Notes: a model not told the origin generated them from the sequence alone. Shown: positions 1-64,000, numbered from the stretch's first letter. The stretch is 64,000 nucleotides of DNA from an uncultured Bdellovibrio sp. (GCA_964498705.1 CAZCHT010000003.1:960-64959), one strand, 5' to 3'. Translations and numbers: made by a program.

Positions 1-2
1 GA

Positions 3-194
3 GGCGGGATCAGTTCCGGCGAGCCCATCCTATTTCGCATTTTTTTTAAACCGACGGCGACGGTGCTAGACGTTGCTAAAAAAGGGCGTCATGATCCTTG
101 TATTGTCATTCGGGCGATTCCTGTTTTAGAATCTATGGCGTGGATAGTTTTAGCAGATCACGTTCTTTGGGCGCGACAAGATAAATTAAAGTAG
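3..194 (+). CDS. 3' end of an upstream gene running off the window start (function unknown)
   Basis: Frame +3 is open from base 3 to TAG at 192-194 (...[58 protein letters not shown]). It is absent from the ORF track because it has no start in the window. No family recognised. Confidence 0.3.
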
Positions 195-201
195 GGGACG
201 C

Positions 202-1386
202 ATGAAGTTTTCAAGATTTGCCCAAGCGCTAGCCGGTTCTTCAACAATGAAGGCTACTCTGAAGGCTCAGGATTTAAAGTCGAAGGGGCAGGACATCGTT
301 ATTGGAACCGTGGGTGAGCCCCAAGAAAATGTCGAGCCAAAAATCACGCAGGCCCTGGTACAGTATATAGAGAACCACGCCGCCCGCTATTCGTCTTCGC
401 AAGGCTTACTGAGTACTCGAAAAGTAATATCGCAATGGTTCCTAAAAGTGTACGGAACGAACTATTCGCCAGAAGAAATTATTGTCACCCCCGGGTCCAA
501 ATTCGGCCTGTATGCTCTGATGCAAATTTTGTGTGATACCGAAGATGAAGTTATAATACCGGCACCATATTGGGTGAGTTACATAACTCAGGCAAAGATG
601 GCCGGAGCGGTGCCCGTCATTGCCATGCCGGACGAGAACTATAAATTGAATGGATTGACGCTGAAAAAGGTACTCACGCAGAAGACTCGTTTGTTAATTT
701 TAAATTCACCCAACAATCCCAGCGGCGCCGTATATTCTAAAACAGAATTGCAGGAACTATATCAGGTTTTAAAGAATTATCCTAACGTAGCCGTTATCTG
801 CGACGATATCTATAATCAATTAGTGCATGGGACGGCGGAGCGAGCGGCTAGTTTTTTGGATTTTGTGGATGAAGATTTCAAGAAACGAATATTTATCGTT
901 CATGGAGTTTCTAAAAGCTACGCCATGACAGGATGGCGCATGGGCTGGGTAGCTGGTCCCGTCGAAGTCATTCAGAAATTGAACGACTTTTGCGGTCAGA
1001 CCCTAACATCTATACCCGATTTCATCCAAAAGGCAGCGGATGTGGCATTAACTGAATGTGATCACTATGTTACTGAGTTAAAAGAAAAAATGACGGAGCG
1101 TCACGCGTTTGTGCAGAAAAAACTAGCGAATCTAAAGTCGCTTTCGGTGTATCGGTCGGAAGGCGCTTTTTATATTTGGATTAAGCTTTGTGATTCCTCG
1201 ATGAATTCGGCCGCCGTGTGCGAAGAAATTCTAATAGCTCAGGGGCTGGCGCTGGTCCCGGGTGAAGCGTTTGGTATGCCCTTTCACTTACGTCTGTCGC
1301 TGACAATTTCGGATTCCGATATTGAAAAAGCCGTGGCAAAATTAGTAGATTTTTTTTCTCACCGTGACAGTAAAACTAAGGTTTGA
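202..1386 (+). CDS. Class I/II PLP-dependent aminotransferase (aspartate/aromatic aminotransferase family)
   Basis: 394-aa ORF with family hallmarks NSPNNPSGAVY and the PLP-lysine motif SKSYAMTGWRMGW. A GGGGA RBS-like sequence lies just upstream of ATG 202. Confidence 0.9.
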   Translation: MKFSRFAQALAGSSTMKATLKAQDLKSKGQDIVIGTVGEPQENVEPKITQALVQYIENHAARYSSSQGLLSTRKVISQWFLKVYGTNYSPEEIIVTPGSKFGLYALMQILCDTEDEVIIPAPYWVSYITQAKMAGAVPVIAMPDENYKLNGLTLKKVLTQKTRLLILNSPNNPSGAVYSKTELQELYQVLKNYPNVAVICDDIYNQLVHGTAERAASFLDFVDEDFKKRIFIVHGVSKSYAMTGWRMGWVAGPVEVIQKLNDFCGQTLTSIPDFIQKAADVALTECDHYVTELKEKMTERHAFVQKKLANLKSLSVYRSEGAFYIWIKLCDSSMNSAAVCEEILIAQGLALVPGEAFGMPFHLRLSLTISDSDIEKAVAKLVDFFSHRDSKTKV

Positions 1387-1387
1387 A

Positions 1388-2437
1388 ATGAAAAAGAGTA
1401 AAGTTGAATTCAAAACGAAGTTGCCGACCCCAAAACAATTAGGTGCCTCAAACTTAATTGTTTATGACCGATTCTTTGATCAAGTATTGCCCGAACTAGA
1501 GCCTATTCAAACGTGGTTAAAGTCTTTTCCCTTTCGAATTGGTTTTGACAGCGGTGAACCCTTGAAAGATTTGAATCAATTTCCTGAGAAGATCGAAAAA
1601 ATATTGGATATCGTAAGTCAGATGGCTATTAAGAATGTGCAGATCGTCAGCGTCGGTGGCGGTAGCCTGGGCGACTTTGCCGGATTTGTCGCTAGCATTC
1701 TGAAACGGGGTTTACCGTTGGTGCATATTCCAACAACGTGGTTGTCGGCTATGGATTCCTCTCACGGGGGGAAGACGGCATTAAATGTCGGCGGATACAA
1801 AAATCAAGTGGGCAGCTTTTATCCGGCCGATCGCGTCCTCCTAGTTAAGCCGATACTTTTTTTACAACCGGAAGCTCGCAGCAGTGAGGCCTACGGCGAA
1901 GCCATCAAAATGGCGCTTCTGACCGGAGGAACATTCTGGTCTGATTTTTCTAAGATAAAAAAATTCGATAATAAAACGGCTTGGAAATATTTGCCTCAGC
2001 TAATCCGAGGAAAATACAAAATCGTAAGCCAAGATCCCTTTGAGAAAAAGGGGATACGTCATTTGCTGAATTTAGGACATACGTTCGGTCATGTTTGGGA
2101 AGCGTCTCAGAATTTGGCGCACGGGATTGCCGTGGCCTACGGAATTCGGGCCGCGCTGGAATTTTCAAAGGATATGAAAATTTTAAGTCCAGCCGACTAC
2201 GCGCGGTTAAACGCCGCTCCTGCGGTTGGACTGCTGCCGTCGCATGCGGCTCTGTGTGCGCTAGTGGCAATAACCCACAACCCGGAACAATATCTGCTGC
2301 GAGACAAAAAGATTTCAAAACGAAAAACTTTACGATTTATTTTTATTAAACGGGCTGGTCAGTGTCCAATCGCAGATGTGACAATAGAAAACCTGATACA
2401 TTTTTATTCTAAATTGAAAATCGGTGAAAATAAATGA
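1388..2437 (+). CDS. aroB: 3-dehydroquinate synthase family protein (AroB-like)
   Basis: Motifs GGGSLGDFAGFVAS, PTTWLSAMDSSHGGKTALN and LNLGHTFGH...AHGIAVAYG match the DHQ synthase nucleotide and metal sites. The ORF track starts at GTG 1364, but ATG 1388 (MKKSKVEF) with an upstream AAGG is the more likely start. Confidence 0.8.
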   Translation: MKKSKVEFKTKLPTPKQLGASNLIVYDRFFDQVLPELEPIQTWLKSFPFRIGFDSGEPLKDLNQFPEKIEKILDIVSQMAIKNVQIVSVGGGSLGDFAGFVASILKRGLPLVHIPTTWLSAMDSSHGGKTALNVGGYKNQVGSFYPADRVLLVKPILFLQPEARSSEAYGEAIKMALLTGGTFWSDFSKIKKFDNKTAWKYLPQLIRGKYKIVSQDPFEKKGIRHLLNLGHTFGHVWEASQNLAHGIAVAYGIRAALEFSKDMKILSPADYARLNAAPAVGLLPSHAALCALVAITHNPEQYLLRDKKISKRKTLRFIFIKRAGQCPIADVTIENLIHFYSKLKIGENK

Positions 2438-2681
2438 GATGGTTAATCGTTGATCTTTGCCTCATCTATGTTCTTTCTATCTACAGACTCTACTGCTTAG
2501 TGTATTCCTTAACGGCGCAGACCTTAAAAATAGTGCGGTCTGTATGTTGCAAACATCACAATCTATTAACAAGAAAACTGCTAGGTCAATTTTCTTAGAG
2601 TAAATGAAAAATTTGAAATTCATCTACAACAGTTAAAACCGTATTGTTGAGCATGACAAAGTTGTCATGCTGGAGGTTTTT

Positions 2682-3032
2682 GTGAAAAAACAAAGTCTAT
2701 TCTTAGTGTTTTGCTTAATCTGTTTTCCGCTTTCTAGTTTTGCAGAAGTGTCCCAAAAAGCTTCTGAAATGAGAAAGCCTGTGTCTGAGCCACCAAGCAA
2801 GGGAGCTCAAAAGAGAGCACGGGATCAAGTGGAAGTAAGTAAAAAAGAGCTTTTAACGAAACTAAAAAACAATGATTCTCCCGAGGTCATTGGCAATGCC
2901 AAGGCTCGTGTGCAAATTGACCGAACTGGAAGCATTCGACAAGACTATCTAGATCAAGAAAAGAAAAATGAAGCCAAGAATAATAAAAAGTGTACATTGC
3001 CACCTTGTCCAGAGAAAACTGAAAATCGGTAG
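2682..3032 (+). CDS. Small secreted protein, unknown function
   Basis: GTG 2682 is preceded by GGAGG and gives MKKQSLFLVFCLICFPLSSFAEV, a classic signal peptide. The remainder is Lys/Glu-rich. The ORF track start 2667 lies inside a palindrome. Confidence 0.5.
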   Translation: MKKQSLFLVFCLICFPLSSFAEVSQKASEMRKPVSEPPSKGAQKRARDQVEVSKKELLTKLKNNDSPEVIGNAKARVQIDRTGSIRQDYLDQEKKNEAKNNKKCTLPPCPEKTENR

Positions 3033-3244
3033 TGCAAACTCTTGAGACACATAAGCCAGCTGATATGATTCACTGTCAAACCTTATGACTCCTGTTTAAA
3101 TATTCATGACAGTGATTTTACTGCGATCTCAAAATGCGACACTTTCATCCATTATACCTATCCTATCCTTTTCTAAATCGTAGTCTCAATCCTACTTAGA
3201 GCCCCTGCTTTGCACTGTCATCAGGGTGGGTGGGGGAAATTACA

Positions 3245-3976
3245 ATGGGTTCCAAATTAAAAAAATCAACGATAGTTATTTTTGTTTCAATTATATTCAG
3301 TTTAGCATATCAAAATTGCTCTCGTTCCGGTTTTATAACCCATGGTACAGATGGGGAAGAAAGTCTTTCTTCTGAGGCTCCTCCCATACTCAATGATCCG
3401 GTTACGGTCAGCTCCGCTGCCATTAGCAGTTCAGGCTCGGAATTGCCAAAGGCATCGGCCAATACAGCCTGTGAATGTGAGTTCGATTTAAAATCATATT
3501 ATAGTCAAGGCTACACAACGACCTTTTATTACGACAACGGAAAGACTTATGAACCAGATGCTGCCACCAAAGTCATGCGCCTTCCAGGAAAAATGAAAGA
3601 TCAGTTTCAAATGACTAAGGGGAACAAAATGGTTTTCTTTGTCTGTAATAAAGGGGTATTAAAAGTTTCTACCTGGGACGGAGATTCTAGTGCTATTGTC
3701 GCACAAGAACCAGTTCTTGCCGTCGCTAAAGATTGTCCAAATATCGAATGTAAATTCAAACTTGAGTCTGGTTACACAACGACTTTTGTATATGCTAATG
3801 GGAAAAGCTATGCACCTGATGCTGCGGGAAATATGACACTTCCCGGGAACTTCAATCCCTATCAGTTAAATACTTACAATTCGAATGGTAATTATATTTA
3901 TTACCAATGTGAAAAAGGGATACTAACAACACTTGATCATAACATCAGAATCATCAGCATTGCACCTGCCTATTAA
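3245..3976 (+). CDS. Secreted protein with two tandem Cys-containing ~85-aa repeats, unknown function
   Basis: ATG 3245 follows GGGGGA. It has an N-terminal hydrophobic signal (KKSTIVIFVSIIFSLAYQNCS). There is an internal duplication: CEFDLKSYYSQGYTTTFYYDNGKTYEPDAA...FVCNKGVLKVS versus CKFKLESGYTTTFVYANGKSYAPDAA...YQCEKGILTTL. Confidence 0.6.
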   Translation: MGSKLKKSTIVIFVSIIFSLAYQNCSRSGFITHGTDGEESLSSEAPPILNDPVTVSSAAISSSGSELPKASANTACECEFDLKSYYSQGYTTTFYYDNGKTYEPDAATKVMRLPGKMKDQFQMTKGNKMVFFVCNKGVLKVSTWDGDSSAIVAQEPVLAVAKDCPNIECKFKLESGYTTTFVYANGKSYAPDAAGNMTLPGNFNPYQLNTYNSNGNYIYYQCEKGILTTLDHNIRIISIAPAY

Positions 3977-4173
3977 ATACAAGCGGACAAGTTATTCCGG
4001 AGGGGCGCCGCTCACTGGGCCTAATTTTTTAATCAGACGCATGTACGTGTTGTCTCTCGATAGAACGATTCTTAATAGAACCCGTGAATAAGCTCCCCAA
4101 GATAAGGTTCTATTTTTTGTTAAGTCTCAAGCTGAGGCTTAAGATTTCCATAGTGGAAACCGACCATACATGT

Positions 4174-4503
4174 ATGGGAACAAAATTCCATGCTATATAT
4201 ATGATTGTGTTTACCCTATTGTCATCAGGCTGTACATGGAACGCTTCGCTAAATGGTTTAAGTGAATCTTCATCAGGAACAAGCGGTGATAAAGTTGGAT
4301 CAATCGGACTTGAATGTGCTGACAACACAGCGACCAGTAATACTTGTAAAGTTTCACAAGCGGGAAAGATCGTAACGTCTAGTATTAGGTTCAGGTTCAT
4401 ATCAAACGACAATGGCATCAAGTGCTTTAAGAGATGCGGGTGTTCAAGTGATTGTAAATTTGTCAGGGCAAACAATCTCGAATCAAATCACATTAGACAA
4501 TGA
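4174..4503 (+). pseudogene. Signal-peptide/lipobox-bearing N-terminal fragment, apparently the displaced 5' part of the DUF1566 gene (frameshift)
   Basis: ATG 4174 gives MGTKFHAIYMIVFTLLSSGC (signal peptide plus Cys), then Ser/Gly/Thr-rich sequence. This frame ends at 4503 after a junk-like tail. The +1 frame is open from 4376 and continues as the DUF1566 ORF. Confidence 0.4.
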
Positions 4504-5611
4504 GCAAAACACATATGCTGGTGCTAATTTGCCAACAACGGGTGGATATAATTATAGGGATATTCCAGATGTAACTAAAGATGATGACGGTCGTGATGGC
4601 ATTACTTGTAAATATGCCCCAAGACCTTCAAACGATTGTGGAACAACTCAAAATACCATCACAGCAAGAATTGCAGATTGTGTGACACAAAATCCATCAA
4701 CATCAATATGGAATGGATCTACACAATGTAACCGTGGCCAAGGGTCTTGGAAATTAGTAACAAGGCAAGGTGTTAATAAAGAAGTATGGCAAGATCAGCG
4801 GACAGGGCAACTTTGGAGTTCTGCAGTGACAGTAGACACTAATTGGTGTCAAGCCAGTGGTAATACGCAACCGGCACCAGTTTCATATTCAATGTCCTAT
4901 AATAACACATTCGGAACCCCAATAATTGGTAACGGTAGTATCGGAGCTTTAAGTGGTGGGGTTACATCTGCTGCAGGTGCGATCACGATTACCTTTACAA
5001 GTGCTACAACGTTTACTGTGTCGGGAGCTAGTTGTGGAACTGGTTCAGCAAGTGGAGCACTCACGACAACAGCTGGCTCAATAGTAACCTGGTCTAGAGC
5101 AAATTATTGTAGTTTTACTTTAACTCAAGGATCTACAAATTTTGCTGTGAATGACAAATTTGAACTTCAAAGTATTCAGGCGACAGCTTATAGCTGCGCT
5201 CCAGGGGCCGCATCAGCATTACAGCCAGCAAGTCCTATAAGCTATTGCGCAGAGGCAGCAGGTGTAAATGCATCAGCAGGCGAAAACTGGGCTTCTGGAG
5301 TTTATCTGGCTGAAAAAGGTGGTATGGGAAAGACTTCCACAGCTCAAAGTCCATCAGTAAGGTGGCGTCTGCCTACGATCGAAGATTACAAAGTTGCAGA
5401 CATAAATGGAATTAGATTTGTTTTTTCTGATATGGGAATAGCAGGAAGCAGTAGGCCTTCGATGGATGGTTCAGTCGGTGGGAATAATGAGTGGTCGTCC
5501 ACGCTATCTGCTGGATATAGAAATACCGCACTTTATTTCAGCTCGAGCGCCGGCTGGACATCAACCCATGACAGAAACCTATCCCGTTTTGCCCGGTGCG
5601 TGGGACGTTGA
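4412..5611 (+). CDS. DUF1566 (Lcl C-terminal domain)-containing secreted protein
   Basis: C-terminal WRLPTIEDYKVA and terminal ARCVGR resemble the DUF1566 signature (WRLPT..EL ... RCVR). It is Cys-rich and Thr/Ser/Gly-rich. No signal peptide is present from M4412, which supports fusion with the upstream fragment. Confidence 0.7.
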   Translation: MASSALRDAGVQVIVNLSGQTISNQITLDNEQNTYAGANLPTTGGYNYRDIPDVTKDDDGRDGITCKYAPRPSNDCGTTQNTITARIADCVTQNPSTSIWNGSTQCNRGQGSWKLVTRQGVNKEVWQDQRTGQLWSSAVTVDTNWCQASGNTQPAPVSYSMSYNNTFGTPIIGNGSIGALSGGVTSAAGAITITFTSATTFTVSGASCGTGSASGALTTTAGSIVTWSRANYCSFTLTQGSTNFAVNDKFELQSIQATAYSCAPGAASALQPASPISYCAEAAGVNASAGENWASGVYLAEKGGMGKTSTAQSPSVRWRLPTIEDYKVADINGIRFVFSDMGIAGSSRPSMDGSVGGNNEWSSTLSAGYRNTALYFSSSAGWTSTHDRNLSRFARCVGR

Positions 5612-5808
5612 TAATTTCGAATAACTTTTTGCATGCTAATTAAATCATTAATTCCAATCCTGTAGGCATTATATCAAATTTAATTCTTGTGATTTAAATT
5701 GTAGGTCACAATAGTCGTGGATCGTGTAAACAGAATCAATGTTGCTCGCAATCCCGTAAGAAAAATTCTGAATCTGATTTTTACTATTTTTACGGCTAGG
5801 GATGTTAC

Positions 5809-7068
5809 TTATTTTGATAGTATGACCAAAGGATGATGTCTTAACTCATTAGCCTGCATTTTTGATAGTTCTGGATATTCAAGAACTCGTGATGGAATTG
5901 GATCCATGATATTTGAGCTACCTTCATTCGAGTTAGTGTCGGTATAAAGATCATGAATTGTAGAGTTAATCTCATAAGTATGAGACAAGCCAAGATAGTG
6001 AAGAATTTCATGGGTTAATACTATTGCCAATTCATGCGGTGGTTGGGTAAAAGTTTCTCCAATTCCTAATATGACACCAAAGTTTTTAAAATTACTTTCT
6101 GTCAATGGTCCTGGTATTCCTGGTGAAAATCCGTAAACTCTACCATAACTTTCTAAATAGGTTTCTTTTGCTAAAAAAACATTTAATACAGGTCGTTTAG
6201 TTTGGTGGTTCTTACCAAAAAGGCTAAGAATTTGTCTATCAGAATCGACAATTAAATTGTCTGCAATTTCGGCGGTTTCATCAATTACAACTTTTACATT
6301 GGCCGGCTCTAAAATTCGATTCACGCGGGTAATTACTTCGTGAAATTCTGAATGCTTTTCATTCCATTCTCTGGCTCCGGAAAACAAGATCCGTAGTGGT
6401 AAAATAGCTGGAGCCCTTTTTGGCATTTGGGGCTTATAAGTTACTCGAATACTAACAGAGTGGTCCTTGAATTTGTCTTCGATGAGAGCTGCTATCTTGA
6501 ACGTATATCTTCCAGGTTTAATTTTGAATCCGCCACTGATCTCAGAAGTTAAAGCAAGCGAAGCAAAACCATTAAAAAACCCTGGTATCGAACGAACTGG
6601 TGATAAAAATGCAGCCATGGCATCAGGTGAATTGCCTAATAACTTTTGCAAACTCTGTTGATATTCTTTTGAGGGTGTAGATATCTTTTGCATATTTTCC
6701 ATAACTAATTCGTAACCGTCAGGATCACTAAGTGATTTAATTAAATAAATCTGTTTATCGGAACCCAGGATATTAATGTGAACACTGCCAGTACCCTTTG
6801 GAACATCTAAAGATATGGTCTCTGATGTGGAGCTTGTCATATCTATAACAAATTTTTCTTGAATGAGATTCCCTACTTGTTCTTTCGCGTAGCGATTCGA
6901 ATAGAATTTCATGCAACTAGAGTTTGTCATAGTAGCTGCTGAAGCTTTGGTATTAAATGAAAAGAAAGATAATATCATTAAAGCTATAATTGGAAACAAA
7001 GAATTACCGATCGGTAAAACAAATATTAAGATAAAGAAATAGCTTCTTTTCTCTTTAAACAAGGTCAC
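5809..7068 (-). CDS. Secreted metzincin-type zinc metalloprotease
   Basis: The HEILHYLGLSH motif matches the HExxHxxGxxH zinc-binding motif. An N-terminal hydrophobic segment is present, and a downstream NIMDP is a possible Met-turn. Confidence 0.7.
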   Translation of the reverse strand: MTLFKEKRSYFFILIFVLPIGNSLFPIIALMILSFFSFNTKASAATMTNSSCMKFYSNRYAKEQVGNLIQEKFVIDMTSSTSETISLDVPKGTGSVHINILGSDKQIYLIKSLSDPDGYELVMENMQKISTPSKEYQQSLQKLLGNSPDAMAAFLSPVRSIPGFFNGFASLALTSEISGGFKIKPGRYTFKIAALIEDKFKDHSVSIRVTYKPQMPKRAPAILPLRILFSGAREWNEKHSEFHEVITRVNRILEPANVKVVIDETAEIADNLIVDSDRQILSLFGKNHQTKRPVLNVFLAKETYLESYGRVYGFSPGIPGPLTESNFKNFGVILGIGETFTQPPHELAIVLTHEILHYLGLSHTYEINSTIHDLYTDTNSNEGSSNIMDPIPSRVLEYPELSKMQANELRHHPLVILSK

Positions 7069-7458
7069 TCCTAAGTCAAAGCTATAGATTCAATTTTATA
7101 GAATGAAATTCCATTGTCCGATAAATAAAATTGTGAGCCGATTATATCATTAGATTATGACACTTAGAAATTCTTTCCTAGCCTGCGATGCCAAGCCCAG
7201 TAAAGTTTGTAAGGGTGTCAACGTCTTAGACACTGGCCGTGGGCCAGATAGGTCACATCCCTTTCGGGCGATCGTGAAAGGGAAAGCTTGCAGCCTTGGG
7301 GGTCTTAAGACAATAAGCCTATTTTTGCTTGCTAGTGAATTAAATTAATACACCTGAGCTCAAATAGAATCTCATTTAAATTCTAAATTAAGCCATCTTT
7401 AAACTGATCGATTGGCAGAGTCTTGCATATTGAATTATCTTTATTAAAGGAGCCACTT

Positions 7459-7869
7459 ATGACTAAAACTCTTATTGCGACTATTAGTATATTTTTGGCG
7501 ATGACTTGTTTTGCAGCGGCAGGAGAAATTTCCGTTCTTCATCGCGGAGTAAATCCCAACGCCATCACAGTCAATGTTGATTATAGTATTTCACTTGGAA
7601 AAGAAACTAGTTACAGCAATAGAAATTATATAATGGACCTAGCAGATATGAATTCAAAAGTATTAGAAGCAAAAAGACAGGGACAGGTTGTCGATATTTT
7701 GATAGATAAGTCAGCCCAACGCTTCACTCTTGATGTAATTACAATGCAAGTAAGAGCCGCAACAAAAGAAGAACGAGAAAATTTGGTAACTACCACCCAA
7801 GATCAAAATTTAGCATTACAAGCTGAAATTATACAATTACGTGAAAAACTAAGAAGCCTTGGTCAATAA
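7459..7869 (+). CDS. Small secreted protein with C-terminal coiled coil, unknown function
   Basis: ATG 7459 is preceded by AAAGGAG and gives the signal peptide MTKTLIATISIFLAMTCFAAAGE. The C-terminus is heptad-like ([19 protein letters not shown]). Its last ~130 bp are duplicated at 20110-20242. Confidence 0.6.
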   Translation: MTKTLIATISIFLAMTCFAAAGEISVLHRGVNPNAITVNVDYSISLGKETSYSNRNYIMDLADMNSKVLEAKRQGQVVDILIDKSAQRFTLDVITMQVRAATKEERENLVTTTQDQNLALQAEIIQLREKLRSLGQ

Positions 7870-7915
7870 GACGATAGTTCTGCTATGAGAGCCTCAAGAG
7901 CCAGCGTTCTCTGTT
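7737..7915. repeat. Left copy of the 179-bp direct repeat (3' end of the 7459-7869 ORF plus a duplicated 50-bp 3' end of hisS)
   Basis: Aligns without gaps to 20110-20288 at a constant offset of 12373 bp. There are six mismatches (7742, 7767, 7789, 7793, 7809, 7815). Positions 7816-7915 are identical. Confidence 0.9.
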
Positions 7916-8006
7916 TCTTCAAATAAAAATTTATTTTTCAATTTGTTCATAGATCAAGGGTACATGAATAATTTAAAAAACCCGTTGATCGGTAACATAT
8001 TTAAAT

Positions 8007-8798
8007 TCAATCAAATAACTGAGGGTTCGCAGATTCTATTATTTCTTTAAAAGTTGAAAATAGTCTACTAGCCGGACCACCCCCCATTATTCTTCGATCA
8101 AAAGAAAGTAACAAGGGAATGCTTAAGGCGGCCTCAACGTTATTTTCAATAACTAGAGCTCTTTTTTCAACTTTCCCAAAAGAAAAGGTTAACGGCCAAG
8201 GCCATGTGGTCATAACAAGATCAGCTCCAGCTTTAGAAGGAGAGTTAACCCAAGCGGCGCATCCTCTATATTTTATCCAATAATAAGGACTCCAATAAGG
8301 CATATTAATCAAAATATTACTGAAGGGCCTTGGGATGTATTTTAAAACTCTCATGAATGTTTTAAATTTTGGATCATTGGCTTCATTACAATTCACAAGT
8401 GTTTGCAGTTCATTGGTTATTAAAGCTATTTTTTTTATTAGTGGCGAAGTAATGACGGCGGCATAGGCTTGTCCAGGAAGCGCCGGTAAAGATTTTTCTA
8501 CGGCTACACAAATGTCTATATTCTCAAACTGGTAGAGTCTTTTAAAGAAGGGTGGACCTAATATCGCTCGGTTAGCTTCAGGATGAAGTTTCATCGTCAT
8601 GGCCGCTGCTTTTATGACTAAGGCCGTATAGGATGGAGTTGCTTTACCTTGAGCTCGTAATAAATATCGCTGGTGATTCAAATTCTCTGCACAAGCAAGT
8701 GCGGTCATTGTAACCATATGTCCAGGTACTAAGATATCATTCATAGCCCAGGATGTTTTTTCTGCAGATGAAATGTTAATTTTGCTGAAGCTAGCCAT
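8007..8798 (-). CDS. Stand-alone 2-oxoacid dehydrogenase E2 catalytic-domain-like (CAT-fold) protein with the catalytic His replaced by Arg
   Basis: The 263-aa ORF aligns to the E2 catalytic domain only (PSYTALVIKAAAMTMKLHPEANR ... SFDRRIMGGGPASRLF versus canonical S.DHR.IDG...A.FL). It has no lipoyl or subunit-binding domains. Confidence 0.75.
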   Translation of the reverse strand: MASFSKINISSAEKTSWAMNDILVPGHMVTMTALACAENLNHQRYLLRAQGKATPSYTALVIKAAAMTMKLHPEANRAILGPPFFKRLYQFENIDICVAVEKSLPALPGQAYAAVITSPLIKKIALITNELQTLVNCNEANDPKFKTFMRVLKYIPRPFSNILINMPYWSPYYWIKYRGCAAWVNSPSKAGADLVMTTWPWPLTFSFGKVEKRALVIENNVEAALSIPLLLSFDRRIMGGGPASRLFSTFKEIIESANPQLFD

Positions 8799-8918
8799 TT
8801 AAACCTCTTTATTTGATTTATTAATGGTAACAGCGTGGGCTATTAGCTTGTGCGGTTTTGTGACTTTTTATAATTTTTTTGTTGTTGTGGGGGTAAGTTT
8901 ATAATTGAATACAAAATC

Positions 8919-9677
8919 ATGAATAATAATTGTCAATTGAGTATTAATACAAAAAGTTACGAATCTAAAGTTCAAAACATTAGTCCTGAAATGATGTTTA
9001 TGTCCAGGCAACAAAGTTATAAGAAAAATCAAAAACAAATAGAAGCCTATGGTGAACATTGGATGATAGCTTTTGCCGACTTAAAACCAGGCGAAATTGG
9101 CATAAGACATGGCCAACTGTCTATTCCTTTAAGTGGACCTTGTGGAATTCTAATAGGAACTAACTCTATTGTTGAATTTGAATTTCAAAAAACGGATATA
9201 AACTGGTATGCAATTAGCTCACTCAGTTTAAATCTACCACAATGCTTTCATGAGAAAGTTATCTTTTTTGAATGGGATAAACAAATACCTAAAAATTTTG
9301 AAACTATTTTTGACTCTATTAAATTAATGCCTAATAAAAAAGAGATAGAAATGCAACGCTACTCATCGGCTGTGGCGCTCAAAACAAAGCATTTCATAGA
9401 TAATAATTTTTCAGAAATATTGCTAATCACAGATTTAGCAAAAAAATTAAATTACTCTAGAAGTGTTATGACCAGGGAATTTACAAAAGCTTATGGAATT
9501 TCTCCGTTTGAATACCGTCAAAAAGTTCGAGTTTACAGAGCTGTTAGAGTGTTGGCAGCGGGAGCTAATGTTACTACAGCCCTTGTTGAATCAGGATTCT
9601 CATCCCAAACTCAATTTTTCCACCAATTTAAGAAACATATAGGTACTCAACCGTTTAATTATAAATATTCAAAATAA
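8919..9677 (+). CDS. AraC family transcriptional regulator (paralog A)
   Basis: The C-terminal double HTH is ITDLAKKLNYSRSVMTREFTKAYGISPFEYRQKVRVYRAV...GFSSQTQFFHQFKKHIG. It is divergent from the E2-like gene at 8007-8798. Confidence 0.85.
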   Translation: MNNNCQLSINTKSYESKVQNISPEMMFMSRQQSYKKNQKQIEAYGEHWMIAFADLKPGEIGIRHGQLSIPLSGPCGILIGTNSIVEFEFQKTDINWYAISSLSLNLPQCFHEKVIFFEWDKQIPKNFETIFDSIKLMPNKKEIEMQRYSSAVALKTKHFIDNNFSEILLITDLAKKLNYSRSVMTREFTKAYGISPFEYRQKVRVYRAVRVLAAGANVTTALVESGFSSQTQFFHQFKKHIGTQPFNYKYSK

Positions 9678-9690
9678 TACTCAAAAAAAA

Positions 9691-9713
9691 GCCCTTGTTT
9701 TTAGCAAGGGCTT
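9691..9713. terminator. Stem-loop terminator between the convergent AraC genes
   Basis: AGCCCTTG-tttttag-CAAGGGCT is flanked by A8 on the left, which reads as a T8 tail for minus-strand transcripts. Confidence 0.5.
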
Positions 9714-9789
9714 CGTGAAGTAATTTTTTTAAAACTATTTCATTAGATTAATAAGATTCAGTTTGCCTTCACTCATAAGTTTATTTTGT

Positions 9790-9806
9790 TATTTCGTCCT
9801 ATCCTC
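9790..9806 (+). repeat. 17-nt motif TATTTCGTCCTATCCTC, copy 1 (putative IS91-family element end)
   Basis: Identical 17-mers occur at 9790-9806, 11805-11821 and 17139-17155, all in the same orientation. Copies 2 and 3 sit just 3' of IS91-like transposase remnants. Confidence 0.6.
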
Positions 9807-9946
9807 AAAGAAGAAAAGTGTCATCTTGTTGGCAGCTTAATTTCAAATAATGAATTCAGCATTAAGATACTAAATACATTATTTTCAAGCTTAGGACTGA
9901 GTATTTTTTTAGTCGTCCTACTATTGAAAGGTTTATTTAAACAAGA

Positions 9947-10753
9947 TTAAATTATTCGACCCATCTGCCTATTAATTTTATATTGGTTAGGTACAGCATT
10001 TAAAATATTTTTAAAATGTACGATGAATTGGCTTGGATCAGAAAAACCAACTGCGTAAAGAGCTTCGGTAATAGTATGACCATATCTAACTTTAACTAAT
10101 GCTTCATGAATTCTAATTTTGTGTCGATATTCGACGGGTGAAATTCCATAGACTTTTGTAAAAGCCCTGGTCATCACTACTCTTGAATAATTTAATTCTT
10201 TAGCTATTGCAGAAATTTTCATCTCTTCGCGAAAGTGTAAATCAATATAGGCCTTTAATTTTTCGGCTACTGCAGACGGATAGCGCTCTTGAACAATCAC
10301 AGTCGCTTCTTTTAAACGCCCTAAAAGGTCATAAACATCTTGTTTAGTTTTTGGAATTGAAAATTCTGAGTTTGTTATAAATGTTGGGCTAGTGATATTG
10401 AATGGAATTTTAGAAATAGAGCCAATACAAGACCAGCTTAAAGGACCATCTTCTACGTGCATTTCCAATAAACTAAATGGAGGTTGAAATATTAAAGTAG
10501 GGCCATAAAGATCAACTAGTTGATTTCCACATCGCAACTTAACTCGGTCTTTTGGTAGGTTAGACAATGCAATAAACCAATCAGAAGCATAGGATTCATG
10601 ATAAATATTTTTTTTATATTGATGTGATTTTTCTGAATATAAGAGTTCATCATCAATAAGATGAACAGTAGCTTTATAATTTGATGTTGTAATAGTGGCC
10701 TCATTTTTTATTAAGAGGTCATCGTTAGGCCTTTGATCTAGTAAGCTATTCAT
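9947..10753 (-). CDS. AraC family transcriptional regulator (paralog B)
   Basis: HTH region IAKELNYSRVVMTRAFTKVYGISPVEYRHKIRIHEAL...GFSDPSQFIVHFK. The first ATG is at 10753 (MNSLLDQ), while the ORF track start 10792 is a TTG. It is divergent from the E2-like gene at 10826-11605. Confidence 0.85.
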   Translation of the reverse strand: MNSLLDQRPNDDLLIKNEATITTSNYKATVHLIDDELLYSEKSHQYKKNIYHESYASDWFIALSNLPKDRVKLRCGNQLVDLYGPTLIFQPPFSLLEMHVEDGPLSWSCIGSISKIPFNITSPTFITNSEFSIPKTKQDVYDLLGRLKEATVIVQERYPSAVAEKLKAYIDLHFREEMKISAIAKELNYSRVVMTRAFTKVYGISPVEYRHKIRIHEALVKVRYGHTITEALYAVGFSDPSQFIVHFKNILNAVPNQYKINRQMGRII

Positions 10754-10825
10754 ACATGAATAGTAGATAAGATATAAGTTACAAATCAACAAGTTTTATA
10801 AAAAATTAAGTTTCATGATTAATTT

Positions 10826-11605
10826 ATGGATAAACAAAATTATGAAATCGTTAACTCCGATAGTTTTTTTAAGGTAAATGCTTCAATTGTTGAGAATGAA
10901 ATTGATCTGAGCTCAACAGTAACCATGGTAAATCTTATAGATCTAACAAAGATTGAAGAAATACGAAGCTCATCAGTGGGCATAAAACCCAGTTACACAG
11001 TTTTTGTTGCAAAAGCTTTGGCAAAAAGCTTAGTCGATTTTCCAGAGATGAATAAAAGATTTTATAAGCCTTTTGGTTTTTTTCCTAGGGTGTTTCAAGA
11101 ATTTAAAAATGTGGATATGGCTATAGCATCTGAAGTAACGGACCCAAAGTTAGCACATGTTGCGTATATTGGTATAATGAAAGATGTGCAACATAAGACG
11201 CTGCAAGAAATTCAACAATGGCTATTAGAGTTTAGAAAAACTGAAGCAGTAGCACAATGGAAAATCTTTAGTGGAATTATTCTTAAGCTGCCAGTATTTT
11301 TATCAAAAATTATCATCAGATTGCCAGTCTATTTTCCAAGCCTGTGGGTAAAATACAGGGGAGGGGTGGCAATGATCAGCTCTCCAGCAAAGTATGGTGT
11401 TGACGGGCTTATTGCAGCCTGGAGCGCGCCAATTGGTGTCTCATTTGGTTATGTAAAAGAACGTGTCATTTCAAAAAATGGACAAATAGTTGCGGTACCC
11501 TCATTCAATTTAACTGTGAACTTTGACCGAAGAGTTTTTTCTGGCGCTCAAGGGGCCAGATTCATTGCAAGAATAAGCGAAATTTTAGAAAAAGCAGAGT
11601 ATTAA
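10826..11605 (+). CDS. Stand-alone E2 catalytic-domain-like (CAT-fold) protein with the catalytic His replaced by Arg (paralog 2)
   Basis: KPSYTVFVAKALAKSLVDFPEMNKR ... NFDRRVFSGAQGARFIARISEILE aligns with the E2 C-terminal ...FDHRVIDGADGARFI.... It is 259 aa and has no lipoyl domain. Confidence 0.8.
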   Translation: MDKQNYEIVNSDSFFKVNASIVENEIDLSSTVTMVNLIDLTKIEEIRSSSVGIKPSYTVFVAKALAKSLVDFPEMNKRFYKPFGFFPRVFQEFKNVDMAIASEVTDPKLAHVAYIGIMKDVQHKTLQEIQQWLLEFRKTEAVAQWKIFSGIILKLPVFLSKIIIRLPVYFPSLWVKYRGGVAMISSPAKYGVDGLIAAWSAPIGVSFGYVKERVISKNGQIVAVPSFNLTVNFDRRVFSGAQGARFIARISEILEKAEY

Positions 11606-11642
11606 TGTTTAAGCTGGCTGAGAAAAACGAATAACAAATTTT

Positions 11643-11821
11643 GTGTTTTTTGATTCTGAGTCTAAGAAAAAAGCACACTTCAACATCGATGTTGAAACCT
11701 GCATCAAATGCGGCGGTAAAATGAAAATTATTGCGGCCATCGAGGATCCAGAAGTGATTCGAAAAATCTTGGAGCACATGGGGCTATCACCAAAGCATGA
11801 ACAATATTTCGTCCTATCCTC
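11643..11821 (+). mobile_element. Remnant of an IS91-family (Y2 rolling-circle) transposase C-terminus plus element-end motif
   Basis: The translation ...NIDVETCIKCGGKMKIIAAIEDPEVIRKILEHMGLSPKHEQYF matches, from memory, the conserved C-terminal C..CGG.(M/L)KIIAAI...VI.KIL.HLGL block of IS91/ISCR transposases. No upstream catalytic part is present. It ends in the 17-nt motif. Confidence 0.6.
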
Positions 11822-11880
11822 GACTAGGCTTGACTTCTATGTCTGCGCTATTGCCAATAGTGATCTCCGCTTAGTAATTT

Positions 11881-12747
11881 TTAGAAAAAAAATCTTCTAT
11901 AAACCCAATCTTGAAGTATGATTCGACATTGATCTGGAAGTATTTTTTTTAAAAACCAGTTAATATGCGATTCGGTTCCAACTCTGATTCGAACTGGGAT
12001 ATTTTTTTTATTACATAATTTAATAATAGTATCAACAACAGCAGCAGGATCTTTTTCTATCTTTTTTTGAATAAATTCTAAAAATTTAGAAAACCTAATC
12101 ATCCGTTTTTCATATTGATAAAATTCATGATGAGATTCTTTAGAAACTTTAGAATTTTGTGAAAAACCGGTTTTGTAACCACCAGGTTCAATGGCACAAA
12201 CTTGAATTTTGAATATTGATAAATCATAATACAAAGCTTCAGTAAGACTATCAATAGCATGTTTTGAAGCACTATAAATTCCATAGAAAGGAAAAACATT
12301 GAATCCAACTAAACTACTAAGATTTATGATTCGACCTTGTTTTTTTCTTAGAAGTGGCAAAAGTTTTTGAATAATAAACAGGGGCGCAAAAAAATTAGTC
12401 TCGAATTGCATTCTAATTTGTTTTTCTTCTTGAAGTTCCACTGGCCCCAAAAGTCCAAAGCCTGCATTATTAATTAAAATATCAAGACCATCAGGAAAAT
12501 AATTAAAAGCCTCAATTAAGCAAGATTCTAAACTTTCTCTATTGTCTAAATGGCCATCTAATAAAATAAGTTGTTTATTGGCTATTTGAGTTGAAAATTC
12601 AGAAAAAATGTTTTTTCCACGAATCATGCCACCTCTTATTACAGCGACAACAAAATAATTCTGTTCGAGTAATTTTTTAGTAACCTGAAAGCCAAAACCA
12701 CTGGAAACACCTGTTATAAAAACACTTTTTTTTGTAATTTGATACAT
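11881..12747 (-). CDS. Short-chain dehydrogenase/reductase (SDR) family oxidoreductase
   Basis: Motifs VFITGVSSGFGF (TGxxxGxG), NNAG and YSASKHAI (YxxxK). ATG 12747 is preceded by GAAAGG. Confidence 0.85.
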   Translation of the reverse strand: MYQITKKSVFITGVSSGFGFQVTKKLLEQNYFVVAVIRGGMIRGKNIFSEFSTQIANKQLILLDGHLDNRESLESCLIEAFNYFPDGLDILINNAGFGLLGPVELQEEKQIRMQFETNFFAPLFIIQKLLPLLRKKQGRIINLSSLVGFNVFPFYGIYSASKHAIDSLTEALYYDLSIFKIQVCAIEPGGYKTGFSQNSKVSKESHHEFYQYEKRMIRFSKFLEFIQKKIEKDPAAVVDTIIKLCNKKNIPVRIRVGTESHINWFLKKILPDQCRIILQDWVYRRFFF

Positions 12748-12785
12748 AGAAAAACCTTTCAAGGGTATACTGTTCAAAATATTTG

Positions 12786-13415
12786 CTATTTAATTTTTAC
12801 AGCGGGAACTCCAGCCCAGACCTCACCAGTTTTAATAATAGAATTTTTTGTGACTAAAGACATGGCGCCTACGATAGCATTATCTTCAATGACAACACCT
12901 GACAATACGACACTATTGGCTCCTATTGTAACGTTTTTCCCAATAGTAATTTTTTTATGGCCAAATTTACGTCCCTCTTGGTAATGCGGTACTAGAAGTG
13001 CTCTATTTCCAACAAAACTACCTTCTCTAATAACAATTAAATGAGGATCAAATAATAATCCTGCTGAAAAACTTTGTAGACTCATTTTTCCACCGAAAAG
13101 ACGATTAGTAAATGGACTTAAATATACAGGAATAATATTGATGTTTTTTAGCGGATGAAAATAAGTTAACCAAAAACACAGATTAATCATCCAAATTGTT
13201 TCCGCTCTGCTTCCTTCTTTAAGATCTCCTTCAGGTATTGGAATTAAAAAAAGGATAATTCTGTATACCAAAACATTGATTAATAAAAATATACTAATCA
13301 AATAAAAAACATTTGTTTCAAAACATTTCTGTTCTGTTAACAATTTGGTTAATACAAAGACAATTAATTGTAGCAATATAAAAATAAAAAGTGGTAATGG
13401 TCTTAGCTTTCTCAT
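12786..13415 (-). CDS. Membrane-anchored hexapeptide-repeat (left-handed beta-helix) acyltransferase
   Basis: It has N-terminal hydrophobic helices. The C-terminal LbH repeats are ITIGKNVTIGANSVVLSGVVIEDNAIVGAMSLV...GEVWAGVPAVKIK, typical of WcaF/Maa-like O-acetyltransferases. Confidence 0.75.
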   Translation of the reverse strand: MRKLRPLPLFIFILLQLIVFVLTKLLTEQKCFETNVFYLISIFLLINVLVYRIILFLIPIPEGDLKEGSRAETIWMINLCFWLTYFHPLKNINIIPVYLSPFTNRLFGGKMSLQSFSAGLLFDPHLIVIREGSFVGNRALLVPHYQEGRKFGHKKITIGKNVTIGANSVVLSGVVIEDNAIVGAMSLVTKNSIIKTGEVWAGVPAVKIK

Positions 13416-13511
13416 ACAGAAAATATAAGATGATCACTTTTTTATTATTGGCGTTTTGTGACTTCTTTATCCAAAGCACCTAAAAACTGGACTATAAACG
13501 TACTTGAGTGT

Positions 13512-14279
13512 TTAAATTCTATTTTTATTAAATGGTGAGTATTTTTTTGGTGTCAGTTTAAAATGTTTTTTAAACTGATAAATAAATTGTTTGGGGTCAC
13601 TATAGCCAATATTTTCAGATATTTCAGTAATAGGAAATCCTAAGTTCATAAGAGCTAGGGCTTCAAAAATTCTTAACTTATGGCGATATTCTATAGGCGT
13701 CAGGTTGTAGGATTTTTTAAAAGATCTGCTTAATACTTCCCTTGAAGTTTTCAACTCATTTGCTATTTGATAAATTTTTTCGTTTTTTAAGTGGTAGGTG
13801 TTTTCAATAATTGCTTTTAGCTTTTCAGCTATTGCAGAAACGACTATCTGTTGTTTTAATTCTTCACCATTTTTAAACTCAGAGATAAGATTCATTACTT
13901 GGTTTCTGTTTTTAGGTAATGAACATGTTTTTTCCTGATCTATTATCATTGGATTTTTATAAGAATTATCAAGAGGCCAACAAGAAGTTATGGTTGTAAA
14001 ATCAATTTTAATCCCACTTGGTACTACCGTTTCTAATAAAGAAAAAGGAGGACAGAAAATGATTTTATCTGATTCAATAGCAAGATACTTATTCTCAGAT
14101 CTTATAAGTAAGCCTAAACCTTCTGCATTATTAATAAATAAAATACACCAGCTAGATCCAAAACAATCTATGGATACTTTATTTTTTCTTATTTGACTAT
14201 TATAGTTTATGAAAAAATGATCATCTATAATTTTATTACGTTGTGTATAGCTTGCTGTTTGAATTAGATAATCTTTCAT
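13512..14279 (-). CDS. AraC family transcriptional regulator (paralog C)
   Basis: HTH region IANELKTSREVLSRSFKKSYNLTPIEYRHKLRIFEAL...GYSDPKQFIYQFKKHF. The N-terminal region is similar to paralogs A and B (SAIAEKLKAIIE). Confidence 0.85.
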   Translation of the reverse strand: MKDYLIQTASYTQRNKIIDDHFFINYNSQIRKNKVSIDCFGSSWCILFINNAEGLGLLIRSENKYLAIESDKIIFCPPFSLLETVVPSGIKIDFTTITSCWPLDNSYKNPMIIDQEKTCSLPKNRNQVMNLISEFKNGEELKQQIVVSAIAEKLKAIIENTYHLKNEKIYQIANELKTSREVLSRSFKKSYNLTPIEYRHKLRIFEALALMNLGFPITEISENIGYSDPKQFIYQFKKHFKLTPKKYSPFNKNRI

Positions 14280-14573
14280 TTCAAAATTTCAGATTTTGGT
14301 ATTACGTAAAATATATCTAAGAAAGGCACCATATCCTTTTAGTATATTTTTTTCGTTTAGAAGTCCATGTTTTTTATAAGCTTAACTGATCACTCACTCG
14401 ATAAAATATATTGTGAAAATCAATCCCAATTTGCTGGATAACACTTTGGCACACAGACGGCCCAAGTTATCTAGAATAATTTTTTTCAAATGTAGGTTTT
14501 ATGAAAATGACAAATTTGGCCGAATCTTACGGATACCCTAAGTCAAATGATAGAATTATGAGTACTGAGATAG

Positions 14574-15365
14574 CTAATCATTTGGTTTCATAACTTGCTT
14601 TTTATGAGCAATTATATGTTTTGGATTTACTCCTAGCCAGCTTTTAAACTGTCTAAAAAAATTACTGTACTCTTCAAAGCCAGATTCGTAACAGGCGTCA
14701 ATAAGTGGTTTATCTTTCATGCTGAGTTCTTTAACAGCCGCATTTAACTTAAGCCGGTTCAGATATTCATTGGGGTTTACTCTATAGCATTTTTTAAATA
14801 GATGAGTAAGGCTGCTATAATTCATTTCAAGTTCCTCACAAAAATCTTTAATTTTTCTTCCAGTTAAATAGTTTTCATCAATATGATGTTTTAACTTTAA
14901 TGCTAGTTTTGAATTGTTAAATTCTGTTGGCAGTATAGCTAAATATGTTTTTTGATTTTCAATATGTTTTAATAGTTCTATGTCTGATTGAAAATAAGAT
15001 TCAGCACTCCAAGGTATAACAAAGCCATTATTTCTTAATTTAGTCGGTAGCTCTATCTCGCCACGGAAAGCTGTCCATCGGATAATGCCAGGAGATAGTT
15101 TCCAATGAATTATATGTTTTGACGGTAAAAAGATCGCAATAGGGCTTTGAAATAACTTTTCATCCTCAGGAAATTGTATACGGATTAAATTGTCATTGGT
15201 CTCTGAAATAAATAAAAACCAGGAGCTTGGAAAAACATCAAAGCTGGACCTTTCTTGTGGGATACATTCAACTCTCTCAAGATACTGAAACTGGGGATTT
15301 ACCTGTAAGACATGAGTTGTATAATTCTTAAAGTTTACTGAATAGCTATCCATTGTATCCCACAT
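14574..15365 (-). CDS. AraC family transcriptional regulator (paralog D, most divergent)
   Basis: HTH region FCEELEMNYSSLTHLFKKCYRVNPNEYLNRLKLNAAV...GFEEYSNFFRQFKSWLG. It is divergent from the GMC oxidoreductase gene. Confidence 0.8.
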   Translation of the reverse strand: MWDTMDSYSVNFKNYTTHVLQVNPQFQYLERVECIPQERSSFDVFPSSWFLFISETNDNLIRIQFPEDEKLFQSPIAIFLPSKHIIHWKLSPGIIRWTAFRGEIELPTKLRNNGFVIPWSAESYFQSDIELLKHIENQKTYLAILPTEFNNSKLALKLKHHIDENYLTGRKIKDFCEELEMNYSSLTHLFKKCYRVNPNEYLNRLKLNAAVKELSMKDKPLIDACYESGFEEYSNFFRQFKSWLGVNPKHIIAHKKQVMKPND

Positions 15366-15435
15366 GTTTTATTTATAATCATAAAACTTCAATTTTTGCA
15401 TAGTTGCATCCCTAAAACCCACTTAGCATTAAATC

Positions 15436-17034
15436 ATGGATCAAGAGATAAGTCAGGTTGAAAATAAAATTTGGGATAACGTGATTATTGGTACTGGAAT
15501 GGGGGCGGCAGCGCTGGGATATGCTTTGGCTAAAGCAGGGCAAAGCGTTTTGTTTTGTGAAAAAGGACTACTTCGAGATGGAAATAAATCTAATTTAATT
15601 GGTTTTGCTGAGAAAAATCTTTCTAATTCTTTGGATATTGAGTCACGAAAAGAAATTTTTAATAAAATGGGTAGGTTTTGTGACCCCCTTTTTGAAGCTA
15701 AGGGCGTTGGAAAGAAGTCAAAGATTCAGAAACTATTTCCAATGTTAGGTGTTGGCGTCGGTGGATCTTCGGCTATTTATGGGATGGTCCTTGAAAGATT
15801 TTTTCCATATGATTTTGAAAATAATGATTGGCCAATAAAATTTTCAGATTTAGAGCCATTTTATCGTCAAGCTGAAAGTTTATTTGAAGTTCATGGAGAA
15901 CCAGATCCTCTTAAATTTGAGCAAAACTTTTCTTATATAAATCGCAACTATCAAGAAGTTCATCCAGTAAATGATGTGCTTATAAAATACTTGAAAAAAA
16001 ATAGATATCATCCGTATCGGCTTCCACTTGCGAACAAAAAAATTAATGGTTGTAATACTTGCCAAGGTTTTCTGTGTAATAAGAATTGCAAAAATGATGC
16101 TTGGAATATTTTAATACAGCCAGCTTTGAAATTACCTTTTTCAAAGCTTTTAGTCGAAGCAGAGGTGATATCACTTGAAGCTAATTCAGAACAAGTTCAT
16201 CTGGCTAATATGAAAATGAACAATAAAAATTTTAAGATCAAAGGAAAACGATTTATTCTAGGTGCGGGGGCAATAAATACTCCAAAAATTTTATTACAAT
16301 CAAAATCTTTGTATCATCCTGATGGGATTGGAAATCATTATTCTGTTGTTGGAAAATTTTTGATGAGACATCTGGTGGATCTATATGCTCTGAATTTGAA
16401 AAAGTCTTATGGACAAACAGGAAGTGTGAAAGAGTTTGGAATTAATGATTTTTATGCTTTTGAAAACTTTAAGTTTGGAAATATTCAGTCTTTTGGAGCC
16501 TTACCTGAAGAGGATCTTATAGCTCGTGATTTGATTTTTAAGCTCACGCAAAATAAAAAAAGTTTAAGTTCGTTATCAGTGCAAACTTTTTTACCTATGG
16601 TAAAAAAAATCATCAAATACATAACTCAACCTTCAACTTTGTTAGCGGCAACGATGGAGGATGAGCCTCTGGCTGAAAATTCTATTTATTTTAATGAAGT
16701 AAATGAGCTGTATTTAAGATATCATATTAGTTCTAGGGACCAAGAAAAACTAAAACTTTTTAGAGGTCATATTTTAGAACTGTTTAAACCTTTTAGCCCT
16801 CGGATTATTAAAATGGCAGAGTCTAATGAAATGTTAGGGCATATTTGTGGAACATGTAGAATGGGCCGTGATCCAAGAAAAAGTGTTATAGATCAATACA
16901 ATAAGGTCCATGGATTGAAGAATCTTTATATTGTAGATTCATCTTTTCTACCAACAAGTGGAGGAACTAATCCTGCTTTAACTTTAGTTGCAAATAGTTT
17001 AAGAGTTGCAGATCATTTGACAAAAAATCAGTGA
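15436..17034 (+). CDS. GMC family FAD-dependent oxidoreductase
   Basis: The N-terminal FAD fold is DNVIIGTGMGAAALGYALAKAGQSVLFCEKG. It has a Cys-rich insert CNTCQGFLCNKNCKND. The C-terminal GMC motif is GTCRMGRDPRKSVIDQYNKVHGLKNLYIVDSSFLPTSGGTNP. Confidence 0.85.
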   Translation: MDQEISQVENKIWDNVIIGTGMGAAALGYALAKAGQSVLFCEKGLLRDGNKSNLIGFAEKNLSNSLDIESRKEIFNKMGRFCDPLFEAKGVGKKSKIQKLFPMLGVGVGGSSAIYGMVLERFFPYDFENNDWPIKFSDLEPFYRQAESLFEVHGEPDPLKFEQNFSYINRNYQEVHPVNDVLIKYLKKNRYHPYRLPLANKKINGCNTCQGFLCNKNCKNDAWNILIQPALKLPFSKLLVEAEVISLEANSEQVHLANMKMNNKNFKIKGKRFILGAGAINTPKILLQSKSLYHPDGIGNHYSVVGKFLMRHLVDLYALNLKKSYGQTGSVKEFGINDFYAFENFKFGNIQSFGALPEEDLIARDLIFKLTQNKKSLSSLSVQTFLPMVKKIIKYITQPSTLLAATMEDEPLAENSIYFNEVNELYLRYHISSRDQEKLKLFRGHILELFKPFSPRIIKMAESNEMLGHICGTCRMGRDPRKSVIDQYNKVHGLKNLYIVDSSFLPTSGGTNPALTLVANSLRVADHLTKNQ

Positions 17035-17040
17035 TTTTTC

Positions 17041-17155
17041 TGGCCCACCAAAGCATGAACAATACTTCCAGCAGCACTTCGAGATGAACATCCCTCAGTA
17101 AATCAAAACCTAGATGTTAGACTTGAACAATTCGGCCTTATTTCGTCCTATCCTC
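17041..17155 (+). mobile_element. Second IS91-family transposase 3' remnant plus element-end motif
   Basis: CACCAAAGCATGAACAATA(C/T)TTC is shared with 11789-11810. Here the reading frame continues PPKHEQYFQQHFEMNIPQ* and the 17-nt motif follows at 17139-17155. The 11.8-kb copy lacks the intervening ~88 bp. Confidence 0.55.
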
Positions 17156-17184
17156 TCGAGGTGGAGTTTGTACAATTAGTTCAA

Positions 17185-17330
17185 CTGCCTAATACGGTGT
17201 TGATATGCTGGTTGCTGCATGGAGTTGACCGATTAGGATCTCATTTAATCTTACTCTAAATTTTGACAGAAGAATAGTTTCTGGCGCTCAAGGAGCGAAA
17301 TTGATAGCCCGCATTTCAGAAATTCTATAG
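17185..17330 (+). pseudogene. Decayed 3' fragment of a third E2 catalytic-domain-like gene
   Basis: The translation VDMLVAAWS*PIRISFNLTLNFDRRIVSGAQGAKLIARISEIL* aligns to the C-terminus of the 10826-11605 product. It has an in-frame TGA at 17226-17228, an internal deletion of about 19 codons and no 5' part. Confidence 0.8.
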
Positions 17331-17427
17331 AATGGCGCATTCTAAGAATTAACTTCAAATTCTAGTTTACAATATAAATAAATCCATAAACACTGATCGC
17401 AATAAAGTACTTTGCTGAGGTGTTCAT

Positions 17428-19119
17428 ATGAAAGCTAAATTACGACAACGGGTTCTATATTTGATCTTTATGTTTTTACTAATTGGAATGAGTCAAAAGT
17501 TGATGGCAGCGGATAAAGAAGCTCTCAGAATTGGAATGATTCAGGAATCTGACACGCTAAATCCGTTACTATCCAGTAACTCAGCAGGACGATATATTCT
17601 AGGTTTCTTGCACAGGCCCTTTGTTTCTCTTGATAATGATAAAGAGTTTAAACCGTTAATTGTAAAAAAAATTCCAAATTTAAAAGATAAATCACTTAAG
17701 GTCTTTACTACAAATAAAGTAAAAAAAATAAAAGCAACTTGGGAATTTGTCGACGGTTTAAGGTGGAATGATAATGTTCCTGTTACTTGTAAGGATTTAC
17801 ATTTTTCATGGCAAGTGGGATTAAATCCAAATGTTACTTTGGCATCAAAAGAGTCTTTTGAGAAAATAGAAAAAATTGAATGGGAGGAAAAGACGCCTAC
17901 AAAATGTAACGTCACTTATAAGGAGGCACATTGGAATTTTTTTTTGAACATGCCCGATTTGTTACCGGCTCATCTTGAAGAAAGTATTTATAACAAATAC
18001 AGCAGCAGTAAAGAGGGGTACGAAAGAAATTCCAATTATCAAAGAGAACCTACTAAAAAAGGGCTTTGGTTTGGTCCCTATATAATTTCAGAAGTTAAGC
18101 TGGGTTCACATTTGATTTTAACTGCTAATGAAAACTTTTATGGAAAAAAGCCAAAAATTAAAAACATCATAATTAGATATATCACGAGTTCTGCCTCATT
18201 GGAGTCAAATTTAAGATCAGATACAATAAACCATATAGCTCGATTGGGATTATCTTTAGATCAGGCGTTAATTTTTGAAAAGAAAATTCAGGCCGAGAAA
18301 TTACCTTTCGAGGTCAAGTTTCAAGACGGAATGACTTATGCCCATATAAATATTAATTTAACTCACTCTATACTTAAAGACCAAGGTGTGCGCCAAGCTC
18401 TATCCTATGGCTTAAATAAACAAGAGATTGTAGACAGTTTATTTGAAGGTAAAGCTACAATCGCCTATCATTTGATTTCACCGCAGGATCCTTTGTACAC
18501 AATGGATCCTACCACCATTAATAAGTATGAATCGGACAAAAAAAAGGCTCGAAAGATTTTAGATGATATTGGCTGGAAAGTTGGGTCGGATAGTTTTCGT
18601 TATAAAGAAGGTCAGAAGTTGAGGTTCACTTTGGTTGCTGCTGGAGGCGCAAAAATAAACGAGACTATTCAGACACTGATACAATCCCAATGGAAAGAAA
18701 TTGGAGTTGATTTGAAAATTAAATCGGAAACAGGGCGTACGTTATTTTCTGAGACATTACCAAAACAAAAATTTGATATGGCTCTAGTTTCCTGGGCTAG
18801 TTTTCCCCAAGAATCAGTCAGTTCGGTTCTTAATTCTAAGAATATTCCTTCGGATAGTAATATGTGGGCAGGGCAAAACTATGCTGGTTACAAAAACGAA
18901 CGAGTTGACCAGTTGACAGATCATTACGGAAGTGAATTTGATTTTGAGAAGCGAAAAAAAAACATGCGCGAAGTTATGAGCCTATATACAAAAGAAGTTC
19001 CGGCTATCCCCCTATACTTTAGGAAGGAAAATTCAGTTGTACCTGTGGGTATGAAAAACTTTGAATTAACTGGACATTTATTTTTTGAAAGTTTGAAATC
19101 CGAAAATTGGGAGCTTTAA
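17428..19119 (+). CDS. ABC transporter substrate-binding protein, family 5 (peptide/nickel/opine type), orphan
   Basis: 563 aa with signal peptide MKAKLRQRVLYLIFMFLLIGMSQKLMAA. Length and overall pattern are typical of OppA/DppA-like SBPs. No permease or ATPase genes are adjacent. Confidence 0.7.
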   Translation: MKAKLRQRVLYLIFMFLLIGMSQKLMAADKEALRIGMIQESDTLNPLLSSNSAGRYILGFLHRPFVSLDNDKEFKPLIVKKIPNLKDKSLKVFTTNKVKKIKATWEFVDGLRWNDNVPVTCKDLHFSWQVGLNPNVTLASKESFEKIEKIEWEEKTPTKCNVTYKEAHWNFFLNMPDLLPAHLEESIYNKYSSSKEGYERNSNYQREPTKKGLWFGPYIISEVKLGSHLILTANENFYGKKPKIKNIIIRYITSSASLESNLRSDTINHIARLGLSLDQALIFEKKIQAEKLPFEVKFQDGMTYAHININLTHSILKDQGVRQALSYGLNKQEIVDSLFEGKATIAYHLISPQDPLYTMDPTTINKYESDKKKARKILDDIGWKVGSDSFRYKEGQKLRFTLVAAGGAKINETIQTLIQSQWKEIGVDLKIKSETGRTLFSETLPKQKFDMALVSWASFPQESVSSVLNSKNIPSDSNMWAGQNYAGYKNERVDQLTDHYGSEFDFEKRKKNMREVMSLYTKEVPAIPLYFRKENSVVPVGMKNFELTGHLFFESLKSENWEL

Positions 19120-19130
19120 TTTTAAAGATA

Positions 19131-19847
19131 TTATTTTTCTTTAATAAATGTCATTACCCCTTTAGCGTCATAATGTGGGCAGATGTCTTTGTCATTGAAC
19201 TCAAGAAACAATTCATTTTTAATTCTATAAATTTCGTAGTCACGATTTGCCTCTTTTTTAAAATAGCCGCCAAAATCATATTTCATGTAGGTTGAAACCG
19301 AAGCTTGAATACCAAAATTTTGTAAAAAGAAGGATTCTGCAAAAGTCTTAAAACTAAATTTTTGATATTCTGAAAATTCCCCGTTACACTTATTGATAGC
19401 TTTATAATTTACGTTAGAATCGACAAGGATACCTTTTAGTGAATAATGGTTGATACCATTACCTGTGGATGAATAATCAATTTGGACTTTATTTTTTGAC
19501 CAAATAAAAGGATTTTTATTGTCACGATCTGCATTCATAGTGGTTTGATTAAGCTTACAACTACTTTGAAGAACTGCTTTTTCGACATATCGTTCAGGCT
19601 TCAAACCATTATTAGAAATTGTATTTATTCTTAGTTCCACTTCCACATTAAAAATTCGAGGATCAATATCGACAATTGTTCCATAATAATAGGTAGGCTC
19701 ATCTTTAACAAAATAACGACACAGCATCTGTGTTTTTCTCCAGACGCCATCTAAACCATCCGTTGTAACTTGATTTACTTGAGAAAAAACAGAATTGGTT
19801 ATCAATAACAAACCTGTTAAGAGTAAGACAAGATTGATTTTTTTCAT
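19131..19847 (-). CDS. Secreted protein, unknown function
   Basis: 238 aa with signal peptide MKKINLVLLLTGLLLITNSVFSQ. No recognisable domain. Confidence 0.55.
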   Translation of the reverse strand: MKKINLVLLLTGLLLITNSVFSQVNQVTTDGLDGVWRKTQMLCRYFVKDEPTYYYGTIVDIDPRIFNVEVELRINTISNNGLKPERYVEKAVLQSSCKLNQTTMNADRDNKNPFIWSKNKVQIDYSSTGNGINHYSLKGILVDSNVNYKAINKCNGEFSEYQKFSFKTFAESFFLQNFGIQASVSTYMKYDFGGYFKKEANRDYEIYRIKNELFLEFNDKDICPHYDAKGVMTFIKEK

Positions 19848-20109
19848 AAATTGACCTCAACTTCTATATTCGAAATTAAGGCCATTGCCGAAACGAACCT
19901 ATTCTAGCTTAAGAACCAACAACTGACTGATAAAACTACACAAGTTCAAAATTTGTCTTAATAAATGCGAAATGGACGAATTGCTTTACTAGCTTTCCTA
20001 TCCGAGTAGACATTCTTTTGAAGAGGAATTATTCCTGCCAAAGCGGCATTGAAATTCAATGGGGGCTTAGGTGAATAAATAGGTCAGCCCATGCCTTCAC
20101 TCTGGACGC

Positions 20110-20288
20110 AATTATAATGCAAGTAAGAGCCGCAACAAATGAAGAACGAGAAAATTTGGTAGCTATCACCCAAGATCAAAAATTAGCGTTACAAGCTGAA
20201 ATTATACAATTACGTGAAAAACTAAGAAGCCTTGGTCAATAAGACGATAGTTCTGCTATGAGAGCCTCAAGAGCCAGCGTTCTCTGTT
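20110..20288. repeat. Right copy of the 179-bp direct repeat (pseudo-fragment of the 7459-7869 ORF 3' end plus the functional hisS 3' end)
   Basis: See the left copy. Weaker homology to 7670-7736 continues leftward to about 20041 (for example GTCAGCCCA..C.TTCACTCT). Confidence 0.9.
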
Positions 20289-21477
20289 CACCAGTACTCA
20301 TGATTTTGAAACCAAATTCTTTTTTCTCGACTTCTTGTGAGCCGATAATAATTGTGTAGTGGGCGTTTTTGTTAGAGGCTTTTTTCATTTTTTTGCCTAC
20401 GTTGCCACCATAGATAATTTCAATTTTGAATTTTGTCTCAGACCGCAGTCGACTAGCTAATCGCAATGATTCAATTTCTCCCACTTCGTCAGCTGGTACA
20501 AGTGCGATCAGTTTTAAATCTTCTGTCAAAAGAGATTTATCCGATAACTCTACTAAACGTTCAACGCCAGCCGCCCAGCCTACACCCGGAGTTTTAGGAC
20601 CGCCCATTGTTTCGATAAGTCCATCATAGCGACCACCCGCAAGCACGGTTCCTTGTGCACCCAGTTCTGTAGTCACAAACTCAAAAACTGTATGGGTATA
20701 GTAATCAAGCCCGCGCACTAGTTGAGATGATTTCTGGTAAGGAATTTCAAGAATATTAAGTCCGTTAATCAGTGAATCAAAATATTTTTTAGAAGCTTCA
20801 TTCAAAGAGCCTTCTAATTTAGGTGCGCCTTCGTTGATTTTCTTATCACCTTCATCTTTAGAATCTAAAATTCGCATTGGATTTTTTTCTAAACGAACCT
20901 TTGAATCCGCTGATAAATCGTTTTTGAATTTTTCATAATAAGTGACCAAAGTTTCGCGATAGGCAGCACGCGACTCTAAATCACCCAAGGTGTTGATCAA
21001 TAGGTTACATTTTTTTTCAATGCCGATCGATTTTAAAAGTTCATAGCCCAATTGCAAACATTCGATGTCCATCAAGTACGACTCAATTCCTAAAACTTCC
21101 ACTCCGATTTGGTGAAACTGGCGCAAGCGGCCTTTCTGTGGACGTTCGTAACGAAACATAGGACCGCAGTAGTATAGTTTCAAAGGAATTTTTTGAGCCA
21201 AGCCTTCTGAAATAAATGCACGCGCAATGCCGGCAGTGCCTTCGGGTCTTAGAGTCAGTGATTCATCTGATCGATCTTTAAATGTATAGGTTTCTTTGCT
21301 GACGACGTCCGACGTTTCGCCCAATGTGCGATGAAAAACTTCAGAATGTTCGAATATAGGTGTTCTGATTTCACCGAATCCATATCTTTGTGCTTTATCA
21401 TAAAAAGCACGCTCCATATTTCTAAAATAACTGCTTTCCTGTTCAAACCAATCTTGGGTGCCACGTACTCTTTGCAT
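20236..21477 (-). CDS. hisS: Histidine--tRNA ligase
   Basis: Class II aaRS/HisRS motifs [33 protein letters not shown] and AGGRYDGL, plus a C-terminal anticodon-binding domain. Confidence 0.95.
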
Positions 21478-21556
21478 AGGACTGAGTTTAGTAGATTTAT
21501 CCCGCTATTCAAAATGATTTTTACTCGACACAGTTGATAATAATGAGGTATTTACG

Positions 21557-22030
21557 GTGATTATGATTAAAAAATCGAACATTTGGTACATCGTCAGTGG
21601 CTGCATCTTTGCTTTTGTTCTAGGTAGCCTGTTAGTGTTTTTCATCAAAAAGAACCAGTTCACAGCCGAAGGAGCCGAAGTCGATTGGCGCGTACTGGGT
21701 GAAATGGACTATATCACGGGTAAAGCGCCAGATACTTTGAGCAAGTTCAGCGGTGCTCAGGTAAAAATTCCTGGATTCATGGTTCCTTTGGAGGACTCTC
21801 AAAAAGAAGTTTCCGAGTTTTTGCTAGTGCCGACTCCGCAGGCATGCATTCACGTTCCCGCACCGCCACCTAATCAGATGGTGTATGTAAAAATGAAGCC
21901 GGGTCGAAAAGCTGAAGTTCCCTATGGGCCAATTTGGGTGCATGGAAAACTAAACATGGTGACCAAAAAATCCATGTATGGCGATGCCAGTTTTGAACTC
22001 GAAGGCGAATTAGTCGAAAATTATAAATAG
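21557..22030 (+). CDS. DUF3299-like membrane-anchored protein
   Basis: It has an N-terminal TM helix. The motif VKIPGFMVPLE...EFLLVPTPQACIHVPAPPPNQMVYV resembles the DUF3299 signature as I recall it. Confidence 0.55.
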   Translation: MIMIKKSNIWYIVSGCIFAFVLGSLLVFFIKKNQFTAEGAEVDWRVLGEMDYITGKAPDTLSKFSGAQVKIPGFMVPLEDSQKEVSEFLLVPTPQACIHVPAPPPNQMVYVKMKPGRKAEVPYGPIWVHGKLNMVTKKSMYGDASFELEGELVENYK

Positions 22031-22051
22031 GGTAGTGAGCCGCTAGGCAAG

Positions 22052-23866
22052 CTAAGCGGCGATTTTTACTTTGTCGGCAGCTTCAGGTTCGTAATCTGAA
22101 TACGGCGTAACAACGATTTCGTATTCACCATCAGCTTTCTTGTATCCACGAACTTTATGAAGCTTGAGTGGTTCAGAGCGACCTTTAACTTCCGCAGAAC
22201 CAGCGTACTCTGTTAAATACGAATCACCAATTTTTTCTAGAACGGTATCGCTGACCAGTAAGTCGGAACCGAATGCTTTGGTGGAAGATTCAATACGTGA
22301 GCCAGTATTCACGGTGTTACCGATAATTGTATACTCCATACGCTCGTCAGAACCGATAGTTCCTGAAATTGCAGATCCCGCGTGAAGTCCCATACCGATT
22401 TGAATTGGCGGCTCTTTACGGCCCATGCGTTTTTCATTTAGGTCGGCTAAGGCACGTCGCATTTCTAAGCACGCTTTCACGGCATTGTGCGCATCTTTTT
22501 TGTTAGCCTTCGGAACGCCCCAAACGGCCATGATCGCATCACCGATAAATTTATCGACGATACCGCCATTGGCGTTAATAATTTTCACCATAACAGCGAA
22601 ATATTCATTCAACATACCAACGACTTCTTCGGGTTTACGTTTTTCTGAGAACGCAGTGAAACCACGAATATCACTAAAAAATACGATAACGTCTTTTGAC
22701 TGACCGCCGATACTGACGTCTTTTTTCATTAAATCTTCGGTAACGCTAGATCCATGGAACTTGTTGAACAAGTTTTTAACTTTATCCCGTTCCTTCAAAC
22801 CTTCGGTCATGGAATCGAATGCGGTTGCCAGTTCTTTAACTTCATCTTTGAAGAACGTTTTAACTTGGCCGGATGCATTCACGTCGAAGTTACCTTTTGA
22901 GACTAAATGAATTAAATTAGTCAAAGTTTCAAGTGGCGATGTCAATGTCATCGAAAACACGAATACTAGGAATAGTGTTACTGACAAGAAATAGCCTACA
23001 ATTTGAATAATATTGTTTTTAAGTTCCTTCGTAACGACCAGGATTTTCTCTTCTTCAACTTGCGAGAAAACAATGGGGCCAAATGTCGTTTTGGCATAAG
23101 CCGCGTACATAGCTTTTTGGTTGGCTGAAACGGGTAAGTACTTCATTCCAGATGCCATCGAGCTTTGCAGTGCAAAACGAACGATTTCATTTCCAGAAAA
23201 GTTTTGTTTCTTAGTTGCTAACGATTCGTCACGATGACCCATCACGATACCATTTTTATCAGTTACGAAAAACAAATTTAGTCCGGCGTCTGACATAGTT
23301 TTTTGAATCAGCGACAAGTCGATATCCGCCACGACGTAGTGAGTGATAGTCTTATTTATTTTTATCAATGGCAGCGCGATTGTGACGATTGGCTCCCAAG
23401 TTTCAATTGAACTATTCAAGATAACCATGTTGCCTTCTTTGATTTCATTGCGATCAAAAGGCGAACGTTTTCTATATTCAGCAACACGAGTATCGAAAGG
23501 CTTTTTATAACTATTGCCGATAGCAACTTCGCCCGAACTTTCATATTTGTAAACTTCTATACCTAATAGGGCGCTATCCAAATTAAAATTGGCTTCAAAA
23601 TCCTTTTGATAGTTTAAATCCGCTGTGTTGCCTTCTTTCCAGCTTTGAAGCAAACGACCATTTAACGTAACTTTGTCTTTTAGATTATTAAATAATTGGT
23701 TTAACTCACGGGCTTTACCCATAGCTAATGCTAGATTATTGTCTTGTTGAAACTCAACAAGTTTAGCGCTAGTGATTTCTGAAGTCTTCATTGTAACGGG
23801 GATGGTGACACCGATTAGGAGGACTACTGTGATAACGATAAGTTTAATTGAAATCGGTATTCTCAT
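22052..23866 (-). CDS. Membrane-bound class III adenylate/guanylate cyclase with periplasmic sensor domain and HAMP
   Basis: Domain order is TM1, a ~270-aa periplasmic region, TM2, then HAMP (LTNLIHLVSKGNFDV...FDSMTEGLKERD). The cyclase core is VIVFFSDIRGFTAFSE, KFIGDAIMAVWG, GLHAGSAISGTIG and YTIIGNTVNTGSRIES. Confidence 0.9.
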   Translation of the reverse strand: MRIPISIKLIVITVVLLIGVTIPVTMKTSEITSAKLVEFQQDNNLALAMGKARELNQLFNNLKDKVTLNGRLLQSWKEGNTADLNYQKDFEANFNLDSALLGIEVYKYESSGEVAIGNSYKKPFDTRVAEYRKRSPFDRNEIKEGNMVILNSSIETWEPIVTIALPLIKINKTITHYVVADIDLSLIQKTMSDAGLNLFFVTDKNGIVMGHRDESLATKKQNFSGNEIVRFALQSSMASGMKYLPVSANQKAMYAAYAKTTFGPIVFSQVEEEKILVVTKELKNNIIQIVGYFLSVTLFLVFVFSMTLTSPLETLTNLIHLVSKGNFDVNASGQVKTFFKDEVKELATAFDSMTEGLKERDKVKNLFNKFHGSSVTEDLMKKDVSIGGQSKDVIVFFSDIRGFTAFSEKRKPEEVVGMLNEYFAVMVKIINANGGIVDKFIGDAIMAVWGVPKANKKDAHNAVKACLEMRRALADLNEKRMGRKEPPIQIGMGLHAGSAISGTIGSDERMEYTIIGNTVNTGSRIESSTKAFGSDLLVSDTVLEKIGDSYLTEYAGSAEVKGRSEPLKLHKVRGYKKADGEYEIVVTPYSDYEPEAADKVKIAA

Positions 23867-23875
23867 AATAATCCT

Positions 23876-25558
23876 TTAAAATTGATACTCCGCAAATAAA
23901 CTAAAATAGAATCCGTTAACACTGGTGTCGACGTTAACATTGCTACTGTACTCTGCATTGGCAGAGGGCAGGTTAAACGCGTTAGTTGTACTTTCGTCTT
24001 TATACTTCACTTGATCTTTTCTATAAGTAAGGCCCAGCAATCCGGTAAATTTTTGGTTAAACTTGTAGCTGCCTAAAACTCCGTATTCATCTGATAACGT
24101 TGGCTGAAAACCGGTTCCGTTATTGGGTAACTTAACTGCCGACATAGAATAGAACCAATTGGAATTAAGTTGAAATCCTAATTTCGGTGTCAGTGAGAAC
24201 CAATATTCGAAACCAAAATGAGGACCTAACATCGAAATGTTTTGATTGCTTGTACCTTTGAAGCCCGACAGAGATCTATTATTCGAGTTAAAGTAATTCG
24301 AAATTTCTGTGATGTCGGCCAGAGTTTGTGGAATTTCTTTATAGAACATTCCAGTTTTAATTCGGAACTCATCGGTTTCACGAACCGATTTGCGCCAAAC
24401 TGCGTTTAGGTACATTGAATTGTAAATGAACGCACCTTTTTCTTGATCACCTTTTAAAAATCCGCTGATATCCATAACACCAGAAAATCCCCAAGAAGTT
24501 CCTTCTTTGAACCAACCCGTACCGATACGGCCTGTGCCGCCTAGAATGCTGTATTTGGGGTTAAGTCCCTTGTACGAGGACGAATAGTTAATCATGGAAA
24601 CAAACCAGCTCGCGATACCGTACCAACCGTTAATACGGTCAATTGATTTTCTTAAGACATACGTGTACTCGGCACTTGGTGACCGATCGCCATTTTTAAC
24701 TTTGAATATCAGAGCCGACTTATCAGAGCTTGGACGTAATTTTCCGGTACTTTGAACAATCACACGGTAGTTGCCGCCAGGCCATTTTGGATCAATAACA
24801 ATTTTGTTTCCGACAAACTGTCCGACTTGAACTACTTTCTGCCATTTTTTACTTGGCGTTAGATACTTTTGAAGTTCAATAGCATAAGTTTGCGCAAGAG
24901 GGTCTTGATTCCATGAAACGTCGCGGACAAACTGATTTTCAGGTGTCAAGATTGTCGGTTTATCTAACTTCTTACCAATGACGGTGATATCGCCAGTAGT
25001 TTCAGATTCGCTATTTAGATTTCCGCTATCAAGAGCTGTCATGGACCAGCTATATTTTTTGCCAACCGGTAGGGAAACGACAATTTTAAAGTCGCTGATA
25101 GTTTGTTCTAATATTTCCGTGTTAGAATCAGTATCTCTAATTTTCAGTGAGTATTTATCAGCACCTAGAACTTCTTTCCATTCAAAGCTGACTTCATCTG
25201 TATCTGCGCTATTGGATTTAACTTCAAAGTTATTTTGTGCTGGCTTGGTGACTTCGACTCTGTCGAGTAGAACTGGAAACGTAACTTCCTCACTCCATAC
25301 CCCAGGAACGTTACGATAATCAAGTGAACGCAGTTTCATTTTGTAGATTCCGGGTGGAATTGGCCCCGTGTATGCATTTGTTTCTGTAAAGAAATCAGTA
25401 ACTACTTCGGAATTATTTTTCGTGTTTGTGAACTGCACTTGATATCGTTTGGCGCCGGCAACGGGGTCCCATTCAAACGAGATTGTTTTCATATAGATAT
25501 CCTTCGCTATGGCTAAGGTGCTAATTAGGAAAAGTGCGATGACCAATTTGTTTATCAT
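23876..25558 (-). CDS. Outer-membrane beta-barrel protein with N-terminal Fn3/Ig-like repeats
   Basis: It has a signal peptide. Three repeats have a W...A..Y pattern (FEWDPVAGAKRYQVQF, FEWKEVLGADKYSLKI, VSWNQDPLAQTYAIEL). The C-terminal ~270 aa shows alternating hydrophobicity and ends ...FAEYQF. Confidence 0.65.
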   Translation of the reverse strand: MINKLVIALFLISTLAIAKDIYMKTISFEWDPVAGAKRYQVQFTNTKNNSEVVTDFFTETNAYTGPIPPGIYKMKLRSLDYRNVPGVWSEEVTFPVLLDRVEVTKPAQNNFEVKSNSADTDEVSFEWKEVLGADKYSLKIRDTDSNTEILEQTISDFKIVVSLPVGKKYSWSMTALDSGNLNSESETTGDITVIGKKLDKPTILTPENQFVRDVSWNQDPLAQTYAIELQKYLTPSKKWQKVVQVGQFVGNKIVIDPKWPGGNYRVIVQSTGKLRPSSDKSALIFKVKNGDRSPSAEYTYVLRKSIDRINGWYGIASWFVSMINYSSSYKGLNPKYSILGGTGRIGTGWFKEGTSWGFSGVMDISGFLKGDQEKGAFIYNSMYLNAVWRKSVRETDEFRIKTGMFYKEIPQTLADITEISNYFNSNNRSLSGFKGTSNQNISMLGPHFGFEYWFSLTPKLGFQLNSNWFYSMSAVKLPNNGTGFQPTLSDEYGVLGSYKFNQKFTGLLGLTYRKDQVKYKDESTTNAFNLPSANAEYSSNVNVDTSVNGFYFSLFAEYQF

Positions 25559-27444
25559 TGGCCACTCTGCTTAATGTTTAAGTTTTTAAGTTTTGGAGCA
25601 GACATCGTTGTAAAATTAGGAACTTCAAATTCAAAAGACTCGCTGGAAGGGCCACGACGGTTGTAGTGATCGATTGGAGTCACTTTAACTTGATACGTTC
25701 CCGGATTTAGGCCAGACATTGTTCCTGAGTAGCTTAAGTTGCTATTTCTAGAAGATACTTTTTCGATCTTGTTTGTCACCGGACTATAAATTTCAACTTC
25801 GTAAGATCGGACAACAGATTGATAATCCCATTGCAAGTTAACGACACCGTTTTCAAAATAGTATTTATTCGTATTTTGATTGAGTTTAACGACTTTATTG
25901 TTAATCACAGGAGCTTTCGGCAGAGGCATTTCCAAGACTTCAATATTTTTTAGAGTAGTCTTTGTCATGCTAACGCCATTTTTATCTAAAGGTTCGATCG
26001 AGACCTTGTAACTTCCCGGTTGAATTTGATCGTTTACAAATTTCAATTCAGTCAGTTCACGAGTAAATACCGGTTTTGAGTCAGCGCTAAATACTTCCAA
26101 TTTCCATTTGGCGACATCTTCTTTGCGAGTCAGTGCATCCCAACTGATCGTCATCGTTGGCTTGTCTAAGTAATATTGTTTTTCTTGAGTATTGCCCCAA
26201 GTTAATGATGGCGGCGGTTTTGGTGGCTCTTTTTTCACCACACGGAATTTTTGAATTTTAGTATAGATGGGTCGATCCATGTCTTCATACTTTGTAGCTA
26301 CGCGCCAGTAGTAGTCGCCTTCGCTATTGATGGTCATTGCAAACTCTTGAGCATTGCTGACATTGCGGCTGTTGATAACGAAATTATCAGCCATTGTCGG
26401 CGATTTCGAAACGTCGAGCATCAAGCTCTTAAACGCATTTGGTTTTTGCCATTTAAGGGAAACGTTTAATGGAACTTTGTCATAGATCATGACTTCATCG
26501 TTTTTTGGCGCGGTGACTAATACAGAAAAGCGGCTTTGCACGCTCAGTTTGTAGGCCGCAGAATCATAGGTAATTTGTTTGGTGACCGGGTTTCTTGAAA
26601 CCAATTTCCAAACGTAATTTCCTGGAGATAAAATAGTGTTTACGTTTTCTTTTCCTGCAGGAACAACTTCTTTTTCTTTTAAGGTATCTTTGTTTTCGCC
26701 TGTCATTAAGACAGTTTCGTCTTTCTTAGGTGTACCTTTCCAGCGGAACGAAACCGTAGTGTCCGTTTCAGGATCTATATAATAGATAAGTGTTGTTTTA
26801 TCAGATTCTTTTTTAATACTAGGAGAGATAATTTTAATCTCTTCCTGAACTTGCATTCCGTTTTTAGTTAAACTAACGGCTTGTCCAGAGGTTAGGTCTT
26901 TTACATTACCTTTTTCATCTCGGATTTGCGATTTACCCTCGATGACGTTAACTTTAACATCGCCTTTTGAGTTTTTATCTTTCGAAATTTGTGCTTTCGC
27001 ACCACTTAAATCTAATCGTTTGTTTTCTGCAACTAGGACTAAATTTGTAGGTTTGGCATCAGCCGTATTTTTAGCATCAACGAAAACGCTACCTTCTTTT
27101 AGATCAAGAGAGATTTCGTCTTTAGATTTTTGAATTACAAAAGTAGAGTTAGGATCAACTTTGATAGATCGGTTATCTAGGAAGCGAATTTCAATTTCAC
27201 TTCGTGACGACGTGCGAACGGTATCGCCGTCAAGTAACCAGTCTCCGGTTTCAATTGGCAACCATTGCAAACTAGATGCGAACTTTTTGTGTGCATCTTC
27301 AGATGTTGAGGTGACCTGCGCCAATTGCTCGGAACCCGTGTTAGTTACCGTTTTTACCAATGAGCGTGACCACAGGAAAGTTGCTAAGAAGCAACTTCCT
27401 GAAAGAAAAAACGCCCAAAATAATCTTCGTAACTGAAACTTCAT
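25555..27444 (-). CDS. FecR-domain membrane-anchored periplasmic protein with Ig-like repeats
   Basis: It has an N-terminal TM helix and a FecR-like segment (WLPIETGDWLLDGDTVRTSSRSEIEIRFLDNRSIKVDPNSTFVI). Repeated W-containing ~90-aa modules follow. An ATGA stop/start overlap links it to the downstream gene. Confidence 0.7.
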   Translation of the reverse strand: MKFQLRRLFWAFFLSGSCFLATFLWSRSLVKTVTNTGSEQLAQVTSTSEDAHKKFASSLQWLPIETGDWLLDGDTVRTSSRSEIEIRFLDNRSIKVDPNSTFVIQKSKDEISLDLKEGSVFVDAKNTADAKPTNLVLVAENKRLDLSGAKAQISKDKNSKGDVKVNVIEGKSQIRDEKGNVKDLTSGQAVSLTKNGMQVQEEIKIISPSIKKESDKTTLIYYIDPETDTTVSFRWKGTPKKDETVLMTGENKDTLKEKEVVPAGKENVNTILSPGNYVWKLVSRNPVTKQITYDSAAYKLSVQSRFSVLVTAPKNDEVMIYDKVPLNVSLKWQKPNAFKSLMLDVSKSPTMADNFVINSRNVSNAQEFAMTINSEGDYYWRVATKYEDMDRPIYTKIQKFRVVKKEPPKPPPSLTWGNTQEKQYYLDKPTMTISWDALTRKEDVAKWKLEVFSADSKPVFTRELTELKFVNDQIQPGSYKVSIEPLDKNGVSMTKTTLKNIEVLEMPLPKAPVINNKVVKLNQNTNKYYFENGVVNLQWDYQSVVRSYEVEIYSPVTNKIEKVSSRNSNLSYSGTMSGLNPGTYQVKVTPIDHYNRRGPSSESFEFEVPNFTTMSAPKLKNLNIKQSGQ

Positions 27445-27603
27445 TATTTAAGTTCCTGAAATGTTAAAATTTTTCTATTTATCCTCTCGGCAAAAAATTA
27501 AGGAACATTTAGATCTAGCGACCTCAGTCCAGTGTCTAGTCCAGCCAGTCAGCTGACATCTTTTGATTTTACAGACCTTAGTTATAGGGGTAGGCTGCCA
27601 GAC

Positions 27604-28080
27604 ATGTCCAAGAAGAATTATATAACCCCTGAAGGCGCTGAAAAATTGAAGGCCGAGTATAACCAGCTCTTTCATGGTGAGCGACCAAAAGTAGTAGAAA
27701 CAGTGTCTTGGGCGGCCAGTAACGGTGATCGGTCGGAAAACGCGGATTATCAGTATGGGAAAAAACGTCTTCGTGAGATCGATCGTCGATTGAAGTTTTT
27801 GATGGATAGATTGGATGGAGTAGAGATCGTTCAAGTCACTGATATTAAGTCAGACAAGATCGTTTTTGGGGCCACGGTTACCTATCGAAATGAAGATGAA
27901 GAATCATTTACGTATCAAATCGTGGGTGAAGATGAGTTTGATATTAAGGAAAATAAAATTTCATGGAAGTCGCCTATTGCGACCACACTGTTGGGTAAAA
28001 AAATCGGCGACGAAGTTCGTTGGGTAAAACCAAACGGAGAAGAAGACTATTTTACGATTGAAAAGGTAGAGTATAAATAA
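27604..28080 (+). CDS. greB: Transcription elongation factor GreB
   Basis: MSKKNYITPEGAEKLKAEYNQLFHGERPKVVETVSWAASNGDRSENADYQYGKKRLREIDRRLKFL is near-colinear with E. coli GreB. ATG 27604 is preferred over the ORF track start 27532. Confidence 0.9.
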   Translation: MSKKNYITPEGAEKLKAEYNQLFHGERPKVVETVSWAASNGDRSENADYQYGKKRLREIDRRLKFLMDRLDGVEIVQVTDIKSDKIVFGATVTYRNEDEESFTYQIVGEDEFDIKENKISWKSPIATTLLGKKIGDEVRWVKPNGEEDYFTIEKVEYK

Positions 28081-28086
28081 ATAAGT

Positions 28087-29064
28087 CTACGGCACGATCT
28101 TAAGAGCTTGATCCAGATAACCGCTGTAAAATCCAACTATGCTATATACAATTTGTCCGATGACCAACCAATACAGAATGACAGGGAAAACTTTAACCAT
28201 AGTTTGAATTGTGCTCTCATTCTCACTTTTTATTCTGTCGGCATATCGTTTTAGAAACTCGGGCAATTTGCCAGCTTGTGATCCTAAACTAATGGCAGTT
28301 GTTAAATCTATTGGAAAAATTTTCTCAGCTTGAAACGCTCTTTGGGTTTCAACTCCTGACTGAATTCTAGGAATGATTCGCTCGATCGCCTTTTGTAGCT
28401 TGGGATTGGCAGAGCACTGGCCAGATTGCTTTAGGGCTTCGAAAAAATCAATGCCGGAATCTAGCATGAATCCTAATGTAGCCGCAAATTTCTCAAATGC
28501 CATTTTCGAATTTAGTTTTTTAAAAAATGGCAATGAGTTCATCACTTCATGCAATGTTCGTGCTTTTTGCAAATCAAAGTAAGACTGAATCCAGTAGTTA
28601 TAAATAATAATGAAAACAGCCGTGATTAATGCCAATACGCCTAAACTATTTCGAAGATAGTGTGCGAGGGTAATTTTCTCGGAAAATAAATCTGTGACTC
28701 CGGGAAACATCAAAGCGGCCGCAAAAGTGAAATAAGGCTTCATTAAGCTCAGGCGAATCTTCTTGATTGATTCGTGGGTGTCGGAATGTTTCTGTGAAAG
28801 GTTTTTGAACACCTCAACAATGCGACCAGAATCCTCTGCCGCCTTCACAAGGGGAAGATCATTTACGGGTACACATTGGGCCGCCCGAAAACTTTGATGC
28901 AGGGATCGTCCCTTGCGTAGATTCTGGCTCACGCTATGTAAAACTTGGCTATTATGCCCTGATGATCCCTTTTGCAGAGCCTCTGTCGTCGAGGCCACAT
29001 CAATGCCGGCGCTGTAGAGCTCGGCAAAATTTTTATAAAATAGGCTTAACTGGGCAAATGACAC
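28087..29064 (-). CDS. Type II secretion system F-family (GspF/PilC/TadB-like) inner-membrane platform protein
   Basis: It has two T2SS-F-like repeats (FYKNFAELYSAGIDVASTTEAL...LVKAAEDSGRIVEVF and FEKFAATLGFMLDSGIDFFEAL...ISLGSQAGKLPEFL) and three TM segments. The GTG start overlaps the TAG stop of the GT39 gene by 1 nt. Confidence 0.65.
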   Translation of the reverse strand: MSFAQLSLFYKNFAELYSAGIDVASTTEALQKGSSGHNSQVLHSVSQNLRKGRSLHQSFRAAQCVPVNDLPLVKAAEDSGRIVEVFKNLSQKHSDTHESIKKIRLSLMKPYFTFAAALMFPGVTDLFSEKITLAHYLRNSLGVLALITAVFIIIYNYWIQSYFDLQKARTLHEVMNSLPFFKKLNSKMAFEKFAATLGFMLDSGIDFFEALKQSGQCSANPKLQKAIERIIPRIQSGVETQRAFQAEKIFPIDLTTAISLGSQAGKLPEFLKRYADRIKSENESTIQTMVKVFPVILYWLVIGQIVYSIVGFYSGYLDQALKIVP

Positions 29065-30587
29065 TAATTTTTAATACCTTTAAAGTTTTCGCAAAGCCAA
29101 AAGTGAAATGTCCGCGAGAGTTCATCTCGGCGATAATATTTATATTCCGTTTCTTTGCAGCGATCAAAATCAGCATATTCGAGCGGGTTGTCCGGGTATT
29201 TTTCTGTTGTCAGAATTAAACCGTCCATTCCAACAAGGGCTTCCAAAGTATTTCTCTTTTTCTGCATAACCGTGTAGTGGCTCACGAATTTATTTAACAT
29301 CACGATATTAGGATCTTTAGTTCCCCAGATCGTTTGCGCTGTGGTTTCATAGCGAATGGCAGCTAAGAATGGTTTCTTGCCTGATTCAGAATGAATCTGT
29401 CGTTGACGTTCGAGTAACTTGCTTCCGGCGTCTTCCCAGCCAAAGAACTCATTCGATAAATCGTTGCGCGTGTCCCAAGGCTCGGAACTAACCATACGAT
29501 GTAATTTTGGCATGAATGGGTAAATAAAAGGTGCATAGATAAACACATTCAATAAAATAAAAATGGCTAAGATCGATACTAACCATTTTCTACTTTGCGG
29601 CAGAACTAACTGGCGACCAAACAATTCAAGCCCGTTGTAGAATAAATAACCAGCCACCATCGTCATAAATAAAGTCGCGGGACCTGACCAATGTGGTTTG
29701 TATTCAGCGAAAAAGGGCTGTGTGTAAAACACGACAAAACTAGGAATGAATAAACAGAATAAAAAACGGAAACGAAGATCTTGAAACTTTTTAATACAAA
29801 AAGCGATGGCACCTAAAATCAGTAAATAGATCGGCGGCGTGTAAAATAAAAACTGAGTTCCAAACCATTGCAACCAGCGGTCGATCGAAAAACCACCGTC
29901 TGAATGACGTCCTTGGAACTGATATTTAAATCCTGGCCAATCGTATTCGATGTTCCACAAGAAAATCGGCATGCAAACAAGTGTAGCGATGAAAACACCG
30001 ATCCATGGCCACGGAGAGAGCAGCATTTTGCGATAGGGCGGCGTTGACAATAAAAAGACACCAAAACCAAACGCCAGCATAGCCATTACAAATTTAGAAT
30101 TTAATCCAAGTCCCATTGTAATGCCTAAGATCAGCCAAACAGTTTTGACAGACCAGCGCTTATTATCATCACGTATGCTTTGCCAAAATATCCAAGCCGA
30201 AAAAATCCAAAAGAAAAAGAACACGGGTTCTGGTGCATTCACATAACCACCGAATCCCCAGAACGGAGTCCACAATAAAAGTTGGCTCACGAAAAATGCG
30301 ACCTTGCGGTCAAAGATATCTTCCGTCAGCTTCCAGCTGAATACGATCGTCAAAGTGTAGAAAATAAATGAGGTTAAGCGAATACCAAGAATAGTGTCGC
30401 CAAATAAACTTGTAGCTAGGTAGTTCAGCCACGAAATCATGCCGGGATGGTCATAATACGATAACATTAAATCTTTGGACCATGACCAATGATAAGCTTC
30501 GTCATCGATCAAATTAACATTCAGTGCAAAAAATAAGCGAAATAGAAATGTAACGGCAAATATCAATACATAAGGCATAGACCCCAA
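29064..30587 (-). CDS. GT-C fold glycosyltransferase family 39 (ArnT/PMT-like)
   Basis: It is polytopic. The N-terminal signature is FALNVNLIDDEAYHWSWSKDLMLSYYDHPGMISWL (DEAYYW...YfDHPP pattern of the ArnT/PMT_2 family). Confidence 0.85.
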   Translation of the reverse strand: MGSMPYVLIFAVTFLFRLFFALNVNLIDDEAYHWSWSKDLMLSYYDHPGMISWLNYLATSLFGDTILGIRLTSFIFYTLTIVFSWKLTEDIFDRKVAFFVSQLLLWTPFWGFGGYVNAPEPVFFFFWIFSAWIFWQSIRDDNKRWSVKTVWLILGITMGLGLNSKFVMAMLAFGFGVFLLSTPPYRKMLLSPWPWIGVFIATLVCMPIFLWNIEYDWPGFKYQFQGRHSDGGFSIDRWLQWFGTQFLFYTPPIYLLILGAIAFCIKKFQDLRFRFLFCLFIPSFVVFYTQPFFAEYKPHWSGPATLFMTMVAGYLFYNGLELFGRQLVLPQSRKWLVSILAIFILLNVFIYAPFIYPFMPKLHRMVSSEPWDTRNDLSNEFFGWEDAGSKLLERQRQIHSESGKKPFLAAIRYETTAQTIWGTKDPNIVMLNKFVSHYTVMQKKRNTLEALVGMDGLILTTEKYPDNPLEYADFDRCKETEYKYYRRDELSRTFHFWLCENFKGIKN

Positions 30588-30653
30588 ACCTACCCCTTCT
30601 TTTCAGAGCGGGCAAGGTTAGAAATCGGTTTTGAAATCAGCTTAGAAATTGGA

Positions 30654-33590
30654 TTAGAAGTCACCTTCAAATCGCAGAGGGGAATTATCGTAACCTGTCG
30701 GTCCAACGGCCGGACCTGCCGGTCCAATATCTTTAGATGCTGGAGTTAACACTCGTTTCAAGCCTTCCGGTATAATAACGATATCGGATGATCCAGTAGC
30801 ATTGGGATCAGGCTGAATGGTATCCATAGGGATGGAACTTTGCGCTTTAGGGTCAACTGACGGAATAGACGTATCCGGAGTGATTTTCTCGAGCTCTTTA
30901 TATGGATTGTCCGAGTAATCATTCTGCATAAATTCGGTCGATTTGAAATTCATCGTCAAATAAACCACTAAATTGCGACGGTTGTAATCACGGAACGCAC
31001 AAATACGTTTCGAATGGTTTGAACGATAGTCGGGCAGATCCTCACGGAATTTTTTTGCAAATCCGACAGACAGGTAATCCTCTGCTTTGATATTCAAGCC
31101 GGCCTCGATTTGGTCGCTATTGAATGGAGATTTAATCACAGTGTCTTTGCATAAATTGTACAGAGCTCTCCATCGTGGATTTTTGTAATCGTTAAACGAC
31201 AAAGCTTGGATACACATACGATTGAATACGCGATTAGCCGAATGATTTTCATCATCCACAGAGTAGGCAACGTTGTCCCTGATTCCTAGCATCGGTAGAT
31301 AGTGAACTGGGTATTTTTGCTCTTCGAAACCCGTGACCGTTTTTAATGAGTTCCATACTCCCGCAAAGAACCGACGAACTGGATTTCTCTGGTGTAAAGG
31401 GTTCACTTGCCAGCCATCATTGTAAGAACGTTTAATAGAATCAAACGAAATTGTAGCTGAGTCTACGTACGGTTTTGTCGCAGATAGTTTTAACTGCTGT
31501 AAAATACCAACTAAAGAATCTGTGAATAGCATTTCTTGAGCCGCTAAATTCTCTTTGAAAATTCGCGTCGCCATATCTAAATCGGCTTCCACATTCGCTG
31601 GGTTGTTGCCGGACATTTGTACCAACTGATCGAACACCATACGGCCAGACGCATAAGAAATTTCTTTGTACATGGCCTCTGTTTCTGAATTTCTGTCCTT
31701 CAAGACATCTTTCACGAACATTTGAAAATCGTACGTCACATAGGTAACTAAACGGTTAGCTAGGAAGCCAGATTTTGCTAACATTACTTCAAGTTTATCG
31801 TAAACATCTTCCATCAACGCGATATTTTTCTCTAGCAATGCTTGTTTAAATGCCCGTTCTTCTTCTGGAGTTGGTTTTTTGGAAAAGAAGTCTTTGTTGT
31901 CTTTAACAAACTTCAACACTTCATTGTATCGGTAAAATATTTTTCCAATACGAATGCGAGTGTCAGCGATTGAGGCCATCATCGTATGGTCGTTAGATTG
32001 CTTCTCGATTTTCCGTTGTAGATTAGCTAAATAATTATCGATATTGGCTAACGCACTTTTAATATTGTAAGGGATTCCAATCAGAGATTCATCGATAACA
32101 CCTAGCGGATCCGCAACGAAGTTCTTAAAATAGTAACTTAACATATTGGCTTTTCCGGCTTCGAAAACGATCGCTAATTTTTTCCACACGATGTTAGGCA
32201 CGTTATCTGGGGACGCAAAGATAGGAAGTGTGCGATAGTTCAAATTCAACCAGATGGCGGGATTCATATTCGCACCTTTATCTCTAACTTCTTGAGGGAT
32301 CTCCATGCCTAATAAATTAAAGTAAATTTCGTACTCAGAACCGGCATTCTGGAAGAAGTTCTCTCCTGTAGGGCCACCGGCTTTCAAGATCACTTCACCG
32401 ATGCGAAGAACTAAATCTTTTGCGTAGTTTTGCTTCGAGGCGAAGTCTTTATATGTAGAAATATTTCGTTTTAACTGATTGAACTCGGATTCAATTTCTT
32501 TAATTTTCATGTAAAACGTATTGGCATTGCTTAATACGTTCATTTGGTATTGACCATCTTCACGCAATTTTGGACTGCTGCCGATTTGGATACGGAAAAT
32601 CCAGTCAGTTACAATCGGTGATAGCTGCGTCAGTACATAAAAACCGTTCAATGGATTATCGAAATGGTAACCTGAATTAATCGGTCCATTTTGAGCTTCG
32701 TTTTGTTTTGAACGACGCGCACTCAATTCATTTGTCATTTGTTTAAATAACATACGGCTATCGCGGGCTGAACAATACGATTCAGACGTCGTTTCCATGA
32801 TACATTGAATAGACGTCATGAATTCTTGCTGATTTAGTTTTTGTAAAATCTTAGCGAACTGTTTGTCGCGCATATAGTTAGCGAGTTTAGAAATAGATAC
32901 AGCGGCTTGAGTTCCCAGCTGATCTTGTCCCGATGAAACCAGTGCGCCAAGCATGCTCACCGACGAGGCGACGACTTGGCCCATCACGTTGGTTTGAGTT
33001 AAACACTCGGTTAAACGGGGAAACGAATCTACCGTTTGATTGAATAGTTGAAAACCGCGGCCAACAACGCGCGCACGACGGTCACCGATGCTGCTCATTA
33101 GTTGTTGTTGCTCGTTCGTAGAAAGTGCATTCGGAATGGCGTTATTCTGATCGTTACTTAAGGTATTTATCTGCGCCAATTTAAATAGGCGACCAATAAT
33201 ATGGTTATTCGTAATCGCGCTTAATGCTGGGTTTTCCATCGCTGATGTACGTAAGGCTTTGACTTCTTGTTGTAGGTCACGCGCATAGTTCTGAGCGCCG
33301 CCCATGGATTTATCGGTACTCTCGAGCGAGCTACGAATTTCACCTAGTGAGCGCTGTAGAGATTCGCCTAACGCTTTACAATTAGGATCGTCACGCAATT
33401 GAGTTGTGATTTCACGCAGACGCTGGGTCTGCGTAAGGGCCTCCTGAGTCCACGATCCTTGGGATGTACATGGGCCAGAGAAATAATAAGGACGACTGTT
33501 TGTCGACGCCGTAGTGTCACCTAATAGACCATCAGGTGTTTGGGCCCAGACCATTGTACTAGTAAGAAGAAGAAATAACGTGAACTTCAT
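30654..33590 (-). CDS. Large (978 aa) secreted protein, unknown function
   Basis: It has signal peptide MKFTLFLLLTSTMVWAQ. The composition is largely helical-looking, with scattered Cys pairs and a Pro/Gly-rich C-terminal tail. No domain recognised. Confidence 0.7.
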   Translation of the reverse strand: MKFTLFLLLTSTMVWAQTPDGLLGDTTASTNSRPYYFSGPCTSQGSWTQEALTQTQRLREITTQLRDDPNCKALGESLQRSLGEIRSSLESTDKSMGGAQNYARDLQQEVKALRTSAMENPALSAITNNHIIGRLFKLAQINTLSNDQNNAIPNALSTNEQQQLMSSIGDRRARVVGRGFQLFNQTVDSFPRLTECLTQTNVMGQVVASSVSMLGALVSSGQDQLGTQAAVSISKLANYMRDKQFAKILQKLNQQEFMTSIQCIMETTSESYCSARDSRMLFKQMTNELSARRSKQNEAQNGPINSGYHFDNPLNGFYVLTQLSPIVTDWIFRIQIGSSPKLREDGQYQMNVLSNANTFYMKIKEIESEFNQLKRNISTYKDFASKQNYAKDLVLRIGEVILKAGGPTGENFFQNAGSEYEIYFNLLGMEIPQEVRDKGANMNPAIWLNLNYRTLPIFASPDNVPNIVWKKLAIVFEAGKANMLSYYFKNFVADPLGVIDESLIGIPYNIKSALANIDNYLANLQRKIEKQSNDHTMMASIADTRIRIGKIFYRYNEVLKFVKDNKDFFSKKPTPEEERAFKQALLEKNIALMEDVYDKLEVMLAKSGFLANRLVTYVTYDFQMFVKDVLKDRNSETEAMYKEISYASGRMVFDQLVQMSGNNPANVEADLDMATRIFKENLAAQEMLFTDSLVGILQQLKLSATKPYVDSATISFDSIKRSYNDGWQVNPLHQRNPVRRFFAGVWNSLKTVTGFEEQKYPVHYLPMLGIRDNVAYSVDDENHSANRVFNRMCIQALSFNDYKNPRWRALYNLCKDTVIKSPFNSDQIEAGLNIKAEDYLSVGFAKKFREDLPDYRSNHSKRICAFRDYNRRNLVVYLTMNFKSTEFMQNDYSDNPYKELEKITPDTSIPSVDPKAQSSIPMDTIQPDPNATGSSDIVIIPEGLKRVLTPASKDIGPAGPAVGPTGYDNSPLRFEGDF

Positions 33591-33724
33591 AGTATCCGGC
33601 TTATGTTCAATCCTTAGACCAACTCAATTGTAATAAATAGGCATTTCGTTACTAACAGGTGTTTAAAAATGATACACTTTTAGATAGGTGGATACTTTTA
33701 AATCACCCGAATACCAGGAGAATC

Positions 33725-33979
33725 ATGCGTATACCAACATCAGTAGCTAAGTATTTTAAGGGGATATTTTTAGCTGTTGTTGTGCTTGCAACTGCCTGTG
33801 CTGAAAAAGAAAAGGTTTCGAAAGCTCATCCGGCCACATTTGTGAATGATAATTTTGGCCTAGATAACGGAATGCCTATTCGCGAAGTACAAAAAAAAGA
33901 GTTCTATTTTAAGAAATGCGAAATGGAATCGCGCCGTGCGTTTCCTACGCGTGTAGAGTTTTCGTGTAACGAGAATTAA
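33725..33979 (+). CDS. Small lipoprotein, unknown function
   Basis: ATG 33725 follows AGGAGA. MRIPTSVAKYFKGIFLAVVVLATAC fits a lipoprotein signal with the lipobox Cys. Confidence 0.55.
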   Translation: MRIPTSVAKYFKGIFLAVVVLATACAEKEKVSKAHPATFVNDNFGLDNGMPIREVQKKEFYFKKCEMESRRAFPTRVEFSCNEN

Positions 33980-33985
33980 AACCCC

Positions 33986-34139
33986 CCTTAGGTGCCAGGT
34001 CCTAAAAAAACCAAAAACAGTCGTTCTTAATAAAAGTTGGTATTTAAAGTGCCAGGCTTTTAAAGCTATTGCGGTTTTTAAACCCTATAGAGGGTGGTTT
34101 CTTCTGATTCGTGGTTTTAGTAGGACCTGGCACCTAAGG
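33986..34139. repeat. 154-bp MITE-like element / long palindromic structure
   Basis: Perfect 19-bp terminal inverted repeats: CCTTAGGTGCCAGGTCCTA (33986-34004) and TAGGACCTGGCACCTAAGG (34121-34139). Imperfect pairing extends about 15 bp further inward. The element is intergenic between convergent genes. Confidence 0.6.
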
Positions 34140-34180
34140 CTTTATTGGCGGGATTTGATGTTCGGTTTTTGGCAAAAAAA

Positions 34181-34199
34181 AGCCGCTTGTTCAGCGGCT
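34181..34199 (-). terminator. Rho-independent terminator of the exbB-exbD operon
   Basis: AGCCGCT-tgttc-AGCGGCT, with A8 on the plus strand giving a T8 tail on the minus-strand transcript. It lies 26 nt beyond the exbD stop. Confidence 0.8.
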
Positions 34200-34224
34200 T
34201 TCAAATTAAATTTTAATTTTAAAA

Positions 34225-34632
34225 TTATCGTTTTTGGATACTGAAAGCGACTTTTTTAAGGCCGTTTGATTTAACGGCGTCGATGATTTCAGTTACCATT
34301 TCTAGCGTTACGGCTTTGTCAGCTACTAGAATCGCGTTTGTATCTGGATTCTGAGCTGAACGTTTTGCCGATTCAGCGCGAAGTTGATCTAGGTTTACTG
34401 CGTTTCCATCGATGAATAGTTCGCCTTCTTTACCTACCGTGATCTTCATCGGCTTTTTGCTCTTATCGAAATCTGTCGAAGATGACTTCGGCAGAGAGAT
34501 GTCGATCTTTGGTTGCATTACCAAAGGAGCTGCCACCATGAAGATAATAAGAACAACCAGGATGATATCTACCAGAGGAACTACGTTGATCTCTGTTAAG
34601 ATTTCTCCGTTATTATTTCCACCACCAGCCAT
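34225..34632 (-). CDS. exbD: Biopolymer transport protein ExbD/TolR
   Basis: EINVVPLVDIILVVLIIFMV is the TM signature. It is 135 aa and lies immediately downstream of the ExbB-like gene. Confidence 0.9.
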   Translation of the reverse strand: MAGGGNNNGEILTEINVVPLVDIILVVLIIFMVAAPLVMQPKIDISLPKSSSTDFDKSKKPMKITVGKEGELFIDGNAVNLDQLRAESAKRSAQNPDTNAILVADKAVTLEMVTEIIDAVKSNGLKKVAFSIQKR

Positions 34633-34635
34633 GAC

Positions 34636-35265
34636 TTATACTCCTTTTTTAGTTTTTGAGTACAACATGCAAAGATCTTTAGATGCATCGATGTTGTTTA
34701 GGATTAAAGACACTTTCTTTTGGAAAAAGTTGAACGCGATAACCGCTGGGATAGCTAAAGCTAAACCGACAGCTGTCGACACTAGGGCGTGGGCGATACC
34801 CGACATAACCACTTCGTTACCTTGTCCAGGAGAATTTCCAAGATCGTTAAACGCTTTCATGATACCCATAACCGTTCCCAAAAGACCGATGTATGGAGCA
34901 TTCGAAGCGATTGTACCTAGGATATATAGGTTACCTTCTAGTTTAGGTTTCTCGATGCTTTTGAATGAACTGAAAAGTTCATCTAAACCAGCACTCGAGT
35001 TATTTTTGTGGATGTGGTTCAATCCGTAATTAAGAGCACGGCCTTCAACAGCATCTTGGTATTGAGTTAATAGAGCTACTTTTTCTGGAGATTGTGTTTC
35101 GATAACGTCTCTGAATTTTTTCTCAAGCTCTTTACTTTTCGCACCTAATTTACTTAGGGTAAGAAAACGTTCAGCGATGATAGCAAAGCTGGCGATACTT
35201 AGAAAGCCCATGAAGTAGAGGATGAAATTAGCACTTGCTTCCGCGATTTTAAACATTGAATCCAT
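34636..35265 (-). CDS. exbB: MotA/TolQ/ExbB proton-channel family protein
   Basis: Three TM helices with conserved APYIGLLGTVMGIMKAF and ALVSTAVGLALAIPAV. Confidence 0.9.
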   Translation of the reverse strand: MDSMFKIAEASANFILYFMGFLSIASFAIIAERFLTLSKLGAKSKELEKKFRDVIETQSPEKVALLTQYQDAVEGRALNYGLNHIHKNNSSAGLDELFSSFKSIEKPKLEGNLYILGTIASNAPYIGLLGTVMGIMKAFNDLGNSPGQGNEVVMSGIAHALVSTAVGLALAIPAVIAFNFFQKKVSLILNNIDASKDLCMLYSKTKKGV

Positions 35266-35321
35266 TGTGTGTTGCTCCTTTTAATTTTTTAAATTTTTAT
35301 TTCTTTAAATTGTTTAATTGA

Positions 35322-35996
35322 TTACATGCTAGCGTCGACTAATTTGAATTCCACTTTTACCAAATGATTGTGTTTTACAATCACGGCACCAGTGCCATCC
35401 GTAAACGGTTTGTATTTATATTTAGAAACAGCACGACGAGCTTCTGTTTCAAATACATTTAGTTTCTCGCCGCTTAACACTTTCAAGTTCTCTACAGAAC
35501 CATCTGTTAAAACGTCGATCTCTAATAATACGTGACCTTCAATACCTTGAGCCAATGCTTCCTTAGGGTATTTCGGTTTTACTTTATAATAAGGAACATC
35601 GGTCACGTTAGCGTTGCTAACGACTGTTGTCTTCGGCGCTTCTTTTGGCGCTTCCTTTTGTAAGCCAGCAACCTCAGATGTTGAATCCTGCATTTCTTGT
35701 GCAGCGACCGGAGACGGATCATTTTTGATCGGCTCTTCAATATCTGGTTTTACTTCGACTTGTTTAATGTCTTGAACGATTTGTGGTGGCTCTTCGAATT
35801 CTTGATAGCCAAAATCCACGTAGTTTTCTTTTGGTGCGATCGGTTCGCTCGGTTTGAAGTTGCCATATTTTAAGGCAACAACCGCCAAGATGTGCAATCC
35901 AATGGAAAGACCCACTGAAATTGAACTATTCTTGTTAGTGTCATAATCGCCCGACGACACTTTTTTACTGTTTTCTGTTTTTGCAACGTTTCCCAC
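35322..35996 (-). CDS. tonB: Energy transducer TonB
   Basis: It has an N-terminal anchor and a Pro/Glu/Lys-rich spacer. The C-terminal TonB domain is YPKEALAQGIEGHVLLEIDVLTDGSVENLKVLSG. The start is GTG. Confidence 0.85.
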   Translation of the reverse strand: MGNVAKTENSKKVSSGDYDTNKNSSISVGLSIGLHILAVVALKYGNFKPSEPIAPKENYVDFGYQEFEEPPQIVQDIKQVEVKPDIEEPIKNDPSPVAAQEMQDSTSEVAGLQKEAPKEAPKTTVVSNANVTDVPYYKVKPKYPKEALAQGIEGHVLLEIDVLTDGSVENLKVLSGEKLNVFETEARRAVSKYKYKPFTDGTGAVIVKHNHLVKVEFKLVDASM

Positions 35997-36114
35997 TGTC
36001 AGACTCCCTCCATAACATTCTCAAAGCACAGTCAGTTTAACCCCACATCCTGACTATACAAATTCCGAACCATCGTGTTCGGTGCCACATTGACTCAAGT
36101 CTTTGGCATTGATT

Positions 36115-36143
36115 TTGTTATCATAATCAAATAGATATCATTC
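36115..36143. promoter_or_regulatory. Weak Fur-box-like AT-rich element in the tonB/receptor divergent promoter region
   Basis: TTGTTATCATAATCAAATAGATATCATTC contains ATAATC, GATATC and ATCATT hexamers reminiscent of GATAAT repeats. The best 19-mer matches only about half of the classical consensus. Confidence 0.25.
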
Positions 36144-36169
36144 GGGAAAGAAAAAAAGAGAGGGGAACA

Positions 36170-38758
36170 ATGAATATTTTACGTCCTGGAGCGGTGACTC
36201 CAAACACTACATACAGTGAAAAAAATATCTTACTCAGAGCGTCGATAGCGACGGTTTTAAGCTTGAGCTTAAGCCTTCCTGTTAACGCACAAACCACAAC
36301 AACGACCACGACTCCAGAAGCGGCAACAACGCCAGCAGCGCGAGAAGTTGAGAAAGTTGAAGTTATCGGAACTCGTATCCGAAGACTCAATGTAGAGGGT
36401 CCTTCTTCTGTGAAAACTGTGAAGAAAGAAGTCCTTGAAAATTCGGGTACAACAACAGTTTCAGACGTATTGCGTGATACCAGTGCGGCGTCTACTGGGG
36501 TGACACGGGAAGCTTCGGGCGGTAACGCAGCTGCGGTCAACAACATCGGGTTACGTGGTTTAGGTGCCAATAGAACCCTAATTTTGTTAAATGGCCGTCG
36601 CCTTCCAAAGGATCCAACGACAGAAGCAGTGGATTTGAATTTAATTCCACAAAGTGCGATCGAACGAGTTGAAATCCTAAAAGACGGTGCGTCCGCTCTT
36701 TACGGTTCAGATGCATTAGGCGGAGTTATCAACTTCGTAACTAAAAAGAACTTCACAGGTAACGAACTACAAACATTCTATTCTAAGCCCAACGGAAAAG
36801 GTGGCGAGAATTTAGGTGTGTCATTGTTGTCAGGTACAGCGAGTGAACGTTCTGAATTCCTAATCAACCTTAGCTACACACGAAAAGAAAAAATCTACGG
36901 TAAAGATCGCGATCTAACTAAAGATGGTCTTTCTTCAAATGGTAGCACAGCTGCTTGGAACAACGGAACAACATGGGCCGTGACTCCAGAAGCAGAATGC
37001 CCACCTGACTTGTTGCGTACAAGTTCATCTGGCAAGCGTTGCTTCTTCCGTTACAACGAAATCGCGACAACTCGTCCTGAGGTTGGTCAGTTCAGTTTAT
37101 TGACTGATTACACTTACAGAACCGACAGCAGCTGGAAGATCTACAATAGAAATATCGTAGTTACTAAAGACATCGCTTGGAGCTATGCACCCACTCCAGA
37201 TAATGGATTCAACTTAGCGTTCCCAACTGGTATCCCTTCAAATGCGGCTGTGAAAAAGATTTCATACCGTTTCATGGAAGCCGGAGATCGTGAAAACAAA
37301 GACACTGAAAGAAACTACAGCGTTTTGGTTGGTACAAAAGGTAACGTAACTGATATCTGGGAAGCTGACGTTTCTGTTGGTGTAAGCCGCGTTGAACGTA
37401 AGAACTTAGGTAAAAATGGTTACATCGATAAGAATATTATCGTGAATTTAATTAAAAACGGCACATTTAATCCACTAGCTCCTAAAGGATCACGTGGTGA
37501 TATGACGTCGGCGATTGCTGAAACTTCTCAATTGAGCGTTTCTGATTTATCAACAGTGGACGTAGTGTTCACTGGTGAAGTTGGTGAAATGGCTAACGGT
37601 CCAATCGGTGCCGCCGTCGGTGTTAGTGCATTCAACGAAAAATTAAAACAAACTCCAGATGCTAAACTAGCTCGCGGTGATATCTTAGGATCTTCGGGTT
37701 CTGAAGATAGCGGTGCTCGTGATGTATCATCTGTGTTTGGTGAGTTCAGCTTACCAATTACTAGCACAGCAGAAATCGATTTAGCTGCGCGTGCGGATAA
37801 CTACTCAGATTTTGGATCTTCAATTAATCCTAAAATCTCTGGTAAAGTTAAAGTTGCTGACAGCACATTATTGAGAGCTTCAGTAGGTACTGGTTTTAAA
37901 GCGCCTACTTTGATCGAAATCAACAGTGCTCGATCAGAAGGCTTCCAACAGTTTATCGACAGAGTACGTTGCGCGAATGACCCTGCGAATGGTTGTGCGT
38001 CTGAGCAGTATTTTGTAATCAGCGGTGGAAACAAAAACTTAAAAGAAGAAAAAGCCATCACTGGCGGAATCGGTGTTGTATACGAACCGGCTCCGGCGTT
38101 CTCTACAAGCTTAGATGTTTGGTACACTAAGATGAACAACGTTGTTGGTATCGATTTCGAAGAACTAACCGTGGCAGAGAAAAAAGGTGTTGATACAACT
38201 AAGTACGGTGTAACTGTTGAGCGTGACTCAAACGGTGAGATCTCCCAAATTACTGCGCCTAATTTGAATCTTCAAGAAGTTGAGTTATCTGGTGTAGATT
38301 TAAATATGGACTACCAAATCTCTGACGATTTCTTTGGTCACAAGCTAAACTTCCAAGACGATATTTCGTACACTCTGTTCTACAACAGCGAAGGTTTCCC
38401 AGGAGCTGGTAAACGTAACGTTGTGGGCGAGTGGGGATTCCCACAGTGGAGAAATGGTTTTAACTTCACTATGAAAAAAGAGGCTCTAACATACATGCTT
38501 TCCGGTAGAACTATTCCCGGTCAAAAAGTATCTGATCGTGAAAAAGGTAAGAATATTAATGACTACACTGAAATGGATATCGCCGTTTCATGGAAAGTTA
38601 CTAAAGATGCAACGATCGGTGGCGGTCTAAGAAATATGTTCAATACAAACCCTCCAGCTGACTTCATCAGCGGTTTAGCTGGCGAGACTATCATCAACAG
38701 CGGTTTGTACGATTTCAATGGTCGTACGGCATTCGTAAGCTACGGACAAAAATTCTAA
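36170..38758 (+). CDS. TonB-dependent outer-membrane receptor
   Basis: It has a signal peptide and a Thr-rich linker. Plug motifs are VEVIGTRI and ILKDGASALYGSDALGGVINFVTKK. The beta-barrel ends in the C-terminal ...FVSYGQKF. Confidence 0.9.
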   Translation: MNILRPGAVTPNTTYSEKNILLRASIATVLSLSLSLPVNAQTTTTTTTPEAATTPAAREVEKVEVIGTRIRRLNVEGPSSVKTVKKEVLENSGTTTVSDVLRDTSAASTGVTREASGGNAAAVNNIGLRGLGANRTLILLNGRRLPKDPTTEAVDLNLIPQSAIERVEILKDGASALYGSDALGGVINFVTKKNFTGNELQTFYSKPNGKGGENLGVSLLSGTASERSEFLINLSYTRKEKIYGKDRDLTKDGLSSNGSTAAWNNGTTWAVTPEAECPPDLLRTSSSGKRCFFRYNEIATTRPEVGQFSLLTDYTYRTDSSWKIYNRNIVVTKDIAWSYAPTPDNGFNLAFPTGIPSNAAVKKISYRFMEAGDRENKDTERNYSVLVGTKGNVTDIWEADVSVGVSRVERKNLGKNGYIDKNIIVNLIKNGTFNPLAPKGSRGDMTSAIAETSQLSVSDLSTVDVVFTGEVGEMANGPIGAAVGVSAFNEKLKQTPDAKLARGDILGSSGSEDSGARDVSSVFGEFSLPITSTAEIDLAARADNYSDFGSSINPKISGKVKVADSTLLRASVGTGFKAPTLIEINSARSEGFQQFIDRVRCANDPANGCASEQYFVISGGNKNLKEEKAITGGIGVVYEPAPAFSTSLDVWYTKMNNVVGIDFEELTVAEKKGVDTTKYGVTVERDSNGEISQITAPNLNLQEVELSGVDLNMDYQISDDFFGHKLNFQDDISYTLFYNSEGFPGAGKRNVVGEWGFPQWRNGFNFTMKKEALTYMLSGRTIPGQKVSDREKGKNINDYTEMDIAVSWKVTKDATIGGGLRNMFNTNPPADFISGLAGETIINSGLYDFNGRTAFVSYGQKF

Positions 38759-38788
38759 TCTAGAAAATTAAAATTAAGTTCTCAAAAA

Positions 38789-38817
38789 AGCCAAGGCACA
38801 AACCTTGGCTTTTTTTA
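38789..38817. terminator. Bidirectional rho-independent terminator
   Basis: AGCCAAGG-cacaaa-CCTTGGCT is flanked by A6 upstream and T7 downstream. It sits between the convergent receptor and transglutaminase genes. Confidence 0.85.
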
Positions 38818-38821
38818 TGCG

Positions 38822-40789
38822 CTAGCCCTTCTTCATGATTTTGCGGATTTCTGATAGGGAGCGCTTTGAATCGGGGATGCTGAGGGATTGTCGATAGGAC
38901 AGTGTGATCCATAGGCTGAAGGCTTTTTCTAGGTCAGGAAGAAAGCCTCGTGATTTTTCGGGAAGGTTAGCTGCGATTCTGGTTTGCCAATCCATAGGGC
39001 CTTCAGTGTCTTTCTTTTGCAATTCAAATTGGGCGGCCCATTTGTTGATTTCTTCGAAGCATTTCTCGGAAAAGTTTTTTCGAAGACCGCGTTTTTGAAA
39101 TAGGTTTATCGCTACAGAAATTAGGAATAGGAAAACTAGAACGATGATCAGGCCATTTCCTAGAGATAGATTCAGGCTTTTTAAAATATCTTTTTGTTTA
39201 TCGAAATCGTACTCAAGTAAGAATGTGCTCCATTGGTAATTCACGTTATCGAACCACATCGACAATCTTGAAAACGCATCGGATCCACTCAGTTTGTTTT
39301 TTATTTCTTCTTCTGTCAGCATGTCCGTCACGATTGAGTTGTAAATGTTAAATCCAAGCTCGATACGTTGCGGGGCCACCACAGTCACCGGGTCAACCAT
39401 CGCCCATCTGTTTTGGGAGTTAACGTATTCGACCCAAGCGTGCGCATCTTTTTGCCTGATCGTCCAAAAGTTACCTACAGGGTTGAATTCGCCGCCATGA
39501 TAACCAACGATTACTCGCGCCGGTATGCCGCTTAGGCGGAATAGCAATGCCATGGCCGAGGCGTAGTGCTCGCAATAGCCTTTTCTGTATTTAAATAGAA
39601 AATCGTAAAGTGAAAGTTGGGGTTGGTCGCCTGGATTAAGAGTGTAGGTAAACCGGTTGCTCGAAAAAAAGTCCAAAATACCTTTGCTGGTCTTTTCTGG
39701 AGAACGATCGCTGCCTTTGAGCTGAACAAGCAGTGTTTCCATTTGCTTTTTTTGGTCATCATTCAATGGGGGAAGAATTGGCTGTTTCAAATTTCTTTTT
39801 AGTACGGCTTCGGTAGCCTTGCCTCTGGCTGACGAGATCGAGGCTAGGATAAACGCTTTTTTTTCTAAAAATGTATCCAATCGGAAATTGTAATTCACAT
39901 CGTAATAGATTGTTAAACCTTCGGAGCTCATTTTGTCGGTATTTTTAAGCGAGAATAAATGGGGTCTATAATGAGGCTCTAAAATCAATCGGTAATCGAT
40001 TTCAGAAGGGGTGTCGGATTGAGTAACGCCGTCAGTGTTGCGCAAGTAGGACCACGTCATCTGATTCGCTTGTTCTAGGGTTAGGCCGCTAAAATACAAA
40101 TCAGCCAGGTTAAAACGATTGTTGAATAACTCTAGTCGCATAACGACTTCATTGCTTTGACTCAACTTAGAAATTGAACCCGGCGATACGGTGTCTGAAA
40201 ACCCAGAAGAGCCATAACGTGAATTAGTTGGGATTTCCAAAAGAGTCTTTGTGATCCGAGGAAGCAATATGAACATTGTCGCGGCCATGGGAATCGCCAG
40301 CAGAATCACTTTGCCTAAATATTTGAGTGCGTCTTTACGACGGCTCTTGATCCAACTGCTAGGAAATAGATTCATCGTCAGTACCGCATAAATAGGTAAG
40401 GATAGAATCAAATACATTAAATCGTATGAAAAAAGAAACTTTGAGCTAATTAAGAAGAAGCCAAGCAAGACCAAAAAATCTTTTTCGGTTTCATCGCTAA
40501 ATTCAAGTGCTTTTAAGCCTGATAGAATAATTATGAAGCTTGCCGCGGGTTCTTTGCCCATCAAAGTTCTAAAATCCAAAAGAATCACAGCGAGTGCAAG
40601 AAAAGATAGAAAACCGGTAATTTTGCGGGATGGGATAGTGAAATCAAAGGCATGGCAAAACAAACGCCAAAGCCAAAACAATATACCTAAGGAAAAGCAC
40701 CAAATAGGAACGTCCGGAAATAATAGCAGCGTCGACATGAAGATGGCTATGGCCAAGCCAAAGTACTCTTTGAACAACAAATTACTCAT
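38822..40789 (-). CDS. Transglutaminase-domain membrane protein (TgpA-like)
   Basis: It has multiple N-terminal TM helices. The transglutaminase core carries catalytic Cys (GYCEHYASAMALLFR), His (DAHAWVEY) and Asp (MVDP). Confidence 0.85.
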   Translation of the reverse strand: MSNLLFKEYFGLAIAIFMSTLLLFPDVPIWCFSLGILFWLWRLFCHAFDFTIPSRKITGFLSFLALAVILLDFRTLMGKEPAASFIIILSGLKALEFSDETEKDFLVLLGFFLISSKFLFSYDLMYLILSLPIYAVLTMNLFPSSWIKSRRKDALKYLGKVILLAIPMAATMFILLPRITKTLLEIPTNSRYGSSGFSDTVSPGSISKLSQSNEVVMRLELFNNRFNLADLYFSGLTLEQANQMTWSYLRNTDGVTQSDTPSEIDYRLILEPHYRPHLFSLKNTDKMSSEGLTIYYDVNYNFRLDTFLEKKAFILASISSARGKATEAVLKRNLKQPILPPLNDDQKKQMETLLVQLKGSDRSPEKTSKGILDFFSSNRFTYTLNPGDQPQLSLYDFLFKYRKGYCEHYASAMALLFRLSGIPARVIVGYHGGEFNPVGNFWTIRQKDAHAWVEYVNSQNRWAMVDPVTVVAPQRIELGFNIYNSIVTDMLTEEEIKNKLSGSDAFSRLSMWFDNVNYQWSTFLLEYDFDKQKDILKSLNLSLGNGLIIVLVFLFLISVAINLFQKRGLRKNFSEKCFEEINKWAAQFELQKKDTEGPMDWQTRIAANLPEKSRGFLPDLEKAFSLWITLSYRQSLSIPDSKRSLSEIRKIMKKG

Positions 40790-41778
40790 GCTAAATCCTG
40801 AGGCGTAAGTACGCTCAATTTTTCAAACACAGTTTCGAATTTTTTTCTATCGTCTAGAAATGTAACTTCATCGGTTTCGGTTTTGATTACAAATAGAGTG
40901 TTCCACTTTTGAGCTTCCGCTATCCATTTGGTGAGTTGCTTAATACGCTTTTCGATTTCAGAAAAATTTTTGAAATATTCTGGAAAATCAATAAAACAGA
41001 TACGTGAACTTTCAGTTTCAAATGTTTTGACGAAAAGTTTATTTTTACGAGCATAAACTTTCCAGTCTATTCGTTTGTAATTTTCGAATTGATTGTATTC
41101 CTTATGACCTAGGAAATTATCCGATTTTGAATCCAGTTGAGCCGATGTTAAATCTAGTTTTTTGCTAAGTTCATCTTCACTGCTATATGGAGGCTCTTGG
41201 CTGCCTTCGCGGGCCGGATAAACGTAGAATTTTTCTGCCCAACCAAGTCGTTTCCAGGAATAAAAAAGATTAAATGGAAACTTTGAAGATATATTCACTT
41301 TAGGATAGTCGTATTGACCTCGAAGACTTTTTGATAAATTTATTTCGACCGTCTTGAAGGAGCTCGGCGGAATTTCAGGAATGGTGGTTTTAACATCGTA
41401 GTCAGAAAATTCAATTTGAATAAATCGAGCATAGTATTTGGAATGATTGTTTTGCAGAGTAATTTTAATTGAGCCTGTTTCGTCTTGAAAAAAACTGCGA
41501 ATAAAAAACTCAGAAATCACGACAGACTTGATATTGTTGTTCGTCAAATGCATGGCAATGAATAGGATGCTGGCGTAAAAGAAGGCGATCAGATAAATCA
41601 ATTGATTCGCGTAGGTATATGCTAGTGCTATCAACACTAGAATGCCACTGCCAAAATAGAAACCAAATCGACTCGGAATGATGTACGGTCGTTTTTGTTT
41701 TTTTGATTTTGCCGGCGGGGTCCACCTAGATGGGAACTTTGGTGCCTTGAAGTATTTCTTCAGCCAACTTCTTTCCAA
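40786..41778 (-). CDS. DUF58 domain protein
   Basis: It occupies the position between MoxR and the transglutaminase that is typical of the MoxR-DUF58-TgpA triad. It has an N-terminal TM hairpin. The ORF track start 41802 overlaps moxR by 77 nt, so TTG 41778 preceded by AAGGAG is a plausible alternative. Confidence 0.6.
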   Translation of the reverse strand: MERSWLKKYFKAPKFPSRWTPPAKSKKQKRPYIIPSRFGFYFGSGILVLIALAYTYANQLIYLIAFFYASILFIAMHLTNNNIKSVVISEFFIRSFFQDETGSIKITLQNNHSKYYARFIQIEFSDYDVKTTIPEIPPSSFKTVEINLSKSLRGQYDYPKVNISSKFPFNLFYSWKRLGWAEKFYVYPAREGSQEPPYSSEDELSKKLDLTSAQLDSKSDNFLGHKEYNQFENYKRIDWKVYARKNKLFVKTFETESSRICFIDFPEYFKNFSEIEKRIKQLTKWIAEAQKWNTLFVIKTETDEVTFLDDRKKFETVFEKLSVLTPQDLA

Positions 41779-42637
41779 CTTTGACTCCTTCGGATAGACC
41801 AAGGCGATGACTCATCACCGCAACGAAAACTTTTTGAACATCTTCCGGGATTACATGATCACGATCATGAATATACGCATAGGATTTAGCCGCTTTCGAA
41901 AGAGATAGTCCGCTACGTGTTGAAAGTGGCGGGTAGTTTTGATTTTTGCGGGTAAAATTAAGTAATTCGTATATGTACTCAGCAATAAGTGGAGATATAA
42001 AAACCTTACGAGCGTTATCTTGATGCATAATGATTTCGGCTTTAGAAACTAAGGTTTTTAAACTCTTCAAAGCTAAACGCGCATCCGATCCTTGAAAAAT
42101 TTTAAGCTCTGAATTTTTGTTCGCGTAGTTGAGCTCAAATGCCATCAAGAAACGGTCGAGCTGGCTTTCAGGTAAACTAAACGTACCAACCTGTTGCTTA
42201 GGGTTTTGAGTGGCAATCAGGATGAATGGTTTCGGCAGGGAATAGGTATGTTTATCTTGTGATACTTCGAACTCTTCCATGGCTTGTAGCAGGGCACTTT
42301 GTGTCCTAGGATTGGCGCGATTTAATTCATCGGCCAATACGAGATGTGAAAACAGTGGGCCTTCAAAAAATTTAAATTCCTTTTTCTCAGGATCGTAAAT
42401 GGAATTTCCAATAATATCAGAAGGCAATAAATCGTTGGTAAATTGAATACGTGAGAATTTGAAATCTAGTAATTTTGCCAGAGCTTGAACCAAAGTTGTT
42501 TTGCCAACCCCGGGAACATCTTCGATTAACAGATGCCCTTCGCTCAATATACAAGTCAGGGCTAACAACGTTTCTTCGTCTTTATCTAGAATGACTTCGC
42601 TAGCGGATTTTACAACGTTTTGGAAAATGGATTTCAT
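41726..42637 (-). CDS. MoxR-family AAA+ ATPase
   Basis: Walker A is EDVPGVGKTTLVQALAKLL and Walker B / sensor is LADELNRANPRTQSALLQAMEE. Length is 303 aa. Confidence 0.9.
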   Translation of the reverse strand: MKSIFQNVVKSASEVILDKDEETLLALTCILSEGHLLIEDVPGVGKTTLVQALAKLLDFKFSRIQFTNDLLPSDIIGNSIYDPEKKEFKFFEGPLFSHLVLADELNRANPRTQSALLQAMEEFEVSQDKHTYSLPKPFILIATQNPKQQVGTFSLPESQLDRFLMAFELNYANKNSELKIFQGSDARLALKSLKTLVSKAEIIMHQDNARKVFISPLIAEYIYELLNFTRKNQNYPPLSTRSGLSLSKAAKSYAYIHDRDHVIPEDVQKVFVAVMSHRLGLSEGVKVGKKLAEEILQGTKVPI

Positions 42638-42645
42638 CCATTTAA

Positions 42646-42972
42646 TTAGACATTAAAACTACTACCACATCCACAGTTTTTTGTGGCGTTTGGATTATTA
42701 AAAACAAAGCCTTTTCCGTTCAGTCCACCCGAGTAGTCTAAAGTCATACCGATAATATATAGGTAGCTGCTCATATCAACTACGACCTTAGTATTGAACT
42801 GCTCAAATACTTTATCGCCAGTTTTCACTTCAGAATCAAAATCCATTTTATATGATAAGCCCGAGCATCCACCTTTCTTAACTTGAACGCGCAAGAAATG
42901 AGATACATCGCGACTTTCTTCAGACTTTAAATTTTCAATTCTTTTTGCAGCAGACTCGGAAATTTGAATCAT
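42646..42972 (-). CDS. Iron-sulfur cluster insertion protein (HesB/IscA/ErpA family)
   Basis: GCSGLSY and the C-terminal CGCGSSFNV signature are present. ATG 42972 follows GGAG. Confidence 0.9.
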   Translation of the reverse strand: MIQISESAAKRIENLKSEESRDVSHFLRVQVKKGGCSGLSYKMDFDSEVKTGDKVFEQFNTKVVVDMSSYLYIIGMTLDYSGGLNGKGFVFNNPNATKNCGCGSSFNV

Positions 42973-43061
42973 AATCAATGGCTCCAGTGAGTGTCAGAAT
43001 ACCAAAAATGGTCCAGCCTTTCAATGCCTAAGTCAGCAGAGCTGACAGAGAACAATACCCT

Positions 43062-44231
43062 TTAAGTGGTACCTATTGGTTTTAAAGTTTTAAAGCGCTC
43101 TAAAGTCGTCTTAATATCCTCGGTCGTTGTGTACCGACCGACACTGAGGCGAAGAGTGCGCGACGCTTGTTCCGGAGTTAAACCAATACCTTTAAGGACG
43201 TGGCTGGCAGAAATTTTTCCAGTACTGCAGGCAGAACCGGTAGATACACCGACACCAGGAATGCGTAATGATAAATCGCCGCCCAAACGTTCTGGAAATG
43301 TAATCGAAAGGTTGATCGGACTACGTTGTTTGATATCGGCAGGCCCGTTGAGCTGAATGTCCGGGAAGATTTGCTTTAAGCCATTTAACAGCTGTTCTAG
43401 TAATTGATGGTAATGTTTTGTTTCATGATCAATGTTCGTTTGGATGATTTCACACGCTTTGCCAATGCCGACGATGCCGGGAACATTCAAAGTCCCTGAA
43501 CGTTGGCCACCTTCTTGGCCGCCGCCAAGAAATAAAGGATCGATATCAACGAAAGGATCTTTGCGCCGTTTGAAAAGAACGCCCACGCCTTTGGGTCCAT
43601 AAATTTTGTGTCCAGAAAAAGATAGTAAATCCACGGGTAGGTTTTTTAAGTCCATCGGGATTTTGCCGACGGCTTGAGTTCCGTCAGTATGAAAATAAAT
43701 CTGATGAGCGCGCGCTAAATTACCGATGGCCACTACGTCGTTGATCGAACCCACTTCATTGTTAACCCACATGATGGAAATCAATTTCGTGTTGGGTTTT
43801 ATCTTTGATTTGATATCTTCGACACTAACTAGACCTTGTTTATCGACGTTTAAGAAATCAACGTCAACGCCAAGCTCTTGCAAATACTTTAAACTGTTTA
43901 AAATAGAATTATGTTCAATCACGCACGAGATAATATGAATTTTCTCGCCCGGCGATTTACGTTGTAAATGATGAACCAATCCGAACAGAGCCCAGTTATT
44001 GCTTTCCGTGGCGCCCGACGTAAAGGTAATTTCCTTGTTATCGCAGCCAATAAGGTTTGCGACTTGAGACCGCGCCGTATTGACGGCTTTATCGGCGGCC
44101 CATCCCCAAGGGTGACCTTGTGATGAAGGATTGCCAAAATCATCTTTTAAAAATGAAATCATGGCATCAAGAACTTTTGGATCCACCGGAGTGGATGAAT
44201 TATAATCTAAGTAAATCGAAGGACTAGTCAT
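43062..44231 (-). CDS. Cysteine desulfurase (NifS/IscS, class V aminotransferase)
   Basis: The PLP-lysine motif is SFSGHKIYGPKGVGVL and the active-site loop is STGSACSTG. Confidence 0.9.
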   Translation of the reverse strand: MTSPSIYLDYNSSTPVDPKVLDAMISFLKDDFGNPSSQGHPWGWAADKAVNTARSQVANLIGCDNKEITFTSGATESNNWALFGLVHHLQRKSPGEKIHIISCVIEHNSILNSLKYLQELGVDVDFLNVDKQGLVSVEDIKSKIKPNTKLISIMWVNNEVGSINDVVAIGNLARAHQIYFHTDGTQAVGKIPMDLKNLPVDLLSFSGHKIYGPKGVGVLFKRRKDPFVDIDPLFLGGGQEGGQRSGTLNVPGIVGIGKACEIIQTNIDHETKHYHQLLEQLLNGLKQIFPDIQLNGPADIKQRSPINLSITFPERLGGDLSLRIPGVGVSTGSACSTGKISASHVLKGIGLTPEQASRTLRLSVGRYTTTEDIKTTLERFKTLKPIGTT

Positions 44232-44281
44232 ACTTGTTCATTATAGAGTCTTCCCGTAAAATTCATAGAGAAAAGGATCAA

Positions 44282-46438
44282 ATGACACAACTTAGAATTA
44301 CTCCCGTATATACAGGATCTAGACCTGCTGAAAGTTTTTTCAAATGGAAGAAATTTGATAGCGAAATTCTGGATAGTGAACAAAAATCCTTCTTTAAGCG
44401 CACGAAATTAGAGTTTCCCGATTTTTGGTCGTCGTTTTCAATCGATATCACGGCGAGTAAATATTTCCGCACGATCAACGGCAAGCAGGAATCGTCGCTT
44501 AAGGAGTTGGTAGAACGTGTAACAAAAAAACTAAAATTAGAATCTGTGAAGCAGGGTTATTTAGACACGAAAAATGCGCGGGTATTTGAAAATGAACTAA
44601 AATACATTTTGTACAGTCAGCGAGCTGCGTTTAACAGTCCCGTCTGGTTTAACCTAGGTGTTTTTAAGCAGCCTCAAACGTCAGCTTGTTTTATCCAAAG
44701 TGCCGGTGATTCACTAGAGGAAATTTTCGATTTGCTAAAGAACGAGAGTCAGATTTTCAAATATGGCTCTGGTTCTGGCAGCAATTTTTCCAACTTGCGC
44801 AGCTATCATGAAAAATTAGATACGGGTGGGTATTCCTCGGGATTACTGGCATTTCTAAATGTATTCGATACAGCCGCTGGTGCGATTAAATCAGGCGGTA
44901 TCACTCGACGCGCAGCCAAGATGGTTATTGTGGATGTGGATCATCCTGAAATCGAAGATTTTATAAAATTAAAATCTCACGAAGAAGACAAAGCCGATGC
45001 ATTGCTGAAAGCCGGATTTAAAGGTGATTTCGAAGGCGAAATTTTAGCATCGTTAAAAGGACAGAACGCCAATAATTCGGTTCGAGTCACTGATCACTTT
45101 ATGAAAGCCGTCGAGCAAAATAAAGAATGGGCTCTACGGGCGCGAAAAAACAAAGCCGTGATCAAAACAGTAGGTGCCAAAGAACTTTGGCAAAGCATCG
45201 CCAAGGCAGCTCATCGCTGTGCAGATCCTGGTTTGCAATTTCACGATACGATTAATAAATGGAATCCGTGTGCCGAGTCGGATCAGATTTATGGATCAAA
45301 TCCATGTTCAGAATTTATGTTCTTAAATGATACCAGCTGCAACTTGGCTTCGATAAATTTAATTCATTTTTTAGATGCCGATAATAAATTTTTGTTAGAA
45401 GAGTTTCAGCATACGATTAAAATTATTTTCTTAGCGCAAGAACTACTCATTGATTTCTCTAAATACCCTACGACCAAAATTGGCGTCAATTCGCATGATT
45501 TTCGTCCACTAGGATTAGGCTTTACCAACTTAGGATCGTTGTTTTTAAGGCTAGGTATTGCCTACGATAGCGATGAGGCACGCGCGTGGGCGTCGTTCAT
45601 TACATCGTTGATGACTTCAGAAGCCTACATGAACAGTCATCAGTTTGCCAAAGTACGTGGCTCGTTTAAGCATTACAGAAAGAATAAAGCGAGCTTCACC
45701 CGCGTGATGAAACTACACGCTAAATCGAATGAGAAAATTGACTGGTCGTTGTTATCTCCAGGGTTTAAAGCCGTCTGCCACGGCAATTGGAAAAGTGTAG
45801 TTAGCCAGTCTGCCGGTAAAGGTTTCCGAAATGCTCAAGCCACAGTAATTGCGCCGACTGGGACAATTAGTTTTTTTATGAATGCCGAGACCACAGGGAT
45901 TGAGCCCGAGTTTTCATTTATCAAATACAAAAATTTTGTGACAGGGAAGAAGGATAGTGCGGGAGTCAAAATTAAATTTGTGAATCAATATTTTGAACAC
46001 GCATTAAAGACGCTTCAATACACACCACAAGAAATTGAAGTTATTAAAACAAAACTTTTGGATACTGGCTATCTAGACGAGAAATTGTTGAAGAGCATCG
46101 CTCATAAAAAAGTATTCCAAACGGCAGTGGGTAGCGATCCTATTTCGCCGTTAGCTCATTTAAAGATGATGGCGGCCGTTCAACCATTTGTTTCAGGTGC
46201 AATTTCGAAAACTATAAATTTACCTTCAACTAGCACAGTGGATGATGTCGCCGTTGCCTATCTGACGGCTTGGGAATTAGGTTTGAAATCTGTGGCCATA
46301 TATCGAGATAAAAGCAAATTAGCGCAACCGCTAGAGCCTCTGGAAGGGCCGAAGTGCGGCGATTGCAATAGTCCGACGGAATTACGAGGCGGATGCTTTG
46401 TGTGTTTAAACTGCGGAACAAGTATTGCGTGCGGTTAG
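44282..46438 (+). CDS. nrdJ: Adenosylcobalamin-dependent (class II) ribonucleotide reductase
   Basis: Motifs NSPVWFNLG, TSACFI, GSGSGSNFSNLR, SNPCSEF and TGIEPEF. The C-terminal Cys cluster is CGDCNSPTELRGGCFVCLNCG. ATG 44282 (MTQLRI) follows AAAGGA. Confidence 0.85.
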   Translation: MTQLRITPVYTGSRPAESFFKWKKFDSEILDSEQKSFFKRTKLEFPDFWSSFSIDITASKYFRTINGKQESSLKELVERVTKKLKLESVKQGYLDTKNARVFENELKYILYSQRAAFNSPVWFNLGVFKQPQTSACFIQSAGDSLEEIFDLLKNESQIFKYGSGSGSNFSNLRSYHEKLDTGGYSSGLLAFLNVFDTAAGAIKSGGITRRAAKMVIVDVDHPEIEDFIKLKSHEEDKADALLKAGFKGDFEGEILASLKGQNANNSVRVTDHFMKAVEQNKEWALRARKNKAVIKTVGAKELWQSIAKAAHRCADPGLQFHDTINKWNPCAESDQIYGSNPCSEFMFLNDTSCNLASINLIHFLDADNKFLLEEFQHTIKIIFLAQELLIDFSKYPTTKIGVNSHDFRPLGLGFTNLGSLFLRLGIAYDSDEARAWASFITSLMTSEAYMNSHQFAKVRGSFKHYRKNKASFTRVMKLHAKSNEKIDWSLLSPGFKAVCHGNWKSVVSQSAGKGFRNAQATVIAPTGTISFFMNAETTGIEPEFSFIKYKNFVTGKKDSAGVKIKFVNQYFEHALKTLQYTPQEIEVIKTKLLDTGYLDEKLLKSIAHKKVFQTAVGSDPISPLAHLKMMAAVQPFVSGAISKTINLPSTSTVDDVAVAYLTAWELGLKSVAIYRDKSKLAQPLEPLEGPKCGDCNSPTELRGGCFVCLNCGTSIACG

Positions 46439-46441
46439 TTA

Positions 46442-47212
46442 CTAGTTCTCTACATATCGAATGAATTGAGCGTTGTTTATGAAAAACATATCGACCAGTT
46501 CAGTTGAGGAATAGCCTAAAAGCGAGTTTTTCTTTTTGGGCGGATTTTCTTGAAGTTCTTTAACTTTTGCTTTTGTTAGTTCCCACGAATTTGGCTCAGT
46601 CGGAAGATACTTACTTAGTTCGTCAGCAGCCCCATGAAATAAATCGCTATTGGCCAATTGGTAAGCGTCATGAATCACCTTAAGTGTATTAAAGTATTCA
46701 ACAAGGAGAGTTCCTAAAAGTGGTCCTGATAGTTTGTAGTTAGTTTCTTTTAATTTGGCATGGATTTCTAGATAGCTTGATTTCACGGCTGAATAGGGTA
46801 TTGCTACTGTCGTTTTAATTGTTAAGGTAGGCGACAATGCCACGTCTTGAATATCTAAGCCAGAACAAACGAAGCCGTTCAAATTTTTATAGTTTTCGTT
46901 TCTATCTTTTTGAGTCAACCAAACAAATTGAATCTGTGACTGGAGATTACATTTAACTTTGCAGAAGTAATAAGACTCATCGTCGCTATTAGATAGTTCG
47001 GATATGTGTCCGGCACCAATTTCTTCAATTGCCTTTTTATTTCCATTCGCGCTTTTAAGGTCTTTTAGATAAATTTTAGAATCCACCAATGTGTGGCACT
47101 CGCCTTCAGCCAAAGTGGGTTCCGTCAAATGCTTGGTATCTATAACTTGCGCCTGCGAATAGAATGAAAGAAGAATAGATGAAATGAATATAAGGCTTAA
47201 AGTAGGTTTCAT
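46442..47212 (-). CDS. Secreted protein, unknown function
   Basis: 256 aa with signal peptide MKPTLSLIFISSILLSFYSQAQ. No domain recognised. Confidence 0.55.
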   Translation of the reverse strand: MKPTLSLIFISSILLSFYSQAQVIDTKHLTEPTLAEGECHTLVDSKIYLKDLKSANGNKKAIEEIGAGHISELSNSDDESYYFCKVKCNLQSQIQFVWLTQKDRNENYKNLNGFVCSGLDIQDVALSPTLTIKTTVAIPYSAVKSSYLEIHAKLKETNYKLSGPLLGTLLVEYFNTLKVIHDAYQLANSDLFHGAADELSKYLPTEPNSWELTKAKVKELQENPPKKKNSLLGYSSTELVDMFFINNAQFIRYVEN

Positions 47213-47301
47213 AAGGTCTGTTGTATCGTAAAACTAGCTTAGCCGTAATGTCTTAGTTCCGACAGGTGGAATTTACAAAAGGAACCTCTCGGGGCCGAGT
47301 T

Positions 47302-48066
47302 TTATCCCTTGATGATCTTAATAAACTCAGCAATTACTTGGATTTCATCGTCAGCAGCCCCCATTAATATTATGGGAGAAAATTTTGGATTTTCTGATAC
47401 GAGGTGAATGATCGACATATCGTCGTCCTCAGACTGTCTAGATGGTGTTTGTCTTACATACTTTTTAATGACAAAGGATTCTCCTGTTTCAGAGTTTTTT
47501 AATCCTCGCGCTTGGATTAAAAAGATATGACCTTGCCGACTTCCCCCTGTGTACCTTCGAAATAGGCAAAGATCGCCATCATTAATTTTGGGTTGCATCG
47601 ATTCCCCGCGGACGAAAGCGGCAAAATAATCAATGTTATCCGTTTTGAGCGATGCATCTACCCAACCGATGGGTACCACCTCGTTAAATGGTTCAGAGCT
47701 ACCGAATTGTCCCGCAGCCACTTTTAACGGATAAAGGGGGACGTGTCGGGCCGGGCGGGCGGCTCCCTCCTCATAAGGGACAATGCGTGAGTCTTTATAA
47801 ATAGAGTGTTCGGGATTATCTTTTAGAAAGGCAAAAAGGTCTAACAATGAACATCCGAGGACCTCCGCATAGCGGAGGAGAACTAACACCTGTGAGTCAC
47901 TCAGGCCGCGCTCTAGACGATCGATAGTTCCCGGAGATAATTTATCACTTTCCTTGGCCAGCCGGTCAATAGACAGACCTTTTTGCTTACGAAGTTGGCG
48001 ACAGTGTTGACCTAAAGACTTTAGAAATAAGTCATTCTTATACCGAGTCGTTTTTGTTTTTCCCAT
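47302..48066 (-). CDS. CI/LexA-like repressor: XRE-type HTH fused to an S24 autopeptidase domain
   Basis: The N-terminal HTH is LRKQKGLSIDRLAKESDKLSPGTIDRLERG. The linker has a VAAGQF (Ala-Gly cleavage-site-like) sequence. The S24 motifs are FVRGESMQPKINDGDLCLF and a downstream VIKKY Lys. Confidence 0.8.
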   Translation of the reverse strand: MGKTKTTRYKNDLFLKSLGQHCRQLRKQKGLSIDRLAKESDKLSPGTIDRLERGLSDSQVLVLLRYAEVLGCSLLDLFAFLKDNPEHSIYKDSRIVPYEEGAARPARHVPLYPLKVAAGQFGSSEPFNEVVPIGWVDASLKTDNIDYFAAFVRGESMQPKINDGDLCLFRRYTGGSRQGHIFLIQARGLKNSETGESFVIKKYVRQTPSRQSEDDDMSIIHLVSENPKFSPIILMGAADDEIQVIAEFIKIIKG

Positions 48067-48095
48067 AACTTAGCGTATGCTATTTTTGATTGATA

Positions 48096-48138
48096 TTATC
48101 CCTTATAAGGTATAAAAGTAATATCTTATAAGGGATAA
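48096..48138. promoter_or_regulatory. Operator-like inverted repeat in the divergent promoter region
   Basis: TTATCCCTTATAAG (48096-48109) and its exact reverse complement CTTATAAGGGATAA (48125-48138) are 15 bp apart. Each arm contains the self-complementary core CTTATAAG. Confidence 0.5.
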
Positions 48139-48228
48139 GATTCGGCGTGAGAGGTTGACGTTTTCCGTGATCTTGGAAATCTGTCTGGGATGTTGGAACT
48201 GGTCTCAACAGTAAAGTAAGGAAGTAAG

Positions 48229-48540
48229 ATGATTGGTTTAATTATGGATATTGAACTGAAAATTAAAGATGTTTTGAAAGACTTAATGAAAAAACGAGGA
48301 GAAACATTGCTTTCTCTTTCTCAGCGTACGGGTGTTCCCAAGTCAACTATTGCTGATTGGATGACGAATCGAACTCCCAACCCTATTCAGGCGGTGAAGA
48401 TCGCGAAATATTTCGGAGTCAGTTTACATTTTCTACTTTTTGGATGTGAGGATACTCAAGATGCGGAAAATAAAATATCATTCGATGGAATTCTCGATGG
48501 GCGATTTGAAATTGATATTCGAAGGGTCAAAAAAAAGTGA
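48229..48540 (+). CDS. XRE-family HTH regulator (Cro-like partner)
   Basis: The HTH is LMKKRGETLLSLSQRTGVPKSTIADWMTNRTPNPIQAVKIAKYFGVSLHFLLFG. AAGGAAG lies upstream of the ATG. Confidence 0.8.
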   Translation: MIGLIMDIELKIKDVLKDLMKKRGETLLSLSQRTGVPKSTIADWMTNRTPNPIQAVKIAKYFGVSLHFLLFGCEDTQDAENKISFDGILDGRFEIDIRRVKKK

Positions 48541-48553
48541 ATAAGGGGGAATT

Positions 48554-48919
48554 ATGACAGCCAAAATTTTATTGGTGGATGACGATCCGGGCATGATAGA
48601 ACTAATTGCCGAGCATATTGAAAACTGTTTTTCTGGCATCGAGTTGGTAACGGCTACCTCGGGCTACAACGCCATCAAAATTCTTCAAAATAATCGCAAT
48701 TTTGAAATCATCATTGCCGACTACAATATGCCCGATGGTACCGGTGCCGATGTGCTTAAATACATTGTGCAAACTAAGCATCCTATTTTCATTGTACTTC
48801 ATACATCAGATTTAAATCCTATGTTGCCGGGACAACTGGGCGATTTTTTTCTAGGAATTGTGCCGAAAATGAATTTCGATGAGTTAAATAGGATTCTAGT
48901 GAAATTACTTATTCAATAA
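48554..48919 (+). CDS. Single-domain (CheY-like) response regulator receiver
   Basis: ILLVDDDPGM, the phospho-acceptor region IIADYNMPDGTG, and a conserved T (HTS) and K (VPKM) are present. There is no output domain. Confidence 0.85.
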   Translation: MTAKILLVDDDPGMIELIAEHIENCFSGIELVTATSGYNAIKILQNNRNFEIIIADYNMPDGTGADVLKYIVQTKHPIFIVLHTSDLNPMLPGQLGDFFLGIVPKMNFDELNRILVKLLIQ

Positions 48920-48938
48920 AGTGAGTATTTTTAAGTGA

Positions 48939-50330
48939 TTATAGAATCAACCCTTTTAAGACCACGCTGGCGACGGTGAAATAAATTACAAGTCCCGTTA
49001 CGTCCACAATCGTGGCAACCCCTGGCGCCGAAGCCGTTGCGGGATCCAGATCAAGTCGCTTAAGAACGAAGGGTAACATGGAACCGCAAATGGTTCCCCA
49101 AAGCACAACACCTAAGATACTGAATGCGACTGTGAGAGCTACATAAAAGTAATGTGGACCATACTGGCTTTCTTTATTTGGCCACAACATAATACGAATG
49201 ATACCAAGCGTGCCTAGGAATGTTCCGAGTGCTAAACCACTCAATAGCTCGCGGCTCAGGACGCGCCACCAGTCACGGGTTCGGACTTCACCCAGCGCCA
49301 TCGCCCGAATGATAAGGGTCGAAGCTTGTGACCCTGAATTACCGCCGCTGGAAATAATTAACGGAATAAACAATGCTAGGACTACGGCACGTTCAATTTC
49401 TGATTGGAAAAATCCCATGGCAGAGGCTGTGAACATTTCGCCGATGAAAAGGATTCCTAACCAACCCGCGCGTTTTCTGATGAGTTCGAATAGCGAGATT
49501 TTCAAGTAAGGCGCATCAAGTGTTTCAACGGCACCTAGTTTTTGGATATCTTCTGTTGCCTCTTCTTGGATCGCAGAACTCACGTCATCGAACGTAACGA
49601 TACCTTGCATTTGGCCGTCGTCGTTAATAACGGGTAATGCCATCAAGTTTTGCTGTGAAAAGATACGACCAATTTGTTCTTGATCGAGATTGACCGGAAT
49701 TTTAATAACGTCGGCTTTCATAATGTCGCGAACCAATTTTGTCGGATTCGCTGCGAACAATTCGCGGAAAGAAGCTACACCCAGCAGAACTTGGTTGTTA
49801 TCTAAAACATACGCATAGTAAATAGTTTCGACCTGAGTTTTAGCTTGAATGCGTAAATAACTGATAGCTTCGTCCACAGTCATTTCGGGACGCAAACGCG
49901 CGTATCGGGAACTCATCAAGCCCCCGGCGTTATCTTCGGCATAAGCGAGTAGTGCGGTGACTTCACGTCGAGTTTGTGGATCTAATAAGCTTAGAATTTC
50001 TTCGCGACTGTCTATCCCTAATTCTTGAATAATGTCAGCTACGTCATCGGGCGCTAATAAGCGAACCCATGAGCGTTTTTCCAGCGCTGCAAATTCAGAG
50101 ATAAGTTCGGCTTGGTCATGTACGGTAAGACTTAAAAATAAATCTTCAGCTTCTGTGCGTGGCAGAGCCGCAAATTTTTGCCGACGTTCCCCAAAAGGAA
50201 GTGCCGTCCAAGATGTGGCTAGGTTGATAAGCTCATTCTCAGGCACTTCTTCCAGCATATGAATATTTTCTTCGCTATTTTCTAACGAATCGCTGTTCTT
50301 ATTAAGATCCTGATTTTGGTTATCTTCCAT
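48939..50330 (-). CDS. mgtE: Magnesium transporter MgtE
   Basis: It has the MgtE N-domain (LLAPDDVADIIQEL), a CBS pair, and a C-terminal 5-TM MgtE domain (PLIISSGGNSGSQAST; VATIVDVTGLVIYF). Confidence 0.9.
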   Translation of the reverse strand: MEDNQNQDLNKNSDSLENSEENIHMLEEVPENELINLATSWTALPFGERRQKFAALPRTEAEDLFLSLTVHDQAELISEFAALEKRSWVRLLAPDDVADIIQELGIDSREEILSLLDPQTRREVTALLAYAEDNAGGLMSSRYARLRPEMTVDEAISYLRIQAKTQVETIYYAYVLDNNQVLLGVASFRELFAANPTKLVRDIMKADVIKIPVNLDQEQIGRIFSQQNLMALPVINDDGQMQGIVTFDDVSSAIQEEATEDIQKLGAVETLDAPYLKISLFELIRKRAGWLGILFIGEMFTASAMGFFQSEIERAVVLALFIPLIISSGGNSGSQASTLIIRAMALGEVRTRDWWRVLSRELLSGLALGTFLGTLGIIRIMLWPNKESQYGPHYFYVALTVAFSILGVVLWGTICGSMLPFVLKRLDLDPATASAPGVATIVDVTGLVIYFTVASVVLKGLIL

Positions 50331-50417
50331 CGATTCTTCTTTCGGTATTTCATCGCGGCAGCTTGAGATTTTTTTAGATTTAATAACAGATAGTTAGGGG
50401 GGACTACAAGCATGAAT

Positions 50418-52049
50418 TCAAGTCGGACGTGCATCCTCAAATTTTTTAAATTCTTCGATGATCTCTAGAGCTGGACCTATTTTGCGAATCTCACCCTTGT
50501 CGAGCCAAACGATGCGATCACATTTTTCAAGTGTCGATAGCCGATGGGCAATGATGATCACCGTGCGATCACTAAAGAACTCTTCAGTGGCGCGAACCAT
50601 AAGCTCTTCTGAGTGCGGATCAACCGAACTTGTCGCTTCATCCAAGATGACAATCGGAGCCTTTTGTAGAAGGGTGCGCGCTAAACATAATAATTGTTTC
50701 TCGCCCACGGACAGGTTTTTGCCACGTTCTTCAATTCGTGAGTCCAACATGAAGGTTTCTTGAGTCGAAGCCACGTAACCCACTTGCACTAAGGTCTGCA
50801 TCAGGTCCGATTCACTGAGCTGCTTGAGTGGATCCAAGTTTTCACGCAAGGTTCCTTGAAACAACACAGGATCTTGAGAAATGTAAGAGTAGTTGAAGCG
50901 ATAGGTAGTCAGATCAATATCGACAATGGGTTCTTTGCCATTGATAAGTATGCGACCTTTTTCATACGGATAGAGCAAGAACAGTGATTGGATTAAGCTC
51001 GTTTTGCCAGAGCCCGTACGCCCAATGATTCCGATTTTTTCACCGAAGTGAATTTTTAATGAGATGCCTTTTAAGACCCACGGTAGTTCAGTTGAATAAC
51101 GAAACCATAAGTTTTCAAGCGTCAAATCACCTGTGCCGCGCGCACTTGTTTTTGATTGAGGTGCTCTGAGTTTTGAAAGCAACTCTGGTGAGCGAATCAG
51201 TTCTGGCAATTTAGCCAAATAATCTGGGTCTTGGCCGTACTCTAATTCTTTGTTCAGATATTGTGACAAGCGTTCGACTCCGATAATGCCTTCTTCGAGC
51301 TGTGCTAACCACTCGAAGAACATTTGAATCGTATTACCAGAGTAAACAATAAGACCAAAGGACGCGCCAATGGCACCTGCCGAAATTTTTCCATCTTTGA
51401 TTAAATAAAAGGACATCACGCCCACTATCAATAACAGTAAGCTGCTGAGCGTGTTCATTTGAAATGAAAACTTCATGATCTCAATGTTAGTTTTAAGACG
51501 TTGATTCACATAATAAGTGTCCAGAAAATCAAATCGATCGCGGAATGATTTAGATCGGCCACTAATTTTGATAGTAGTTGCGCCTTGAGTGCTTTCTGCA
51601 AAGTGAGAAATAGACGGTGAACGACTTGCCGATAGAGCACGACGTTCATTGCGAAGTTTGTGAATGTTTTTTTTATAAATGAAAAGATTTAGAAATATAA
51701 TAAATACGAGCGGAATGGCAAAATAGTAGCTCGACGCAACGATCAGAATCAAAATACAAATTAGATCGAAAATGATAGACAGAAATTCCGCAAGCGGTCC
51801 ACCGAACAATCTGAAAACGGTGCCGTAGTCTGACGAAAAGCGTGTGATAATTCGTCCCGCAGGGTTTTCATCAAAGAAGCGAATGGGAAAACGAGAGGTT
51901 TTAAATGTAACCCAGTCGTAAATGGATGATACCGCGTAGGCTGAGTATCTTGAAAACAAGATACGAAAAAATAATGTAAACGCGAAACCAACTGCACACA
52001 TGATCGAAAGTAGAACAAGATAGTCATCATGGCCCCAATTGGCAAACAA
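50418..52049 (-). CDS. ABC exporter half-transporter (TMD-NBD, ABCC-like), downstream part of a gene interrupted by an in-frame TGA
   Basis: FFDENPAGRIITRFSSDYG in the TMD. The NBD has GRTGSGKTS, LSVGEKQLLCLARTL and IVILDEATSSVD. The ORF begins at a TTG only because of the stop at 52101-52103. Confidence 0.8.
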   Translation of the reverse strand: MFANWGHDDYLVLLSIMCAVGFAFTLFFRILFSRYSAYAVSSIYDWVTFKTSRFPIRFFDENPAGRIITRFSSDYGTVFRLFGGPLAEFLSIIFDLICILILIVASSYYFAIPLVFIIFLNLFIYKKNIHKLRNERRALSASRSPSISHFAESTQGATTIKISGRSKSFRDRFDFLDTYYVNQRLKTNIEIMKFSFQMNTLSSLLLLIVGVMSFYLIKDGKISAGAIGASFGLIVYSGNTIQMFFEWLAQLEEGIIGVERLSQYLNKELEYGQDPDYLAKLPELIRSPELLSKLRAPQSKTSARGTGDLTLENLWFRYSTELPWVLKGISLKIHFGEKIGIIGRTGSGKTSLIQSLFLLYPYEKGRILINGKEPIVDIDLTTYRFNYSYISQDPVLFQGTLRENLDPLKQLSESDLMQTLVQVGYVASTQETFMLDSRIEERGKNLSVGEKQLLCLARTLLQKAPIVILDEATSSVDPHSEELMVRATEEFFSDRTVIIIAHRLSTLEKCDRIVWLDKGEIRKIGPALEIIEEFKKFEDARPT

Positions 52050-52103
52050 CGCATGCTGTGTGCACTGTGCAGGCGCTTTACAAAGCGAATCGACCCAGTA
52101 TCA

Positions 52104-52265
52104 GATGATATTAGCTTGGCCTAAAATTAAAATTCGCCCCGCTAAACCCAAGAACAAAGCAAATACCAGAGCCGTACGATACGGACGATAGGCTTTGGAT
52201 AATGTATCGTACACGGCGCGAGAAAACTGTTTGTTCGATGATTCGGATTTTTCTTCGAACTTCAC
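52104..52265 (-). CDS. N-terminal 54 codons of the same ABC exporter gene (upstream of the in-frame TGA)
   Basis: GTG 52265 overlaps the upstream gene's stop (GTGA). The translation VKFEEKSESSNKQFSRAVYDTLSKAYRPYRTALVFALFLGLAGRILILGQANII includes TM1. It is in the same frame as 50418-52049. Confidence 0.65.
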
Positions 52266-54052
52266 GTGTTGTCTCCGTTCTCTATTTCAACAAAATCTGG
52301 TGAAGTAGCTTCCGCAAGTTGATTGCAAAACAATCGAAAGTCCGCATCTTTGTTGAGTAGATCTGAATAGGAACCGGAAATCTTGATGCTACCGTTTTTC
52401 ATAAAATGAATAACGTCAGCAGCGATCAGTAAATTTAATCGGTGAGTCGTCATGATAACGGTTTTGTTTTTCCACACACCATTCACTAGCTGACTAAAGA
52501 TCAGGTGTTCGGTCTCTGAATCGAGCGCGCTGAAGGAATCATCTAGAACTATAATATCGCGATCATCAAAAGCCGCACGGGCGATGTTTATACGTTGCTT
52601 TTGGCCACCGGATAAGTTTACGCCTCGTTCGCCGAATTCAGTATCAAGACCATTCTCTAATACGGACATGTCTTTCTTGAACTGAGCATGAAGAATAGCT
52701 TCTGTGACCTTATCATCGCAATCTTTCGGAGAATCGTATTGCAGGAATATATTGTCTCGCAATGTCGTTGAAACAATTAAACCTTCTTGAGGGACGTAAC
52801 TAAAGACGTTCCGGAAATCATTCGTGGTGTTAGTCAGTAAACTGCGATTGATAACATAACGATCCCATTCACAGTTCGTTTCGCCTAGTAGCGATAGAAG
52901 CAGCATGCTTTTTCCACTGCCAACTTCGCCGACGATCATGGCATGTTGCCCTTTTACTATGTTTAGCGAGTCCACATTTAGAATGTATTGATCTTGAATC
53001 GATAGTTTTAAATTTTTCAATTCTAAAATATTTTTCGAAGCTATTGGAATTATCTCGGCCTCGCGTGAATCGAATTTGTTTTTTGCAGAAAGAAACGTTT
53101 CAATACGTGCGATACTTGTTGCCGCATCAAAAGCGAATGTAAAGAACCAGGGCATTTGCCGAAACGGCCGGGTCAAGAAAACACCTAGAATCCATAATAG
53201 AGCGAATATCTCGCCCGGACTGAGTTCACGTTTATAGTACAGTACCAGCAACCCTAATGTGACAATGTTCACGATAAATGTGAAGGACGACGAGATTGAG
53301 TTCATCATCTGACCGTTGGTAACCATTTTGATGCGGTTTCTGGTTTCGACTTCGCGTTTGTCGATAATTTTTTGTTCAATAATTTCAACCCAGCCTAAAA
53401 TTCGAAGGGTACGAATATTTTGAACCCATTCATTCACAAAGCCCAATCGTTCAGCCGCGAGTGTTTTAAATCGGTAGAAAAATTTAGATTGGCGAAAAGC
53501 CAATGCTGTATTCAAAGCCGTAATTCCGAAAACCACGGCCAATGTAAAAGCGATCGGTGTATCGAAAAAATTTACGAGCACGAACGGAGTAATCAAAAGT
53601 GGAAAAAATGTCGACGAACCTGATGGCAGAGTTTGATCTAGATAAACGGTGGCGCCAGACACATCTGTTGCATAGAGAGAAACAATTTCTCCAAGCGGCC
53701 GCTTAGTCATAGTATCGAGTTTTAGCGAAAGCATTTTGTCATAGATTTTCTCGCCAATTTTTTTCTGCATGAACAACGCTTCTTTAACGCCAATGTAGTT
53801 GGTCAGTTGATTCAATAGCTGACTCAGCACCAGAAAAAAAACAGCTAAGAACAAATAAGGCAGTGGGCTGTCAAACCTCAAAAAACTGGGCAGATAACTA
53901 TGGTCATAAATTATGAAATCGATAAAACCTTTTTGAAAGTACGGAGATAGAATTCCTAAAAAAGCGGCCATCATAGATGTGCCCAGAATCATTAATCGAT
54001 GGGGAAGTCGATTCAACAAAACATATTTAGTTAAGGAGCTATACTCGCGCAT
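52262..54052 (-). CDS. ABC exporter half-transporter (TMD-NBD)
   Basis: A six-TM region is followed by an NBD with GEVGSGKS, LSGGQKQRINIARA and IIVLDDSFSALD. Confidence 0.9.
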   Translation of the reverse strand: MREYSSLTKYVLLNRLPHRLMILGTSMMAAFLGILSPYFQKGFIDFIIYDHSYLPSFLRFDSPLPYLFLAVFFLVLSQLLNQLTNYIGVKEALFMQKKIGEKIYDKMLSLKLDTMTKRPLGEIVSLYATDVSGATVYLDQTLPSGSSTFFPLLITPFVLVNFFDTPIAFTLAVVFGITALNTALAFRQSKFFYRFKTLAAERLGFVNEWVQNIRTLRILGWVEIIEQKIIDKREVETRNRIKMVTNGQMMNSISSSFTFIVNIVTLGLLVLYYKRELSPGEIFALLWILGVFLTRPFRQMPWFFTFAFDAATSIARIETFLSAKNKFDSREAEIIPIASKNILELKNLKLSIQDQYILNVDSLNIVKGQHAMIVGEVGSGKSMLLLSLLGETNCEWDRYVINRSLLTNTTNDFRNVFSYVPQEGLIVSTTLRDNIFLQYDSPKDCDDKVTEAILHAQFKKDMSVLENGLDTEFGERGVNLSGGQKQRINIARAAFDDRDIIVLDDSFSALDSETEHLIFSQLVNGVWKNKTVIMTTHRLNLLIAADVIHFMKNGSIKISGSYSDLLNKDADFRLFCNQLAEATSPDFVEIENGDNT

Positions 54053-54683
54053 GACGTCTCAACCAGCCTGTGAACGTATAACGAGGTTTGTGGGCCGTAA
54101 GAACCTCATGGTGAAACAGATCACTACGAAATAACACAAATGTGCCACCACGTGGTTCGATCTGTTTTAGTTTATTATCCGGGCGTCCTGGTTCATAGAG
54201 AACAAGTTCGCCGCCGTCTCCAGGTTGCCAATTGGGATTTAAATAAAAAATAAATGTGAACAGGCGGTGGTTCTCGCCACTCGCATTATCAATATGTTTT
54301 CCGTAACTGGCGCCTGCAGGGTAAATAGAAAAGTGGGATTCGATTTCATCAGCAGGCATACGAAAGTGGTTTTTCAAAGCGGCACGTAAATCATCGAGCC
54401 AATGGCCAATGTCTTGAGTAAGGCCAGAAAATTCAGCCAACCAAAATATTTTATCAGAACGAATTTCTGCGTTTTTGTGTCCTTGTTTACCGATAGTCGA
54501 GTCTCGAAATTGGTTAGCCGCATTCAGTTTTTCAATATAGTCGTTCCAGTACATAACACTGCCCGTGTCGAGAAATGCATCACTTGTGTAGAATCCTGAC
54601 TCTTCGATCTGTACCATAATTTCTTTCAGCCTATCGTTTGATAACTTGTGGCAGAAATGTGGCCAATTTAGAGCGGGGGACAT
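54039..54683 (-). CDS. 2OG-Fe(II) oxygenase superfamily protein (prolyl-hydroxylase-like)
   Basis: An HxD motif in YGKHIDNASG and a distal His in LFRSDLFHHEV are present. It overlaps the downstream ABC gene by 14 nt. Confidence 0.7.
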   Translation of the reverse strand: MSPALNWPHFCHKLSNDRLKEIMVQIEESGFYTSDAFLDTGSVMYWNDYIEKLNAANQFRDSTIGKQGHKNAEIRSDKIFWLAEFSGLTQDIGHWLDDLRAALKNHFRMPADEIESHFSIYPAGASYGKHIDNASGENHRLFTFIFYLNPNWQPGDGGELVLYEPGRPDNKLKQIEPRGGTFVLFRSDLFHHEVLTAHKPRYTFTGWLRRHARV

Positions 54684-54732
54684 GATAAATATCTTTCACT
54701 TAGGAGGTTGAAGGACTATAATAGCAATAAAA

Positions 54733-56181
54733 ATGGATAGAAGAAAGTTTTTAAAAAATAGTTTGAGTTCAGCAACCGCTCTAAGTCTGCCGCTAGGTCT
54801 GCTTAGCGTGACTGGTTGCGCCGCACTTGATCGCTATTTTGAAATCGAAAAATCTGACTACGCAAAGGAAGTTCTTATCTTTGGCGGTGGGGTTTCTGGT
54901 TTAAGCGCTGCCTACTTTCTGAAAAAGAACGGCATTCCTTATCGTGTATTTGAGGGTTCTAGTCGTATGGGCGGACGGGTGCTATCACAAAGGTTTCCAG
55001 CTCCGGTCATGAGTATTGACCTGGGCGCTCGCTATGTTGATTCAATGGATCAAGACGCTATTGAGCTAATAAAAGAAATGAACGTTGATTTAGAAGAAGC
55101 TCCTATTCAAAAGAATGCTTATTTTTTCTGTATGAACAAAGAGGTCATGTCGTATAAAACCATTTTGGCCACCTATTCGCCCACCGTAAAAGCCTGGAAC
55201 AAGGAATTAGCGCGTATACGAAAGCTAACAGATCAGCTAGCGAATGAGCCATATAGTGAAGAGATCGTGGGGCAATTGGCCTCGTATGACAAGATTTCGT
55301 TTTCCGATATTGTGAATGATTCAAAGTTAGATTTTAAGGGTCGGTCTATTTTTAAAAGCTGGGCTGAGATGCATTTTCAAAAAAAGGCGACAGAGATTTC
55401 GTTTCTAGAATGGTTATACCATTTTGAAAAACTAACTCTATCAAGCAAGAAAATGTATTTACCTAATGGGATGGCTCAATTCGTAGATATTTTAAGTCAG
55501 AGAGTCAGCGGCGTAATTCCTAACTACAGTATGCAACAAGATTCTAAATTGGTCGAGATCAGCCGCCAGCAGGAACGCTGGGTTTGCCATATCCAAACTA
55601 AGGACGGCTTAAAAAAATTAAGTTCACCATTTGTAATTTTGGCTCTTCCATTTAATCAGATTAAGTACATCAAAGGTATCGATCAAGTATTCACCAACAA
55701 AAATTTTAAAAATGCCATTCAGCAGGCGCAATTCAAAACGAGTTATCGATTGGTATACAAAACCGCTCAAAAATCATCAAAAGAAAATGGCCAGTACCAT
55801 TTTTTCGAAACAAATCGATTTAAAGTCACCAAAGAAGATCATGTTTATACTGTCGATTTAGAAACGCCTGCGGAAGCCAATGACGTTAATGTTATGAAGG
55901 CACAAATGTCTGCCGTTTTTGGGTTGAAAGATTTTGATGAGATTAATTTTTATTCTTGGACTCAGCATCCTCAAGTGAATGGCAGTGAATTAAAGTTAAA
56001 TGCCAATGCGTTGTTGTCGATCAAAAAAGCATACTTAGAAAACTGGGATCGAATGACGTTGCAGTTAGTTGGTGACTATCTTATTTCGCCGGGGGGCGCC
56101 AATTTAAATGATTGCATAAGAACGGCCCGCAGAGCTTCTAAGAGCCTGATGACTCAAGTTCTTGAAAAAGAATGGACTTAG
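54733..56181 (+). CDS. Tat-exported FAD-dependent amine oxidase (probable lipoprotein)
   Basis: It has the twin-arginine signal MDRRKFLK followed by LLSVTGC. The FAD fold is VLIFGGGVSGLSAAYFLKKNGIPYRVFEGSSRMGGRV. Confidence 0.8.
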   Translation: MDRRKFLKNSLSSATALSLPLGLLSVTGCAALDRYFEIEKSDYAKEVLIFGGGVSGLSAAYFLKKNGIPYRVFEGSSRMGGRVLSQRFPAPVMSIDLGARYVDSMDQDAIELIKEMNVDLEEAPIQKNAYFFCMNKEVMSYKTILATYSPTVKAWNKELARIRKLTDQLANEPYSEEIVGQLASYDKISFSDIVNDSKLDFKGRSIFKSWAEMHFQKKATEISFLEWLYHFEKLTLSSKKMYLPNGMAQFVDILSQRVSGVIPNYSMQQDSKLVEISRQQERWVCHIQTKDGLKKLSSPFVILALPFNQIKYIKGIDQVFTNKNFKNAIQQAQFKTSYRLVYKTAQKSSKENGQYHFFETNRFKVTKEDHVYTVDLETPAEANDVNVMKAQMSAVFGLKDFDEINFYSWTQHPQVNGSELKLNANALLSIKKAYLENWDRMTLQLVGDYLISPGGANLNDCIRTARRASKSLMTQVLEKEWT

Positions 56182-56191
56182 GATCACACGA

Positions 56192-56668
56192 TTAGTGGGC
56201 AGTCCGGATGGCTCCTGATGATTTTAATTTTTTGTATTCATCTTTTAGTTGCTTCATTTCATTTTCGAGAATTCGAATTTTATATTCGGCTTGATCTAGT
56301 TTAGTATTTAAGGTCAACAAATCTCGTCGGTTCAAATCCGGAAGGTCCGGCATCTTTTGTTGCTCTTTAGTGGCGGAATCTATGGGATGATCTTCCATAG
56401 TTGGATCTAGTTTTCTCATTTCATTATATAGCTTTTGTCGACTAGTTATAAGAGAGTTTGTATTTGTCAAAACCTCTGCATTTGTGTCGTCAGCTTTCAT
56501 TGCCGCACTTATTTCAAATACTTTTTTAGCGTTTTTAACAAGATCACGCGTATCATCGTATGAGGGGGGGAATTTCTTTTGAATCAGGCTCATTGCGATC
56601 ACTGATAAAACCACGGTGACGATTATGGATTTGAGTATGCTTAAAAGCAAATCTGTCATGAACTTCAT
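56192..56668 (-). CDS. Membrane-anchored coiled-coil protein, unknown function
   Basis: It has an N-terminal TM (LLLSILKSIIVTVVLSVIAMSLI) and a C-terminal heptad-rich region (LDQAEYKIRILENEMKQLKDEYKKL). Confidence 0.5.
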   Translation of the reverse strand: MKFMTDLLLSILKSIIVTVVLSVIAMSLIQKKFPPSYDDTRDLVKNAKKVFEISAAMKADDTNAEVLTNTNSLITSRQKLYNEMRKLDPTMEDHPIDSATKEQQKMPDLPDLNRRDLLTLNTKLDQAEYKIRILENEMKQLKDEYKKLKSSGAIRTAH

Positions 56669-56794
56669 TCAGTCCTCACCTAAATCAGGCCATTATGGCG
56701 AATATATACGGTTTTGAGTTTGTAAAAATGTAAACTATTCAGGTGAAATTGAAAAGTACTTTGATCTGTCATTGTTAAACTATACAACACAGAA

Positions 56795-57427
56795 ATGAAT
56801 ATCAAAAAAGAAATTTTAAGCCATGTACTACCTTCGCCCCACCATGAAGATTCTGAATTTAGCTCTGAAGAAAAAGTAGAAAAAATTAAAGATCATTTCA
56901 CTGAAATTATGAGGATCCTCGGCCTTGATCTAACAGACGATAGTTTGAAAGACACTCCGAAACGGGTAGCCAAGATGTATGTGAACGAAATTTTTAAAGG
57001 TTTGAATACAGCAAACTTTCCAAAGATCACGACGATTGAAAATAAAATGCAGTATGACCAAATGATTGCCGTAAAAAATATCGATTTGATTTCGTATTGC
57101 GAGCATCATTTTCAGACGATTCAGGGAAATGCGACGATCGCCTATATTCCAAGTAAAAAAGTGATCGGCTTATCTAAGATTAATCGTATTGTCGATTTTT
57201 TCTCACGTCGTCCACAAGTACAAGAACGTTTGACTAAACAAATTGCCGACTGTCTGGAGTACGTATTAGATACTCCCAATGTAGCAGTGTATATCAATGC
57301 GAAACATTTCTGTGTGATTGCGCGCGGGATTGAAGATGCTAATTCGACGACGATTACGACTGATTTGCGCGGTGATTTTAAAACGCGCGCAGAAACACGT
57401 AAAGAGTTTCTGCAGAACTGTCATTAA
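56795..57427 (+). CDS. folE: GTP cyclohydrolase I
   Basis: [31 protein letters not shown] and the TPKRVAKMY motif are present. Confidence 0.9.
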
Positions 57428-57461
57428 TGAAGCCCTTTGGGGTTACAAAAGGCAAAAAAAA

Positions 57462-57483
57462 AGCTACGCATTTCTGCGTAGCT
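57462..57483. terminator. Bidirectional rho-independent terminator
   Basis: AGCTACGCA-tttc-TGCGTAGCT has an A-run upstream and TTT downstream. It sits between convergent folE and the small Lys/Ala-rich gene. Confidence 0.8.
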
Positions 57484-57514
57484 TTTGAGCTCTTCCTGAG
57501 GGAAGAAAACAATA

Positions 57515-57745
57515 CTATTGTTTTGCTTCTTCAGCTTTAGCGTCAGCTTTTGCTTTAGCTTTTTTGCCTTTTTTAGCTTTCTTTTCAGCTTTTTTCTCAG
57601 CGTGTTCAGCACCGTGAGCAGCATCTTTAGGAGCTTCAACTTTTTGTTCAGCTGGAGCTGTAGTAGCAGGAGCTGTAGCAGTTCCTTCGTTAGCAAAAGC
57701 AACAGTAGCCATAACAGATACTAAACCGATTAGTAATGATTTCAT
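57515..57745 (-). CDS. Small secreted Lys/Ala-rich protein
   Basis: Signal peptide MKSLLIGLVSVMATVAFA is followed by a low-complexity AEKKAEKKAKKGKKAKAKADAKAEEAKQ tail. It is preferred over the two overlapping low-complexity ORFs because it has a signal peptide and a terminator. Confidence 0.55.
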   Translation of the reverse strand: MKSLLIGLVSVMATVAFANEGTATAPATTAPAEQKVEAPKDAAHGAEHAEKKAEKKAKKGKKAKAKADAKAEEAKQ

Positions 57746-57833
57746 AAGATCTCCTTATATAAAGTCCTTAATTAGACTCTTTGTTGATGAAGTTAGATTA
57801 CGCCATCTCAATAAAGACCATATTAAAACCAAA

Positions 57834-59309
57834 TTAATTATTTTTAATCTTGAATTGAAACTCAGCACCTCTGGGGTCCAGGTTGTTGAATTCTATAGCA
57901 GATTTGTGAAGATCGCTTATTTTTTTGACAATCGCTAGGCCCAATCCATAACCCGACATTTGACTCATTTCCGGAGCGCGACTGAATCTCTCGAACAGTA
58001 TCGGCGCCATTGTGTGTGAAATGCCAGGGCCTTCGTCTGCGACTTTTACAATCGAATAGTCATCTTCCCATATCAAGTCGATACGAATCTGACTGTTTGG
58101 AGGTGAGTACTTCATCGCATTTTCAACCAAGTTGTAAAATAAATGTCGTAGTAAATCGGGATCGCCAATGACTTTGGGGCTCGCATGATCGTTGTCGACA
58201 ATGTTGAAAACGATTTTTTGCTGATGAAGCTGGGCACGTTTTTGCAAAGTAGAAACTACCTTTAAAATAATTTCCTCTAAGTGAATGCTTGCGAACAGCT
58301 TAACATGCAAACCAGCATCTAACCGTGCCAACAAAAGCATGTCCTTGATAATATCAATTAAATGATTCACTTCAGTTTCTTGGCCAACTAAAAACTCTTT
58401 GGAATCGCTGTCGAGCTGTGGTTGGTTAAGTCGTGCTTCCAGAGAGGATTTTAAAATTGTCAGAGGAGACAAAAGTTGATGAGACGCATCCGCGACAAAT
58501 CGCTCCTGACTCTGAAACGATTTTTCAATGCGGTCGAGCATTTGATTCATTGTCAGAGCTAACTGACGAAACTCATCGCGAATAGGGCTGACGGGGACAC
58601 GTTCAGATAATACATTGGCCTTAATACCGTGTGTTTTAGTGATGATTTCACGCACGGGAATCAACGCTCGTCCTGCTAAAAAATACCCAAGAAGCATGGA
58701 AATTAAAATCGCTAGAGGAATACCGAACTGAATGACTTGAAGTCGGTTATCAATTTGTGTTTCAAGTAGAGTTCGGGGCGCCAATACTTGAAGGAAATGT
58801 TGTGGGTTCTGATTTTCAATCGGAAAGGTAATTAATCGATACGAGTCGGCTTCTGACTCGGGTAGCTTGCCAATATCATAAATAGTTTTAAACGTTACAT
58901 CTGTTCCGGATTTAATTTTATCGAGCTGATCTTCAAATGGCGGTTGGTAATTACCTAAATTTCCAAATTGGCTTAGAATCTTACCAGCGCGGTTACGCAG
59001 TAAAATGCGAGTCGTGCCCAATGAAAACGGCAGAATTTTTTGCTGGTCTAATTCAATGCTACCCACATTGATCGGGCCGTGACTGATTTGGCTCTCTATC
59101 GATTCGCTGATGTCGATGCAGTAATTGTAAAGGGCATCGTCAAAATCACGTTTAAGAGCATCAATGGAATAGTCAAAAACAAGTAAGTTGAACGAGATCG
59201 TGGTGATCCCAAAAATAAGTGCGAAAATAAGCGTCAGGCGGACGCGAAAATTCATAAAAATAAATATTCGGCGGAAAAGGTTAGTTAACCAACCGATAAG
59301 ATTTTTCAA
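57834..59309 (-). CDS. Two-component sensor histidine kinase
   Basis: It has two TM segments and a HAMP domain. The H-box is FVADASHQLLSPLT, the N-box is LFYNLVENAMKYS, and the G-boxes are ADEGPGI and GYGLGLAIVKK. Confidence 0.9.
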   Translation of the reverse strand: MKNLIGWLTNLFRRIFIFMNFRVRLTLIFALIFGITTISFNLLVFDYSIDALKRDFDDALYNYCIDISESIESQISHGPINVGSIELDQQKILPFSLGTTRILLRNRAGKILSQFGNLGNYQPPFEDQLDKIKSGTDVTFKTIYDIGKLPESEADSYRLITFPIENQNPQHFLQVLAPRTLLETQIDNRLQVIQFGIPLAILISMLLGYFLAGRALIPVREIITKTHGIKANVLSERVPVSPIRDEFRQLALTMNQMLDRIEKSFQSQERFVADASHQLLSPLTILKSSLEARLNQPQLDSDSKEFLVGQETEVNHLIDIIKDMLLLARLDAGLHVKLFASIHLEEIILKVVSTLQKRAQLHQQKIVFNIVDNDHASPKVIGDPDLLRHLFYNLVENAMKYSPPNSQIRIDLIWEDDYSIVKVADEGPGISHTMAPILFERFSRAPEMSQMSGYGLGLAIVKKISDLHKSAIEFNNLDPRGAEFQFKIKNN

Positions 59310-60007
59310 TTGGCAGACTCGCTAGGGTCATCACTTTTTAAAACGTAACCAACACCAATGACCGTATGAATTAATTTGGTTTCAAAAGGCGCATCGAGTT
59401 TCTTTCTGAGCATGTTTACATATACATCGATAACATTGCTTTCTGAATCAAAGTGAACGTCCCAAACGTGTTCGGCAATCGATGTACGGCCCAACGGACG
59501 ATTGGGATTTCGCATGAAATATTCAAGCAAAGAAAACTCTTTTAACGTAAGTACAATTTCTTTTTGCGCCCGGTGAACTTTACGTAAAACTAAATCCATT
59601 TCTAAATCTGCAAAGTTTAATTTTGTATTAAGAACCTGCGTAGACGAACTTTGACGCCGTAGCAACGCTCGAACACGCGCCAGTAATTCTTCAAATGAAT
59701 ACGGTTTTGTCATATAGTCATCAGCGCCTGAATCTAGGCCCAAGATTTTATCTTTTGTGCTGGAAAGAGCCGTTAGCATAAGAATTGGGGCGTTTAAACC
59801 ATCACGTCGTAAATGACGGGCTGTATCGATGCCACTTTGATCCGGCAATCCAACATCTAGAATCACTAAGTCATACTCTGATGAACTGCAGTAGGATTCA
59901 GCAGATAAGCCAGATTCGGCTACGTCAACAGAGTAACCGGATTCAGTGAGGCCCTTTTTTAAAAATTGGGCCATTTTTGCTTGATCTTCAACAACTAGGA
60001 TTCGCAT
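59306..60007 (-). CDS. OmpR-family response regulator
   Basis: The receiver has MRILVVEDQ and LVILDVGLPDQSG. A C-terminal winged-helix domain is present (LTLKEFSLLEYFMRNPNRPLGRTSIAEHVW). It overlaps the kinase gene by 4 nt. Confidence 0.9.
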   Translation of the reverse strand: MRILVVEDQAKMAQFLKKGLTESGYSVDVAESGLSAESYCSSSEYDLVILDVGLPDQSGIDTARHLRRDGLNAPILMLTALSSTKDKILGLDSGADDYMTKPYSFEELLARVRALLRRQSSSTQVLNTKLNFADLEMDLVLRKVHRAQKEIVLTLKEFSLLEYFMRNPNRPLGRTSIAEHVWDVHFDSESNVIDVYVNMLRKKLDAPFETKLIHTVIGVGYVLKSDDPSESAN

Positions 60008-60462
60008 TATTTTTTGAGGATATCATCCAAAACAGAATCCATGTCACTTTTTTTCTTCTCGACGGCTTTGATTTCTACTAACTCAACGCTAGTGATAGCA
60101 TCGTCATTGACTTTAACAGTGACGTTTTGATTTTTATTTTTTTGGCTCTTAATCAGTTTTTCCTTGAAGGCACCCAGGTTTGGGCCCTCTTTCAAAATGT
60201 AGGGGCCTTTGTTTTTTCCATCAAAGAAAACTTCAATCGTGTCTGTTTCTCGAATTAAATTAACGTGGCCAGAGAATGATTTGATAGAGTCTTCTTGTTC
60301 ATAGATGTCGGCGCTCATAGCTTTGGCTTTTTTAGGCATGCCTTCTTCGTTGCCGCCGTCCTTTGGACTTTCTTGTGCGTTCACAGCATTCAGAGGAAAA
60401 AGCGAAACGATAAAAATGAACGTAATCATAAGTCGTCTCAAAATGATACTTGATGCGAGCAT
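60007..60462 (-). CDS. Secreted protein, unknown function (first gene of the two-component operon)
   Basis: It has signal peptide ...FIFIVSLFPLNAVNAQ. Its stop abuts the response-regulator start. Confidence 0.5.
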   Translation of the reverse strand: MLASSIILRRLMITFIFIVSLFPLNAVNAQESPKDGGNEEGMPKKAKAMSADIYEQEDSIKSFSGHVNLIRETDTIEVFFDGKNKGPYILKEGPNLGAFKEKLIKSQKNKNQNVTVKVNDDAITSVELVEIKAVEKKKSDMDSVLDDILKK

Positions 60463-60589
60463 AATTCCCCCTAAACCAGTACTCTTGAGTGTATAACAAT
60501 ACCTTTGGTATAAAAAGTAATATTTGAAGACAGCCGAAAGATACTATAGGATATAGGTAATTAAAACTTAAGACGTTTTAGAGGTTGTT

Positions 60590-60844
60590 ATGAATTTAGG
60601 ATGGACAGAAATTCTTTTAATTGGTGGTATCGCATTGTTAATGTTTGGTCCGTCACGACTTCCTGGTTTGGGAAAGTCTTTAGGTGAAGCCATCCGCGGA
60701 TTTAAAAAAGGTCTTAGCGAAGACGAAATCCAGGCTAATGCGCGACCTGTAAATGATCAAATTCCATTTGATGGAAAAAACCCATCAAATCCAACGGAAA
60801 ACAAATCAAATACCTCGACACCGAATGAAAAAACCCATACTTAG
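60590..60844 (+). CDS. tatA: Twin-arginine translocase subunit TatA/E
   Basis: MNLGWTEILLIGGIALLMFGPSRLPGLGKSLGEAIRGFKKG is the canonical TatA TM plus amphipathic helix. Confidence 0.9.
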   Translation: MNLGWTEILLIGGIALLMFGPSRLPGLGKSLGEAIRGFKKGLSEDEIQANARPVNDQIPFDGKNPSNPTENKSNTSTPNEKTHT

Positions 60845-60850
60845 TAGGGG

Positions 60851-61891
60851 ATGGTTAAACTAACACAGACAGTTCAAAAGGGTGGCTGTGCCGCAAAGGT
60901 AGCTGCTACTGAACTACGTTCAATTTTAAATCAAGTACAATTTCCAAATGCGCATGCCGAGCTTTTAGTTGATGGTCGGCATTTCGATGATGCTGCTATC
61001 TACAAAGTTAACGACGAATTATCATTGGTTCAAACGTTAGATTTTTTTACTCCCATTTTAGATGATCCCTTTATGTTTGGCCAAGTGGCCGCTGCCAATG
61101 CTTTAAGCGACGTGTACGCCATGGGTGGATTGCCAAAAACAGCGATGGTTATTTTAGCTTATCCGATAGCCACATTTGAAAAAAACTGGGTCGTGGCTTT
61201 ACTTCAAGGCGTCGCGGACAAAGTTAAAGAAGCGCAAGCCAATATTGTTGGTGGCCATACTATCGATGACGATACATTAAAGCTGGGTCTTTCTGTGACG
61301 GGCTACTGTGACACTCAAAAGTATTGGACTAATCAAAATTGCAAAGACGGCGATGTACTGATTCTGACTAAATGTTTAGGAACGGGAACACACACGGCCG
61401 CGCTTAAACGTCAGTTCGTGAACGAAAGTGAAATCATGGATGTCGTTAATTCTATGAGGCAGCTAAACTCTGTTCCGTCTATGCTGAATTCGAAATTATA
61501 TTCAGCCGTTCATGCGGCTACGGATATCACTGGTTTTGGTTTTGCTGGTCATGCTTTTAACATGTCCAAAGCGTCCGATAAATTATTCGATATTAATTTT
61601 TCGCAAGTCCCATTGTTTGAAGGGACGTTAGAATCTTTAGATCGTGGCTATCTAACGAAAGCACATAGAACAAATCGCGACTACGTCAAGGACTCGGCCA
61701 ATCTTTCAGCGTTACAAGAGCTTGAAATATTGGCCTTATGTGATCCGCAGACAAGTGGCGGGTTATTGTTGTCGGTTGACCCTTCTCATGCTGACGAAGT
61801 TTTAAAGGAAGTTAAAACTCAATTTCCTCATTCACGTATTATTGGAAATGTGAAATCCAAAGACGCCAAAGAATTTTTGAGATTTTCCTAA
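60851..61891 (+). CDS. selD: Selenide, water dikinase (selenophosphate synthetase), Cys-type
   Basis: It is colinear with E. coli SelD. The N-terminal GGCAAK (Cys/Lys) is present, along with DDAAIY, DFFTPILDDPFMFGQVAAANALSDVYAMGG and CDPQTSGGLL. Confidence 0.9.
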   Translation: MVKLTQTVQKGGCAAKVAATELRSILNQVQFPNAHAELLVDGRHFDDAAIYKVNDELSLVQTLDFFTPILDDPFMFGQVAAANALSDVYAMGGLPKTAMVILAYPIATFEKNWVVALLQGVADKVKEAQANIVGGHTIDDDTLKLGLSVTGYCDTQKYWTNQNCKDGDVLILTKCLGTGTHTAALKRQFVNESEIMDVVNSMRQLNSVPSMLNSKLYSAVHAATDITGFGFAGHAFNMSKASDKLFDINFSQVPLFEGTLESLDRGYLTKAHRTNRDYVKDSANLSALQELEILALCDPQTSGGLLLSVDPSHADEVLKEVKTQFPHSRIIGNVKSKDAKEFLRFS

Positions 61892-62998
61892 ATGTCTATA
61901 TCTGACGGATTTGTTGAAGAGAGCGAGATTTTAGAGCTGGTTCGGCTAGGACACAGATGGATCGACGTTCGAGCACCCGTTGAGTTTGTCAGCGGATCAA
62001 TTCCGAATGCTATCAATTTGCCCATCATGAATGACGACGAACGACATTTAGTGGGATCGTGCTTTAAAAAACAGGGTCGGGAATCGGCAATTCATTTGGG
62101 TCATAAATTAGTCTCTGGCGAAAATAAAGAGCAGAAAATAGAAGCTTGGGTGGCAGAGTTTAAAAAGCAAGCTCCGAATATTTCCCTATTTTGCTTTCGC
62201 GGCGGCTTGCGGTCGCAAATTTCTCAGCAGTGGATGCAGGATCGTGGCGTATCGATTCGACGCGTACGTGGCGGCTATAAGCTCATGAGAAATTTGATGA
62301 TTCAGCATATGAAACAGAAAATCGGAACTTCGACGGTGCGTTTGATTTCTGGACCGACAGGCAGCTGGAAAACACATTTTTTACAATGGCTGTCGGAAAA
62401 TAACCATCTATCTTTGGATTTAGAGAAACTTGCGGGACATCGAGGCTCGGCTTTTGGTAAACAGGGTGATCAGCCCGCGCAGATAAATTTTGAACACGCG
62501 ATAGTAAAATGTATGCTTGATCGGGATAGTGAATATGCCAGTAAACCCCTCTACCTCGAAGACGAAAGCCGATTAATTGGCCGCTGTGTTCTGCCAGATT
62601 ATTTTTTCGAGAAAATGCGTTCGGCTCCCATTTTGTGGATCGATGAACCCTTTGAACAACGGGTTGAAAATATTTTTTATGATTATATTGAAACGACTGA
62701 GATCGTCCTAAGTCAAGAACCGCAGCGAATTCAAGCGGTGTACGACCGGTATAAACAATCACTGACCGAAATAAAAAAACGGTTAGGGCTAGAGAAATAT
62801 TTTGGAATCATGAAAGATATTGAAAGTTCGGAAGCCGACAGTTTGGTGCACAACCGGCACGACTCTAACCGGGTTTGGATTCAGAAACTGTTGAAGAATT
62901 ATTACGATCCGATGTACTTAAGCAGCTTAGAGCGACGCAAAGCAAGCGTACTAATAAAAGCATCTACAGCAGAAATTAAATCATTTCTCGCGCAGTAA
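61892..62998 (+). CDS. selU: tRNA 2-selenouridine synthase (SelU/MnmH/YbbB)
   Basis: It has the rhodanese domain IDVRAPVEFVSGSIPNAINLPIMNDDER and CFRGGLRSQ. LEDESRLIGRC and YYDPMY are colinear with E. coli YbbB. The P-loop reads GPTGSWKT. Confidence 0.9.
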   Translation: MSISDGFVEESEILELVRLGHRWIDVRAPVEFVSGSIPNAINLPIMNDDERHLVGSCFKKQGRESAIHLGHKLVSGENKEQKIEAWVAEFKKQAPNISLFCFRGGLRSQISQQWMQDRGVSIRRVRGGYKLMRNLMIQHMKQKIGTSTVRLISGPTGSWKTHFLQWLSENNHLSLDLEKLAGHRGSAFGKQGDQPAQINFEHAIVKCMLDRDSEYASKPLYLEDESRLIGRCVLPDYFFEKMRSAPILWIDEPFEQRVENIFYDYIETTEIVLSQEPQRIQAVYDRYKQSLTEIKKRLGLEKYFGIMKDIESSEADSLVHNRHDSNRVWIQKLLKNYYDPMYLSSLERRKASVLIKASTAEIKSFLAQ

Positions 62999-63877
62999 TA
63001 TTTGAAAACGATTGTTTTTAAATTCCCAACGGAAAAACAGAAATAAAACGGCCGCGCTCGTAAAGAAAAACGCGAGCACAGTGTCTAGATTCACCACTTC
63101 TTTAAAAACTAAAAAAGCGGCGAGGGCGGATATTGTGGGTTCTAAAAGTTTTCCGCAGCTCATCCAGTTGATGTTTAAATAATTCATCAAGTAAGAAAAT
63201 AGAGCGTGACCCAAGAACGTGGGAATAAGGATGGTTCCGAGTAGAGCCATCCAGGCTTCGCTGCTGTAGCCAATCAATGGCGTGTGCAAAGTTGTGGACG
63301 TGGCTAAAAAGCACAAGGCGCAAACGAAATATATGCCGATGCTAAAATTCCAGTTGTTCATTTTCTTGCGACTCTGTTTCGAAAACAACGCGTAGATAGA
63401 ATACAATGCGCCCGAGGCCAGTGCGCTGGCTTCACCGTGCCATGAATCTAATCCCAGACTTAGACGACTACGTAATAGAAAATATAAGCCGGTGAAGGCG
63501 AACATATAGGAAAACGCGACATTTTTTTTCAAGGGTTCGTTGAATGCGAACTTGGCGCCAACCGCGGTAAATAGGGGATTCAGTGCAAATAGAATCATAC
63601 AATGCGCTACCGACGTATTTTGAGCTGAATAGGAGTAGGACCATAGATGTAAGTAAAAAAAGACGCCGGTTATGACCACCCATTTTCCGTTATTCAGGAT
63701 ATCTGCAACGATATATTTGGCGGAGTCTTTGTACGCTCTAAAACCAAGCAACAATAGACTCGCACCAATCAGGCGCCAAAAACCAAGAGTCTCGGGAGGT
63801 ATTCCGCTTAATTTAATCAAAACAGCGGATTGTGAGAGGCTAAAAATAGAAAGTATATAGATGGCGTAGTGAAGCAT
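62981..63877 (-). CDS. EamA/DMT-superfamily transporter
   Basis: 298 aa with about 10 hydrophobic helices in two EamA-like halves. It overlaps the selU 3' end by 18 nt in convergent orientation. Confidence 0.7.
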   Translation of the reverse strand: MLHYAIYILSIFSLSQSAVLIKLSGIPPETLGFWRLIGASLLLLGFRAYKDSAKYIVADILNNGKWVVITGVFFYLHLWSYSYSAQNTSVAHCMILFALNPLFTAVGAKFAFNEPLKKNVAFSYMFAFTGLYFLLRSRLSLGLDSWHGEASALASGALYSIYALFSKQSRKKMNNWNFSIGIYFVCALCFLATSTTLHTPLIGYSSEAWMALLGTILIPTFLGHALFSYLMNYLNINWMSCGKLLEPTISALAAFLVFKEVVNLDTVLAFFFTSAAVLFLFFRWEFKNNRFQILLREK

Positions 63878-64000
63878 AGGCTCTATGACTGTAACCGCAT
63901 TGTCGCTAAAAGTTAATTAAGATTTTTACTTGGACAAAGGCCAAAATAAATATTCTATCTAGAGTAATGAATTCAGTAAGCACATCGTCTAAAATCAAGG

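Follow-up and report, generated by a model that had tools for sequence, protein, structure and literature searches.

What do three tightly linked genes, encoding a FecR-domain protein, an outer-membrane barrel protein and a sensor cyclase, accomplish together in the cell envelope? The question is raised by a 64,000-nucleotide stretch of DNA from an uncultured Bdellovibrio sp. (GCA_964498705.1 CAZCHT010000003.1:960-64959; hereafter the window), for which an earlier note had proposed a cell-surface signalling pathway analogous to FecA-FecR-FecI, with cAMP or cGMP as the output. We refer to the genes as G1, G2 and G3.

Gene layout and conservation of the trio

The three linked minus-strand genes reported at 22052-27444 are present as open reading frames with exactly the claimed boundaries (Table 1). 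The ATGA overlap at 25555-25558 is formed by the stop codon of G1 and the start codon of G2, while at the second junction the 9-nt gap at 23867-23875, AGGATTATT, separates the G2 stop TAA from the ATG of G3. As TAA directly precedes AGGATTATT, the first A of the AAGGA that had been placed in this gap is the last base of the stop codon, and AGGA lies inside the gap, a trivial nuance. The genes flanking the trio are greA, a T2SSF-like gene, PMT_2, DUF3299 and HisRS, and the same genes surround it in Bdellovibrio sp. HCB337. A promoter-like site is located within the divergent greA/G1 intergenic region; in the consensus scan this region holds fewer promoter-consensus sites than its own shuffles, and the site is thus weak evidence. 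Elsewhere in the window, a genuine TonB-dependent transporter is encoded at 36170-38758.

Table 1. Genes and features of the trio locus, with positions counted from the first letter of the window
Feature	Position	Strand	Description
G1	25555..27444	-	629 aa; bitopic inner-membrane protein, FecR-type domain, four Ig/Fn3 modules and conserved tail
G1 N-terminal helix, signal anchor	27349..27441	-	residues 2-32; AF2
G1 FecR-type beta domain	26824..27327	-	residues 40-207; PF04773 covers 74-171
G1 four-module Ig/Fn3 rod	25621..26793	-	residues 218-304, 309-404, 414-505 and 520-608; AF2 secondary structure
G1 C-terminal tail	25558..25608	-	residues 613-629; candidate orphan Fn3 A strand
G2	23876..25558	-	560 aa; predicted outer-membrane protein, three periplasmic Fn3-like modules, helix and 10-strand barrel
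G2 signal peptide	25505..25558	-	residues 1-18, AIA|KD
G2 Fn3-like modules D1-D3	24692..25504	-	residues 19-289
G2 conserved linker with helix	24629..24691	-	residues 290-310, GDRSPxAEY..RKSIDR
G2 C-terminal beta-barrel	23879..24628	-	residues 311-560; 10 predicted strands, ends ...AEYQF
G3	22052..23866	-	604 aa; TM1, dCache-like periplasmic domain, TM2, HAMP and class IIIb cyclase
G3 periplasmic domain, dCache_1-like	23012..23785	-	residues ~28-285
G3 TM2 and HAMP	22793..23011	-	residues ~286-358
G3 class III cyclase catalytic domain	22172..22699	-	residues 390-565; D399, K439, D443, T513, N520, R524
Promoter-like site TTTTCA-16-TATAAT	27617..27644	-	consensus scan only; ~170 nt upstream of G1

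Using a G2 profile to recover related loci, we found the trio conserved elsewhere, with the order G1-G2-G3 unchanged and the tight coupling kept in 61 of 62 species loci. Counted from stop to start, the G1-G2 spacing equals -1 or -4 in 47 of 63 loci; most G2-G3 gaps are ≤16 nt. Across these loci identity falls to about 25-30% for G1, 31-37% for G2 and 42-50% for G3, and with order and coupling preserved at such distances a shared function of the three genes is hard to avoid. Gene structure, translational coupling and the conservation patterns are directly established features of the locus. All trio-bearing loci belong to Bdellovibrionota, except three MAG contigs deposited under other names, and two independent metagenome contigs also carry the trio; predatory Bdellovibrio-type bacteria almost always possess it in coupled form. 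A search for relatives of G1 and G2 outside the Bdellovibrionota group yielded none. The position of greA, divergently upstream of the trio in 52 of 65 loci, argues that the locus is part of the vertically inherited core genome.

Domain architecture of the cyclase and the two envelope proteins

G3 had been described as a class III cyclase with a large periplasmic domain and a HAMP domain, congruent with Pfam matches above cut-off for Guanylate_cyc (PF00211, 101 bits) and HAMP (PF00672, residues 304-358, 27.5 bits against a cut-off of 25), the latter located directly after TM2. Residues 51-260 resemble dCache_1 (PF02743) with 26 bits, below the cut-off of 45, and an unmarked dCache_1 match is precomputed for the Bdellovibrio sp. 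HCB337 orthologue. The segment comprising TM2 and HAMP displays a column conservation of 0.84-0.92. For the catalytic domain the closest solved enzymes are Cya2 (2W01/6FHT) and P. aeruginosa CyaB (3R5G), and alignment to 2W01 and 3R5G identifies D399 and D443 as the two metal-binding aspartates and N520 and R524 as the transition-state Asn/Arg pair. The position of K439 is occupied by lysine in CyaB and in the engineered 6FHT and by glutamate in the guanylate cyclase Cya2, while T513 corresponds to the threonine of CyaB, Thr replacing Asp as in class IIIb. All six residues are invariant in 61 species, and these intact ATP-type residues are, like the domain and fold assignments of the trio, directly established. 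Given the invariance of the ATP-specifying pair Lys439 and Thr513, a pair shared with class IIIb CyaB, G3 is predicted to be a class IIIb adenylate cyclase producing cAMP; of the two outputs envisaged earlier, cAMP is retained and cGMP dropped. CyaB and other class IIIb cyclases thus have the same metal Asp pair, Lys/Thr substrate pair and Asn/Arg pair as G3, which differs from them in its sensor modules and gene partners.

The proposal that G1 is an inner-membrane-anchored FecR-domain protein with Ig/Fn3-like modules also held. Residues 74-171 match the Pfam FecR profile (PF04773, 34 bits against a cut-off of 24, E 4e-8), a match that is precomputed for most G1 homologues, and the single-chain AF2 model (pLDDT 83) comprises the N-terminal helix, the beta domain and four Ig/Fn3 modules, the rod of which matches multi-Ig/FnIII ectodomains in Foldseek. 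The helix exposes a conserved face formed by R7, L8, A11, S15, T22 and W25 (column conservation 0.79-0.93 in 56 species) and is followed by 'WYQST' with no AxA cleavage motif, as judged from reading the sequences by eye. Within G1, the FecR-type domain is best conserved (FecR part 0.7-0.89), compared to 0.76 for the tail and 0.3-0.7 for most blocks of the Ig rod. The tail is modelled with low pLDDT and contains the conserved motif S-x-(L/V)-x-A-P-x-L-K-K-I-K-V-N.

For G2, the AF2 model of the single chain (pLDDT 87) recovers the suggested fusion of modules of the same kind to a C-terminal barrel, with three Fn3-like modules preceding 10 barrel strands at pLDDT ~80-95, and the protein indeed ends in YQF, or ...AEYxF with a terminal aromatic residue across homologues. 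Foldseek matches include FnIII tandems, OpcA (TM 0.62) and FadL. A final AxA is shared by the signal peptides of all species aligned; their sequence is poorly conserved, as expected if they are cleaved. By prediction, G2 therefore combines the features of an outer-membrane barrel, namely a cleavable signal peptide, an even number of strands and a C-terminal aromatic residue, and together with long variable loops predicted to face outward these place the Fn3 modules in the periplasm. The linker at residues 290-310, with a helix at 294-306, is the most conserved segment of the protein and the membrane-distal D1 the most conserved module (0.67 vs 0.50 and 0.56), while conservation is lowest in the predicted surface loops, which are variable, as seen in the predicted outer loops L3 and L5, and rich in indels. 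This lack of loop conservation suggests that the barrel serves as an anchor rather than as a ligand receptor. A type V autotransporter, in which a 12-strand barrel with the linker helix inside exports an N-terminal passenger to the surface, was considered and rejected, as G2 has 10 predicted strands and no Autotransporter match in Pfam.

Relation to Fec-type signalling and other precedents

How far does the likeness to FecA-FecR-FecI reach? In both systems a PF04773 domain in the periplasm belongs to a bitopic protein of the inner membrane, encoded beside the gene of an outer-membrane barrel, and the notion of signalling across the entire envelope is common to them. In FecR-type anti-sigma regulators, a cytoplasmic anti-sigma domain of about 80 aa lies N-terminal to the transmembrane helix; G1 has no more than about 7 residues ahead of its hydrophobic helix and hence no such domain. 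In the Fec system the transducer is composed of a Plug, a 22-strand barrel and an N-terminal STN domain, and is bound by the STN-like C-terminal domain of FecR. By contrast, the G2 barrel has 10 strands and no plug, with no Plug, TonB_dep_Rec or STN match in Pfam, and the C-terminal 400 aa of G1 are the four Ig/Fn3 modules, with no Pfam match to an STN-like domain (FecR_C / DUF4974) at E<=1. No ECF sigma gene, as judged by sigma-70 family matches, is found among the flanking genes, and the predicted surface loops, which show the lowest conservation in G2, speak against a conserved FecA-like ligand site on the cell exterior. The trio further differs by its rods of Ig/Fn3 modules and by an output that would be a second messenger from a separate membrane enzyme. 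Hence, with anti-sigma domain, STN domain, ECF sigma factor and TonB-dependent transducer all missing, we rejected the trio as a Fec-type system. The earlier interpretation is supported in part: the idea of a trans-envelope layout ending in a cyclase is reasonable, while the analogy itself reduces to the ~95-aa PF04773 domain.

Likened by function, the closest precedent is the NsrA-Cya-Clr pathway of S. meliloti, where the inner-membrane cyclases CyaK and CyaD1/D2 depend on the outer-membrane barrel protein NsrA acting upstream of them (PMC7529298). Shared with the trio are a barrel with a large periplasmic part, inner-membrane class III cyclases and cAMP; however, the NsrA cyclases use CHASE2 sensor domains instead of the dCache-like domain and HAMP of G3, and neither a FecR-Ig rod partner nor a single coupled operon with the cyclase genes is described for NsrA (PMC7529298). 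Another parallel is offered by Burkholderia, where periplasmic LysM-FecR proteins are encoded beside CHASE2 histidine kinases (PMC5192318). In these operons, found in Burkholderiales and Pseudomonas, a FecR protein without anti-sigma domain is likewise encoded directly upstream of a membrane sensor-transducer with a periplasmic domain, but they feed into a two-component system, pair the FecR domain with the peptidoglycan-associated LysM rather than an Ig rod, and lack an outer-membrane barrel carrying Fn3 modules (PMC5192318).

A putative route from the envelope to cAMP, and its alternatives

The trio is a real, conserved and uncharacterised envelope-to-cAMP module, for whose genes we found no paper, phenotype or expression data, and judging from sequence it probably couples envelope state to cAMP signalling. 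On balance, we lean towards the three proteins forming one envelope-spanning signalling module, specific to Bdellovibrionota and with cAMP as the output. All protein-protein contacts, the direction of signalling and the nature of the signal we infer as follows. G1 would be held in the inner membrane by its uncleaved N-terminal helix, with the FecR-type domain at the membrane, beside the periplasmic domain and the transmembrane helices of G3, and with the four-module rod extending towards the outer membrane. G2, anchored by its barrel, would let its three modules hang into the periplasm, where the rods of G1 and G2 may meet, the likeliest joint being the G1 tail providing an A strand that is missing from D1 of G2. 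G3 would act as a homodimeric inner-membrane class IIIb adenylate cyclase set via HAMP by periplasmic events, so that cAMP synthesis could respond to the outer membrane, be it to its position, its integrity or the load on it, or to something bound along the rod. Conservation is concentrated at the ends of the two envelope proteins, in the FecR part and tail of G1 and in the membrane-distal D1 of G2. G3 also has a dCache-like sensor domain of its own and could work alone, an observation that counts against a bridging module.

Indeed, a small molecule binding to this dCache-like domain might suffice to control G3, with G1 and G2 serving as a separate envelope structure, e.g. a tether between inner and outer membrane, a spacer or an adhesin, that is co-expressed with the cyclase but does not control it. 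Proteins of the dCache-HAMP-cyclase type elsewhere are complete one-component sensors, and G3 has an architecture of this kind with a dCache-like domain; moreover, G3 is far better conserved than G1 and G2 (about 50% identity vs 30-37%), and paralogues of G2 exist without an adjacent cyclase. We nevertheless regard such autonomy as possible but doubtful, considering the persistence of order and coupling in nearly all loci, down to 25% identity, and that the best-conserved part of G1 is the membrane-proximal FecR domain and its transmembrane helix has a conserved face, at the place where G3 sits.

Returning to the envelope-spanning module, the modules shared by G1 and G2 had been taken as a sign that the two proteins interact. 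The seven modules do align as one family; sharing is not, however, in itself evidence of contact. A more specific candidate is offered by D1 of G2: in each of the 59 species aligned this module has no A strand and begins about 20 residues further in than its counterparts, as much as one A strand would span. When the G1 tail is fused to D1, the chimera aligns to the HMM of the fourth G1 module from position ~3 instead of 23; the score rises in 51 of 52 species and shows no gain if the tail is shuffled, although the rise is small (median +1.75 bits). The tail could thus be an orphan Fn3 A strand that completes D1 as a split-module joint between the rods. Counting against this, two solitary G2 paralogues (L054 and L002), with no G1 adjacent, also lack the A strand. 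In addition, at a rough 4 nm each, eight modules would equal or exceed the width of a typical periplasm, so the two rods may run alongside each other or slant instead of meeting tip to tip.

Taken to its end, the joint would turn G1 and G2 into an unbroken rod that stretches from inner to outer membrane, is built of eight beta-sandwich domains (seven Ig/Fn3 modules plus the FecR-type domain) and senses force or spacing, a scenario we consider unlikely. If true, the last ~12 residues of G1 would be a donor-strand joint between two membranes, and deformation, detachment or loading of the outer membrane, e.g. upon prey contact or squeezing into prey, would be passed via the FecR-type domain and the conserved transmembrane helix to the HAMP-cyclase, yielding a pulse of cAMP. 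Such a joint would resemble donor-strand complementation in chaperone-usher pili and TonB-box beta-augmentation in that one polypeptide would lend a strand to an incomplete Ig-type fold of another, except that here it would link an inner- to an outer-membrane protein in the periplasm, for signalling.

Two further mechanisms were weighed against the envelope-spanning module. Regulated proteolysis, nearer to Fec signalling in its logic, with G1 holding the cyclase off (or on) until an envelope signal sensed by G2 triggers G1 cleavage and releases it, would be in line with the true PF04773 domain and the conserved transmembrane helix of G1, and FecR-type regulators are processed in the periplasm and membrane, as known from work on FecR, FoxR and RseP. 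It nonetheless appears rather improbable, as G1 lacks every other part of Fec-type regulators and neither the operon nor its flanks contain a protease gene. Even less probable is ligand delivery, where the barrel of G2 admits a solute that G1 binds in the periplasm and presents to the dCache domain of G3. The G2 barrel is ten-stranded, and ten-strand barrels such as OpcA and OmpT are not known as solute channels; in addition, its predicted surface loops are variable and indel-rich, and a binding-protein role needs no seven Ig/Fn3 modules. The idea draws on the Foldseek match to FadL, a transporter barrel with a plug, on the conserved helix preceding the barrel, and on FecR-type domains having initially been regarded as periplasmic sensors (PMC5192318).

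Finally, G3 as the cyclase of a Pycsar-type anti-phage system is effectively refuted. Its matches to the PADLOC PycC models (best E 1.2e-36) are expected, because PycC proteins are class III cyclase homologues; a Pycsar cyclase adjoins an effector with a cNMP-binding domain and produces a pyrimidine cyclic nucleotide, whereas no such effector is found in G1, G2 or the flanking genes, the locus belongs to the core genome and keeps its synteny throughout the group, and the specificity residues of G3 are of the purine/ATP type (Lys, Thr).

A conserved three-gene unit of Bdellovibrionota

The three genes under study, G1 (a FecR-type protein with Ig/Fn3 modules), G2 (Fn3 modules and an outer-membrane barrel) and G3 (a sensor cyclase), are consecutive on the minus strand, and the ORF table is identical to the layout of the earlier note, including the ATGA overlap at 25555-25558, which is common to the stop codon of G1 and the start codon of G2. 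The 9-nt interval between G2 and G3 was likewise recovered, the G2 stop codon TAA being followed by AGGATTATT and then by the G3 ATG; of the AAGGA quoted for this gap, a Shine-Dalgarno-like AGGA indeed lies inside it, but the first A is part of the G2 stop codon. The G+C content of the operon region is ~40%, and no Rfam match, leader RNA or riboswitch, was obtained within 21000-28500. Apart from a single plausible -35/-10 pair ahead of G1, scanning for promoters and terminators revealed nothing above shuffled background, and no paralogues of the three genes were found elsewhere in the window.

Tested across genomes, the trio proved conserved. A scan with a G2 profile of one genome per GTDB species returned 62 loci, and tblastn with all three proteins showed that 61 of these share the order and orientation of G1, G2 and G3, as do both metagenome or genome contigs able to show the order. 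The hosts are Bdellovibrio, Pseudobdellovibrio and unnamed Bdellovibrionota, several B. bacteriovorus strains included, with three exceptions: trio contigs deposited as Bacillota, Streptomyces griseus and Proteobacteria MAGs (L026, L048 and L046), which, judging by gene content, are probably mis-binned Bdellovibrionota contigs. Database searches with G2 yielded 48 clusters, down to 30% identity, with organism names restricted to Bdellovibrionaceae or Bdellovibrio, and G1 recovered 36 clusters from the same group. Between the G1 stop and the G2 start the spacing is -1 in 37/63 loci and -4 in 10/63, and the G2-G3 gaps fall mostly within -13 to +16. In 52 of 65 loci greA is found upstream in divergent orientation, and the downstream genes often include DUF3299 and HisRS. 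The trio locus belongs to the vertically inherited core and does not form an island. Two G2 paralogues depart from the arrangement in standing alone (L054 and L002), the former flanked by genes for a 1513-aa RCC1-repeat protein and a BrnT toxin.

The trio is real, uncharacterised and confined to predatory Bdellovibrionota; our literature search found no work linking Bdellovibrio with FecR or describing the three genes. In databases, G1 is named 'FecR domain-containing', G2 'hypothetical' or 'fibronectin type III domain-containing', and G3 'adenylate/guanylate cyclase domain-containing'.

Positions of the trio, of its predicted structural elements and of other features discussed in the text
Feature	Position	Strand	Details
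G1	25555-27444	-	629 aa; ORF table
G2	23876-25558	-	560 aa; ORF table
G3	22052-23866	-	604 aa; ORF table
G1 long N-terminal helix	residues 2-32		AF2
G1 all-beta domain	residues 40-207		AF2
G1 four Ig/Fn3-like modules (D1-D4)	residues 218-304, 309-404, 414-505, 520-608		AF2
G1 tail	residues 613-629		AF2; low confidence
G2 signal-peptide helix	N-terminus		AF2
G2 three Fn3-like modules (D1-D3)	residues 24-96, 103-194, 213-287		AF2
G2 linker GDRSPxAEY..RKSIDR with predicted helix	24629-24691 (residues 290-310)	-	AF2 and conservation
G2 helix before barrel	residues 294-306		AF2
G2 barrel	residues 311-559		AF2; ten long antiparallel strands
G2 long loops	residues 414-436 and 521-541		outer face of predicted barrel
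Solitary G2 paralogue, L054	5746-7587 of L054		three Fn3 modules and barrel; no adjoining G1 or G3
Solitary G2 paralogue, L002	8001-9659 of L002		three Fn3 modules and barrel; no adjoining G1 or G3
ExbB	34636-35265	-
TonB_C protein	35322-35996	-
TonB-dependent transporter	36170-38758	+	Plug and barrel
AraC-family regulator	8919-9677	+	low-G+C stretch
AraC-family regulator	9947-10792	-	low-G+C stretch
AraC-family regulator	13512-14279	-	low-G+C stretch
AraC-family regulator	14574-15365	-	low-G+C stretch

Predicted architecture of the three proteins

The FecR domain ascribed to G1 is supported by Pfam, with PF04773 covering residues 74-171 (34 bits, curated cut-off 24), and the AF2 model (25 homologues as input, mean pLDDT 83) resolves the proposed repeats of ~90 aa into four Ig/Fn3-like modules, for which Pfam gives weak Ig_J and fn3 matches close to the C-terminus. 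Foldseek matches of the model are multi-Ig/FnIII rods only, and a sequence search for solved structures akin to the FecR-type part gave chance-level matches only. Since merely ~7 residues precede the hydrophobic helix, G1 is without a cytoplasmic domain. The helix carries a conserved stripe, R7, L8, A11, S15, T22 and W25, with a spacing of 3-4 residues and column identities of 0.79-0.93 in 56 species, and is followed by 'WYQST', with no AxA motif. A cleaved signal peptide would not show such conservation, that of G2 reaching 0.35 only, and G1 is therefore read as signal-anchored. We infer a bitopic inner-membrane protein, the helix of which would pack on another helix.

No Pfam family exceeds its cut-off in G2. 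The AF2 model (40 sequences, mean pLDDT 87), Foldseek and the end of the sequence all agree with the Ig-like modules and C-terminal barrel ending in YQF anticipated from the DNA. The N-terminal half matches fibronectin FnIII tandems and the C-terminal half the 10-strand OpcA (target TM-score 0.62) and FadL, and the terminal aromatic residue of the closing ...FAEYQF is kept across homologues. Because the number of strands is even, both barrel ends would be periplasmic, placing the long loops outside and the short turns inside, and all three Fn3 modules are predicted to be periplasmic. A word-indexed profile search with the barrel returned 14 close members or fragments only, and an exhaustive HMMER search 268 proteins among 1.84 billion representatives. 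Nearly all of the latter are 520-560 aa long with one layout, the barrel starting from ~residue 290, and none provides a link to another known family; as judged from these sequences, the barrel family is narrow and uniform.

G3 agrees with the description as a class III cyclase with a large periplasmic domain and a HAMP domain, the Pfam matches being 101 bits for Guanylate_cyc and 27.5 bits for HAMP (cut-off 25). Alignment to solved cyclases identifies D399 and D443 as the metal-binding residues. K439 aligns with Glu of the guanylate cyclase Cya2 and with Lys of the adenylate cyclases CyaB and the engineered 6FHT, T513 with Thr of CyaB, and N520 and R524 are likewise present. As all six residues are present and invariant in 61 species, G3 is taken as a class IIIb adenylate cyclase with an intact catalytic site. 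Of the two outputs considered earlier, cAMP is the predicted product, whereas cGMP is disfavored by the ATP-type pair K439/T513.

Coupling across the envelope and its alternatives

To the idea that the trio forms a trans-envelope module feeding the cyclase, the best explanation at hand, we give a slightly better than even chance. It builds on gene structure, folds, predicted topology, catalytic competence and conservation, from which we infer every contact, the nature of the signal and whether regulation is positive or negative. A dimer of G3 would reside in the inner membrane next to G1, the two touching via the transmembrane helix, via the FecR-type domain on the dCache-like domain, or both. 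G1 would extend outward and G2 inward from the outer membrane until the rods meet, and changes in the outer membrane or the rods would alter HAMP signaling and in turn cAMP synthesis. Scored in blocks of 10 residues, G1 is best conserved in its FecR-type domain (0.7-0.89), whereas the Ig rod is mostly at 0.3-0.7, and values climb back to 0.76 in the final ordered block and the tail. The membrane-distal D1 of G2 reaches 0.67 vs 0.50 for D2 and 0.56 for D3, and conservation in that protein peaks at 0.78 in the linker with the predicted helix ahead of the barrel, a segment that may either plug the barrel or sit beneath it. Such conserved ends and a variable rod are compatible with a connector.

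The two rods may be joined by a split module. When aligned, the four modules of G1 and the three of G2 fall into a single family (pairwise E-values down to 2e-7) with W in strand B, then Y-x-V/L in strand C, then PG-x-Y. In this alignment D1 of G2 starts ~20 residues later than all others, leaving in the mature protein only 4-6 residues ahead of strand B; the late start is found in 59/59 species aligned, with the mature N-terminus 'xPYRRLVNFEW', and AF2 assigns six strands to D1 and eight to D2, A and A' among them. G1 in turn ends in a conserved segment, S-x-(L/V)-x-A-P-x-L-K-K-I-K-V-N, which is disordered in the single-chain model and similar to the A strand opening D4 of G1 (KAPVINNKVVK). 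A chimera of this tail and mature D1 of G2 aligns to the HMM of D4 of G1 from position ~3, not 23, with a median gain of 1.75 bits, seen in 51/52 species and nil for a shuffled tail. This modest, purely sequence-based evidence suggests that the G1 tail may complete D1 of G2 by strand donation, which, if real, would be a new mode of coupling inner- to outer-membrane proteins. The solitary G2 paralogues do not discriminate, since their first module lacks the A strand too.

The foremost rival is that G3 acts as an autonomous dCache cyclase, merely co-expressed with an envelope tether. The ~260-aa periplasmic region between its two transmembrane segments matches dCache_1 with 26 bits, below the cut-off of 45, and the orthologue of Bdellovibrio sp. 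HCB337 has a confident precomputed dCache_1 match; inspection of G3 by eye showed no amino-acid-binding dCache motif. Conservation of G3 is ~0.8-0.96 in the cytoplasmic half and ~0.45-0.7 in the periplasmic domain. A variant of the trans-envelope module operating via regulated proteolysis, and a ligand-delivery route, are further rivals. The two predicted surface loops of G2 are its least conserved parts (0.17 and 0.25, with many indels), which speaks against a conserved FecA-like binding site for a ligand outside the cell.

The Fec analogy of the earlier note was too strong, although its core idea of a trans-envelope module feeding a cyclase stays the best reading. Only PF04773 is shared with Fec-type cell-surface signaling, and the other four of five defining features are missing (anti-sigma domain, STN-like domain, ECF sigma gene and TonB-dependent transducer partner), hence membership of that family is rejected. 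Assignment to Pycsar fails on the missing effector, the purine-type specificity residues and the core-genome locus; PycC models do match G3, though this is expected for class III homologues.

The nearest functional precedent is found in S. meliloti, where the outer-membrane barrel NsrA is needed to activate the inner-membrane cyclases CyaK and CyaD1/D2 (PMC7529298), and for a FecR domain outside sigma signaling the LysM-FecR and CHASE2 kinase operon of Burkholderia (PMC5192318). A FecR-domain protein regulated by Clr, SMc02177, is known from S. meliloti as well (PMC5498481). If our reading is true, the trio would be the second outer-membrane-to-cyclase architecture after rhizobial NsrA-Cya, and another case of PF04773 beyond sigma/anti-sigma signaling. 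In B. bacteriovorus, cAMP-responsive proteins include the phosphodiesterase Bd1971, linking cAMP to c-di-GMP, and the four annotated cyclases of HD100 (bd0081, bd1116, bd2640 and bd3072) are uncharacterised sources of the cAMP it senses (PMC6717892). For bd1116 and neighboring locus tags, the literature search gave a single mention, within the cyclase list. Conserved, specific to the group and predicted to connect the outer membrane physically to a cAMP-producing enzyme, the trio is a concrete, testable candidate input to Bdellovibrio adenylate cyclases, and may bear on how these predators perceive contact with prey and the condition of their envelope.

Other features of the window

A separate TonB/ExbB and TonB-dependent transporter set, without link to the trio operon, is present in the window, and no FecR or ECF sigma gene was found beside it (34225-38758); it serves as a useful contrast to the G1/G2 pair. 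Unrelated to the trio, a stretch at ~6000-20000 has a G+C fraction of 0.29-0.36 vs ~0.41 elsewhere and looks like an acquired island. Besides four AraC-family regulators it contains two short 2-oxoacid_dh-type acyltransferase-like ORFs, an SDR, a hexapeptide transferase, a GMC oxidoreductase and an SBP_bac_5 protein. A 978-aa ORF with no Pfam family above cut-off (30654-33590, minus strand) lies upstream of genes for a PMT_2-type glycosyltransferase and a T2SSF-like membrane protein (28087-30587, minus strand), and a minus-strand cluster at 38822-42637 encodes a MoxR-type AAA_3 ATPase, a DUF58 protein and a TgpA-like transglutaminase.
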